NCBI RefSeq assembly: GCF_026571515.1
Contig: NW_026853242.1
Span: 124,001 to 188,000, forward strand
From: Ruditapes philippinarum
Taxonomy: Eukaryota
Reading direction: 5' to 3'
DNA: 64,000 nucleotides
Below the pieces are notes generated by a model. The model made no database searches and was not told where the DNA came from. It saw nothing but the letters and a program-made list of their open reading frames with translations. Shown here piece by piece: positions 1 through 64,000 of this stretch (positions are counted from its first letter, which is position 1; every line of letters begins with the position of its first letter). Both the position numbers and the translations under genes were made by a program.

Positions 1-404
1 TTAGTTAAATATATAGTAGAATAAATTCAAAACTGGAATTCGGGCTAGGAAATTCAAAATCTTAAATTCATGTTGTTTATTACGTACAAAATCAAGGTAC
101 AATTTTTTCTTATTTCGGATTAATATTTTTATATGTTTTTGTATGTCTTGTTTTTATGTATATACTTATAAAGTACATTGTTAATTCTTTCTTTTACAGG
201 TTTTATTTTTCTGTATATATATAATTATGTTGATTTAATTCCAATTAAAAACATTTGTAATAGGATGGGCATTTATGGTAATCTAAGTTAGCAGTTAATC
301 TAACTAAGTTATGAGTAACTTATTATCTATCATTCTTCTTGCATACTGTATATATAAATCTTCAGAGCCCTGAGAATTTACTGTTAAAAATTTGTGATGG
401 TTTG

Positions 405-1342
405 CAGGGACTACCTTGGACTGAAATTTTAGGGAGAAGTGACTTTTCCCTTCAGGAAAAATAGGGAGAAGTTTTGAAATTTAGGGAGAAGTGATCATCA
501 AATCGAGTTATATCATTGTTTTTTTTCTTTAATTTTATTTATTAAAATATAGTATACATGTACACCTTTATATGTACATGCTTATAAAAAAGTCATGTAT
601 ATCATATGGCACGGAAAATAAACAAATGCGTATTTGAAAATCGCTATGATGATATTTAATGAAGTTGCTTTAAGCATTTTGATTCACATCAACACAACAT
701 TACATCAACACAACATTTTTTATTTTTTTTAGGTTCAACATTTTCTGACTCTAACTTTTATGCAATTAATTAAGAAGAAAAGTTCTTTAATTGATAATAA
801 TTATCCAAATTCTATAGCCATAAAACACAGTTGTAATTAATAACTACCATAAATCTAATGGTGATAACAAGAATGGACTGGCAAATGTATATGGGATATT
901 ATAATTCAAACAAAACATATAGGGGAAATTGTAAATCAAAGAAAATGTATAGGGGATATTGTAAATAAGACACAAATATACGTTTGAGGTAACTTAATCA
1001 TCAATAAGCTAGCTTTTTATCACCTGCTGCATTCATATCAGGGTCTTTCACAGCTTTAATTTACCCGATTTAATGTACATGTATAATCAATGCGCTATTT
1101 TTAGCGAGGTGGATTTCAAAGTGTCGCTACAGTATGGCCACGCTTCAGTGCGTGTGCCAAATACGGCAGATTACACAATTAAATCTGCCTCCAGGCAGTA
1201 TTATCAAGTGGAGAAATATACATGTCAGACATTTCATAGAGATTTAAGTGCGACTAGTATTTCGCTTTTCCGATCATATAGGGCGAAGTGAAAAAATTTA
1301 CAGCAAAGTTTCCGCCTGACTTCCTCCTGAACGCAGTCCCTG
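405..1342. mobile_element. Non-autonomous TIR DNA transposon, hAT5-like (5-bp TSD)
   Basis: Termini CAGGGACT...AGTCCCTG, flanked both sides by GTTTG (400-404, 1343-1347). Subterminal AGGGAGAAGT repeats are shared, in inverted orientation, with the 15408-16469 element. Confidence 0.75.
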
Positions 1343-1601
1343 GTTTGGTCTCTGTTCTCATAGAACCTGATCACTTTTACACATTGTTCCTTCTTTTCAG
1401 CTTTTAACATTTGTGAATATAGTTTGACATAGATAATAAAAAAAACATTTTCATATTTTATAGGCTTCACTTAATGTGTTCTAATTTTGCGTAAATTTAA
1501 ATCATTATTCTTTTTTTCAGGTTTTACTTTCGTATATACGTTTATAAATATATTTTTATGATGTTTGTTTACTGAGATCTTTTGTATTGTATATGCTTTT
1601 A

Positions 1602-1936
1602 GGCCGTCCTTAAAAAAATGTTTGTTTGCAGTTACCCGACCCAGAATTTTCAAGGTGGGTAGGTAGGTCGATTTTTTTTTTTTTATTATTGAACTGTACT
1701 CCCAAATAAACATGGAATTTCAAAATGCTGGACAAAATATGCTTTGATAATAGATAACTGAATTCTAATTTAATAAGAACTACATTTTATTTCTTCTATT
1801 AACCTTAAAGCACAGGGCATAATTTTCTGATTCAAAAAAAAATTTTTTTATCCAGACCACGAAAAAAAATTTGAGTAGGGGCAAATTTTGTGAGTCGGTC
1901 GCGTTACTGCAAACAAACATTTTTTTAAGGATGGCC
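1602..1936. mobile_element. PIF/Harbinger-type MITE
   Basis: TIRs GGCC(G/A)TCCTTAAAAAAATGTTTGTTTGCAGT, TTA TSD (1599-1601, 1937-1939). Second copy at 47808-49890. Confidence 0.9.
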
Positions 1937-4900
1937 TTATGTAAATACTATTATTATACTTAAGAAAATAATAAATAATAGAAAGGTTTACATTTTCAAT
2001 ATCTTGTCTTTAATTGCATGAAAATGTGTCATAAACCATACATTAAGATGTACGATAATTGACCTACGTGCCCATCAAACAATAGATAGATTTGGCACTT
2101 TATAAATTAAGTTTGCCGAAATGGTTCCTTGTATTATCGGAACATACTTAAAACAGATGAAATTGGCACATCAGAATACGAAAAGGTGACTGCTTTGTAA
2201 CACTGATAAATACCAAGTCAACATTCAGATAAAGATATGATAAAAGAATGTAAAAATAATGTTTTATAATAATTTTTACAAATACTTTTAATGTCGTGGT
2301 ATAAAGATTCTTTTAGATATTTTTATACATTTAATTATTAATTATTAGATACTATTTATCAGTAAATTATAGTAAAAAAGTATATTCATATGAATCATAT
2401 CTTAGCTTTGATTTAATTCTTCACTAAAATTTTGCCGTCTGACAGTAGGTCGAGCTGAAAGTGGTACGAATCGATAATAATTAATTCATTACCTCCCTTG
2501 GACCCGCGAGGTAAACATTTTACTTTGTAATGCAAAACAGTTTCATTTATAATATATAATTGATACAAATAATTTAAATTCTTACTGCACACGCCTTTCA
2601 ATCATATACATATTATGGTAGCAACTGATACCTATATACTTTTTATTAATGCACAGGCTTACGTACTCGGTAGCTTATGATAAACATTAGCGATTATAAA
2701 TCCAAATAAAGCCAAACTGCTAAATGAATAATTGCTTTATCTTTCAAATATGCCTATGTGATAAAGCACTTAACAAATTATATCAATAACTTACACATTA
2801 GTAGCAATATTGTCTTTCATATCACATTCCGCAATCGATTCTTTCATATACGATGAAACAACATGGCGGATTGTTCTGACCAATGCGCATGGTCTGTAAT
2901 TTCACGTATGACATCATTGACCTTATTTGGAAGTAGAAGGTCGTTGACTGGGATAGGTTTATTTTGATCACCTGACACAACTGCGTAGTTAGATAAAGTG
3001 TTTATCGTGTTTATCGATTTCCTTGTTGCCCTATTCAATAACCGGATTTAAGCAGCTATCTAACAAGTATATTGGTCTGAAAAGAGGTCCTCCCATACCG
3101 ATGACCTTCCAAGTGGTACATGTGACGGTGTACACGCAGTGGATACTTCTGCCGAATTAATAGTGATATATATCATGTTTAAAGAATATAAATATATATA
3201 TGAAACTGCGCTTAAATAAACAACGAAAGAGGGTATTAAATGAAGACAGTCTTCTTCCGAGGGATCACAACAGCAGACCGTACCAGTGTCAATTAGATAA
3301 AGTTCCGTGTACGTGGCAAACTGTTGACTCGTACGTACTTCGATCCATCCGATGTTATTATATTCTGGTATAATTCTGGTCCTATAAGTTTCAGCACTTT
3401 TAAAACTGAGTACCTCTAAAGCCGGTGCTAGGATCGTGAGGAATTAAGACTCGATCAAACGGAGCCTGTTATTTTCATGTAATTTTGTTGTGAGGGATCA
3501 CTTTTTTATCCAGATTACTATACCTCACAAAAGCAGGTGTCAAGTTGCCTCGTACTTGTAAGTTTCAGTATTGTTATATTTTTCTGGTCCTTCGGGATAA
3601 TTGATTCCTGCACTTTTTTAAAAGTTGTGAAAACTGGTTAAACTGCTCGTGTTGAACATTTAGTACCGCTCGTGTTAAAAATTTAGCACCGCTCGATTTG
3701 AAAATAGAGTACTGCTTAAGCCGTTGATTAGGGACGTCAAGGATATGTTATATAATTTTTCATTATCCCTCATGTACAGACTCGTTCAAACTGAATCTGC
3801 ATTTTTCATCGAATTTTGTTGTAATTTATGCTTTTGAAGGATTTGGAATTATGCTCCGGACAAACCATTTTAATTAAATAAAGGAAGATAATCAGTAAAG
3901 GAAGATTAAAGCAAACTTGGTTATATAAAGTTGTCCTTTTCCCCTCTTGTGTTTTTTTTCATTGTTATGACCTCCCCCCCGTCAACCCCGTCCTACTGAC
4001 CACTTCCCCTACACCTTTATCCTTTTGTAGGTATTTTAATGGGCAGGACGTAGAGTGGTTGCACACTTGGTTCAAGCGAGAAAATTGGTTGCAAACTTAA
4101 CAAAATGGCTACTGAGTCATAAATATTTATATAACATTGGCACGTATTTTCTTCATGTAAGTGGGATTATATGTTATTTTGAAATTCTTAATTATGCCTA
4201 TTCCTTAAAGCAATGTTTATGGCAAACTCGGTTTAAGGTCTCAGCTTCCTAGCTTCTGATATGACGAAGTTATTGAAGATATTAACAGGTTATGTGCAAC
4301 CACTTCACGTGCTGTCCCTTGCCCATCGGAAGCAATTTTAATTACCTTTTACGTGCAAAATTTTCAATTTTGACGTGTTGGACTTTCTTTAGGGATACTG
4401 TTTTTCTCTATTCTATGATTTCTTATTTAAATAATTTATAATGACATTTCGTCAGTTAATCAGGTTTTTTTTGTCCGTTTTCTCTGTCCTTTTTGTGTCC
4501 AGCGGGGCTCCTTGTCGGTTGTCATTTGTTTGGGAGATGCGTTTGTTGAATGCCATCATTCCTTGTTGATCTTGTGTTTCATATTCTACCAGAATTTCCT
4601 ATTTACCCATGTCTTTTACCATGTCAAACAGAAGAAAACGGAAACCTTCTAGCACCTGCTTAAACAAAAAACATGAAAATTGTGAAATATGTTTTAAATC
4701 TATTTTAGTTACATCTGCATGTGTTTTTAAACAGCGATAACTTTCAATGTGACACAAACGTTCAATGAACGCCACCACCACGCATGTAATTTTGTTGTGA
4801 TTAATGCTTCCGAGAGAAGTCAAACTAGCAGGGCACCCAGAAAGCACCAACTCAAAAAACGGGTTGGGGCACAAGAGTGGTGAAAAGAGGAGAGAAAACA

Positions 4901-7252
4901 TAACCGTAAGGTGATTTACAATATTCAAGTAGGTAATGTAACCACTCAATTTAAAGAAGTTCGAATAGTAAAAACTTAAAATACCATAAATACAATAATA
5001 ATGTTGTTGAGGGATTTTCCCTTTTCCAGGTGTTTAGACTCACAAAAAATAGAGAAATTGAAAATGTTGCAGGCTCGGTTTGATTGAGCCTGTTCATGGA
5101 CGGTACTGTTAAGTGCAAACTACCGTCCACGCACCTAGCACCGGCTTAAGCAGAATTCAACATTTAATATGGTCCCAAAGTAATAGAAAGCGTGCTCCCT
5201 AAACGAGAAAACAATGGGCGGAACTAAATGAAATGGAATTTTGAAAGGGGATCAGAGGTTATGAAGCCTGCATATCACAAATAAACCGTCAAAAGACAAA
5301 GTTAAAAAGCAGGCAACATATCCTAAGGGTGATTCAACATTATTCAAGTAGGAATATTGGAAAAAACAAAACAAAACAAAAATAAAAAACACAAAAAAAG
5401 TTTCAAGTGTTGTGCGGCAGCTGTAGAAACGTTGTCCCTTACTTCACTTAAATCCAGCTCATATTGTGCTTAAATAAGATTGTATACTGCTTTAGCACAT
5501 GTCAAAGGCTCTTGAGAGATTTGCAATTTCCATTGTCTCACACAGGCAGACTCGATGAAATTGAGTTATGTTAAATAGATATGTTGATTCATATTCGTTG
5601 GTGTTTGCAGAAGAATGGGTTTTGGTAAAGAATGTAATGTCAAAATGTTTCAGTAATTAAAATATGTATGATAAGGTTCGACTGCTTTAGTGCTGAACTC
5701 ATGGTTAAAAAAAAGCATCGTCTTAAGCAGAATACAGCATTTAAGTATGGAAATGTTGATTTTTATAATTTAGTTACATCAGCAGATGTGCCCAAAGCAA
5801 TAATCATAGAGTCTTCAATGTGACACTTTTGTGTAATCCAACAAAAAGCAGCTTATGCATGGTTATGCATAGGGTTGCGTTCATTGAACGCCGCCTGTCC
5901 TTGTTGATCTTGTTTATCATATTCCAATGACGAAATATGAAAACAGAGATCAACAAGGAAGGGTGGCATTCAATGAGGTACATACAATTTGGAGAAAGAG
6001 TGATCCCTTGGAAGCATTGAAATAACAATATTATGTGAAAATTGCAGACTCGTTTTGATTTAGTCTGTTTTTTATATATAACGTAAAGGTGTAATATATC
6101 TCTCGACTCATAGTACCGGCTTAAGATATATTTAATCTTCAACGCTAACGATTTGGAATCAAGGATCTCGGAGGATCAGAAAAATGAAGTGTAGTATTGG
6201 CCACTTTTAAAGCTGCCACACGGCACTTGACATTTTAGTATCTAATACTTAAACAGCAAAGATCAAGAGTTGGTTTTTATATGGAACTCACAGAATACTG
6301 GACACTGCTGTAATGCAGTATTACAGTGTGGAAGTACTTGGAGCATCTACAAATACAAAATGTAAAAACAAATATGTTCAAAGAAACTTGAAAAGAATCA
6401 CGGATACAGTCGTATCTAAGTTAACGAGGTCCTTGTGAGGAATGTTAACAAGAGCAATGAATTGATTCATATTGAACATTATCACTATAGTGTCTATCAG
6501 ACAATTTATAGATCCAATACAATGTATTTACGTCATACGATGTACAAATGTATTCCATGTTTAATGAGGGTCCATGCACTAAATGCAGCTATCGCTGTGG
6601 ACATGTCACCAGTAATTTGAAGCACAAAGTGTTCGTAATTTACCTCCATGCAAGTTTCAAGGAGTATTAGCCAAATATATGAATTTTGAGCCAAAAGTAG
6701 GTTACTTTATGGCGGCCAAGGAGAACCTAAATGTACAGAAACCTGAGGCGATTTGAAAAGGAGGTAACCCGTAAAAGGGCTGTTGGTGCCAAGCAAAGAT
6801 CTGCCCTTGGAGCCGACACTCTCTTCCCTCGGCTTTTGTTAAGAAACCGGCAGCAAACTCCATGCAGACTAAGCCTTAAACAATGTCATAAGCTGTAGAA
6901 AACATGCAAATTTGCAGTTCTACATGTTGCAGTGGATATTCAATCATCTGTCGAAGTCCTGTGCCTCCTCAGAGACATGCACGCACCGAGGGTATGTGAA
7001 AAGACGTCATACTATATACATATAACATGTAACATTGTTCCCTATAAATAGGTGGGATTTTCAATCATTGTCGTTTTCAGCATGTGATTTTTTGGGTCAA
7101 CGTGATACTTTTAGATTATTAGACTTAATGTCTGCAGTTTATGAACTTCAGTTTTGTTATATTTTGCTGGTCCTTCTGTATCATTGATTAAGTGTTTCAA
7201 ATTGAGAACGCCCAATCCTTGGCCGGCGGGCGTGATGAATGTTTTTTTGTTG

Positions 7253-9014
7253 TTTTTTATGCCCCCGGGCATATAGTAATTGAACCGTCCGTCCGTCCGT
7301 CTGTCCGTCCGCACTCGCAGGAGAGTAATTATGTGGCTAGAGGGACAGTAGGTAACTGTTCTTTCTCTTTGAAGTCATTCATTCCGTAATGCTTTTATGT
7401 GGCTATTTCTTTTGTGTGGCTAAAAAGAACAATAGAGAGAACAATAGAGTAGCAACATAATTACTGTCCTGTGAGAACGTCCGTCCGTCTGTCCGTACGA
7501 GGTTAACCTAGAACGGCAAGTTGGAAATATCTTAAGTTCTATCTATACTAATGGCTTCATAATTTCCACACTTACTTATCAATACAAAGTACATGATATT
7601 GCCAAGTTATATAACTGTGTCATCCATATTTCCCAGTTATTTCCCTTTTTTCACTTTGAAAATAGGGCCTTGTCTGGTTAACCTATTCCGGCAAGTTGGA
7701 ATTATCGTAAATTTCTCTTAATTGCTTAATTTATTTAATGATATCTTGCATATTTGGTAGGTGGATACCTTTAATGGTCCTAGGGTCAAGGTCAAGGTCA
7801 CTGGTTTAGAAAATAAATTTAAACGTTTTTGCTCATACAGCCTTTATTTTTTGGTTGATGTCTTTCATGTTTAATACAAACATGCCAAGGGAGGTCCTCC
7901 TTCTTTGGGTATAGTAAGGGTCATTTGGGTCAAGGTCAATGTCACCAATGTCAAGGTCACCAATGTTAAAAATAGAATTTTACAGGTGTATTAACCATAT
8001 TCTATAGACAGATGTCATTAATAATTGATAGGAACATAAAATTTGATGGAGTTAGTGGTCAGTTGGGTCAAGGTCACCAGTGCTAAAAATAGATTTTTAC
8101 ACTTTTGCCCATACAGCCTTTATTTATTGACAGATATATTTCATATTTGGTAGAAAGATAACTTGCCTGGTATTCATTCTTTTGATTGGGGTAGGGATCA
8201 GTGGGTCAAGGTCACTTGTGCTAAAATAGATTTTTACACTTTTGCCCATACAGGCTTTATTTATTGACAGGTATATTTCATATTTGATAGGAAGATAACT
8301 TGCATGGTATTCTTCCTTTTGATTGAGTTAGGGATCAGTGTGTCAATGTCACTAGTGCTAAAAATAGATTTTTACACTTTTGCCCATACAGCCTTTATTT
8401 ATAGACAGATATATTTCATATTTGGTAGGAAGAAAACTTGCATGTTTATCTTACTTTGGATGGAGTTAGGGGTCAGTTGGGTCAAGGTCACAAGTGCTAA
8501 AAATAGATTTTTACACTTTTGCCCATACAGCCTTTATTTGTTGACAGATTTATTTCATATTTGGTTGGAAGATAACTTTCATGGTATTCTTCCTTTGGAT
8601 GGAGTTAGGGGTCAGTTTGATTAAGGTCATCAAATTATAGATTTTAACATTTTTGCCCATACAGCCTTTATTTATTGACAATTGTATTTTATATTTGGAA
8701 GGAAGATAATTTGCATGATATTCTATAGGTGTCTGTGGGTCAAGGTCAAGGGTGCCAAGTATAGATTTCTTACATTTATATATATTTTATAAAGTTGAAT
8801 ATTTATCACTTCACAAGTCATAGCAATGACTTGGCAACTTATATATTTCACAATTACAAAATGCCATGACTCTGTCAAGCTATATAACTTGTGTTTACAA
8901 TTTTTTGGCAATGTTTCTGTCCATAACTGAGTGAATGGGTAAACATTTTTTGAAATATTGCTACTGACAAGAATCGGAGCCGGGGCATTTGTGTTTAGCA
9001 AACACGTTCTTGTT
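7253..9014 (+). mobile_element. Helentron-associated non-autonomous element (HINE) with ~138-bp tandem array
   Basis: T-run + ATGCCCCCGG 5' subTIR, (GTCC)n microsatellite, ~138-bp units (GCTAAAA(A)TAGATTTTT at 8082, 8220, 8357, 8496), 3' subTIR CCGGGGCAT at 8980, hairpin GTGTTTAGCAAACAC, then T-run. Confidence 0.8.
7314..7475. mobile_element. Small inverted-repeat element nested in the HINE microsatellite
   Basis: ~26-bp imperfect TIRs CTC(G/A)CAGGA(G/C)AGTAATTATGT(G/T)GCTA, with GTCC repeats on both sides. Confidence 0.6.
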
Positions 9015-9753
9015 TTTGTTTTTTGGCATTACTTTGTTTCATGCCAATCATCGAAATACATTGTTCTTCATGCCCGTGTATATACATTGTTATTAATTTA
9101 GAATACCATCGGCATTCTAGGAATCAAAACTGCATCACCTGGCGTAGGCTTGTTATTTTTTTAATCTTAAAAGCATACATTCATACAAGTCAGTCAAAAA
9201 TACTAAAGATCTGGAAACAAAGTGATTCAACATTTCAACAAAAGAGCTATGCAAAAAAGAACTAATTGTTGATTTTTTAACTGTTTAAAATATAATCTCG
9301 TTAGATATACAAATGTATAAATTAATGTGATTTTCTTGAGAATAATTCTCGGAAATTTGGAAAGAAAGGAAATGATAAAATATGAAAACAAAGATCAACA
9401 AGGAATAACATTCAATGAGAGCATCCCCCGACAAAAACCAGCAACACATGACCACCGGCAAGGAGCCCAGCAGGACACCAAACAAAAACAAGAGAGGGCA
9501 CTATTGCAAAGTTATTATATATGAAATCATAAAATCTGACTAGGGTATTAAAGAAAACTATCTATTAAAAAGTTAGTCAATAGTTTTTCCTCTTAAAGTT
9601 TAACCAAATATACATGGTCTGTACCTTTTTATTACAAACCAATACACAGTCTAAAAAAATATAAATAACTTTAAGTGACTACTTATATTGAATTATTCGA
9701 TGTGCAACATATTCTTGGATTAGCTAAAATAAAATGCGTTTGCAGTTTACAAC

Positions 9754-10240
9754 TTTTTTATGCTCCCCGAAAAATTTCGGGGGACGTGTCGCGCGCAACA
9801 TTTGGGTCGCTACCTTGAAGGTCAAGGTCACAGCATGACCTTGAACAAAAATCGTGTCCGGCCCATAACTTGGTTATTTGATGTCGAATTTTACAACTAT
9901 TTCACAGAAATGATCACCATATTGAGACGACGTGTCGCGCGAAATATTTGGGTCGCTACCTTGAAGGTCAAGGTCACAGCGTGACCTTGCAGCAAAATCG
10001 TGTCCAGCCCATAACTTTGTTATTTGAAGTCGGATTTTATAACTTTTTTCACAGAAATGATCAGCATATTAAGATGACATGTGATGCGCAACATTTGGGT
10101 CGCTACCTTGAAGGTCAAGGTCACAGCATGACCTTGAAGCAAAATTGTGTCAGGCCAATAACTTGGTTATTTGAAGTCGGATTTTACAACTATTTCACAG
10201 AAATGATCAACATATTGAGACGACGTGTCGCGTGCAAGTC
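9754..10240 (+). mobile_element. Truncated HINE-like element with three ~147-bp tandem units
   Basis: TTTTTATGCTCCCCGAAAAATTTCGGGG 5' hairpin; TTTGGGTCGCTACCTTGAAGGTCAAGGTCACAGC at 9801, 9947, 10094. No clear 3' end. Confidence 0.7.
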
Positions 10241-11407
10241 GGTAGATAGATCTAATTGAGTAGAAGTGCAGTGCAAAGAATAGTCACTCTGCATTGCCTG
10301 AGTTTGGAATTATCACATATTGAACTTTGTCTGGGACATAACTCTGAAACTACAAATGATATATTTATCAAATCAATTTGCGAATTGTAAGAAATTAATT
10401 TTCACGGCCTATTATATATAGTTGAGGTTATAAGATCCGCTGATACGTTATCTATAGCTAAATCAGAAGTAGCAAAAATCTCTTACTTTGTATTCTTATA
10501 TGAAAAGCAATAATGATCCAGAAACATATATAGTCATTCTAAATATAAGGAATTCAGGCATTTAAAATTACGCCCCGTTTCGTTCAGGCCCACACTAAAA
10601 TCTTTTAGCAAGAAGGGACTTAGTAGTTATAATTGTAAGGTATATGTTCTTTAGCAGTATTTGAAAACGAATTGCATGTCCGGTAAGTTACACAAAATAT
10701 ATATAATAGCGATGCCACAGCTAATCAATTAAAATATCTTGTTATCATGCAAAAATGAAACTGTTATAAAAAATTTGCAATATTGCTTGCTGTTTTATGT
10801 AATTTTCACGTTATCTTGTTGTTAATGCTCCCGATTCCAGATTTATTATTGATAAGTTGAGGTTTCCGCTCCGAGGAGTTTGTAAAATAAAATGTATAAA
10901 TGTAGTACCTTACAACCTGTATTGTCGTAAAATTTCAAAACGGTTTACGTTTTGTTTGATCACGTGACACATCTTCCCCGGGAGTCCTGCTAATTCCTGT
11001 CAAGAAAAAGTTAAAGACTTCATTTAAATCACTTCAGAATGAATCGGATGATATGTAATGATGTTATTTATATTTATTAATATTATATTTTGACCTGTAA
11101 TCCTTTTTATTGTTCAAGATTTCAAAGCAATATTTGATAAATCATCACAAAATAAGGCAATAATTTTTGACAAAATTTTCATAATTTTGTGATTGGTTAT
11201 TTGAATTGTTAATATCATATTGTCAGTTGTCCAATAATAGAATTTTAATTAAGTGCGGGAAATGCAGGATTAAATAGGTCATAATAAATCACTTTTTGAA
11301 AATTTTATAGGTTTCATAATTTTATATTCTGGCGTTATAAGCCATTTTTTAACATTTGTATTTTTCATCTGATGCGGCATGAAAGTTTAAAAAGGCTAGA
11401 AGCACAT

Positions 11408-12279
11408 CAGGCTTCGCGAAACTGCTGAAAAATTTGCCTGACATTCGGTCAGACAAACTTTCAATTCTTGTCTGACCGAAAGAACTTTTGTCTGACCGAA
11501 TTTTTTTTTCCAAATATATGTATATGGTATACTGTGCTCCTCTTAGTTCACGATACTTAACACTTTAAAACAGTAAAGAAGACAAACAATAATCTTACAC
11601 GACAAAAACTTTCATAAACTGTATCATTTAGTCATTTTTCTGCTATATGACACAAGGAAACAACAATATATTCAATCAAAGTAAGTTTTAATTTGTCAGA
11701 TGTAGACCGTGTGTCGGCCATTTTGAAAACAGTATGTCATCATTTAACTCGCGGTAATGGTAATACATTTGTGTTTTTTTTTTTAAAGACATAACAACTT
11801 TTAAAGATTTGCAACACAATTTTATTCCCTTAAATAAAACATAGTTTATCCAGATTGATGGACTCTGTCTGGAAATCAAAACATTCATGATCAAAGCAGC
11901 CATTTGTCCATTTACCCACAAATTTTCTCGGCGGGCGCCTGGACTTGTATTCCTTTTGTTTCGCTTTTTTTTCTTCATTGGATAGTTTACGATTTTTGCC
12001 GGGCGTAGCGCCAGCGTCATAATGTAGGTAGTAACACCGACATTTTGGTTATTGACAGTCGTATGTATCTAGAATTTGATTGGACACTTATAATGAAACA
12101 GCGAATCAAAACTCGTTTTACATTTTTTTTATTCAAGGGAGAAAACTCGGTCTTGATCAGTCTTGGATATATCCCGGTATTCGTACCGGACATAAGGTCC
12201 GGAACTCCGAAAAAAAATATCGGACCGGCCTGATTTTTGCCGGACATGTCCGACGGTCCGGCAACTTTCGCGAAGCCTG
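11408..12279. mobile_element. Non-autonomous TIR DNA transposon, hAT5-like (5-bp TSD)
   Basis: Perfect 14-bp TIR CAGGCTTCGCGAAA, TSD CACAT (11403-11407, 12280-12284), subterminal CCGGAC/TCTGACCG repeats. Confidence 0.85.
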
Positions 12280-12386
12280 CACATGGGTTCTGTTTCTATC
12301 CATCTATCCTCAATTAATGTCAAACCCCTCGCGGGGACGTAGACATGACTATAGACTAGTCACTGCAGAGAAAGCTAGGATCGAGA

Positions 12387-13734
12387 TAGTCCTATAAATA
12401 TGACGTTGCTTTGAGATATTTTTGCTTCTGGGCAAGGCAACATCATTTCGAAATTGCTCAAAAACCAATAGCATGTTCCGCCAGAAAATCAGACGGAATG
12501 AAAAACAATTAAAACAGCGTGTATTTACATGAATTTTGATCTATTTATGAACAAAACTAAAAATAAATACCTTTTGTCAAAATAATTAAACTGTCACATC
12601 CGAAAAATAATGATTAAATCCTCTAATGTATTTAAATTCCTTTTACAGCCGACAAACAAATGGCGCCCATACAGTGCGCAAAGTCTGATTGGCTAATTCA
12701 ATTGCAAGCGTTCAACTGAGTCAGAATATTCTAACAGAATATTTTTTAAACGAAATGATTGCCCATGCAAGTGTCGGTGTGTTCGAATATATTTTTCCAT
12801 TCAAAAATTTGGAATCAATCTGTAAACATCTACATGTTACTCCAGAACAATCAATTCTGACTATGACTGGGAGGCGCTGTCAGGAAAACTGTGTTAAAAG
12901 TATTAGGTGCATACTAAAAGATAAAGATCACAGATAAAAAAAAGGTGCAGGATAAAAGAAAGAGTGCAAGATTAAAAACATACTGGGGGTGGGGACTAGA
13001 AGGTGACTGTTGCCAACCTATCCTTGAAGGCATCTAGGCTGGAACTGGATTTGACCTGATATGGAAGGCTATTCCAATACCTGAGAGTTCTAGGGAAGTA
13101 GGAATTTAGATGATATTGGGTACGGGACTGGGGGTTCAGGAAGTTCAGATTTCTAGTTGGGGTCAGATGGTTATGGTCAACATATACAAGTTTGTATTGG
13201 ATTTTATAGAACACTACAAGAGAGGACTGGAGTCTGCGGCTTTCTAGGGAAGGCCACCCAAGTTCATTTAGCATTTGGGTTACACTACTGTCGAAATTAT
13301 AATTATTACAGACATATCTAGCCACAGCTCGTTGGACACTTTCAATCTTATGACTTAAATGTTTCTGCCAGGGGTGCCATATGGTGGAACAGTATTCTAA
13401 TTGTGGTCGAACATAAGTAACATAGGCTGATGTTTTGAGTTGCCTGCTTTGGGTTTTGAACACCTTGCTTCACCAGTATGGCTGATAGACAAAAATAGAT
13501 TGATGTTTATATTTTATTTAAAATTGATAAGTACATTGTTTGAGAGTTTTTGTTTATGATTGAGCATGAAATTGAAAGAAAAGAGGATAAGCTTTTGAAT
13601 AAAGCTTGAAAGGCAAGAAAATAGACATTTGAATTTTTTATGATGCTACCGGTCTATGAGCAATAACTAATTTATATGTCAGGCTTGACCAACATAAACT
13701 ATAACAAGCATGTAATGTCTAATATATTGAACTA
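12387..13734. mobile_element. Non-autonomous DNA transposon with TAGT...ACTA ends and 9-bp TSD, interrupted by a LINE fragment
   Basis: TSD GGATCGAGA (12378-12386, 13735-13743). Collinear with the uninterrupted 716-bp copy at 62205-62920 except for a ~630-bp insert. Confidence 0.9.
12829..13462 (-). mobile_element. 5'-truncated non-LTR retrotransposon (CR1/L2-group) 3' end: C-terminus of RT ORF plus 3' UTR
   Basis: ORF 12996-13463 has YVRPQLEYCSTIWHP, KIESVQR..ARY, LGWPSLESRR and YFPRT...WNSLP, typical of the post-RT region of CR1/L2-group ORF2. Pyrimidine-rich 3' UTR ends in a CATGTAGATG tail. Confidence 0.9.
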
Positions 13735-13994
13735 GGATCGAGATACAAGGGAATCCAGGAACCAGTCCCTAGAACTTATTGAATAGACCCCTTGGTTCAC
13801 TGAATATATTACAGAAATCAACTCATAAAATTACAGTTAAACAATTTATTTGAATTCATTTGGAATACCTAAGAAATATGAGTTAAAATTAACTCAACAT
13901 GCATCAAATCATGGAAAAAAAGTAATATTGATGATGTGAGACGAAAATATATTTTCATGACTACTTTGCCGATATAACAACCCAATAGGGCTAA

Positions 13995-14512
13995 CAACTT
14001 GTCTATCTTCCATAAATGTCAAACCCCATGCAGGGACGTAGACATGTCTGCTCGTCAAAATTGCAAGCAAAGTGAAAAATATTAGTTTAAAAAAAGGATG
14101 AAAGATGAATAATAAAAATATTAAAATAGGGGGCTGGAAAACTAGGTTGAGACATTTTCAATGCAAGCTATGGCTGCACTGAACTTTCCTGGGGTAGGGA
14201 GTAGGGCAACTACAGGGGGTAGGTGGGCCCAGTTGTATACCGTCCACTGAAAGAAGAAGAATTTATGATAGTCTGAAGTTGCAGGGAATAACACAGGGGA
14301 TGGTCATGGCATGATATAAGGGTGAGGGGTGTCACATATAAAATGACATATTCTATGGGGATAGCAACCAGACCATGGTGAATCTTAATTCTTATAGAAA
14401 AGGGATAACCTAGCATCTGTATGTCTGAGTTCCAGTTTTTGAATCTGAAGGGAGTGAAGCATGTTTGTGACACTAGAGGTTTGACCATATTCTAACTTGA
14501 TCCATCGGGCTG
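13995..14512 (-). mobile_element. Degenerate CR1/L2-group LINE 3' fragment
   Basis: Frameshifted translation gives TARWIKLEYGQTSSVTNMLHSLQIQKLELRHTDARLSLFYK / KIHHGLVAIP / DYHKFFFFQWTVYNWAHLP. The tail (ATGTCAAACCCC..GGGACGTAGACATG on +) recurs at about 12317-12347. Confidence 0.7.
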
Positions 14513-15061
14513 TCAGTATACATTTAACTCTGCATTCACATGCAACAATATACATAAATACTTGTTGTAAAATAATTATTCTAATATGTGTGCCAGAAAG
14601 AAAATTTTAATTCCAAACATGTGGAATAAAAATGTTGGGGCAATTAAGATTGGAGCAATTTGAGAAGCTTTTGAACCCATTTTTTTGTTTTGACGTTTTC
14701 ATAATAAAACAAGAACTTTTTGGATTTCAAATATGTGTCCTGAAAGTTGGGAAAAGGAAAATAATTCTTAGACAACTAATGCCGACCAAAATATTAAAAT
14801 GTATCATTTCTAATGCTTAATAATTATAAAGTAAGTTTGAAAGGATGTGTCTCAATTAAATTATTATCAGCTGTAACATTTAATATTTTCTGCTGTATGA
14901 CACAAGAACGGGTCAGACGTAGACAGAGTGTATATACATGTATATATACAATGACAGCTCTAATAAAAAGATATCTAAGTCTATGAGTGTGAAAAAATAT
15001 TGCTATTAACTCTTCTTATATTTCAGTGTATAAACAATGTGAAACCTTGACATAAAGTGCA

Positions 15062-18000
15062 ATGGCTCTCCCAGTGGCAGGAATTGTTTGTATCGTGCTA
15101 GCATGCTGGGTTGTTCTCGTCTTGGCTCTCTTTTGTTTGTACAGATTTTTGAAGGTTTGTATTTAACTCAATATTTTGTACTTTCTTGATAGTAAACAAT
15201 AATGCAATATTGCAAGAATACAAATGAACATTTTGCTGTCCTGATTTATATAAACTCTTAAATGCTGGCTGTGATAGGCATCTTAAATTTTCCCAAATGC
15301 TTTATATTTTTTCCCATTTTAAGCCAGGGGCTTTTTCCAAAACAAATGAAAAATATCCCGCATAAAAGAAAACCACCCCCTTGATGTGGCAGTGCAGGGA
15401 TATACAACAGGGCTCGAGCTAGTGGGCGATTCGGGCGAAATAGTCGCCGAATTCCGTCTGTCTTCGCCGACATCCTACATGAAAGCGAAGATGAAGTCGC
15501 CCGATTTTATTGATCCATTATTGAAAATTACCAACAATAACAATAACTGTGAATAACATGTTGTGTGTGTTTGCTTTGTTTACCCTCGCCGCCGGAAAAA
15601 GGGACTGTCATGCATCTCAATCAACGCGAAATGTCATTAATCCATTTGTTTACCAACATGTCATAAAAGTCTAATTAACAGACGCTCGAGGAACAATTAG
15701 ACTCCGCCCACGGCGAGATTACCGATACGTGCGAGAAACCAATCGTAATTCACGTTTTAATCGAGGCGACATTATTTAACCAATCATTAAATCGCTAACA
15801 TACAACTACCTGTAACAATTATTTATGATGGACGGATCAAACGTCAATTAAATTTTCACTATCGAATGATTGTTAGATTTAAGAGGACCGCTCGACATGT
15901 AACGGTAATTTTAAATGGAAGTTATGATAACCTTTTTTGTCGACGAGTTAAATTTGATAAAATTAACGGCGTATTACACTGTATTTATTACAAATGAAGT
16001 TAAATTAAAGATAGTTTTCTTTACAACATAAGTGAATATGAATATAATGTCCGGCGCAAGCTTTTTAATAGTAAATCAGAAGGGAATAACAGTTAATCCA
16101 CCCATGATATGATCCATGATAGGAATCAACTATGGCTTTTTTTATCTTCATTTAATGCAATGGTTGCATTACATGATACTCATTCTTATTTCTTTTTTCA
16201 AACTACTTTTAAACAGAGACATAGATAACAATAGTTATAATAATAGCTATCTATGTCTCTGTTTGAAATTAAAATTGAATATTCTGTTGTAACACAAATC
16301 CAATTCATTTAATAAGATATGTACAGTGAGTCAACATAATTGCGATAACATACAACAAACATCGATAAATGAATCTCCTCACTTCTCTCTAAAGTCTCCC
16401 CACTTCTCCCTAAATCAGCTGGAGGGAGAAGTGACTTCTCCCTAAATTTTGAACCTAGCTTGAGCCCTGTACAATAAAATAAAAAACATCGTATTTTCCC
16501 CTACTATTCCTTGCACTGTTCTAGAGATGCCAGGGTGTGGATTAACAATGGACTGGTGTATTATGCATTATTTATATAACTTTTTACAGACTCGTGGGTC
16601 CTGTGACTGTGATTGTACTCCGTGTGGAACAGAGGGTGGTGAAAGCTGTCCATGTTGTAAAGCTGTGTCCGACTCGTGCGACTGTTGTAATCCTAGTCTA
16701 AATGGTTGTTTAAATTCTGTTTGTCCGAAAAAGGTATGAATAATTGTAATTTATAATTGTAATTTTTACGTTCATGTATGTGTGTGGATCTCTGTAATGT
16801 GAATAGATGTTAACCGGAACTCAGCAAATATGTGGGTTTTTCCCAGCTAATCTGTAGTTACATTGAACTTTTACTGTTATAGCTTCACGGTTCACTGTCG
16901 GTCACAATAGATTAGTCAACCTGTTGTACTTATTTTCGAAGTTGTAACTGTAAAAGTTTTTGTACCGACTGAATAGCTGGGAAAAAACCCAAATGTTCTT
17001 TATTTCGGAGTAAGTCTAATATTATAATTACACATACATTATAATTTTTATGTTATTTAACATAAATGTTTATTTTTTACCTATTTCATATTAATAATAC
17101 ATGTAGTACTGCATTAGTTAAAATGATAAATTAAACATTGAAAACAGTCAATTTTGTATTTTCAAGATTTTACATTGTTTTCCAAATCCCACTTTTGTGT
17201 TCAAGTCTTTTCTTTCTGACTTAGACGCCTTCCCCATATTTTTTGTAGAAAAATAATTGTCAGCCTACTTAACTCAATAGGGAGAGCATTGGCTTTGTTA
17301 TCTAGGGACCACTGTAACAAATTATAATAACAAATTTATAATGCTGTATAAATTTCTTTCTATGACTAAAACAAAAGAGTCATGAAATTATAGCAGCAGT
17401 GTATCTAAGTAATTTAACCATCGTGATTACCAATCAAAATTTAAGTTTCAAACATGCAGTTTGTCTACTAAATAGAGAATATTGAATAAGTGTAAGTTCA
17501 ATTCAGAATTTATTGAACGAATTGAATAAAATTATATTATGCGAGCCTCTGGGGTCATGATATTATTTTATTCAACAAGTGCAATAAATTAAGTAATGAA
17601 GCTACAAGAATTAAATATTCTATTTATCACTTAACAAAAATAGAACTGTTTTCTTTATAAATAAATCACTTTTTCACTGACGCATATTTAGTGTAACATT
17701 TACATTAAGCGTGTCTTTACATTATGTTTGTATGTCACAAATGAGGTCACATCAAAATATATGCATAGCTGTGCAATACTTTTTCACAGAGTCACAGAAG
17801 CGGCATGGGTATGTGATAAAAAGATAGATTTACCTCCCAATTATGTGGAACTCCTTGCATAGACAGAGACAATATTATGAATGTCTACATTAAGGTCGTT
17901 GACTTCAAACCACTTGCCCCTCACCTCTGTACAGGGACTTTGGATTCTTTCATGTGTGGAAGCTATCCAGCTAGCTTATGAAATGTCTGTGGTTCTACTC

Positions 18001-18167
18001 AGTCCCCATTCATACCTGAAATAATACACAGAAAGTGAGGTCTTCCTCCTACAGTAAAGCTGGAAACATTACTTTGTTCCATTTTATTTTAACAGAAAAT
18101 AAGTTGTGTAGATATAATACTGTGTCAGTGCTGTGCCGAACCTGGTCAAGATTCCTGCCTCGTTAAC
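15062..18167 (+). CDS. Uncharacterised single-pass Cys-rich membrane protein, shared exons (15062-15154, 16590-16733, 18096-18167; 103 aa)
   Basis: Acceptor at 15026, in-frame TAA at 15053 upstream of the ATG. All introns GT-AG, phase 0. MALPVAGIVCIVLACWVVLVLALFCLYRFLK | TRGSCDCDCTPCGTEGGESCPCCKAVSDSCDCCNPSLNGCLNSVCPKK | KISCVDIILCQCCAEPGQDSCLVN: N-terminal hydrophobic anchor, basic residues, then 17 Cys in 72 aa. Confidence 0.85.
15408..16469. mobile_element. Non-autonomous TIR DNA transposon, hAT5-like (5-bp TSD), intronic
   Basis: 15-bp TIR CAGGGCTC(G/A)AGCTAG, TSD TACAA (15403-15407, 16470-16474). Confidence 0.85.
17469..17630. repeat. Degenerate palindromic (foldback) element
   Basis: Imperfect arms (AAATAG..AATATT / AATATTCTATTT; TTGAATAAAAT / ATTTTATTCAA) around a GCGAGCCTCTGG core. 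Confidence 0.5.
17891..18067 (+). mobile_element. tRNA-derived SINE family A, truncated copy
   Basis: Shares GACTTCAAACCACTTGCCCCTCAC, GGAAGCTATCCAGCTAGCTTA and GAGGTCTTCCTCC with copies at 54665, 58039 and 63403. Confidence 0.8.
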
Positions 18168-19053
18168 GTAAGTAGAGCATTATTGTGCAGTACATATCAA
18201 CACCAATTTTGTTATCGTTATTTTTGAAGTTCTTTCCTTGTGTCTGTTTTGTCAGTGATTTTTTCATGGCACGTTACTGCATTTTATCATATCGAAAACT
18301 TGTTGTTACATTTTCAACAAAAATTTGATTAATGATCATTAAAAATTGAATAATTCTTTAAAAAGAATGACAAGAAGACAAATATTTGTATATACATAAG
18401 TGTTCAATATAATGTGCATTATTTGATGTCAAGGACAACATTTATTTGCTCTATTTCCTAATTAAAAAGTATTAAAGATAGAATATTGACTTCAGCATTT
18501 GTATTGAGTTATTTGTAATGATATAAGTTAAAAAGTTTCTTGTAATTTTTAATACATTAAAAGCTACACAAGATTGTTATTTATAAATATCATTTTACAT
18601 TTTTTGTATGTCTACATCATTCTTGATAGTAATATAAAGTTTAACATAATTGGTATCCATTTGTTGTGTTTTTTTTCCAATGGATACTAGTAAATTTAGA
18701 GTTATTTCCCTTTGTCAAAGAAATGTATGCAGATGGGCACTTAGTCTGCATGGAAAAATATGTATCATAAGAAAATTTGATAGAATAAAAATAAATTGAT
18801 TTTTTTAACTGAATGACTATACCATGGTAGTGTTTTTCTCCATTTTTACAAGATCTGCATGAATAAATTGTATGTGAACAAAGAGTGCATTTATGTCTTT
18901 TTTGATAAGCTTCTAGGCATAGAGGAACAATGCAGCTTAAATACCTCATAGGGCATGTTTTCTTAATGTCCCTGCATGGATTGATCAGCGGGCATTTTGT
19001 GTTTGTCCTGTTTGTTTGTATGTCCGTCTGTCATTTTGCAAGTGGGCAGCTGT

Positions 19054-19210
19054 AGCATTGGCCGTGATACCTGAATAATATATTATAAACTAGAGCTGTG
19101 TTAATAGCATTGGCCATGTTATCTGAATAATATATTATAAACTAGAGCTGTGTTAATAGCATTGGCCATGTTATCTGAATCATATATTATAAACTAGAGC
19201 GGTGTTAATA
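19054..19210. repeat. 52-bp tandem repeat x3 in a degenerate HINE-like remnant
   Basis: AGCATTGGCC..ATCTGAATAATATATTATAAACTAGAGCTGTGTTAAT at 19054, 19106, 19158. Confidence 0.85.
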
Positions 19211-20521
19211 AGACACGTCATTCTTCAGGACAATAATTTGATTTGAACATCTTAAAGTGTTACCTTGACCCCAAATGAATTTAATTTTCATAGTTAAAGT
19301 TTTTTAAATATAGGAAATTTTACCATAGCTATAGACAGGAGCTTCGTTATAAGAATAGATCTTATTAAGCTTCATGGAATTACATAATGGAATTATCTTA
19401 ACTAATAGAAATGTTCAATTCTATACAGTAACTCACTGGTTTCATTATGTTTTGAAGAACAATTGACATTTCTGAAAGTAAGAGAGTACATATGTGGTAG
19501 CTGGAAATGAATATAAAAGAAGTCACAAAAAGTATTTGGGTAGCCCGCTACATGTACATATTGTAGTGAAAATACCCTATGGCTTGGTCAAATTGAAACC
19601 CCTGTTTCTTCTGTCAATTATGACATTGTATTTTCCAAAAAATTAACGTAAATTTCGATAATAATCGAAAGTTAATTTTTCTTACATTTTGTAATTCATG
19701 ACATTACTGCACCACTGCACCTTCTATGAAAAAATCTTTGTAAAAAATCCCAAGTTTTTAAGAACAGATTTCTTATCTATCATATCACATAAACTCACTT
19801 CAAGTCATTTGCAAAATAAAACACTGATTCGCACAAGGTCTGTTTTTCACTGTATATGCACAGTTAAAAATGTTGTTTGAATATTGTAGAGCTTTTCCAG
19901 GCTTGCAACTGCATCATTCTGTTCTAAATCATAGCAATGTACATGTTTTAAATGTATGTTTATTGTTACTAAAGTACCAAGGTTTTTATTGTTACTGAAG
20001 TAAAACTGGGCTTGTATCCTTTACCACACTAAATAATGAATATCTTAGTATTAGTTATACAGATTTTGACAGGTTATGTGGCCAAATATAACTGGTTATG
20101 TGCTTAATATACAATCCAATCTGCTGCTAGAAAAAGGTTATATAACAAACCTGATTTCATATTTACATGTACAGCCATATTATCCATCAAAATATATGTA
20201 ATCTACAAAAGATCTCACTTCCAGAGATATACAAATGTTTAATACATGTTAACATGGCAAAATGAAATATACACATTTATCATTGCCAAATATATGCTAA
20301 AAGGTTTCTGTTGTTTAATTTAAATGACTCTGATCAAATTTACTTTTGATTTTTTTCCTGAAAACCATATATTTAATGAATTGCTGTATATACTTACATT
20401 AGCAAGGAATAACTAAACTTTAAAACTGGCATGTTTATTTTAATTTTCAGGGTATTTTTTTATCATTGTCAGATTAATTATTGCCTATGCATGCACTATT
20501 GTTTTTGTTTTATATGTCCAG

Positions 20522-20572
20522 TTGTGTAAAGACTGTGGAACGCTGCAAAATCAGCCGGTCACTGGACGGTAG
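20522..20572 (+). CDS. Candidate short alternative terminal exon A of the Cys-rich membrane protein (LCKDCGTLQNQPVTGR*)
   Basis: Acceptor GTTTTTGTTTTATATGTCCAG, phase 0, CxxC, TAG at 20570-20572, AATAAA at 20672. Confidence 0.5.
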   Translation: MCKDCGTLQNQPVTGR

Positions 20573-20732
20573 TTAGGGATGTCATCTTTTTAGAAGATTT
20601 ATAGTTTCATACACTCATGTGTTATATTACAAGTGTAAGTATGAAGAACTTCAACATTTCTTGTCATGCATAATAAAAAAGAGTTAAATGTCAAAATATT
20701 TGTGACATTTAGGAAAGGTTTTGACATTTAAC

Positions 20733-22033
20733 TTTTTATGCCCCCGCCATGTAATGGCCGGGGCATATAGTGTTACCCTGTTCCGTCCTTCCGTCCTTCC
20801 GTCATTCCGTCCTTCCGTCATTCCGTCATTCCGTCATTCTGTCATTCCGTCATCATCAGTTTCCGTTCATTATCTTAGTAACCGTTGCACATATTCAACT
20901 CAAATTTGACATATGGATATGTCATGAGAAAATACAGGTCAAGTTCGAATTTGGTCATGGTTCGATGATTTTTGGCAGAGTTATGCCCCTTTTACTTTGA
21001 AAATAATATGAAATTTTCAGTTTCCGTTCATTATCTCCCCAACGGTACAACACATTCAACTCAAATTTGACATATGGATATGTCATGAGAAAATACAGGT
21101 CAAGTTCGAATTTGGTCATGGTTCGATGATTTTTGGCAGAGTTATGCCCCTTTTACTTTGAAAGTAATATGAAATTTTCAGTTTCCGTTCATTATCTCCC
21201 CAACGGTACAACACATTCAACTCAAATTTGAGATATGGATATGTCATGAGAAAATACAGGTCAAGTTCGAATTTGGTCACGGTTTAACGATTTTTGGCAG
21301 AGTTATGCCCCTTTTACTTTGAAAATGATATGAAATTTTCAGTTTCTGTTCATTATCTCCCCAACGGTACAACACATTCAACTCAAATTTGACATATGGA
21401 TATTTTTTTGGAATGCCAAGGTCAAGTTCGAATTTGGTGATGGTTCAATAATTTTTGGCAGAGTAATGCCCTTTTCACTTTGAAAAAAATATGAAATTTA
21501 CAGTTTCTGTTCATTATCTACCCAACAGTGTTACATATTCAACTCAAATTTGAAATATGGATATGTCAAATGAATGGGCAGGTCAAGTTGGAATTTGGGT
21601 CATGGTTCGATGATTTTTTGGCAGAGTTATGTCCCTTTCACTTTGAAAAATAATATAGATACATCTTAGGAATAGGCAGTTTAAGTTTGAATTTGGTCGT
21701 GGTTCAATGATTTTGGACAAACTTATCTTTCTTGAATATTGGAAAAAATTTTGAACATTCAGATTCAGCACTCATACTTTTGTGGAAATGTATGTAGCCA
21801 TTATTTTGGCTACAAATATGAAATATGCTATTTTCAAAAGGTTAAGACTGAATAATTTCAGTGCTTTGAACATTGTATGAAAATGGTTTGTGTTAACATT
21901 GAAAAGTCTTAAGGGCTTTGAACTTAAAATGGAAACAATAATTTGTGCAAACAAATTTGGAACTAAATATAATAACATCTGAAATTTTGGCTGCATGCGG
22001 GGGCATCCGTGGCATGATGACACATTTCTAGTT
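20733..22033 (+). mobile_element. HINE (Helentron-associated) with five 161-bp satellite units
   Basis: SubTIRs ATGCCCCCGC (20738) / GCGGGGGCAT (21997), (TTCCGTCA)n microsatellite, units at 20857, 21018, 21179, 21340, 21501, terminal hairpin + CTAGTTT, T-rich site and no TSD. Sister copy at 47885-49630. Confidence 0.9.
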
Positions 22034-22234
22034 TTATATATATTTTCACATGCTATGATCATGCTTTGTGAGCAACAACAACAAGTGTACTAACAGTCTC
22101 AGTTATCTCCCTTTATATATCTGGATATTCATGGATACAAAATCATACAGAATTAACCCTTACAATGCTAAATTTATAATTATAATGGACTTTTATTGAT
22201 TTTATATCTCAACTGCTGACTTTTGATCTGCTGA

Positions 22235-22630
22235 ATTTGTGGTATGGATGAATGCCCTGCTTTGAATTCGGAATTGCCTAAGTTTAATGGATTTCAATAT
22301 AAATATCCTGCTTTAAATTTGGAATTGCCCAAGTTTGTGGTATTGATTTGCCCTGCTGTATATTTGGAATTGCCCAAGTTACAGGGATTTCAATATCAAA
22401 ATCCTGCATTGAGTTTGAAATTGCCCAAGTTTGTGGTATGAATGAATGCCCTGCTTTGAATTTGGAATTGCATTTCAATATCAAACTCCTGCTTTGGAAT
22501 TGGAATTGCCCAATTTTGTGGTATGGATGAATGCCCTGCTTTAAGTTTGGATTTGCCAAAGTTTAAGGAATTTCAATATCAAAAAGTTCTTTGGATTTGG
22601 AATTGCCCAAGTTTAAGGGATTTCAATACT
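22235..22630. repeat. Diverged tandem repeat (CCTGCTTTGAATTTGGAATTGCCCAAGTTT core, two alternating unit types)
   Basis: About eight GGAATTGCCCAAGTT-like cores, preceded alternately by GTGGTATGGATGAATG or GGATTTCAATATCAAA. Confidence 0.75.
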
Positions 22631-24087
22631 TAAATTGCTAAAATTTAATATTCTGACCATAATGCAGGGAGTGGTGTTGGTGGAAGAGATTTCTCTAAAT
22701 TGTTGTTCATTAATTGAACTATAAAATACAAATATATTTAGGTCACCTAATGCTAGTATTCTTCAGGCTGTGTTTCAGAGCAGTATATGTATATTTATAT
22801 CAGAACTTGATATTCTTTTATTAGAAAGAAACATGAGACATTTGAGACATTTAGGTGTATGATTTTATTTCTTTGAAATATCCAGATGACTTTCTATAAC
22901 TTGTTTAACTATGTGTTCAAAATAACCAATTATAAATTTTGTTCAAATCAAATTAGATTAAATTACTTTTTGTTCAAATTAAAAAAAAATCTTATAGTTT
23001 TAAAAAAAGTAGTAAATTTATAAATGATTTAAATACATTCTATTTGAACACATAGTTTAATTAAGTTATGTCACACCCGTTTTATTGATTGTTTGGTGTA
23101 AAGCAAATGTGACATTATGTAAATTAGACACAACATCAGATCCATATACTGTGACACTTTATCCTACATTGTAAAACACAATTTTCTTATCATTTTTCGA
23201 ATATATGTATTACTATTTATATCATGTATGCTAGAGCTTGTAGCTATTTATAGCATTTTTTTCTTTCGCTGCATGAATTATAAAACAACAGCACATTATG
23301 TATAGATCTTGTACTTATATCTGTATTAACAACAACACATTCTGTATATTTGTATTATCACTGATATATAACCAGCACAAATTTGGTTTTCTGTACACTT
23401 GTAAACCCCTAAAATGCTAGCAACTATAATGACTTGCCATTACCAGTTAAATACATAGCCAGGGTAGACTGTGTCTCTATCCCTAATATCTAGACTTGTC
23501 CATCATTCATTCTGGACAAAACCGTTTAAGGGAAAATTGTTATAAGAAGTATGGAATGAATAGTGAGCAGTGCAGACCAAACAGATGTGTGGGCTAATCT
23601 AGGTTCTGCACTGATCGCATGAGTAGAATGAGTTGCCGCAAGCAGGCTAATGGTTAAGCAGATTGGTGGAGATACGTAACTTGTGGCTTAAGAATAAATT
23701 GTCTTGTACAGTGGAACCTGTCTAATCTGAACTAGCCCAAACCAGAAGAAAAGTTTGGATTAGATAGGTTTCCAGACTACAATGGTTATTAATTGAAGAC
23801 AATCCCAGAATCTAAAAAAGATTAGGCTAAGTCTATTATACATATCTAGCAAAGTAAAGGCTTTTCTTTTATCACTTGTTCAGTGTCATTTAGTGGTTTT
23901 AATATCACCTGTTCAATGTTAATTAGAGTATAATTTTCTAAGTGTGTCAAAGGTTTAAGGTGGTTTCAAAATGTTTCAAATGACGTTTTTGTTTATATAT
24001 GGCTATAATATTGGTCGGGAACTTTTGTACTTTGTAGATAGATATATCCCTTTGTGTTCTTTGATCTTGAATTATAATATTATTTTA

Positions 24088-24288
24088 ACCGCCTCCGTGG
24101 TCGAGGGGTTAGAGTCGATGACTTCTCTGGCGTGGGTTCAATCCCCGGGATATGCTTTGGTAGTTTAGCGCGAAGGAAGGTAATCTAGTACTGGTGTAAC
24201 TCTCCAGGAACGATGGTTAGGAAACTACCCGCCTTTATGACTGAAATACTGTTGGGAAAAGGCGTAAAATGAAACAAACAAACAAACA
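24088..24288 (+). mobile_element. tRNA-derived SINE family B
   Basis: A-box-like GTGGTCGAGGGG, B-box-like GGTTCAATCCCC, tail GGCGTAAAA followed by (AAAC)n. Confidence 0.7.
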
Positions 24289-24340
24289 TAATAATATTTG
24301 GATATACATTACCAAACCGCAGGCTAATTTTTCAGACTTT

Positions 24341-24580
24341 CGGCCTCTGTGGTCAATGTTTAAGGTTGCTTACATTGAATCAATTTAGCCCTTCGCTGCT
24401 GTGGGTTTGAATCCAATGACTGACGATTAATTCATTATATCTAACAAGGAGTGGATGAGTCTGTTTCTAAGGTACCAATTTGTGCCTGAAAAAATGCACA
24501 GAGTGGCACTGAGGTCTTCCTCAAACAAAAAAGCTGAAAAAGTCGCTTTATGACCCTCACTGCGTCAGATTGACTTAAAA
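24341..24580 (+). mobile_element. SINE family A, diverged copy
   Basis: GTGGGTTTGAATCC B-box, TGCCTGAAAAAATGCAC..GGCACTGAGGTCTTCCTC, AAGTCGCTTTATGACC. Confidence 0.65.
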
Positions 24581-24939
24581 ATTCATGACCTTGAATAAAA
24601 TTTGAGTCATGATAGACTGTATAAGATTGTGGAATGTGAAGAAATTTTAAAATTCAGTTAGGCAGTCCTGATACTGAATCTTAATTGGTTTTGTTTTTTT
24701 GTGTGTTTAAAAAGGGGTCAATACATAACAAAACTTTCATTAAAATCCAAAAACCTTAATCTTATCTAAAACTATCCATGTTATATAAAACTTTGATAGC
24801 TTTCCATAATAGATCTCAGAGTAGAGAACAATATCATTCACATGTCTGTCTGTAACAATATGTACATGTAGCGTGTGCCGAGAAATGTATATACTCTCCC
24901 TTTTTCTATCTGAAACAAAATTACTAACTCATCTTAAAC

Positions 24940-26031
24940 CTGGTGTCAGTATTGTATGATATAGCTGATGTCAGTATTGTATCATACAGCTGGTGTCAGT
25001 ATTGTATCATACAACTGGTGTCAGTATTGTATCATACAACTTGTGTCAATATTGTATCATACAACTGGTGTCAGTATTGTATCATACAACTGGTGTCAAT
25101 ATTGTATCATACAACTGATGTCAGTATTGTATCATACAACTGGTGGCAGTATTGTATCATACAACTTGTGTCAATATTGTATCATACAACTGGTGTCAGT
25201 ATTGTATCATACAACTGGTGTCAATATTGTATCATACAACTGATGTCAGTATTGTATCATACAACTGGTGTCAGTATTGTATCATACAACTGGTGTCAGT
25301 ATTGTATCATACAACTGGTGTCAGTATTGTATCATACAGCTGGTGTCAGTATTGTATCATACAACTGGTGGCAGTATTGTATCTAACAGCTGGTGTCAGT
25401 ATTGTATCATACAACTGGTGTCAGTATTGTATCATACAGCGGGTGTCAGTATTGTATCATACAACTGGTGTCAGTATTGTATCATACAACTGGTGTCAGT
25501 ATTGTATCATACAACTGGTGTCAGTATTGTATCATACAACTGGTGTCAGTATTGTATCATACAGCTGGTGTCAGTATTGTATCATACAACTGGTGTCAGT
25601 ATTGTATCATACAACTGGTGTCAATATTGTATCATACAACTGGTGCCGGTATTGTATCATACAACTGGTGTCAGTATTGTATCATACAACTGGTGTCAGT
25701 ATTGTATCATACAACTGGTGCCAGTATTGTGTCATACAACTGGTGCCAGTATTGTATCATACAACTGGTGCCGGTATTGTATCATACAACTTGTGGCAGT
25801 ATTGTATCATACAACTGGTGTCAGTATTGTATCATACAAACTGGTGCCAGTATTGTATCATACAGCGGGTGTCAGTATTGTATCATACAACTGGTGCCAG
25901 TATTGTATCATACAACCTGGTGTAAGTATTGTATCATACAACTTGTGGCAGTATTGTATCATACAACTGGTGTCTGTATTGTATCACACAGCTGGTGTCA
26001 GTATTGTATCATACAACTGGGGGCAGTATTG
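24940..26031. repeat. 25-bp minisatellite, about 43 copies (ACTGGTGTCAGTATTGTATCATACA)
   Basis: Directly visible head-to-tail array with few variants, intronic. Confidence 0.98.
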
Positions 26032-26602
26032 GAAATATATGAGTGTATGTTACTATAAATCTATATTCATTTTTTTTTCATTGTAACTTTTGAAACATTT
26101 TGAAACCACTATACACACTGATATATTATTTTTATCCTTTTTTTGGCATGGTGTTTAATGTGGAGTTTATAATATGTGTATGTGTTTTGTAACCTCTGTG
26201 TTTTAATTACCATTATATGGCTTATATGATACCTTTGATATTTCTTTACAAGAACAGAGCCAGTCTATTGTCCAACTTTAGTCTTTATTGGTAATGTCCA
26301 TTGAATGTCATTTAGATTCTTTATGTACTAGTTATGTAATTCAACATCTGTGCTTCAATTATAATATGGTTCCCACCTCCATATCCCTTGTGATTCATCT
26401 GATTCCCTAGTAGGGCATCCATGGTTGTTGGACTTTGAGGTGGTCATTTTGGTTTTATCACATACAATGGTATTTTCTATATTTTAAAGTGGCTCAAAAT
26501 GCATTTTATTTAGCCTCCAGCTGTCTTGTCTTAACCTCATCCCTTGCTTTATATGAGAATCACCCGAGTTCTTCCTGCACCTGTTAGGCTGACAAGTCAA
26601 AC

Positions 26603-26818
26603 TACTGTAAAATAAGTATTTTTTTCAAGGGATTAAATTTTGCTCATTTTGCAGATCGAAGATGTTTGCAAAAAAAAAAGTTTGTTCTCTAAGAATCTAA
26701 ATGTCATATAGATTTAACTGAAATGTGAGAAAAATTTTGGAAAATTTTACCTTGCCAATCAGTCTGAAATTTTGAAAGTGTGAAATTTTGTCCCTGCGGA
26801 AATTTCTGGTTTTACAGA
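26603..26818. mobile_element. Degenerate short MITE (TACTGTAAAA...TTTTACAG)
   Basis: Terminal inverted CTGTAAAA/TTTTACAG with internal GCGAAAATT-like inverted motifs, decayed. Confidence 0.5.
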
Positions 26819-27301
26819 AGTACAGGTTGACTCACTAAGAATGGTTTACCAAAATTAGAAGTTGCTTGAAATAAAGTATATAAGTGATAAGCTTGGAATT
26901 TTGTATACGTTCCTGGAACACACATAATTTTAATATACCAACATCAGCAGGGGTTGTTCATACATGTACATAAAACTTTTCCTTTTATGATTGGTTTAGG
27001 ACAAGATAAAATTATTTACATATGTATTTGGTTAGTACTTGAAAAATATAAAAAGAAAACATTGGAATATTCTATTCAAGTATTTGAGACTTGTAATTTA
27101 TATCTATATTATAAATATACTGTCATAACTGCATTTGTATGTATGCATTTAGTATTTAAGATTTGGAATTTATAATTATTTAATAATTATACTAACACAG
27201 TTGCATTATGTATGCATTTCTCTATATTGAGAAAAAAGCATTTAAACCAAAAAAATAACTTTTCTTACGATCATCTCTGATCATTATTTTTATTATGACA
27301 G

Positions 27302-28240
27302 ATTTTTCCATGTTGCACGAGAGATTGTGAATGTTGTGACGATGGTTGTTGCATGTGTTGTGCAGACTGTGACGCCCTTGTTTGTTGCTGTTTGGAGATC
27401 AGACTGGTATCAAAAAGTGCGTCGGACAAAAACACGTCTAATGTGGCAGCAAAATACACACCAAACTACTCAAAAACTGAAATATATACAAATAAATCAA
27501 ACCAAAATAACTCTGGGAAAGACAATTCAGCGTCAACTAAAGCAGGTAATTCTGCTAAGTCAACTATAAATCAGGGAACAAAAAAGTCATCATCTGAAAA
27601 AAGTTTGGGTATTAGAAGTACTCAGAGTACACCAAGAGCTCCCAATTCATCAAGGTCTGTCAGTCAGCTACAGTTAGAATACTCTAGCAGCTCCAGTACC
27701 AGACAGCTTAAGACAGGCAAACCAACTACCAAAATGAAACCACCATCAGGGATAAGTAGAAAATCAGACACAAAATCAAACACATCAAGCACAAGGTCAC
27801 TTCCTGGACCACCAACAATACCTCCTAAATTGAAGAGTTCAGATAAAAATAAACTTAAACCTGGCTCTAGAAAAAGAACAAGTAGTGAGCCTTCAGCTAG
27901 TGAGTTGAAAGAGGTACCAGTAAAACAGCAAAGTGTCCTTTTACATTCACATTTATATGAAAGCACATATTCTATTGGGTCAGGAAGCTTTCATGGTGGC
28001 CAAGATTTAATTCTTGGATTACCTCCTCAATTTGATGCATCATCTCAGGCAGCTTTATTAGATTCTAGTTCTCTTAACAGACATGGTTATTCTAGTTTGC
28101 CTCAAATGAGTCCGGGAACCATTCTAGATGGTTCTGGTACCCATAGGAGTTCAGCGGCTGGTTCCACTTTCAGTGTACATTTTGAAGATATTAATTCTCT
28201 GGCTTCACCACGACCGTTACCGGGACTACCAGCAAGATAG
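27302..28240 (+). CDS. Alternative terminal exon B of the Cys-rich membrane protein (312 aa: Cys cluster + Ser/Lys/Thr-rich disordered tail)
   Basis: Acceptor TTATTTTTATTATGACAG at 27301, phase 0. IFPCCTRDCECCDDGCCMCCADCDALVCCCLEIRL continues the Cys pattern of exon 3. 939-nt open frame, AATAAA at 28308 and 28346. Confidence 0.85.
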   Translation: MFPCCTRDCECCDDGCCMCCADCDALVCCCLEIRLVSKSASDKNTSNVAAKYTPNYSKTEIYTNKSNQNNSGKDNSASTKAGNSAKSTINQGTKKSSSEKSLGIRSTQSTPRAPNSSRSVSQLQLEYSSSSSTRQLKTGKPTTKMKPPSGISRKSDTKSNTSSTRSLPGPPTIPPKLKSSDKNKLKPGSRKRTSSEPSASELKEVPVKQQSVLLHSHLYESTYSIGSGSFHGGQDLILGLPPQFDASSQAALLDSSSLNRHGYSSLPQMSPGTILDGSGTHRSSAAGSTFSVHFEDINSLASPRPLPGLPAR

Positions 28241-29155
28241 CAGTTAATCATGATGGAAATGCGTAAGTCTTTAAAACTATTAGATAGACAAATGTATTCT
28301 ACTGGTAAATAAATTATTGACACCCTTTAAATATAATTATGTTTCAATAAAATAAAACAAAACTTTATTCTACTGAACTGACTTTTTGATATTTTATTTA
28401 AAATAAGAGTTGGCAATTTGGGTCTTTTACTAATTTTGTTCCAGCCAGGTAAGTTTAATCATGGATTTATATATTAAACATCAGTGGTTTAATTGAGGTA
28501 AGTAAAATTGTTAATAGTTAATTGTTTGTTAATTTTGTTTGTTTGGTTACAACTTACAAGAGATCACATTGACATTTTAATAATACAACTTAAAGCATTA
28601 CTTTGTCAAATCGGATTTAATACTACATTTAAGGGGTTTGTTCCTAAAACAAGATACTATTATATAATACAATGAATTAATTTCATTTTCCTACGTAACA
28701 ACAACGTTAAATGATGCATTGTGCTACTGCATTTTAATTGATCCAGTGCCCTTATATTATATTATACATAATTAAGCATGATTTGTTATGATTTTAACAA
28801 ATGTAGTTTACTAGTATGGTGAAACAAAAACAAAGGCATTGATACTGTGCATTTTGCTAGATGATTTATGAATGTTGAAATGTGGAATTTGATAACAGAT
28901 ATGTATCTAGTCAGCTTTAATAACCCAATGATTTAAGTGTAATGTGTGAAGATTTTGTAGAAAGTTGTCTGCCTAGCTATAACTAACAAAATGTTGGTGC
29001 TCTGTGCACCTGAGATAATTTATGCAAATCTGTTTAGGCTTTACTTTTGTGTTTGTACCTAAAGCATGTCTGTTTTGCCAGAATTTTATGCTAAAAGATG
29101 AAATTGATCCATGTAAACTTTTAAAATAACATCACAATTTTGATGTATATTTCAG

Positions 29156-31687
29156 ACATTACAGTACATATTTTGTTGTCCGTTGAAGTGTGCAGCGGAA
29201 CATTGTTTGATCGGTAAACCAGAGACGGCGATACCAAAGTGGCAGTATGAAGGCAAAACTTTCTGGGAGTGGACTAAATCGAAGATGGGTTACTCATTGA
29301 AATGTACAGACTGTGCCTGCATGACGTGCTATAAATTGACGGAAGATGATTCTAATATTTGTTCATCATTCAGGGCTTGTTGGTCAGACATTCGGGCCAA
29401 AAAACCTTTGTCCTGTAAGTGCCTTGAGAATGATTGTACAAACCCGTTAACAGCTTTGTGTTCAAGAATTAGTGACTGGAAGTGTCTAAAATGTGCCAAA
29501 GACAATGACAGTTTAAGTGTGTGTGACAGTTGCAATTTCTTTTCTGTTGTTAAGTCAGAACCTTTTATATGTCCAACTTACAAAATGAGAGTAAGTGCTA
29601 ATTTAAGAGATATGACACGATGTCCGAGTTGCCCGGACCATGTGCTTTGTTTCACGTGCGTAGAGGATCAGTTTGTCAATTGTTGTTGTCATTACGTGTT
29701 TTTTAATAGGTGCGGTGATCCTTACTTCCGTTACGATGACAAAGAAGATATCTGCTCGTTTAGAGAATCCAACTTTTGTTCGTTCATGTTTCAAGTTCTT
29801 TTAAACATTCCACGTCTTCTATGTTTTGGTTGTGTAGGGCTGTGTGAAAACAATGTCAGATGTTGTTACTTCACTTCTATTAACTTTGCTAGTCTACTAT
29901 GCTGTAAATGCTCAGATGAGGAATTTTGCCTCAGTTATACGTGTCTATGTTTCGATTGTGAAAAGATCACGAAAAAGGAAATAGGTCAGACGAATGAAGA
30001 CTTACAGAGCTGCAAATGTGGTTGTTGTATTTACATGAAAAGAAAGCATTATCCATTTCTTGATTTTGATATTGACATTAAGGAACCAGTAGACTCTGTT
30101 CAAACCACCAGTGATGAAAGCCTTGTAAACACTCAACCTAAAGCAAGCAGAGAAGCAATTTATCTTGACAGTCATAGAATTAATTCAATGTTTGAAATTG
30201 TTAATGAGACACAAGAGAGCTTTGATGAGTCTTCAGATAAAACAAATCTTGTTTCCAAGAATGAGTCTTTAGATAAAACAAATCTTGTTTCCAAGACAAA
30301 TCTTGTTTCCAAGAATTCTAAAAGAAAAAGCCAGCAAGGAAGAAGCTCTGTTAGTAAATCAGCTATACATGCACACCATGATAAAGGTAGAAATGTCAAT
30401 TCAGAATTGGATACTTCTAGTGAGAGTAGCTTTTCTTATCTTGATGTTAAACAAATACATGCATTGCAGAAGAAACTAATATATAGTGATGATGAAATAG
30501 ACCCTGAGGTAAAGGAAATTGATGATACAGATGTTGTGAAAAGAAAACAAAGAAAAGGCCATTTTGATAAAAGTGGTGGGAGAAAGAGACAAAATATTTC
30601 TAGAAGTTCTGGTGGTGGAAGAAAGAGACAAAATATTTCTAGAAGTTCTATGTCGAGAGAAGATTCTTTTGAGGCACCTAAATTTCATAAAACAGGTATT
30701 TTGAAAAGTGAATCAACTACACTAGGTGATGAAAACTGTGACACTGAATCAGAACCATTTTCAATATATAGCAGTAGTAGAGAAAATGAACATAGAACCA
30801 GAAAAAAAGCTCATTTTGCAAATGAAGATGCAGTATTGATAAAAGAACTCTTCCCAGTTAAAGACTCTGACACAAGTTTAAATGGAAAGCTAGTTTCAGA
30901 AATTTCCAATGAAATTTACGAAAGCAATGCAGATGTTAGTTGCAAAAGAAAGAGAAAAGTGGATGATAAGAAATTAAGGTCAAGGAAAAAATCAACTACA
31001 AGCAGTTCCCGTGGCAATGATCTTGGAAGGTCACTTAGCAAATCAAACAGTTCCATTGGCACTGATCTTGGAAGGTCGCTTAGCAAATCAAACAATTCCA
31101 GTGGAAATGATCTTGGAAGGTCACTTAGATCCTATGGCAATGATCTTGGTATGTCGCTTAGCAAAACAAACAGTTCCAGTGAAAATGGTCTTGGACGGTC
31201 GCTTAGCAAATCAAACAGATCCCGTGGCAATAATCTCGGAAAGTCACTTGGCAAATCAAACAGTTCCAGTGGCAATGATCTTGGAAGGTCACTTAGCAAA
31301 TCAAACAGTTCCTTTGGAAATGATGTTGGTAAGTCACTTAGCAAATCAAACAGTTCCATCAGAAGTGATCTTGAAAGGTCAACTTGCAAATCAAGCAGGT
31401 CCGGTGGAAATGATCTTGGTAAGTCACTCAGCATATCAAACCGGCTCCTTCACTCTGAACAGAATTTCAACGGCAGTAAAACAAAAAGATCTTCAAGGAA
31501 GAAAACAAGTTCTGGTAAGAGACAGGCCATTGAAACTGAAGAATTAAGAAAGTGTGATGATGTTGTAATAGTTGAATATGATTCATCAGAGGAATATTTT
31601 GCTGTGGACAAAGATTTTGTTGTAGACAAAGTATCATGTAAAGAGGACGAAATGAAAATAGAAGATATAGAGGACCTGTCAGATTAA
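29156..31687 (+). CDS. Alternative terminal exon C (843 aa: ~45-Cys region + acidic/basic disordered tail with 15-aa repeats)
   Basis: Acceptor TATATTTCAG at 29155, phase 0, frame opens TLQYIFCCPLKC with no ATG at its start. 2532-nt open frame in AT-rich DNA, AATAAA at 31737 and 31743. Coding status is well supported; linkage to the upstream exons is inferred. Confidence 0.8.
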   Translation, partial: TLQYIFCCPLKCAAEHCLIGKPETAIPKWQYEGKTFWEWTKSKMGYSLKCTDCACMTCYKLTEDDSNICSSFRACWSDIRAKKPLSCKCLENDCTNPLTALCSRISDWKCLKCAKDNDSLSVCDSCNFFSVVKSEPFICPTYKMRVSANLRDMTRCPSCPDHVLCFTCVEDQFVNCCCHYVFFNRCGDPYFRYDDKEDICSFRESNFCSFMFQVLLNIPRLLCFGCVGLCENNVRCCYFTSINFASLLCCKCSDEEFCLSYTCLCFDCEKITKKEIGQTNEDLQSCKCGCCIYMKRKHYPFLDFDIDIKEPVDSVQTTSDESLVNTQPKASREAIYLDSHRINSMFEIVNETQESFDESSDKTNLVSKNESLDKTNLVSKTNLVSKNSKRKSQQGRSSVSKSAIHAHHDKGRNVNSELDTSSESSFSYLDVKQIHALQKKLIYSDDEIDPEVKEIDDTDVVKRKQRKGHFDKSGGRKRQNISRSSGGGRKRQNISRSSMSREDSFEAPKFHKTGILKSESTTLGDENCDTESEPFSIYSSSRENEHRTRKKAHFANEDAVLIKELFPVKDSDTSLNGKLVSEISNEIYESNADVSCKRKRKVDDKKLRSRKKSTTSSSRGNDLGRSLSKSNSSIGTDLGRSLSKSNNSSGNDLGRSLRSYGNDLGMSLSKTNSSSENGLGRSLSKSNRSRGNNLGKSLGKSNSSSGNDLGRSLSKSNSSFGNDVGKSLSKSNSSIRSDLERSTCKSSRSGGNDLGKSLSISNRLLHSEQNFNGSKTKRSSRKKTSSGKRQAIETEELRKCDDVVIVEYDSSEEYFAVDKDFVVDKVSCKEDEMKIEDIEDLSD
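31013..31440 (+). repeat. Coding 45-bp tandem repeat (GNDLGRSLSKSNSSS, about 10 copies)
   Basis: GGCAATGATCTTGGAAGGTCACTTAGCAAATCAAACAGTTCCAGT units, frame preserved even across the shortened unit. Confidence 0.95.
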
Positions 31688-34600
31688 AGAAAATATTATC
31701 TATTAGACAGAGTTATGATGGATAGTAAACTGACCAAATAAAAATAAAGCAGTCTTTGATAGATTAGCACAAAAGGGAGGTAACCACATTTAATGTAAAA
31801 GGGAAGTAATCATATTTATTTAAAGCTGAAATAATGAGGTATAATATTAATTTTCATAGAAGGCAGTTTAATCTGAAAACCAGTCTTGTAGTTGTACAAA
31901 TTCTTTTATGTTTAATGTGGAAATGTTTGTTTGAAAATAATTTCACTTTATGTTAATTAACCTAACATAAGAATGTGTTGTTAGTAAGTAATGACTTTAG
32001 ATAATGTATTGATTTATCACTTATCAGATGATTGAAATGCAGGGAAATATTTGTTAAATTATTGAATGTATGTCTGTATTGAATGAGCTAGAAATAGTAA
32101 TTTGTGCTTAGTGATATTTTTAAACCTCGTGCTTGAGTGGTTAAGATATAGATTTATTAATTTTTTTCGACTGTTCTATTGTTTAAACTTTGTTCATTCA
32201 GTCACATGTATTTGGTAACAATAGTAAATTATAGTTATATTTTACTTTTTGGCCGTCCAATGTTAGTTTATAGTTATATTTTTCTTTTTGGCCGTCCAAT
32301 TCTTTTTTTCTTCACTGTTTTATGTTGTTGTTTAGTATTTTATAAAATTATTATTATCAATATGTTTTTACATTATATTATATTATATAATAAATAAATT
32401 TGGGCACTATTTTTATCCATGTATTTTTACATTCATTGTGCCTTACTTAACAAAGTTGTAGAGAATTATGTTGGATATTTAGTTAGTATTTCAAAGAATC
32501 TCTTCATAAATTGTTTCTTTTATGTCTATTATGAATGGTATATTATACATATACAAATACTTACAAATTATTTAAAGGTAAATAGTTTTATCCTCTTTGT
32601 CTAATTGAAGCTCATTGTTGGATTTGTGAATGTTGGCGTAATAATTCTTTCTATTAGCAGCTTCAACATTACTTAAAGACATTGTCAACCAAACTTTTGC
32701 AGAAAGGTTGTCACTAAGTGCCTTGAAGCATATTATCTGAATATTATCTGAATGTCATTTGATTATTTTGGGCAAAATTTTGGCCCATCTTTTTTCACAT
32801 ATGTAAATTTGGTTGTAAACCAGATTTTGTAACAATATATTATATTGGCAGTTGTGAATATTTTTTTGTGAATTTTTTCAGTAATTCATTTTGAGATTTT
32901 CCATTTAAAAATGTTATGATGCCTTATCAGAGGCTGGTATAGTAATCAAGTATTTAGCATTATTAAACACTAAGTAATTTTATACCTGTTTTGATGTGTA
33001 GCTTCAGTTATCAATATAAAGGTTACCATCCAAGGTCCATCACTCTTGCTTGAATTTTTACTGAATCATGGCCCTTTGTGAACAAAATTCCTGGTTTAAC
33101 GTTCAAAACTATTGAAGGCATTCACTTCAGACTTATAAAATTTCAAGTCCAATAACTCGGGTGTATTTTGATTTTTTTATGGCCCTTTGTGAACTTGCAA
33201 ATGTACTTGGGAACATAACTTAAGGTCACTGTCCAAGGCCCATAACTCTCAGATGTATTTGACTGATGGCCATTTGTGAACTAAGAAAAAAGCTTTTAGT
33301 TAATGGTACTGACAACACCAATCTTGAAAGCTACTGATCTTTATTCAACACGTTTTTGTGATCATAATTTAAGGTTGTAGGGAAGGCCCACAAATTGCTC
33401 CTTTTTTTTATAATGAAAAACCCTTTTTCCCTGTTGTAAAAAACAATTTTTTTGATTCAGCACTGGGTTTTTTTGTCAACCCCAAAACCAAAAAGTTGAG
33501 TATTTAGTTTCCCAAATGACAGTTTTTGTTTAAAAATAGGCACTATTTAAATAAATTTTTTGTGAAAAGTAAAATTTTTAGAGTGGGTTTAAAGGTAATG
33601 ATTTTTGCCTCAACCTAGGAAATTTATGGGGGTTTTTCCTTTTAAAATTTGGATAAAACCCATCTTTTTCCCCATATGAAATAGTACTGGTTAAGTTTTG
33701 GCCCAAAAAGGTTTTTTTAAAAGCCTTGAGCCTTCAAATTTTAGCCCAAATAAAATTTTATTAATAATTTAATAAACCCAAAAAAATTCAAGAGTTTTAC
33801 ATGTAAATGTATAATGATTTTTCTTTCACCAGTTTGAGCTGGAAAGATGCCATAATGACTTGTAATGTTTAAACCATCTGCTTTAATAAAACCCAAGGAA
33901 AACCAATCTTACATCTACATTGTATATCCATATATTGGTTAAGGCATTAAGTTACGAGTCAATACGTCATTTATCAAAAGACATTTATTGTTTGTTTAGG
34001 ATTTATTGGCATATTTAAATCTGATATTATCTCGACAACTTCCTGATAGCCTACAATTATTTATTATATATTAACCTGAAGCAGAAAATGTTAAAATGAT
34101 ATAATTGTTAAAAATACAGAATAATTGTTTATTTGTAAGTTATAATGCCTCGTTTATTAAAACAGGTCATCATAATTCATACTAAACTATCTACATGTTC
34201 AATTTGGCTGCTCATTTTGAAACATTTTGTCATTTTAAAAGTCATTAAAAGTAATAATGGTGAAAGTGGTTTTTATAGAAATTTAGTAACTGTATCCCAA
34301 AGTTACACATAAAAGCAGGGTAGGGGGTTTAATGTTCATGTCAGCATTAGTCATAATTTCATATGTATAATATTTATATCTTTCTTATTTTTGAGAAAGT
34401 ATGAGTTTAAATAGAGTTACTGATTTTTAGTTCGGAAAAAATTTTGTATGCATATTGGCATGTCCAAAACTATAATGAAGGTTTTACACACTTGTTCTCA
34501 GTGATTATTTAACATATTTGGCACAGGTCACATAACTCTGAATTATCTTTTTACAGAGTTATTCCACATTCTTACTCTCGAGCACTGAGAATAGTCGAGC

Positions 34601-36703
34601 ATGCTGTCTTACAAACAATTCTTGTTTAAAAAATTTTAACATGCATAATTTATACTTATTTAATGTGACAGTTCAATTGAAATGTTCCCTGTTGTTATCT
34701 TACCTAAGCAAATATAAACAGAGGAAAATTTTTCAAAAAAAAATTTCAAATTTTTTTAAGAAGTTTATTCAAAGTAAAAAATTTTTCTATATTAAAAAAA
34801 AAAGTGTTTTGTTTTTAACCCCTTTTTTTAAAGGGGAGTAAACATTTATTTCCCTACCCGTAAATTATGCTAAGGCATGGGGGGTTTTTTTTTAAAATTA
34901 TTTTTTTTTATATTTTCGGGCTTTTTTTTTTGTTTTTATTGGTTTTATTTTTTAAAAGACCCCTTAAAAGTTTTAAAATTTCTATTCTCTTTTATTTGTC
35001 ATTTCGCAAAGGGCTTGAAAAAACCCTTTTTCCCAAAGATTTTTAACCAAATTCTAAAAGAAATTTTCTTTTAGAGTTTTTATTAAAACATTAAATGTAG
35101 TTACCCCTGTAAATTTTTAAAAAAATTCTTTACGTGCCAAAAAAAAAATAATTATAAACCCTAAACAAAAAATTAAACGCCTATATTTGGATTAATAAGC
35201 AACCAAGATGGCACAAAAGTTAACTTGCAAGAACCTTCACTGCCTTCTGTCTGTATGTCTGTCCGTCCGTCTGTCAGTTCATTTAGATTTACTCTGACTG
35301 ATCAAAGTTCTTCATAGTTTTCCTGGTGCAAAGATTTCTTATTCTGTTAAATATACATTTCTTTAACTTTTTAAACACTACCAATGATACTGTTAAGCCT
35401 GTTTTACCTGTATAAAACCAAGCCAGCCTGAAAATGTGTACAATCAGGCTTTATAGATTGGTTGTTCAGTTTATTTTTATATTAAACCCCTTAAAATGAT
35501 AATTGATAGTTTTAAATGAAAAACAAATCCAGGGCAAAACTAGTATACAAGTCAAGGGTCATAGAAATAACTTGCTAAAATTAGATAAGTTTATCACAAA
35601 TTCATTTTAGTTGATTGTATTGGAAGCTTGCCACTTGCTTGATTATTGAAATACAGTCAGACTATAGTTGATAAAAACTTTTGATGTTAATAAAAACCTA
35701 ATATTTGCATGATAATTGTACATTCAATATTGAATACATCTAGTGCCACATATAAAGTTCATCTGCATTGTTTGTTCACTTTAAGACTCCTGATTATGTG
35801 GGGCTTGGATCTGAAACCCTTTTAGTGTTTTTCTTTATTGTATTTTCAAAAAATTATGTAAACTCTGTTAATGTATACTGTTAGATATTTAATTGATAAC
35901 TTATTGAATAAAACCATTGTCTTTAATTGACTGTTGTTGTTTCATAATTAAAATGTATGTCCTTATGAAATTTGGTTTGTTTCTAATGCAGGTTTTTTTC
36001 ATTTAGAGCCAGTAAGGTCAAAGTCATGAGCCAGTAAGGTCAAAGCCATATTTAACTTCTAAAGTAAACTCAATATTTACAGTGGGTACTTGCGTAGTAT
36101 CAATTTTCGTCGGCAACCTAGGCTATTTACCGTGTACCAGTATTATATATAGTGCCGTGGGTTCCAAAGATGATCAAATTAAGGTCTGGTGATGATGTAA
36201 GAAAGGCTTGTATACATACATGCTGTTAGATTGTCTGTAAAACTCCAACAAGGGTCGATACATGTATATAAATGTTACAGCATAAATAAAATGAAAAGAA
36301 GACAAAAATTAAACAAAAATAGTAACATTTTATTCCAATGAAAGACATTGTTGCAAGAAAATATACCTTTGTAACTTATATTACAATGAGATTGATGGGT
36401 ATAAAGCTATATATCTATAGAAATATTCTTTTATAAAATCTATAAACGGTTAAATTTATCGTTTCCGTAATCAATTCTCAAAAAAAAAGGTGTCTTATTT
36501 AACACAAATAAATTGTGTACGTTAACTGAATAAAATGTTTCGAAACTACTTTCTACGGTGTATTTTAAGCGGGGTTTTAACTATTTAGCAATTATTTCGT
36601 GCATGCGCCATTCACTGGGTAAAATACGAACATATTTCTTTCATACAGGTATTTTGAAGATATTCTTCAAACAGCGGATATGTAAACTACAGGCAGCATA
36701 TTT

Positions 36704-37163
36704 ATACAATCATACAAGCTCTATACAACCAGACAAGCTCTTTAAAATCAAACCATTTCTGTACAGCCAGACAAGCTCTATACAATCATACAAGCTCTAT
36801 ACAACCATACAAGCTCTTTACAATCAAAACAGCTCTACAATCATACAAACTCTGTATAATGATACAAGCCCTGTACAATCATACAAGCTCTGTACAATCA
36901 TACAAGCCCTGTACAATCATACAAGCTCTTTACAATAGTACAAGCCCTGTACAATCATACAAGCTCTATACAATCAAACAAGCCCTGTACAATCATACAA
37001 GCTCTATACAATAGTACAAGCCCTGTACAATCATACAAGCTCTATACAATCATACAAGCCCTGTTCAATCATACAAGCTCTATATAATAGTACAAGCCCT
37101 GTACAATCATACAAGTTCTATAAAAGCTCTATACAATCATACGAGCCCTGTATAATCATACAA
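36704..37163. repeat. 19-bp minisatellite (TACAATCATACAAGCTCTA / ..CCCTG variants)
   Basis: Visible array. The right half alternates two variants to give a 38-bp dimer. Confidence 0.95.
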
Positions 37164-38680
37164 ACTATTCTAGAATTGTTGACGGTGGCAAGAATTGAAG
37201 TATAACTTGAAATGATATGGTATGGACAGTCCATAGCATGTGTTGCTTGAAATATTAAAAATAAAATTTACAATCAGTTAACTATGACGCTAGTAAAAAG
37301 TATAATGTTGTGATTATTAATGTTAAGCAAAAGGGCTAAACAAAAGCAGCGATTCTGCAATATATTTATCGAAATTTCATACCTGCGGTCCATGAATTTA
37401 CCAATTTACCAGGTATTGCAATAGTCTTAAAAACGATAATTTTGCTAAAAGCCTTGTAAATATAATTATAAATGCTGAACTACATTAAATTTTGCAATCT
37501 GTCTTCTGTTATATTATAATGATGACCTTGCAACACGACTTCAAGTAAAGTTAAAAAAAAAAAAACAACAAACAAGCAAACAAAAACCCAACATATTTAC
37601 AAATGTTTAAAAAGAACTTGCATTGTTTTACAACAATCAATATGATTTGTAAAACAATATCCAAAACAAAAATAAAACACATTTTTCCTTAACTCACCAT
37701 TAGATGGTTATTTGTTTACAGTTATTTATACAAATATGGCACATAAAGATCTACAGAATTCGAAAGCATGTGCATGGATCGAACATCTCAGCTTCATGAC
37801 TTCTCCATATTATCTTCATGAAGTTGTAATGCCCCAACCGTATTTCGTTAGAAAACTATTGATCTTTTTACAGTACGATTTTCCCATAGTTGCGGATGTT
37901 GTATGTCACGCATGCGCATTTTGCGTAGGGCAAAAATGCAATAAGGAAAGACTACAATTTATCATACTTGGCTAACCACCATTCAGAATCTATGAAATGT
38001 TTTTTTAGAGTTTTTATTTATTTGGTATAATCCAAAATAACTGAAAATATTTTTCTCTTACGCAACCCAGCATTGTTACACAGCTTGTTTATAGTTGCCT
38101 TTAAAATCGTTTAATATTAGTTGCAGAAAAAAAGAAAATGACACGAATAAAAATAAAATGAATATTTTAAAATGGTTAAACTTTCGACACTAAACAATAG
38201 CCGCAAAAATTAAAGAAAATTTGAAAGTATTTCAGCATTCGTTTAATTAATAAAACAACAATCATTTGTAAAACTAGTCATTAAAATACTGTCGGAGCAC
38301 TCGAAACATTCTTGTATAATATACCTTCACGATAGTTTGAAACTTTTGTAATGAAAAAATCAAACTAGAAGGAAAATATTTGTAATATAGCATATTTTTT
38401 GGAATTCTAAAGAAAATATAACTGATCCTGTTTGCGTTATATTCTTATTGACTAATTCACATTTTACCTCCCGTACATTAGCATCTAATTGGTTCGCACG
38501 TTCGCCTCGTAATCAATGATGTTCCTGAGCTAATGGTATCTAGCCAATTACATGTGATGCTTTTTATGAGGAAATGATTGTCAAAGCATTGTATATATAT
38601 ATATCACAGATATGCAAAACTTTGTATTGAAAACAATACACTCTAAATACAATGAATTATTCCTATTAATTTCCGCAGTC

Positions 38681-41605
38681 TTAATTAGGTTCTAATTTGT
38701 ACTCCGGAGGTGGTGGGTATGCCGACGTGTCCGTTTGACTGTATGGTGGCGGTTGTATCGGAGTTTGACCGTATGGTACAGGATTTCCATACGGTGGCTG
38801 ACCGTAAGAGTAAAATTGACCGCTATTGTAGTTTTGGCCACGTGACGGTATTGTAAAATTTTGGTAAGAGTTATGATTTGTCTGCCCCACAGTAGATACT
38901 GAAATGGAAAAAATAGCCAAATTCGTGATATAATTAATAATTACCCCAAAAAGGACTTTGACAGCTTTCATTTTGAATCAGTCAACAAGGTGTTATTACT
39001 GTTTAGAGATATCAGGGTGGTAATAGAAGTTAGTAAGACAAAAGTGGGCAGGGCTGGACGGATATAGCACGTATATGTTCAAGCTTGCTCAACTAAAGGC
39101 TTTCCACTTTCCATTTCAAATCTGTAAGCTTTATTGTAATAAAACATGTAAAAAAAAACATCTTTATGTAGAAAATTTGAGTCTGGCATTACTGAGTTGT
39201 ACAACTATTTATAAATAAATGTACATTCCGAGAATATGACGATAGCTAAATATTTTCATTCAATAGTTTTTAATTATAACTGAATAAAAGGTGTAAAAAA
39301 TCTAACCCTTATCCTAACGTTAACAATAATTAAATTTACGTTGCATTGCAATAGGTTAAATGTTTTTCACAATTTAATTTCATTTATGTGAATAAATGTT
39401 CAACGTGGCTATAAAAATCGTCATATTGACTTACTATTAACATTTTGTTGATTCACTGGTCGTACAAGTTGATTTGGTCTTAACTTCTTCTTTTTGGTGA
39501 TAAGAATTGAACAGAACACACAAATGGAAACAAAAAATATAGCTGCAAACACAATCCCAATTACTGTAGCAGACGACACTCCATCGGCACTAAAAATACA
39601 AAAATAATATATACATGTATGTATATGTACAATTCATGACGTTCAATAGTTGTGGTGGTGGTGGTGCATGGTAGTTTTCACTCCGGGTCACGACAGTAAA
39701 CCACATTGAAGTCACCAGAGCACAGTTCAGCCACCGCATCCTTAATTCCTGGGCAGGCTGTCAAGCAGTTTATCAGTACAAGATGACTTCACTTTAGCAA
39801 GGAACTGAAACTTCTGTACATGTCAGAGCAGAGGTGTAGTGCGAATGACCGTAGAAAGGATTTCATGATCAGTTACAACGAAAGTGACCTGCGCCGTCTG
39901 GGAATCGAACCCGGGTCGCCCGTTTCACAGTCCAAAGCTCTACCTATTCTAACCGGACAGCTCGTTCATTAGTTCAAAATAAGGAATCAGTATTTATATA
40001 ATAATTAAAATTATCCGTTACGTTTTAGTATAATATGATTACGTCAAATGAACATGAATAAAAATTCAACAAATCCTGTTTTATTATTTCAATTTATTCA
40101 ACACATGGCGGCCAATGGGAGGTAAAAATAGAAAATGCACGAATATAAAATGTATAGCCACAAAACCATTTGAGTAAGTGGAAATTGATAATTTGTGTTT
40201 TTGGGTTGTTTTTTTTTTAAATATTTTTAGATAGTTGATCTTTATGCGGGCTCACTTTGTCAGAGGGTTATATGATTGTTCAACGAAAGCAGGTGATTTT
40301 AGAAACGCAATGCAAAATGCAAATTGACCGTATGCAATTTATGAAAATGAGACATTTGCATACGGAACACCTCGCCGATATTCAAAACCTTAAACAAAGT
40401 ATGGCGAGAAAGTTGGTTTTGTAGATATTGTGTCTCACCAGCATTTTCTGTTTCCATCACAACAATGATAGCCGTGGTCACAGTATGTGTATGTTGATCC
40501 TTGAACGTCACAGATATCCCGGTCCCCTGATACTCCTTGTCCTGAAATATGTTATATTTTGTTAGAGTATTGTTTAAACTTGAAAAACCGTGTTCCATAT
40601 ATATATACGTGTTCATTTATACGTATTTATATATACTCGTTCATATACATCGTGTTCATATTTATACTATTAGTTATAAAGATTGTTGACAGGTTGTATG
40701 GCCCTATATAAACGGTTGCTTGAAAATATAACCCGAGCCGCCAGGCGAGGGTAATATTGCAAACAACCGTTTATATTTGGCCATATAACCTGTCAACAAT
40801 TTTTATAACGAATTTATAATACTGCAAACTTCCTTTTCTAGAGAAAAAAGTGAGAGTTCTTTGTAAATTGATAGCGGTCGTGTATATTATTAGTTATACC
40901 GGTATTATGGTTATATGGCCCTGATATAAACGGCTGTTTGGAAATATAACCCGAGCCGCTAGGCGATAGTTTATATCGCAAACAACCGTTTATATACGGT
41001 CATATAACCTGTCAGGAAAATTTATAACGAATTTTTATAATACAGCAAACTTCCTTTTTTGAGAAAAATGTGAGATTTCTAAGAAAATTGACAGCAGCCG
41101 TGTTTATAAAGCCGCTCACCCACGGACGCCTTATAGTGTAACTCAAAACATAACATAATATGTAATTCCTAGTTTTAATAAAGCTTAGCTACACAAATTC
41201 CTTTGTAAAATCAGTATAACCAAACGTACATAGTTAATAATTTGAAATGAACATGTTTATTTTTTTTTTAAGAAAATATGCTTTTTTAAGTTTATTCTTT
41301 AAGATGACATCTTAATTCTTTAAAATAGCATATTTTTGTTTATACTTTAAAAGTACATGTTTTTAAGAGAACGACATGACTAATGACTAGATATTCCTAA
41401 AGAGAACATCATTATTCATATCTAGAGCATGCTTATTTTTAAGGGAACATCTTTACTCTTTGAAAGGACGTTTTAAAAAAATGCATTTTATGTTACAAGA
41501 TATAGTATTATGCAATGAGATAATATCCTAAAAGATACAGAAAAATATGTTCTGTTCAAGATAAGTGATATGTTATGCATGTATTTCACGAGTTTGTTTT
41601 TGGGT

Positions 41606-41660
<55 letters not shown>

Positions 41661-43168
41661 GTTGTAAATGTTGTATAAATTCCAACACAATCGAACCAAT
41701 AAATTAGATAATTACTACTTACGACTGTGTAAATCCCGTCATGGTTTTGGTATCATTACCGGATTATTATAATATTGTTATAATATGGTGTTAAGAGGAT
41801 TAGATTCAAGTGGGAAAATAAATACTCAAGTAAATACGTAAACTTTATTGTTTAAATTAGCAATCACGTGTTCATTTATTTTTTTTTCGTTTTGAAGCTG
41901 GAGTATTCGAAGTGTATCGAGAGCTGTCTACTCATCCCGGCGTCCACGTCCAGATTTCACATTAAAGTTTTGGTGCTTATCTTTTTTTACTTAAGGTATC
42001 AACTTTAAACTTCAAATATATGTCCCTTATTATCAACAACATCATATGTGTGAATAAAGTTAAATTAATCCAAGTGCTCTTTTTATAATATACGAGAAAA
42101 TGACAAGGGTTTTAACTCTAGCACCAATAGTTTCAGAATTATCTCCCCATAAACTTAGATTTGTCTTAAAAATGTTATTTTTTACTGTAACTTCTATATT
42201 ACTTAAGGTACCTACTTCAAACATATAATTATGTTCCTTATCATCAACCACATGATTTGTGACACGATTCATACATATCTCTATTCATTCTATTCATTCT
42301 TACAGAATTACCCCCCCCCCTCTTGAACTTAGAATTTCGTATTAAAAAATGTTATTTATTACTTTAACTTCTTCTTTTCTAATGGTATTTACTTCAAACT
42401 TCAAATATTTGTTGCTTATTATCACTCACATTATGTGTGACACGTCGGACAAGTAATCTAAGGATTGCTGGTCGCGTGAGTTCAAACCCCGTCAGGGGCA
42501 AGCCACCGTTTCCGTGACCAAGGAAGTTTACATTTATTGCTTAGTACTGGTTGGCTTAGGAAGCTTATAGCTTCCTACACTTCCTACTCAATCGAACTAA
42601 ATAAGTATTAACTAATATTATATTAACACTTAAAGTCAAGAGATTTTTTAAGCGGAGAAAAGATTATGTTTGTTAAAATGACGTTTTGTTTTTCATATAT
42701 TATTGATCTTAAGAAAATTAAATATTTATTATATACTCTAAAACCTTAACATATGACAACGAGTTCTTAAAGTGTTTTTTTTTTATACATAGAAACGCTA
42801 AAAGATAGCCGTTAGCCACGTAAAATAAATTTCGCATAAAAGGGAGCGTTTTGTGAATTAAATAGTTGTTACTATTTAACAAGTTAAAAAGTTTAAGTTT
42901 TACGCTTGAGCTATAGATATCTGTTAAATTTTCTGCATTTTATTGACATAATGCTGCTTGATCTGGTTTGATTTATTGTACAATTAGGGTACATCTATTT
43001 AACCCAAAATTCATTCCTTCATTTTACATAATCATTTTTTTAAACATTTTATATAACATTTTCAAAAGGCAAACACATTAAAAACCGTAAATATATAAAT
43101 TATATATACCTACCATGGTAAAATATTACTCCAAGTATCACAGAAATAAACGTTTCTTTCCTGTTCAT
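38681..43168 (-). CDS. Shisa-like / CYYR1-WBP1-VOPP1 type (STMC6) single-pass PPxY adaptor, 176 aa, 4 exons
   Basis: Exons 43168-43114, 40541-40439, 39589-39435, 38898-38681, all GT-AG with consistent phases (1, 2, 1). Signal peptide MNRKETFISVILGVIFYHGQGVSG; ectodomain CDVQGSTYTYCDHGYHCCDGNRKCC (C-C-CC-CC); TM VIGIVFAAIFFVSICVFCSILI + KKKK; Pro/Tyr/Gln tail with PPPY and PPEY. Confidence 0.92.
39655..39962 (-). mobile_element. tRNA-derived SINE family C (central domain resembling MetaSINE)
   Basis: On - strand: B-box GGTTCGATTCCC, then GATCATGAAATCCTTTCTACGGTCATTC...AGCCTGCCCAGG, (CAC)n tail. Superfamily assignment is from recall of the consensus, not a search. Confidence 0.7.
40673..41110. 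repeat. Palindromic (foldback) element present as a tandem duplicate
   Basis: ~60-bp arms in 40673-40809 around a GAGCCGCCAGGCGA loop. The unit and its right flank repeat at about 40908-41110. Confidence 0.8.
42452..42562 (+). mobile_element. CORE-like SINE fragment (family D) within a decayed HINE-like region (~41890-42445)
   Basis: GAGTTCAAACCCCGTCAGGGGCAAG..GTTTCCGTGACCAAGGAAGTTTACA..AGTACTGGTTGG matches the - strand copy at 61205-61352. Confidence 0.6.
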
Positions 43169-45067
43169 CTTTAACATACACTGTATTTCCGCCTAATTGT
43201 TGACAAAAAACAAAATCCCTCTGTCTTTTCCGTGTAATTTTACATGTTTTAATCCCAAATTTTAATTAACTATTTAAATGTTTATCGCGCTTTCGTGTGA
43301 AAGAAATATATAAATAGGTCGGTGTATATAGTACCAAACTGTCTAAACTGTTTAAACGATTAAAGAATATTGATTTCAAGTTTGGTGACGTCGGTATTCT
43401 TTTGAAAGTTTACTCTGATATAAAAATGTATATATGTATACTGGGTGTATATTTATTTGAACAAGGAAAACAAAACTCAAATTTTCATTACAAGCGTACA
43501 TTTAGATGACTTTTAAGAAGAGGAAGTGAAGCGAACTCCTGTATTTAACCGGGGTATCATTTTACAACACACAAGTCTTGTTCCCGCATCAACGTATTCC
43601 CTTTTGATTGTTTGACATAAAGGACACGTACATTCATGCACGTGTGTAGCAATAATTGGTTAGAATTCATCATTTCCATTTCAATGACGAACTTAATCTT
43701 ACAGTATCTTAATTAACTTAAGATTTTATCTCAAAGAAATAGACTTTGCAAGTGTTATTTACATTGCATCCAAAAAACAAACTTGAAAGCCATGGCTATC
43801 TAAAATATAATTATGCTGATAATTTTAAACTACTTGGACCTTTTTTGTCCTTTTTTACATACTATCACGTAAAATAAACTTTATACTTAGCCAAAAATCA
43901 AACTACAAAATGTGGATTTATCAAATATGTGACCAACACGGAAAATAATCATGAATTATCGCCCCACGGAATGTCATTTCGTAACACCTCTTAAACAATT
44001 CCTGAGTTCGGAAATTCCATGGTCTTCCGTCATCTGTCTGTCCGTCTGTCACAAACTTGTCCGGACTACTCCTCAAAAACTACTAGTGCAATTTCATCCC
44101 AACTTTACATGAATGGTCAGTACCAAGTCTAGTTGTGCATATTGTCGGCATTTTCCGAGTCAATGTGGTTATGACCCTTTAATGATTTTGATTTTTAAAG
44201 TTAATCCTCTTATACCACTCATGCAATTTCAATGAAACTTTACAGTGTTGAACCTGAAGTTTAAGGAGTACTGAAACTAATTATGTATTGTTTTACATAG
44301 ATAACATGCTAGATAACAGTATGGCTAATCTTTATCACAGCAATCGTGATGACAAAACTGAACAGCCCTGGTTGACTTAAAGTTTAACTTAAAATAGTAA
44401 TGCATTAATTTTGCATAATTATATATTAGATCAGCCAGAACTTCTAATTAAGATTAAACCGATAATGACTAATTGGACATTGAAATGTGATAACCGTATG
44501 TATAAAATATGAGGTAAAATTTATACCAAACACGAGCAAAAAACAATACAAACTTATCAGAGCGTCTCTAATATCTTTCTGTGTGAATCAGTATATCAAC
44601 GTGCTCAAAGTTTTGCACAAGAATGATACTCTGAGTCTGTGTTTGTTTTGTATGATTTTACGGCCCATCAAGACTATTTAGGTCTTTTGGCGTCGAAACC
44701 GGAAAGTTGATTTTGGCTAACCTCGGGTGCTACACCAGGGGTCAAAACCGTCTTATCTGCTGGAGCTAAGAGATTCATAGACATATAATAGATGTACATC
44801 TGTAAACAAATTCCACTTAATGTCATATGGTTTCGGTTTCTATAACCATAATAATAAGTATATAATTAATGTACTCTTTTTAATTACTTAATTAATATAG
44901 GTGTACCTTAATTTACTCGATATATTGGAAAAATCTTAGTCAACAACTCACAGCATTAAATTACTATTTGTTTGCATGACCGAAATACCGTATCCGTTCC
45001 GTGTATTTTTAGTCCCTCTCTGAAGCTTGATGGAATAAGGGGCGAGAAGATGCGATTGGTTATTGCA

Positions 45068-45207
45068 CACAATGTTGGCGCCTTATCGTGCACAATGTTG
45101 GCGCCTTATCGTGCACAATGTTGGCGCCTTATCGTGCACAATGTTGGCGCCTTATCGTGCACAATGTTGGCGCCTTATCGTGCACAATGTTGGCCCCTTA
45201 TCGTGCA
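45068..45207. repeat. 23-bp CpG-containing minisatellite x6 (CACAATGTTGGCGCCTTATCGTG)
   Basis: Units at 45068, 45091, 45114, 45137, 45160, 45183. Five are identical, the last has one substitution. Confidence 0.97.
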
Positions 45208-45759
45208 TACTTAAAATTCAATTCTAGGTTAGTCGATATATCTTGAACATTGTAGAACAATCCAGTTTAAAGTTTCATGTATTTCACATAATGATGATGA
45301 ATTCCTCTCAAATAGTGGTTATCACCTTAAAGCGGTACATTAGGACTTTTAGTCATCATTTGAAGAACTAAGTCGCATTTACATGCCATCACGGACTTCT
45401 AATTATCGTATAAATTTAACCTTTTCTTTATTCCTTTATTCTTCATTTACAGTCACTATATACAGTATAGCTGTTTGACACGCATTTTATTTAATGTCAT
45501 TTTAAAGAGAAAAAAGGATTACAATGGCAATAAAATAAAATTACACTTTATAGAGTGTAATGATCGAGATAAAGTAATTTATATTTGCTCAATGTGTTTT
45601 TGTTTTATTGCTAAATGTTATTTTGTGTTTTTTATGGGGTCTGTCACAGGAGTTATGACCACTTTCTATATGTAAGTCTCTGTTCTAGCACAAGAGCAAG
45701 GAAAATGATATTCGATTTACTATAATATTTTGATTTTCTTAAGTCCTCCAAATAACCAC

Positions 45760-45878
45760 ATATCTCGCAGTCACATGAGTGCGCCTTTCCGTTTTAAAGC
45801 ATTATTTCTGACTTTAAATATTTACCGGAAATTACGTGTTTTACCACGTGATCGGACAAGTTCCGGCTAGAAGTCAAA
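45760..45878 (+). promoter_or_regulatory. Putative RSRC2 core promoter / 5' UTR
   Basis: Local CpG enrichment, CCGGAA (45825) and TTCCGG (45861) ETS-like cores, CACGTG E-box (45845), CAAAATGG YY1-like motif over the ATG. Motif matches only. Confidence 0.45.
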
Positions 45879-48800
45879 ATGGATTTGCTAGCGAACTATG
45901 ACGATGAAAATACTGAAGATAACTCAATATCAGATAGTCCCAAACAAAAGGAGGTGTGTTAAATCGTTTAAGTACATAACATGTATTGAAAGTATACAAA
46001 TTTTACTTAGTATCAGTTAAGTGACAAGGCTAATTGAAGTGGAAAACTATGGTGGTGTAACAGTAAAACCTTGTTAAACCAGGATGTTTTTTAAATCATA
46101 AATGATCATTGATAATTATAAGAATCTATATCTTATGTTCTCTTAATTGTTTCTTATTCTGTTTAGCAAAGATAATTTGATTAGATTCAGTAGACATAAT
46201 CTTAAATATACAGAAATATACGTTTGAATTTGTCAGTGGTAATGATTCGCCCCACTCACTATTCGTCCCACAGAATTTCAAAATTTGTTGACGTTTCACC
46301 TACAGCTATTTTCAACTTACAGGTGTTTTGAATTATTAAAAAAATAAAACATTATAATTAATTTCATGAATGAAATAGAATAATAAAGAGTCAAAATTAT
46401 TTTTGTTTTGTATCAATTCTGTGAATGTAGAACAAATGGTGTTTGGACTTTACACCTCCTGGATGTTTCACCCTTGGACGTTTCACCTTCAAAACCCAGG
46501 TCTTTTCACCTCCACTTTTTAAATTTGATAAATATATGAAATAAATACCATTATGGGTAAACATCCTTGTAAACAATTACATTCATGATATAAAGAAGAT
46601 TTTTTTGACATAAATATAGTGAAATTTTCCTGGAAAAATATTTAGAATAAAATATGATACCATTTTTATTTTCTTATTATTTTTTATAAAATAGAAAATA
46701 AAATTATATGATGAAAATAACAGTGTTTATTATAATGTTATGTTATTGTATAGTGCATACATTGTAGATATAGTAATTGACTCTGAATAAAATTTAGTAA
46801 ATCTGATCATTTTGTTTTTATATGTTTTTCATACATGGATAAATATTTGGTAAATTTTAATTGAACAAGAATATCATTTTTTAAATAAAATTTCTTAACC
46901 AAAAATTCAAAAAACAAATAGATCTATTTATCATGCAAATTTATATGAAATTGAGTTATCTCAATTATCACTCAATATAATCCAATTAAGGTGTAACAAC
47001 TAAGGTATGTCAAACAAGTTTACTGATATTAATATTAAAAAAAAAGGAGGTGAAACATCCAGGAGGTGTAAAGACCAAAGGTGAAACGTCCAGGAGGTGT
47101 AAAGACCAAAGGTGAAACGTCCAGGAGGTGTAAAGTCCTGAAATCGAACAAATCAAATGATTACTGTTGCTTAGAAGTTAGCTTGCTATGCATTTATTTG
47201 ATGACAAGTACTGAAGTAGTGCTGTTGTATGTGACAGAGTTCCTATTCCTGAAATTGAGGGTGTTACTGCATCATGTAAATAAAGGTGTATAAAAAACAA
47301 ATTTATGTAAATAAAAATAAACAAAAAAGGCAAAAAAAAAAAAAAATTAAAACTAAAAATTAAATAATTTATCCCATTCCTTTACCAGCATGTATTTTTC
47401 AAACATTCCAATAATATTTTAAAACCATTCAAGCAAACAATAAATAAACAAGAACTTTATATTTAATCTATGATTTTTGATAAAGTTCTGTAGATTTCCA
47501 GTGAGAAAAAAAATGTGTTACTTTTAGAAGAGCAGTTTTAATTAACAGGATAATCTGACAATCTGTAACTTTTTTTTACCTTTTTTGTGTGGCTTTAACA
47601 TGGATATCTTTTTAGGCTATAAAATCATTATTTTTGAGTCTGTTCCCAAAAAATTTGATGCATACCCCTAACATCGGTCATTCAGTAGTACATGCTCTTT
47701 AAAAAGGCCGGTGGGCAACCTGAGTGATCATGTCAGTTGTAAATGTTAACCCAGTTTAAATTGGAATACAATATATTATTTATAGTTCATGAGAAACACA
47801 TAATTAAGGCCATCCTTAAAAAAATGTTTGTTTGCAGTAACCCGACCCAGACTTTTCAAGGTGGGTAGGTAGGTCGATTTTGTTTTTTATGCCCCCGCCA
47901 TATAATGGCAGGGGCATATAGTGTTACCCTGTTCCGTCATTCCGTCCTTCCGTCCTTCTGTCATCATCAGTTTCCGTTCATTATCTTAATAACCCTTGCA
48001 CATATTGAACTCAAATTTGACATATGGATATGTCATGAGAAAATACAGGTCAAGTTCGAAATTGGTCATGGTTCGATGATTTTTGGCAGAGTTATGCCCC
48101 TTTTACATTGAAAATAATATGAAATTTTCAGTTTCCGTTCATTATCTCCCAAACGGTTCAAAACATTCAATTCAAAATTGACATATGGATATGTCATGAG
48201 AAAATACAGGTCAAGTTCGAAATTGGTCATGGTTTGATGATTTTTGGCAGAGTTATGCCCCTTTTACTTTGAAAATAACAGAAATTTTCAGTTTCCGTTC
48301 ATTATCTCCCCAACGGTACAACACATTCAACTCAAACTTGACATATTGATATGTCATGAGAAAATACAGGTCAAGTTCAAATTTGGTCTTGGTTCGATGA
48401 TTTTTGGCAGAGTTATGCCCCTTTTACTTTGAAAATAATATGAAATTTTCAGTTTCCGTTCATTAACACCCCAATGGTACAACACATTCAACTCAAACTT
48501 GACATATGGATACGTCAAAGGAATGCGCAGGTCAAGTTCAAATTTGGTTATGGTTCAATGATTTTTGGCAGAGTTATGCCCCTTTTACTTTGAAAATAAT
48601 ATGAAATTTTCAGTTTCCGTTCATTATCTCCCCAATCGTACAACACATTTAGCTCAAACTTGACATATCGATATGCAAAGGAATGCGCAGGTCAAGTTCA
48701 AATTTGGTCATGGTTCGATGATTTTTGGCAGAGTTTTGCCCCTTTTACTTTGAAAATAATATGAAATTTTCAGTTTCTGTTTATTATCTCCCCAACAGTA

Positions 48801-51056
48801 TTAAACATTCAACTCAAATTTGACATATTGATACGTCAAAGGAATGCGCAGGTCAATTTCAAATTTGGTCATGGTTGGATGATTTTTGGCTGAGTTATGC
48901 CCCTTTCACTTTAAAAATAATATGAAATTTTCAGTTTCCGTTTATTATCTCCCCAACAATATTACACATTCAACTCAAATTTGACAAATGGATATGTTTT
49001 TGGAATGCACAGACCAAGTTCGAATCTGGTCATGGTTCAATGATTTTTGGCAGAGTAATGCCCCTTTCACTTTGAAAATGATATGAAATTTACAGTTTCT
49101 GTTTATTATCAACCCAACAGTGTTACATATTCAACTCAAAATTGACATAATTATTATGGATATGTCAAAGGAATGCGCAGGTCAAGTTGGAATTTGGTCA
49201 TGGTTTGATGATTTTTTGGCAGAGTTATGTCCCTTTCACTTTGAAAATAATATAGATACATCTTAGGAATAAGCAGTTTAAGTTTGAATTTGGTCGTGGT
49301 TCAATGATTTTAGACAAACTTATCTTTCCTGAATGTTGGAAAAAATTTGAACTTTCAGTTTCAGCACTCATACTTTTGTGGAAATGTATATAGCCATTAT
49401 GTTGGCTACAAATATGCAATATGCTATTTTTAAAAGGTTAAGACTGAATAATTTCAGTGCCTTGAACATTGTATAAAAATGGTTTGAGTTAACATTGAAA
49501 AGTTTTAAGGGCTTTGAACTTAGAATGAAAAAAATAATTTGTGCAAACAAATTTGGAACTAAATATTATAACATTTGAAATTTTGGCTGCATGCGGGGGC
49601 ATCCGTGGCATGATGACACATTTCTAGTTTTATTGAACTGTACTCCCAAATAAACATGGAATTTCAAAATGCTGGACAATATATGCTTTGATAATCTGGT
49701 AACAATTAATAAATTGATAACTGAATTCTAATTTAATAAGACCTACATTTTATTTCTTCTATTAACCTTTAAAAGAACAAAAACAAAGCACAAGGCATAA
49801 TTTTCTGATCATGAAAAAAAATTTTGAGTAGGGGCAAATTTTGTGAGTCGGTTGCGTTACTGCAAACAAACATTTTTTTTAAGGATGGCCTAATTGATAA
49901 AATTACTGTTTGATTTTGTTTAATTTTATATTATTGGCTTCTATGAAGATATGTTAACTATTAGAACATGGCAATATTTTATATGATATATTAATTTATT
50001 GATGCTTTTATTTACAACAGGTGAAAGGTAAAACACATTTAACCCCAACAGTGTTAGAGAATGAATGGCTCTCCTTTGAACAGATGATAGCACCAGGTGG
50101 AGGAGGAGGTAACACAGACCCTGTGAAGAGCAGTGACTTCTTAGTGAATGGTATTGTGGCATATCCCGGCATGAAAAGTTCACAAAACCCAGCAGAGAGT
50201 GGTTTAGCTTTAGAAGAACAGTCATCTGCCAGCAATGAAAGTGATGCAGGTAGTTAAGTATTTTTCATATATAAGTTTAAAATGAAAATGTAATTCTTAT
50301 AATGATATAGATAAGTTTGGTAATAAAAATGTTTATATATGAAAAAAAGCAAAACATTACTAACTAGTGTGAAGGTTGGGGATATGTTGACAATGCATAC
50401 TTAATATTTTATAAGTAAGGTTTACTGTACAGAAGTTTTTGGTTATTTATATGGTGAATAAATGCAGGTAGGCGACAGGGTTTTCAAGTTTCAACAGTTT
50501 CTTCAGCATACATATGCTTCTATATTTCTCAAAAGATAGAAGAATGATTGTCATTAAGTTTCAATTACTATGAGTGTAACAAAAAAACTTTTTATGTATT
50601 TATAATGAAATGAATTGTTAGTTGAATATCAAAATTTACAATTGTGACTGAAATGTATGTTTCATAAATATGTTTGATCTTGAACAAATGAATCACTGAC
50701 TTTTTCAGAAGAAGACAAGCCTGAACAAAGTAAAGATTTAGTGTCAGGGGAACCAAATGATGCAGAACCAGTAAAAAAAGAGGATGAAGATGATGATGCC
50801 TTTTTCAAACTTAGAAAGGTATGAAATCAACAGTCATCCCTGGAAAGTGGGAGCACAAAACATCTCCAGAAATGTTGTTACTTGTTTATTTTTGTAAGAG
50901 GGAATTTCACTAGGATTGTGCTTCTTTCTATAACTTTCCAGGGATTAGGATGGGCTTGAATGATTAACTGTAACCCTTACTGGGGTATTGAAATTATACG
51001 GACAAGAAATTAGTACATGTACATCTTTTAACTTTTTTCATGTATGCAAAAGGATG

Positions 51057-51089
<33 letters not shown>

Positions 51090-54000
51090 GGGGGGGGGAA
51101 GAAAAAGAGTTTGTTTTGAGCTAGCTTTTGTTTTTTAATTTGAATATTTTCGTTATATATGAAATTGACCTGAAAGGAAGATGTACATATATTGGTTTCT
51201 TTCATATTGCTATGGAAAGACTTCGTCACATTATTGTTAGATACAAATCATTGGGTAAAACAATAATTTACAAGGTATGTCTTGCAAAGAAACTTTGTTT
51301 GAGCTTGAATGATGGGAAAAGGCAAGAATGTGCGAGGGTACCAAAAAACAGATAAACATGTGATGAAGTCTAAGATATAGCAAATGCTTTTAAAGTACAT
51401 TTTCAATTATAACACGTCTGATTAAAAATGGATATTGTGACATGTTAAAAAATATGTTGGCTTTCACAGCCAGGGTTTTAAAAAAACGTACAAATCACCA
51501 CAAAAAAACACTGTCTGACACGACTACTTATATAATATCATAGGTATCCAGAAAAGCTAAATTGCTCGAGAGAGGTCTTCTTCAAATAGTGATGAATTGC
51601 CACCGAATATAGGGTAAGTACGACAACCCCGAGACGCACTGGAGCCAAGAGAGAATTACAAGCCTGTGAGAAAAAATGTGTTTGGGGATATAGTAGAGTA
51701 ACAGAGTTCTTCATCAAAACTTGACCTAATTTTAGATCCAGACATTTTGCACATTCTTATATTTATATCTTCGCAAGTTGAGTATAAGTACAAGAGAATC
51801 TATATAATTGGTATTAATTGAAGGGGGAAAGAGTCTTCTTAATACTTGATCATATATTTTATTTAAAAAATATGATTGTTTAGCAAATAAAATGATTATC
51901 AGTGTCAGAAAGTCATTGCTGTAATTTCACAAGTATATTAACCTTTTGCTAGTTTTCCCAACTAGTGCTGCATAATTTTGTTTTCTCTCAATATTTTATG
52001 TCGGAATTAAATGTGATGTTATATTTTAAATTATTCTATACCTATTATATGTAAAAAAAATGCCAGAATTCTTTATACCATGTGACTTTACAAATTAATT
52101 CTAGTATTTCTATGCAGGGGCATAAAGTATTCTTTATTTTTCTATGTATTTGTATTAAAAAAGAGTCGTACAGAAACTTTATGATTCATACACATGTGGA
52201 CAAGTTAGAAATGGGCCTGTTAATTGGAACTATTAAGTCATTAACATGCCCTTGTTAACCATGATAGTAAAGGATTATTAATTTATAAATGTTAATTGAA
52301 TACATGAAATACGTATAGAATAGTATTATTAGAGTATTATTTAACAGGATTCTGTACAATACAGGGATTTACATGTATAAGGGTGTGTACTCAGCTGAAA
52401 AAAGCACTTGCCCGGTGATACATTAGTATGTCACATGTCCATGTTGGTATACATCAAAATACAGGCCATTTTTTTCCTTGTATCATTATTAATTTCTGGT
52501 AAATGGAGGCATTCCAAATGCAAAACAAAAATTGTCAATCTGTATTAATGTTGTTGAATTTCTTTGAAAGCATATTTTCAAGAGAGAATCAAGTAGAATT
52601 ATTTATTCATAGTAAAATAAATAAAAATAATAATATGAATGCAATGCCTATAGAAAGCACCTGTTCTTGTATCCATTATATGTTTAGCAGTTATTGTAAA
52701 ATTCCCAATTTGGACAATTTTACTATGCATTTTTCCCAATTCCGTAGATGTAATGTTGTTTGCATTCCAAAAATGGTGAAACCATGGCAGAAAATGTAAC
52801 CCTGTTTTGTACAGATACACTGTTAAATACCCTGATGAAATTTCTTTGTAAAATATAAAAAGACAGTGTTTGCAATGTGTATGAATAAATGGTATTAATT
52901 GATAAATATATAATGCTACGTGTACATACACTTTAGAGAAAGAAAACACAATTAGGACAGGGTATAGATGTTCTATTCTTTCTATCACTCATGATTGATG
53001 TAAAATAAGTTCTGATATCATTAAATAAATATGTAATAATTAATTTTACTGCTTGATATATTGTTGAAAAATTACTATGAGCCAGATTCCTCATGATTGC
53101 TACAGAAAATGACAGAGTACGGTCATAAGTTGTCTACTTCACAACTTTCCAGGAGAACTGGATAGCAATATCTCTGCTTCTTTTTGTATTAAACCACCAG
53201 TCTGTAAAAGTTGGTAAAGCCACTAAAGGAAATCCTTAAAAACTTTGTATAGAGCAAGTATACATGCACTCCTCGGTTGCAGAAAAAAATACATTGAAAT
53301 TATATTGGTTTTAATTTTTAAGAAGTCATTATTTGAGCAAGAAATACAGGGCCATTTTGCTGTGTGCTTTTTAAAATAAACTTGGCATGTATTTGATTGA
53401 TATATGAAATAATTGCTCTTTATTCTGTGTACTAAAGTCCTCATATGTTTAAAGTTAAACAGATATTTGCATTTCTTTTTGCTTGTACATTAATGATAAT
53501 AAATACAAAGGAACCAAAAGCACTTAAACAGCAAGCAGTGTTCGTTTATTTTCAGCAAGTAAAAGAACGAGACAGGTCAAGCTCATCTGATCACGATCTG
53601 CGTGAAATGTCGACTGAGTGGATCACTAGTTCGGACAACTCTTCAGTGCGAAGCGTTCCGGTTTTGCTCTCTTCACTTATTCGCATGCACACCACCTGCA
53701 AATCTTTCACCACCGGCTTCAACCGAGTCATCAGCCAGGTCCACGCATAAAGCGGGCGAGAGCCCACCAGAGCCGGACAGAGAGAGACGAGGAAGATAAA
53801 TCAACCACTGCAGTTATTGATAGACAGGTAATTTAACTCTTCTATATTGTCAGTAGCTGGTGACTAGCAATCAAAGTTAGAATAAACTTATCTTCATGTT
53901 TATGGTAATAGAATGCATTTTTCAAACCTGTACATGTACTGATACTAATTTGAGAACTGTCCCTGAAATATACATTATTTTAAATTATGAAGATCTTAAA

Positions 54001-57000
54001 GCCTGGAATTTTTTGGAAAAGAAAATATCAAATTGATGTTGTAACATAACGCTACCTCTCTGTGTTCTCATCAAGATCCTCCAAGTGACTGCTGATGATG
54101 TAAAATTAGATGTTCAAATTTCTACTTTCAGTTATTTAAATATGTATGGTTCCTTTTTAGATACTCGGTGAACATTATTTACGTGCAGATCTTCAATATC
54201 TTTCACTATATTAAATCTTTGAAACACAGCATAGTAAAAGTTTGCATAACAAATACTACATGTATATTGAAATAATCATTATTGATGAAGGGTTAGGGTT
54301 TTCAAAGTCTAATGTTAAGAACATACTTCATAGATATTTTCTTCCTTCAACAGGATCAAGATAAAAAAGAAGAAGGCTCTGGTAAGCTTTCAGATGAGAA
54401 GAAGAGGCCGAGGTCAAAGGATAGAAAACGCTCAAGGTCTAGGGATAGGAAAAGGTCACATAGGTCAAAGGTATGTTCAAGACTTGTTCATAAAACATTT
54501 TTAAGTTTCCACATATATTTTTGGTAAACTTTTGTAAAATTGTCTAAATGCGTTTGACAGCTGACAATTTTTAGTACTGACTTTTACTTTTTGTCATACT
54601 AGAAAACATTTCTCAAAGCCTGTATGATAACTTTATACTTGTATTTCATTACTCTTCGCTTAAATGAGGAAGCTATCAAGCTAGCTTTCTGAACGTGGGT
54701 GGTTCTATTCAGGCACCCATTCTTGCCTGAAATAATGCTGGGGAAGAGCACATGAGGTCTTCCTCCACCAGTAAAGCTGGAATGTTGCCATATGACCTAT
54801 ACTGTGTCGTTGTGACGTAAAAACCCAATTAAACAAACAAACTTGGCTTAAATTATGTAGCTAAGTGATTGGTATACAGTCAATATGATAATTGTCTGAT
54901 CTAAAATGTTTCGCTTTTCTAGCATAATTTTTTAGTTTGTACTTATGTGTGTTGAAACGGCATTAGAATTTGGGGCACTTGCAGCCAAATGGTTAAGGCC
55001 TTTGACTTTCAACCAGTTACTCCTCACAACTGTGGGTTCTGACCCGACAAAGATTCTTTCTTGTGAAGATACTAACCAGACTAGTTTAGGAAACGTCAAT
55101 GGGTCTACTCAAGGTGCCTGTTTGTGCATGTAATAATACACGAAGAGTTATTATACACCTCAAGTCTTCCTCCATAAGTATAACAGGAAAGTAGACATAT
55201 GACCCTATAAATAGAAAATAATTAGAATTTTCTGATAAGCTTGTATTCTTAAGACTATTAAACAAACAGTAACCAGAAATTTTATTTTTTTGTAAAAAAT
55301 ATATAAACATGTGTTTCATCCATTATACACAATTTCTGTACTTTAATTTTCAGCATGATCACAGTTCCAAGTCTAAACGCAGACGAAGCAGATCACGTTC
55401 ATCAAAAGACAGAAAGCGAAGACGGTCTCGTGACCACCACAGGCACAAGGACAAAAAGTCTCGAGACAGAAAATCAAGTAGAGACGAGAAAAGAAGTAAA
55501 AGCAGGGAACGGAAAGACAGTAAGAGTGAAAATAGAAAGTCAGAAGTACGTGAGCATAAAGATAGTACTAGTGAAAAAAAAATAACCGAAACTCAGTCAT
55601 CTACAGACGTAAAGTCTGATATAAAAGACAATAAAGATAGTAAGAGTGAAGGACACAGAAAACGAAGTCGAAGTAGAGACAGGAAAGATAAGAAGAAAGA
55701 TCGTAGAAGAAGTAGATCTCGTCACCGACATAGAAGCAGGAGTAGAGACAGACGTAGCAGGGATAGAAAAAAAAGTAGAAGTAAAGAGAGAAAGAGAAGC
55801 AGAAGTAAAGATAGAAAAAGGAAACACAGAAGTAGGAGCCGAGACCGTAGAAGTAGAAGTCGACATAGAAGCAGGGAAAGACATTCTAGGTAACTATATA
55901 ATTTATGGCTTGCTAGCAATGAACATTGTATTATCAGTTATTTTAAGAAGTACATTAGTGACATTACCAGGGGTTTTATTTTAACTTTGTCTATGTTTAT
56001 CCCTATGCAACTTGCCAAATGTGTATTACTTACGGTTGTTTCATTTACATGATATTCTACATGCCTACAGAAATAGACAATCCATATGTCGGCAAATATA
56101 ATAAAAGCATTGTGCAAGATATGGATAAAATAAAAACAAAAACAGTACAATACAATATCATTCTTACTGACTAATCCATTTTTGATAGCTTAATATTGTG
56201 TCATAATTATTTTAGTTTTTACCATATTATGGAAAATTTGAAGTAAAATACTCCTGATGTGAAAGTACAGAATTTATAAATTTTGGGGAAGAAAATGTGA
56301 AAGCAGCCAGTAAGCTCAGGCTGAAGATCTGATTAATGTTATTTCAAGGGTCCTGGTCAGGCTGAATGTTATTTCAAGGGTCCTGGTCAGGCTGAATGTT
56401 ATTTCAAGGGTCCTGGTCAGGCTGAATGTTATTTCAAGGGTCCTGGTCAGGCTGAATGTTATTTCAAGGGTCCTGGTCAGGCTGAATGTTATTTCAAGGG
56501 TCCTGATCAGGCTGAATGTTATTTCAAGGGTCCTGATCAGGCTGAATGTTATTTCAAGGGTCCTGGTCAGGCTGAATGTTATTTCAAGGGTCCTGATCAG
56601 GCTGAATGTTGTTTCAAGGGTCCTGATCAGGCTGAATGTTATTTCAAGGGTCCTGGTCAGGCTGAATGTTATTTCAAGGGTCCTGGTCAGGCTGTGTATC
56701 TTTCTAACCTTTGTCACATTGTGAAATAGAATGACACATTTATAAGATGTATTTGTTTTGTTACAGAAGTAGAAGTCGGGAGAGATTGAGGAGTCGTAGT
56801 CCTGTGATGGGCAGAAAACTAACTTTTAAGGAACAGATGAGGAAAGAATTTATTAATGCCAGCAAGGAAATGAGTAATCAGGAACATAAAGGTTTGTAAT
56901 TAACTGTTGTTAATAATTTTTGGATGGATTATGGACAAATTTTTCTAGTTTATATTCATAACTTTCTAGTCTTGATTCATGTAGCTAATTGCTACTGGTG

Positions 57001-59279
57001 TTATAAAGGAATTATAGTAAGGAACTATGGTTGTGACCCTATTAGGGCTCAAACCTATGATCCCTGGATAGAGAGGCAGACACATTAACCATTCTGCCAC
57101 TGCTAATAAACTTAAAACATTGGGGATGGGTTAATTATAAGGATTTTTGTTATTTTATTTATTATTTAACAATTTAATATTTTACTATTAAGTAAAGGTA
57201 TTTTTGAAAATTATAAATGTATTGTTCTATTTACAACATTTGAGAAGTTAAAAGTGGAGTATATGTTAATTCTATGATAAAAGTTTTTCTTTAGCTTAGG
57301 AAAGTCACTCCTAGTCAGTGATTCTAGAATGCATGCTTAGGCTTTCTCTCTTTACATATGCGTATGTAAAACCCAGTTAGTTGCAGAAATGATTATCCAT
57401 TTAAGTGTTGCAGATTAATATATGTGTGTAAATTAAAGATTTTCAGTGTATTTGTATTGTGGTAAAATTGAGCCTATCACGACAAAACCAACATAGTGCG
57501 TTTGCGACCAGCATGGATCCAGACCAGCCTGCCCATCCGCTCAGTCTGATCAGGATCCATGCTGTTGGCTTACCAACTCTATTACAAGTGAAGAAACTGA
57601 AAGCAAACAGCATGGATCTTGATCAGACTGCGCAGATGCGCAGGCTGGTCTGGATCCATGCTGGTCGCAAACGCACTATGTTGGTTTTGTCATGACACGG
57701 CTCAATTAACTTTACATCAGTTATAGATAGCCACACATCTTTATTTCATGCCATGATTATAAGTAAATTAATGTATGTATTTTACAGTAGTGTCCGACCT
57801 TGATGCATTAAGAAAGCCTGGGGAGGCTTTGAGACCATCAGATCTATTGAAGGGAGTCAAACTCAACAGTGGAGAGTCTGTAACACCACAGATGGCACTT
57901 ATCCAGACTATGGCAGCTATGCATAAAAAGGTAAATAATGTAAACATTTGACTGCCTGTTTTCAGGTAGTGTACTGTATAATCTATTGATAACATGTTAT
58001 AAAGTTATCCCCTAGTCAAGAATTCTAACAACTTATTTGGGGCCTTCATGGCCAAGTGGTCAAGGTCACTGACTTCAAACCACTTGCCCCTCACAGCTGT
58101 TGGTTCGAGTCCAGTCAGTGACTTTGAATTCTTTTTTGTGAGGAAGCTATCCAGCTAGCTTATGGAAGGTTGATGGTTCTATCCAGGTGCCTGTTTGTGT
58201 CTGAAATAATGCATGGGAGGGCACCTGAGGTGGACCTTTACTGTGTTGGTGCGATGTAAAACCCAACCAAAACAAAACAACAACAACAAAAAAAATCAAT
58301 AGTAAAGTAGGGACATATAAAGATATGATATTTTGTATAGAAGTAACAAATCATCAGTGAATTTATTATGTATTTTTTCTTCACTCAGGCTCAGGAGTTG
58401 ACTGGGGTTGAGGTGCCGAAGTACTATAACCCAGCAGCTGTTAATCCACTTAAATATGCCGAACAAGTCCAAAAGAGGAAGCTTTTATGGTCAAAGAAGA
58501 CAGATGAAAACCAAAAGGAGAAAAATGTAATATTGTTTCTATTTGATTAAACATTATAAGATATTTCTGTCAACTTATTTTAATACCATGTTTTTCTTGT
58601 GTTGTTAAAAAAAAATGTAAGTGAAATTGAAATACTGTTTGTTTAAGTTAATGATTAAAGATCTAACACCAATTTGGGAATTATAATATTATTTAAATAC
58701 ACAATTGTTACATTATGATCTGGAGGGGGAACATTTTGGGCTAAAAAATTTATGTGTACTATTGAAGCTTTCAAGCGATGTTAAGGGGGGTGGGGTAAAA
58801 GGTTTAACATTAATGCTTGATCAAGTCTGATCCATGAACATTCCATTGAAATCTGTTACTAGAGTTATAGTAAGATACTTTGGCATTAGTCCCCACGCTC
58901 AACTTCTGTCACCCCCATCGCATACAAAAAAAAGAATATGTTAATATATAGGTAATGTTTATATAATTATCATATATTACAGGATCATATGGAGACGCAG
59001 TGGAAATCCGCTTTTGTTTCTACAGAAGATAATAAAACAGCGTCAAAATTCCGTAAACTTATGGGTATGAAGGGAGGCGAAGGTCAATCATCAGCGGAGG
59101 AACTGCCGGAGGACTTACAGAAACTGTCGGAGGAACAGCAACGGAAGCAGGCGGAATTGTTTCAGAGACTTGATCAGGACTATCAGTTTGCGCGTATGAC
59201 GACCCACACGCAGCGTGGTGTCGGTCTCGGCTTTTCAACAACAATCATCGATCCAAATCATCCGCAAAATCCACCCTGA
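45879..59279 (+). CDS. RSRC2: Arginine/serine-rich coiled-coil protein 2 (RSRC2), 589 aa, 9 constitutive coding exons
   Basis: Exons 45879-45953, 50021-50249, 50709-50818, 54354-54470, 55354-55889, 56767-56891, 57788-57930, 58389-58526, 58983-59279; GT-AG, phases consistent, 1770 nt. RS domain, then the RSRC2-typical VPKYYNPAAVNPLKYAEQVQKRKLLW and SMAP-domain KFRKLMG...LDQDYQFARMTTHTQRGVGLGF. Confidence 0.95.
46438..47145. mobile_element. Non-autonomous TIR transposon with 8-bp TSD and repeated subterminal motifs (Merlin/MULE-like, unresolved)
   Basis: TIR core GGACTTTACACCTCCTGGA, TSD GAACAAAT (46430-46437, 47146-47153), tandem GGTGAAACGTCC(AGGAGGTGTAAAG) units. Confidence 0.8.
47808..49890. 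mobile_element. PIF/Harbinger-type MITE (copy 2) split by a HINE insertion
   Basis: Same TIRs as 1602-1936, TAA TSD (47805-47807, 49891-49893). Removing the insert leaves about 337 bp. Confidence 0.9.
47885..49630 (+). mobile_element. HINE with eight ~161-bp satellite units
   Basis: Same ends and 3' unique region as 20733-22033. Units at 47968, 48129, 48289, 48450, 48611, 48771, 48932, 49093. Confidence 0.92.
53556..53827 (+). other. RSRC2: Candidate poison (PTC) cassette exon of RSRC2
   Basis: Acceptor TTCGTTTATTTTCAG, donor CAG|GTAATT, roughly 50% GC in an AT-rich intron. In-frame TAA at 53748-53750, 77 nt before the donor. Flanking exons join in frame without it. Confidence 0.7.
54665..55215 (+). 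mobile_element. Two SINE family A copies (54665-54842 5'-truncated; ~54970-55215 diverged)
   Basis: GAGGAAGCTATC.AGCTAGCTT, GGTTCTA.TCAGG, GAGGTCTTCCTCCACCAGTAAAGCTGG, ATATGACCTATA, (AAAC)n tail. Confidence 0.8.
56335..56694. repeat. 30-bp minisatellite x12 (AATGTTATTTCAAGGGTCCTGGTCAGGCTG), intronic
   Basis: Near-perfect array with only G/A variants. Confidence 0.98.
57470..57703. mobile_element. Long-TIR foldback MITE, GAG...CTC ends, AATT TSD (Sola-like)
   Basis: ~95-bp inverted arms, AATT at 57466-57469 and 57704-57707. Confidence 0.85.
58039..58290 (+). mobile_element. SINE family A, near full length
   Basis: A-box TGGCCAAGTGG, B-box GGTTCGAGTCC, conserved body, (AAC/AAAAC)n tail. Confidence 0.88.
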
Positions 59280-59369
59280 AATTGCCAGTGAAATGTTTTT
59301 GTTTTTGAGATATATATATGATACATATGTGAGATATTATTTCAGACTATCAGATATGATGCCATACAT

Positions 59370-59790
59370 TGTGATATATCATTTAAGACATTACGAGATA
59401 ATCATACAACACATTACGAGATATCATACAACACATTACGAGATATTAATATCTCATACATTATGAGATAACATAAAACATTATGATATATCATACAAGA
59501 CATTATGAGATATTATCTCAGATATTTTGAGATAACATAAAAACATTATGATATATAAGACATTATGAGATATATAATAAGCTAACATACATTATGAGAT
59601 AACATAAAAGATGTAATGAGATATCATGTCGGACATTTTGAGATATCATCAGAAATTGTGTCGGACATTTTGAGATATGATACAAGACATTATGAGATAT
59701 TATCTCAGTGAATAAGATATTATGTCAGACATGAGATATCTTACAACACAATATGAGATCATGTCAGGTATTATCAGACATTATCAGATA
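59370..59790. repeat. Degenerate ACATTATGAGATATCATA-type repeat in the RSRC2 3' UTR region
   Basis: Many imperfect CATTATGAGATA units just after the stop codon. Confidence 0.8.
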
Positions 59791-61204
59791 TTTTACTACA
59801 CATTTGATTTATGATAGATGTAACATTTTGGGGTATAATGCTATTGGCCTTTATGTATCACTTTGTAGATAAGTTACGAAGCTGAACTTCATGGTCAAAT
59901 CACACCACATTTGTAATAAGATGCCATATATTAACAGTATTTTTATGTTCATAATTCATTTTGTCATGATTAGTTGGTATTGTGTGCTCAATTAAATTTC
60001 AATTAAGTTGTTGCTGTGTAAAAAGTTTCAGTACAATCTGGAAATAAATTGTTGTTGACTGGTAGGTTGTATACACAAGATTAACTTTATAACTAACAAA
60101 CATAATATAATTAATATTATATGTTATATTTGACAGGGAAAATGTTTGATTACCATGTAGATAGATATTAAGACAGTTTTTCAAAGTTTTAGAATTTCCT
60201 TGCTGCTGTTGTGATAACCTGTCTTTGATTTGGAGAACTTTCAATTATAAAAAGCAGGGATATAAAAATAATACTAAAATTGAGCAGAATAAGGTCTGTT
60301 GATCTCATAGGCTAGAACAGATACTTGGCTGTTGGCATGGTGTTGCTTGTAAAAGCTTTGCCTGTAAAAATTTGAAATAGAAAATAGACTTGGTCGGGAC
60401 TTATATTTATGTACATAAGGATGTTTCCTTTTTTGCAATTACTTCAATTGTTGAGCCATTGCAGTAAGTTTTTCATCTATTTCATTACAATTTATGATTT
60501 GCTCTCTTAAAGTAATTGGTATAATTATTGCAGAAATGTTTTCATGATTTAAGACTGACATCCAGTATATATTGGATGTAAACACTTCTTAATTTGTTAG
60601 TATGTTTATCTTTAATTTTGTTGTAACTTGGTAAATATTAATGAGTTATGATTGTTTTTCTTTGTTTTTGCACATTACATGAATTGACACTTTTTTTAAG
60701 TTCTTGTTTTTAAAGTTTTTGTTTTTTTGTCCAAGAATATCGATTGAGGATATAATTCTTAAGATGTTGTCTTCAGTGATATTTTTTACCTTGGTGTAAA
60801 ACATTAACAAGAAAAAATTTACTATGTACGTATTTGTATTAGGTCAGTTATAATCATCTATGGCGTGAATTGTTACGGACATTTTACATTTTATGTGCAT
60901 ATTTTTTATTTTTCATTTCAGTTTGGTCCACATTTTGAGCAGCTATACAACTGCATAGTTATTTATTGCTGTTGTGATAATGAATTTGTACAAAGAAGTC
61001 CTGAATTGTAAATATATAAAACCTAATTTTACTGCAATGAAGCATAATTATGTGCTATTTGTAAAAATTCTGTTAGAAGGGTTTGAAACAGAAATAAAAA
61101 AAGTTCAAACAGAGAATTGTTGTCATCTTGTCATTGGTTTATACAGAATTTATTTTAGTTCAATTATGTAGGAAGCTATAAGCTTATAGACACACTTTCT
61201 AAAT

Positions 61205-61352
61205 TTGTTCCTGGAACCAACCAGTAATGAACAATGTGTGTAAAGTTTCTTGCTCAAGGAAACAATGTCTTGCCCCTGATGAGGTTTGAACCCATTCTGC
61301 TAGCAATTGTTAGATAACTAGTCCAACATGTTAACCACTCAGCCATGCTGTC
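61205..61352 (-). mobile_element. CORE-like SINE (family D)
   Basis: On - strand: TGGCTGAGTGG A-box, GGTTCAAACC B-box, TTTCCTTGAGCAAGAAACTTTAC, TACTGGTTGGTTCCAGGAAC. Confidence 0.7.
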
Positions 61353-62204
61353 ACTGTCCACTTCCTACTATTTTCTGGCCATATTACAGGTTTAGTGGTT
61401 CCATTCAGTCACGGATTTATATTACACGGATTTATATTACATTGTAATATAAATCCGTGATTCAGCTTAACAATGCCTGAGAGGGTCACATGATATACTT
61501 TTCTACTAGTTATATTTGAAATCACAAGTTGGGCTGAACGTGTTGGTATTATTAAAAAATACAACAGATACCTTGACAGGAGGCTGCGTTGTATACTGTA
61601 TGGAATAGGAAATTGTCAGATATTGACCATTACCTTGATGTTGTTTTTTTTCTTGGAGTATTGTTCTTGCAACATATTCATTTGTACCTCACATTGCATC
61701 TTCTAATTCACAATTCCATACAGTAAAATAATGTAAAAAGAATACAGTACATGAATTGGTACTGATATTTAATCCGACTATAGAAAATAAGCAACACTAA
61801 AGATGTACAGGCATATGATTAGAGTATTATTTTGCCTGAAATACTTTGCTAATTTTTTTTTTTTAATTTGTCAAGAAAATATTTAGCAGCCTAAACCTAA
61901 ATCTATTCTCACACATAGCCAGAAATAATGAAGGCGGTGCAGATGTTTACATCTCCTGAACGAATAATCCATATAAACATACCACAGCTGTCAAAACATA
62001 AAAATGCTGACAAATCATAAATCCCTTACATAATTTACTGGACGATAAATTGTTAAAATGTAGCTTTACCTATATCCCATACAATTTTAATTAAAAATGA
62101 ATGACATGTCTGTAGAAATGTGTAAAAATAGACGTGTCTCGTTTTAGTGTGACAATTTTTTTTATCTATTTTTAGCAATTACATTTGTCTTGCACCACTA
62201 CTGA

Positions 62205-62920
62205 TAGTCCTATAAATATGACGTCGCTTTGAGATATTTTGGCTTCTGGGCAAAGCAACGTCATATCGAAATTGCTCAAAAACCCATAGCATGTTCCGCC
62301 AGAAAATCGGGCGGAACGAAAAACAATGAAGACAGCGTGTATTTACATAATTTTTGACCTATTTATGAACAAAACTAAAAAATAAATACCTTTTGTCAAA
62401 ATAATTAAACTGTCACATCCGAAAAATCATGATTAAATCCTCTTATGTATTTCAATTCCTTTTACAGCCGATAAACAAATGGCGGCCGTAAAGTGCGCGA
62501 AATCTGATTGGCTAATTCAAATGCAAGCGTTTAACTGAGTCAGAACAATCTAACGGAATATTTTTTTAACGAAATAATTGCCCATGCACCGTCAGTGTGT
62601 TCGAATATATTTTTCCGTTCAAAAATTTGGAATCAATCTGTAAAGCACCTTGCTTAACCAGTATGGCTGATAGACAAAAATAGATTGATGTTTATATTTT
62701 ATTTTAAATTGATAAGTACATCGTTTGAAAGTTTTTGCGTATGATTGAGCATGAAATTGAAAGAAAATATGATAAGCTTTTGAATAAAGCTTGAAAGGCA
62801 AGACAATAGACATTTTTGGAATTTTTTATGATGCTATGCGTTTTTGAGCAATAACTATTAGACGTCAGGCTTGACCGACAAAAACTATAACAAGCCTGTA
62901 ACGTCTAATATATTGGACTA
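62205..62920. mobile_element. Non-autonomous DNA transposon with TAGT...ACTA ends and 9-bp TSD (intact copy)
   Basis: Imperfect ~20-bp TIR TAGTCC(T/A)ATA(A/T)AT..GACGT, perfect TSD CACTACTGA (62196-62204, 62921-62929). Confidence 0.92.
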
Positions 62921-63014
62921 CACTACTGAAAACAATGTACAATTCACTTATTTGTGACTGTGTCAGCAAGGAAACACATTAGTGACTTTATTTTAAGAGT
63001 GGTAAAACACTGTG

Positions 63015-64000
63015 ATGTATCGTTTTGGACTCTCATTACTGAATAAAATGGATTCACTTACAAATTATTTTTCACGTATGTTTGGAGAGGACGATGTGAA
63101 GGCAGAGGTTGGTCCTGATAAATTGAGTTCAAGTGATGATGCTGGTAATCCTAATGCAGCTTGGAGAAAAAGAGCAAAGCGGTGTCAATGCCAAACTGTC
63201 AAACCTATGGATCCAAACACTCCAGTGAAGGAGGATTGTGTTCGTTTTGTATGTATATCTGACACTCATACAAAATTAGAGCAGTTCAAAAATTTAGAAA
63301 TTCCAGATGGCGATGTATTGATACATGCTGGTGACTTTACAATGCAAGGAATGCCAGACGAGGTTGATGTTGTTAACAAATATTTAGGTAAGAATGCATT
63401 GATTGGGTTTTACATCACACCGAATCAATATATACATTTGTAGGTCATATAGCGACGTTCCAGCTTTACTGGACGGGCACCTGAGTAGAATCAACAACGT
63501 TCTGTAAGCTAGCTGGATAGCTTCCTCACATGAAAGAATCCAAAGTCCCTGTTGGGATTCGAACCCACAGCGGTGAGGGGCAAGTGGTTTAAAGTCAACG
63601 ACTTTAACCACTCGGCCATGGATACCCCAGATATTTTAATTTTAGACAGATATACTATTGTATATACATGATTAATGAGACCTACATTTTCTGATCCTAG
63701 CCTGTTTCAATATACAGTCATATTAATACATGTATGAATAAATATAGGAATTGAAAATATGGAAACATGAAATCTGAAAAGTTATTTATCAAAACTTCTG
63801 TAAAGCGTTTGAATTGACATGTCAATTTTCTTAAAATATTTCACACATTGAATATATCTCATATATATTATCTATGTTGCAGGAACTTTAACACATAAAC
63901 ATAAAGTAATAATAGCTGGTAACCATGACATTACATTTGACCTTGACCATGTGAAGAAGAATGGATCAAGGAAAATATGGTCATTAACAACTGGCATGGA
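63015..64000 (+). CDS. MPPED1: Metallophosphoesterase domain-containing protein (MPPED1/MPPED2 homologue), 5' part
   Basis: Exon from 63015 (or ATG 63048) to 63387 with RFVCISDTH and DGDVLIHAGDFT; phase-1 GT-AG intron; exon from 63883 with GTLTHKHKVIIAGNHDITFD. Calcineurin-like motifs DxH, GD, GNH. Start uncertain, gene incomplete, MPPED1 vs MPPED2 not distinguishable. Confidence 0.9.
63403..63628 (-). mobile_element. SINE family A in MPPED intron
   Basis: On - strand: TGGCCGAGTGG A-box, GGTTCGAATCC B-box, GAGGAAGCTATCCAGCTAGCTTAC body. Confidence 0.88.

What the first reader, a model, noticed from the sequence alone, without database searches (positions are those of the whole stretch)
15062..31687. 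Unnamed Cys-rich membrane anchor with swappable C-termini (three phase-0 terminal exons: 16, 312 and 843 aa)
Seen: a 103-aa shared N-terminus (hydrophobic anchor + dense Cys cluster) ends at a phase-0 donor (18167). Three downstream acceptors (20522, 27302, 29156) all open in phase 0 with Cys-containing sequence, and each has its own stop and AATAAA. The 2.5-kb frame at 29156 has no ATG at its start and begins only ~0.9 kb after the previous stop. B and C share one architecture: a Cys block ending in a similar motif (VCCCLEIRL vs CKCGCCIYMK), then a long Ser/Lys-rich disordered tail. Inference: one gene uses alternative last exons to attach tails differing ~50-fold in length to one membrane anchor (119, 415, 946 aa). 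Basic residues after the TM suggest the Cys region is cytosolic, so palmitoylation or metal binding is more likely than disulfides. I cannot assign a known family. Automated annotation would probably split or truncate this locus.
Basis: partly seen in the sequence, partly recalled or inferred. Interest (0 to 1): 0.8.

Follow-up and report, generated by a model that had tools for sequence, protein, structure and literature searches.

The report
Clam membrane-anchor gene with stop-carrying switch exons
This is a real, bivalve-specific gene for a small cysteine-rich membrane protein, but its alternative tails sit in internal exons that carry their own stop codons and splice onward, not in three separate last exons, so tail choice would work by exon skipping.

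Summary

RNA assemblies from three studies contradict "three terminal exons".
- Exon A is internal (20522-20634). Its donor joins 27302.
- Exon B is internal (27302-28262). A GTAAGT donor 22 nt after its stop joins 29156.
- Nothing covers B's AATAAA.
- No contig joins 18167 to 27302 or 29156.

Orthologues support part of the idea. Mya arenaria RefSeq has a 120-aa isoform (anchor plus a 15/16-identical A tail) and a 386-aa isoform (anchor joined directly to a B-like tail).

C is conserved upstream of its first ATG, so translation must enter it from an upstream phase-0 donor. Which donor is unknown.

A metagenome bivalve contig repeats the layout: B-like exon, donor 29 nt after the stop, then an ATG-less open frame of 1,032 codons.

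Exon A also carries an ATG conserved in frame with B, so an anchor-less B is possible.

Best reading: one gene with serial stop-carrying cassette exons.

The parts
15062..15154 (+). Exon 1 (coding part): ATG plus 31 codons, an N-terminal signal-anchor/TM helix followed by basic residues. The 5' limit of the exon is unknown.
   Evidence: Sequence and splice sites. Kyte-Doolittle 3.26 over 19 residues. 24/31 identical to residues 1-31 of Mya arenaria XP_052801029/XP_052801028.
16590..16733 (+). Exon 2: 48 codons, 25% Cys, phase 0/0.
   Evidence: Single copy in the genome. HMMER hits P0015 (87% identity) and P0017 (60%, E 1.3e-4). 28/47 identical to Mya residues 33-80.
18096..18167 (+). Exon 3: 24 codons, Cys-rich, ending at a phase-0 donor AAC|gtaagt.
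   Evidence: 21/24 identical to Mya residues 81-104.
20522..20634 (+). Exon A, a 113-nt internal (cassette) exon. In the anchor frame it gives 16 codons, then TAG at 20570-20572. It also holds a mini-ORF ATG at 20579 and a second ATG at 20617 (MCYITS) that is in frame with both the B and C acceptors. The donor AGT|gtaagt lies after 20634.
   Evidence: The 3' end and donor are shown by loose ends before 27302 in X1, X4 and X9, which equal window 20605-20634. The 16-aa tail is 15/16 identical to the C-terminus of Mya isoform X2. The ATG is conserved as MCY/MC in P0005, Mactra P0008 and Dreissena P0009/P0014. The acceptor at 20522 is inferred, not read.
27302..28262 (+). Exon B, a 961-nt internal exon: 312 codons (Cys block ending in CCCLEIRLVS, then a Ser/Lys/Pro-rich disordered tail ending in SPRPLPGLPAR), TAG at 28238-28240, and a donor TGC|gtaagt 22 nt later.
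   Evidence: Acceptor and donor are used in three RNA assemblies. Eight homologues in bivalves. Aligns to Mya X1 residues 114-381, 105/260 identical. 9 of 15 listed SNPs are synonymous.
28796..29108 (+). Transcribed piece inside the B-C intron, seen mainly in run X9. It could be partial intron retention or an internal start.
   Evidence: X9 contig 16 has depth 4.5 against 5.6 for exon B. X4 has depth 0.6-1.9 and X1 has 0. There is no ATG-bearing phase-0 first exon in 28263-29155, and there are 16 ATGs (none in the C frame) from 28796 to the acceptor at 29156.
29156..31687 (+). Exon C coding part: 843 codons open from the acceptor, with no ATG before codon 44. It comprises a ~300-aa Cys-rich region (15% Cys) and a ~540-aa Ser/Lys-rich tail. 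The 3' UTR runs on to at least ~31750-32100.
   Evidence: The acceptor is used. P0001 is 38% identical over the Cys-rich part, and the alignment begins at residue 28. Single copy. In the Cys-rich part 5 of the 6 listed SNPs are synonymous.
30999..31441 (+). About ten 45-nt (15-codon) tandem repeats inside the C tail (GNDLGRSLSKSNSS-type units).
   Evidence: Tandem Repeats Finder; translation.

Best explanation
This is one transcription unit, the Manila-clam orthologue of Mya arenaria LOC128231842.

It encodes a small membrane protein with an N-terminal membrane-spanning helix. Basic residues right after the helix put the very Cys-rich segment that follows on the cytosolic side, where it is probably S-acylated or metal-binding (inferred).

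Downstream lie three coding exons in series. Exon A (113 nt) and exon B (961 nt) are internal exons. Each ends its reading frame with its own stop codon and then offers a strong GTAAGT donor, 62 nt and 22 nt after the stop respectively.

With everything included, the mRNA runs A to B to C (these two joins are shown). Its first reading frame would end in exon A, giving the 119-aa protein; the link of exons 1-3 to exon A is inferred from the orthologue.

The donor of exon 3 and the acceptors of B and C are all phase 0. Skipping A would therefore attach the 312-aa B tail to the anchor (415 aa, as in Mya isoform X1). Skipping A and B would attach the 843-aa C tail (946 aa, inferred only).

The C-terminus is thus chosen by exon skipping, not by alternative polyadenylation.
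For: - Joins A>B and B>C occur in Logan RNA assemblies of three studies, with zero depth in the flanking introns (loose end located).
- The anchor continues into the A tail in Mya isoform X2 (120 aa, tail 15/16 identical). It continues directly into a B-like tail in isoform X1 (386 aa). Both are collinear with the window's exons.
- All splice sites are canonical and all phases are 0.
- C is conserved upstream of its first ATG (residues 28-43). It is closed by TGA three codons before the B>C join. No ATG-bearing first exon exists in the B-C intron. Translation must therefore enter C from another phase-0 donor.
- The layout recurs on metagenome contig L007. There a B-like exon starts exactly where Mya X1 leaves the anchor, a GTAAGT donor lies 29 nt after the stop, and 1.6 kb further on a phase-0 acceptor opens a 1,032-codon open frame with no ATG for 107 codons.
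- Synonymous SNPs are in excess in B (9/15, p=0.002) and in C (9/25, p=0.047).
- B, C and exon 2 are single copy in the genome.
Against: - No clam contig shows 18167>27302 or 18167>29156. The only partner seen for 27302 is exon A, and the only one seen for 29156 is exon B. Contigs drop rare forms, and one loose-end row was not shown.
- Depths of B and the start of C are similar, so B-skipping is minor in these samples.
What lies upstream of exon A in the A>B contigs (456 nt in X9) was not shown.
- A conserved ATG in exon A, in frame with B, points to an anchor-less B.
- The Mya isoforms are predicted models whose RNA support I could not inspect.
- No orthologue with anchor + C was found.
Confidence: 0.55

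Rival explanations
1. This is a multi-ORF (polycistronic or overlapping-gene) locus. The anchor protein (119 aa) ends in exon A. B is a separate, anchor-less protein of 318 aa started at the conserved ATG 20617 in exon A, with an N-terminal Met-Cys. It is translated either from the same mRNA by reinitiation or from a transcript that starts in intron 3 or exon A. C would be a third product, for example via 20634>29156, which is also in frame.
For: - A>B is the only join into B in three assemblies.
- The ATG is kept in frame with B in four species although the following residues and their number differ: MCYITS here, MCYNHS in P0005, MCYIDY in Mactra KAL4223508, and MCCLLS plus 8 more in Dreissena XP_052248432. 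'FHTLMC' is shared with Dreissena P0014.
- The Mactra and Dreissena public models give B without an anchor.
Against: - The anchor ATG has a strong context (G at -3, G at +4) and is followed by a 119-codon frame and a mini-ORF, so scanning ribosomes should rarely reach 20617.
- ORF pickers choose the longest frame on an A-included transcript, so those models need not reflect translation.
- Mya X1 joins the anchor to B directly.
- Six codons are little to judge coding conservation by.
Confidence: 0.3
2. One reading: three alternative last exons, each ended by its own poly(A) site, attached to exon 3.
For: - AATAAA lies after each stop.
- The phase-0 geometry fits.
- Exon A could still double as a composite terminal exon using AATAAA 20672.
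Against: - Donors after 20634 and 28262 are used in all three assemblies.
- Depth is 0 at 28300-28699, where B's signals lie.
- No join from 18167 to 27302 or 29156 was seen.
- A donor just after the B stop is conserved in L007.
Confidence: 0.07
3. C is an independent downstream gene with its own start in the B-C intron. The B>C join is a read-through ('conjoined') transcript of two neighbouring genes.
For: - X9 has a contig at 28796-29108 at a depth close to that of the exons, and its C depth exceeds its B depth.
- P0001 was called as a stand-alone ORF.
Against: - The C frame is shut by TGA at 29141-29143, and no ATG between 28796 and the acceptor at 29156 is in the C frame.
- None of the donor-like sites in 28263-29155 follows an open frame with an ATG.
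- Conservation starts upstream of the first in-frame ATG.
- P0001's first three residues fit an intron end read through, with AAG as the acceptor (inference).
- The intron piece is absent in X1 and very weak in X4.
Confidence: 0.12

Closest known systems
Mya arenaria LOC128231842 (RefSeq XP_052801028.1 isoform X1, 386 aa; XP_052801029.1 isoform X2, 120 aa, auto-named 'keratin-associated protein 5-9-like')
   Same: Collinear with the window exon by exon: TM anchor 24/31, exon 2 28/47, exon 3 21/24, A tail 15/16, B tail 40%. The two isoforms share the anchor and differ in the tail.
   Different: No C-type isoform is on record there. The models are predictions without function. In the clam the A-included form that runs on to B and C is what the RNA assemblies show.
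B-only public models: Dreissena polymorpha XP_052248432.1 (278 aa) and Mactra antiquata KAL4223508.1 (343 aa)
   Same: They have the same B tail motifs: CCCLEIRLVS, RSLPxPP, ELKEVPV, PDLILGLP, GTILDGSGTHRS and a C-terminal SPRPLPxPxxR. They begin at the Met-Cys start that lies in exon A here.
   Different: They have no membrane anchor. They may simply be the longest frame on A-included transcripts.
Stop-carrying cassette ('poison'/switch) exons and composite terminal exons (textbook cases: IgM secreted/membrane switch, calcitonin/CGRP)
   Same: An internal exon with an in-frame stop decides which C-terminus is made. Skipping it restores the downstream frame.
   Different: Here two such exons stand in series and each encodes a complete, conserved tail. 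The fully included mRNA appears abundant rather than degraded. B's poly(A) signals are not used in the samples read.
Animal bicistronic mRNAs (for example SNURF-SNRPN, Drosophila stoned; from general knowledge)
   Same: Several conserved reading frames lie one after another on one spliced transcript.
   Different: Independent translation of the downstream frames is not shown here. C has no start codon of its own.

Membership tests
Orthologue group of Mya arenaria LOC128231842 (uncharacterised bivalve TM/Cys-rich protein) | N-terminal TM helix plus a Cys-rich segment, collinear over the same three exons | tested here: met
   24/31, 28/47 and 21/24 identities in order. HMMER E 1.3e-4 with exon 2 alone.
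Orthologue group of Mya arenaria LOC128231842 (uncharacterised bivalve TM/Cys-rich protein) | Short isoform ending in the 16-aa tail LCKDCGTLQNQP.TGR | tested here: met
   Exon A frame 0 gives the same tail, 15/16 identical, followed by a stop. The join 18167>20522 itself was not read in the clam.
Orthologue group of Mya arenaria LOC128231842 (uncharacterised bivalve TM/Cys-rich protein) | Long isoform with the anchor joined directly to the B tail | tested here: inconclusive
   The frames allow it and Mya X1 has it. The three clam assemblies show only A>B.
Alternative last exons (each with its own poly(A) site, not spliced onward) | The exon is not spliced to anything downstream | tested here: not met
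   Donors after 20634 and 28262 are used in X1, X4 and X9.
Alternative last exons (each with its own poly(A) site, not spliced onward) | Transcripts end at the exon's own poly(A) signal | tested here: not met
   For B, depth is 0 over 28300-28699 in three assemblies. For A this was not tested. For C coverage runs past the stop and the 31737 signal, falling off in X1 and X9 but continuing to 32899 in X4; no end was mapped (contigs cannot show one).
Stop-carrying cassette exon | Internal exon with an in-frame stop, whose skipping restores the downstream frame | tested here: met
   The exon 3 donor and the B and C acceptors are all phase 0. Stops lie at 20570-20572 and 28238-28240.
Stop-carrying cassette exon | Both included and skipped forms exist | tested here: inconclusive
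   The included form is seen in the clam. The skipped form is known only from the Mya X1 model.
Keratin-associated protein 5 (the automatic name of the Mya isoform) | Match to keratin-associated protein Pfam models | tested here: not met
   No Pfam family at E<=10 for exons 1-3, P0017 or P0018. The name reflects Cys content only.
MDFI / I-mfa Cys-rich domain (a lead from memory) | Match to the Pfam MDFI model | tested here: not met
   No hit at E<=10 in B, its eight homologues, P0018 or the anchor exons.
Polycistronic mRNA | Two or more conserved frames on one transcript | tested here: met
   X9 contig 15 holds the end of exon A (only the 30 letters next to 27302 were shown), all of B and the start of C. 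X4 contig 10 holds the end of B and 1.4 kb of C.
Polycistronic mRNA | Independent translation of the downstream frames | not testable with these tools
   Needs ribosome profiling or proteomics.

The most novel reading that the evidence does not exclude
The abundant, fully included mRNA is truly polycistronic. Three unrelated, separately conserved proteins would all be made from one bivalve transcript by reinitiation or internal entry, with splicing only tuning the ratios. These are the 119-aa membrane anchor, an anchor-less Met-Cys-started B of 318 aa, and the ~800-aa C.
Probability: 0.1. Interest if true: 0.75.

Novelty: new variant of a known kind. Interest (0 to 1): 0.42.

Why it matters
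- It corrects the gene model. Annotators have split this locus into anchor-only, B-only or fused models in Mya, Mactra and Dreissena, and have apparently left the 2.5-kb C frame unannotated.
- It gives a clean natural case in which two serial stop-carrying exons could switch one membrane anchor between a 16-aa, a 312-aa and an 843-aa tail.
- The B tail ends in conserved RxxPxxP-type motifs. That suggests a membrane-tethered docking protein for SH3-type partners (inference).
- The fully included mRNA has splice junctions 62 nt and several kb downstream of the first stop, yet it is the form assembled in three studies. This makes it a handy test case for how molluscs treat such transcripts.
- None of this is fundamentally new biology. 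The family is lineage-restricted and its function is unknown.

Tried and rejected
- **Loose ends at 27310 and 31522.** Their letters map to another contig, C1842. That locus shares only 17-20 nt with the window, and B, C and exon 2 have no paralogue. These are chance partial matches, not joins.
- **Family assignment.**
  - Pfam gave nothing at E<=10 on all pieces and on the homologues. This rejects MDFI and KRTAP.
  - PDB sequence search gave nothing.
  - The ESM Atlas gave no usable hit for Mactra B, whose stored model has pLDDT 0.36.
- **B and C related?** hhalign probability is 0.6%, so this is rejected.
- **AlphaFold2 of the C Cys-rich region** with a two-row alignment gave mean pLDDT 29. 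It is useless, so no fold search was run.
- **C relatives.**
  - Two word searches found only P0001.
  - A metagenome scan found none.
  - The large frame on L007 is a positional analogue only: BLASTP E 0.04, hhalign probability 1%.
- **Exon A on L007.** It is not present in the 2.3 kb upstream of the B-like exon. The intron here is 6.7 kb.
- **Raw-read run X23.** It laid only 59 reads, many with loose ends at GATC sites, and gave no junction evidence.
- Isoform lengths are sums of exon lengths.
Full report
**Setting.** The window is AT-rich animal DNA from a 1.4-Gb assembly. Earlier notes of this scan call the genome Manila clam; I did not verify that. All features lie on the + strand.

**Observation.**
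- Exon 1 (15062-15154) is an ATG plus 31 codons and holds a very hydrophobic 19-residue stretch (Kyte-Doolittle 3.26) followed by basic residues.
- Exon 2 (16590-16733) has 48 codons and is 25% Cys.
- Exon 3 (18096-18167) has 24 codons.
- All three are open, flanked by canonical AG and GT sites, and in phase 0.
- The acceptors at 20522, 27302 and 29156 open frames of 16, 312 and 843 codons.
- AATAAA follows each stop.
- The first in-frame ATG of C is codon 44.

**Transcript evidence.** One reads call was allowed, on at most 6 kb. I laid 26900-32899 because B and C sit there and because an assembled contig that enters an acceptor carries letters of its upstream exon.

Three Logan assemblies from three studies (X1, X4, X9) cover exons B and C. 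They have zero depth at 26900-27099 and 28300-28699 and they carry GT..AG joints, so they are RNA-derived. Three results matter.
- In all three, the contig entering 27302 is preceded by the same 30 letters, which are window 20605-20634. Exon "A" is therefore internal (20522-20634, 113 nt), with a used donor AGT|gtaagt.
- In all three, exon B is joined from 28260-28262 to 29156. The one- or two-letter differences are a SNP at the exon end. Exon B is therefore internal (961 nt), with a donor TGC|gtaagt 22 nt after its TAG. Its poly(A) signals are not covered.
- Every loose end or joint listed at 29156 comes from the end of exon B (one further loose-end row was not shown). No contig shows letters of exon 3 before 27302 or 29156.

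Depths of B and of the first kilobase of C are similar, so most transcripts in these samples contain both. X9 alone also has a contig at 28796-29108, inside the B-C intron, at exon-like depth. The raw-read run X23 gave too few reads to add anything.

**Frames.** In the anchor frame, exon A gives 16 codons and then TAG (20570-20572), 62 nt before its donor. The B>C join cannot make one protein, because in the C frame a TGA lies three codons before the junction. Exon A also holds an ATG at 20617 (MCYITS) whose frame reaches the donor in phase 0. It is therefore in frame with both B and C.

**Is the anchor part of this gene?** I searched exon by exon and built no joined protein.

The full HMMER search with exon 2 found P0017. 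Cluster look-up identifies it as Mya arenaria XP_052801029.1, isoform X2, 120 aa. Its cluster mate P0018 is XP_052801028.1, isoform X1, 386 aa. Exon-wise alignment gives these identities:

| Window part | Mya residues | Identical |
|---|---|---|
| Exon 1 | 1-31 | 24/31 |
| Exon 2 | 33-80 | 28/47 |
| Exon 3 | 81-104 | 21/24 |
| A tail | 105-120 of X2 | 15/16 |
| B | 114-381 of X1 | 105/260 |

So an orthologue in another order has public models for anchor + A tail and for anchor joined directly to a B tail.

Combined with the clam joins A>B and B>C, this chains exons 1-3, A, B and C into one locus. One link is missing in the clam itself. The join 18167>20522 and the identity of the sequence upstream of exon A in the A>B contigs were not read.

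One weak arithmetic hint exists. X9's contig carries 456 nt upstream of 27302. That equals exon A + exon 3 + exon 2 + 127 nt of exon 1, which would put its end at 15028, next to an acceptor-like site at 15026/15027.

**B.** The word search found eight homologues, all bivalve. Conserved motifs run to the last residue: CCCLEIRLVS, RSLPxPP, ELKEVPV, PDLILGLP, GTILDGSGTHRS and a C-terminal SPRPLPxPxxR.
- P0002 and P0006 show intron ends read through (…Q before the exon), which places the acceptor exactly at 27302.
- P0005 (MCYNHS), Mactra KAL4223508 (MCYIDY) and Dreissena XP_052248432 (MCCLLS…) start at a Met-Cys that corresponds to ATG 20617 here.
- Dreissena P0014 even shares FHTLMC with frame 2 of exon A.

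This conserved, frame-preserving ATG is the main argument for an anchor-less B. The counter-argument is that ORF pickers take the longest frame on an A-included transcript.

**C.** Only P0001 is related. It is 38% identical over the Cys-rich 300 residues, with further similarity in the tail.
- The alignment begins at residue 28, upstream of the first ATG.
- An open run of 43 ATG-less codons has roughly a 4% chance at this base composition (my estimate).
- Listed SNPs are enriched for synonymous changes. For B it is 9/15 against 0.23 expected (p=0.002). For C it is 9/25 against 0.20 expected (p=0.047). In the Cys-rich part of C it is 5 of 6.
- An allele in X4 replaces 72 nt of a repeat by 18 nt, which keeps the frame.
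- The B-C intron offers no ATG-bearing phase-0 exon.

C is therefore coding, and translation must enter it from a phase-0 donor other than B's. Neither join was seen.

**Conservation of the layout.** A metagenome contig (L007) carries a B-like exon that starts exactly at the residue following the anchor in Mya X1 (44% identity).
- Its stop is followed 29 nt later by GA|GTAAGT.
- 1.6 kb further on, ttttcag|G opens, in phase 0, a 1,032-codon open frame without an ATG for 107 codons.
- That frame is Cys-rich, with hydrophobic helices, and then Ser-rich.
- It is not significantly similar to C apart from a short N-terminal motif shared with P0001. I count it as a positional analogue.

**What it is not.**
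- No Pfam family matches any piece or any homologue.
- There is no PDB relative.
- B and C are unrelated to each other.
- The AlphaFold model of C is unusable.
- There are no paralogues in the genome.
- The loose ends at 27310 and 31522 are chance 17-20-nt matches to a transcript of contig C1842.

**Verdict.** The tails are not three last exons; they are serial exons, two of which carry a stop followed by a donor.

The 946-aa form remains a frame-compatible inference.

The gene family is uncharacterised and confined, as far as the searches reach, to heterodont bivalves.

Noticed in passing
window 24940-26031: A 25-nt satellite, about 44 copies at 92% identity, lies in the A-B intron. It produces long spurious ORFs in three frames.
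   Followed up: no
window 20856-21656 and 22236-22615: Tandem arrays of 161-nt units (5 copies) and 96/51-nt units lie just downstream of exon A, in the same intron.
   Followed up: no
window 30261-30334: The X4 assembly carries an allele in which 72 nt of the 36-nt repeat region of C are replaced by 18 other letters. The net change is -54 nt, so the frame is kept.
   Followed up: partly
G000:C1842:41150-42300 (loci L002-L004), minus strand: An expressed locus on another contig shares 17-20-nt strings with the B acceptor region and with 31522-31541 of C. Its contigs were partly laid on the window in three runs. No wider similarity was found.
   Followed up: yes
run X23 on window 29700-31400: A run labelled RNA-Seq gave reads whose unmatched ends start or stop at GATC. 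This looks like restriction/ligation chimeras rather than plain cDNA.
   Followed up: no
window 12996-13463, minus strand: A 155-codon ORF resembling the C-terminal end of a retrotransposon reverse-transcriptase ORF lies about 1.6 kb upstream of exon 1.
   Followed up: no
window 32100-32899: X4 still shows depth 5-36 more than 1 kb past the C stop. This is either a long 3' UTR or repeat-derived contigs.
   Followed up: no
P0014 (Dreissena polymorpha KAH3721931.1): A 713-aa GenBank model fuses a protein-kinase-like gene to the B-type protein. It is probably an annotation merge of neighbouring genes.
   Followed up: partly
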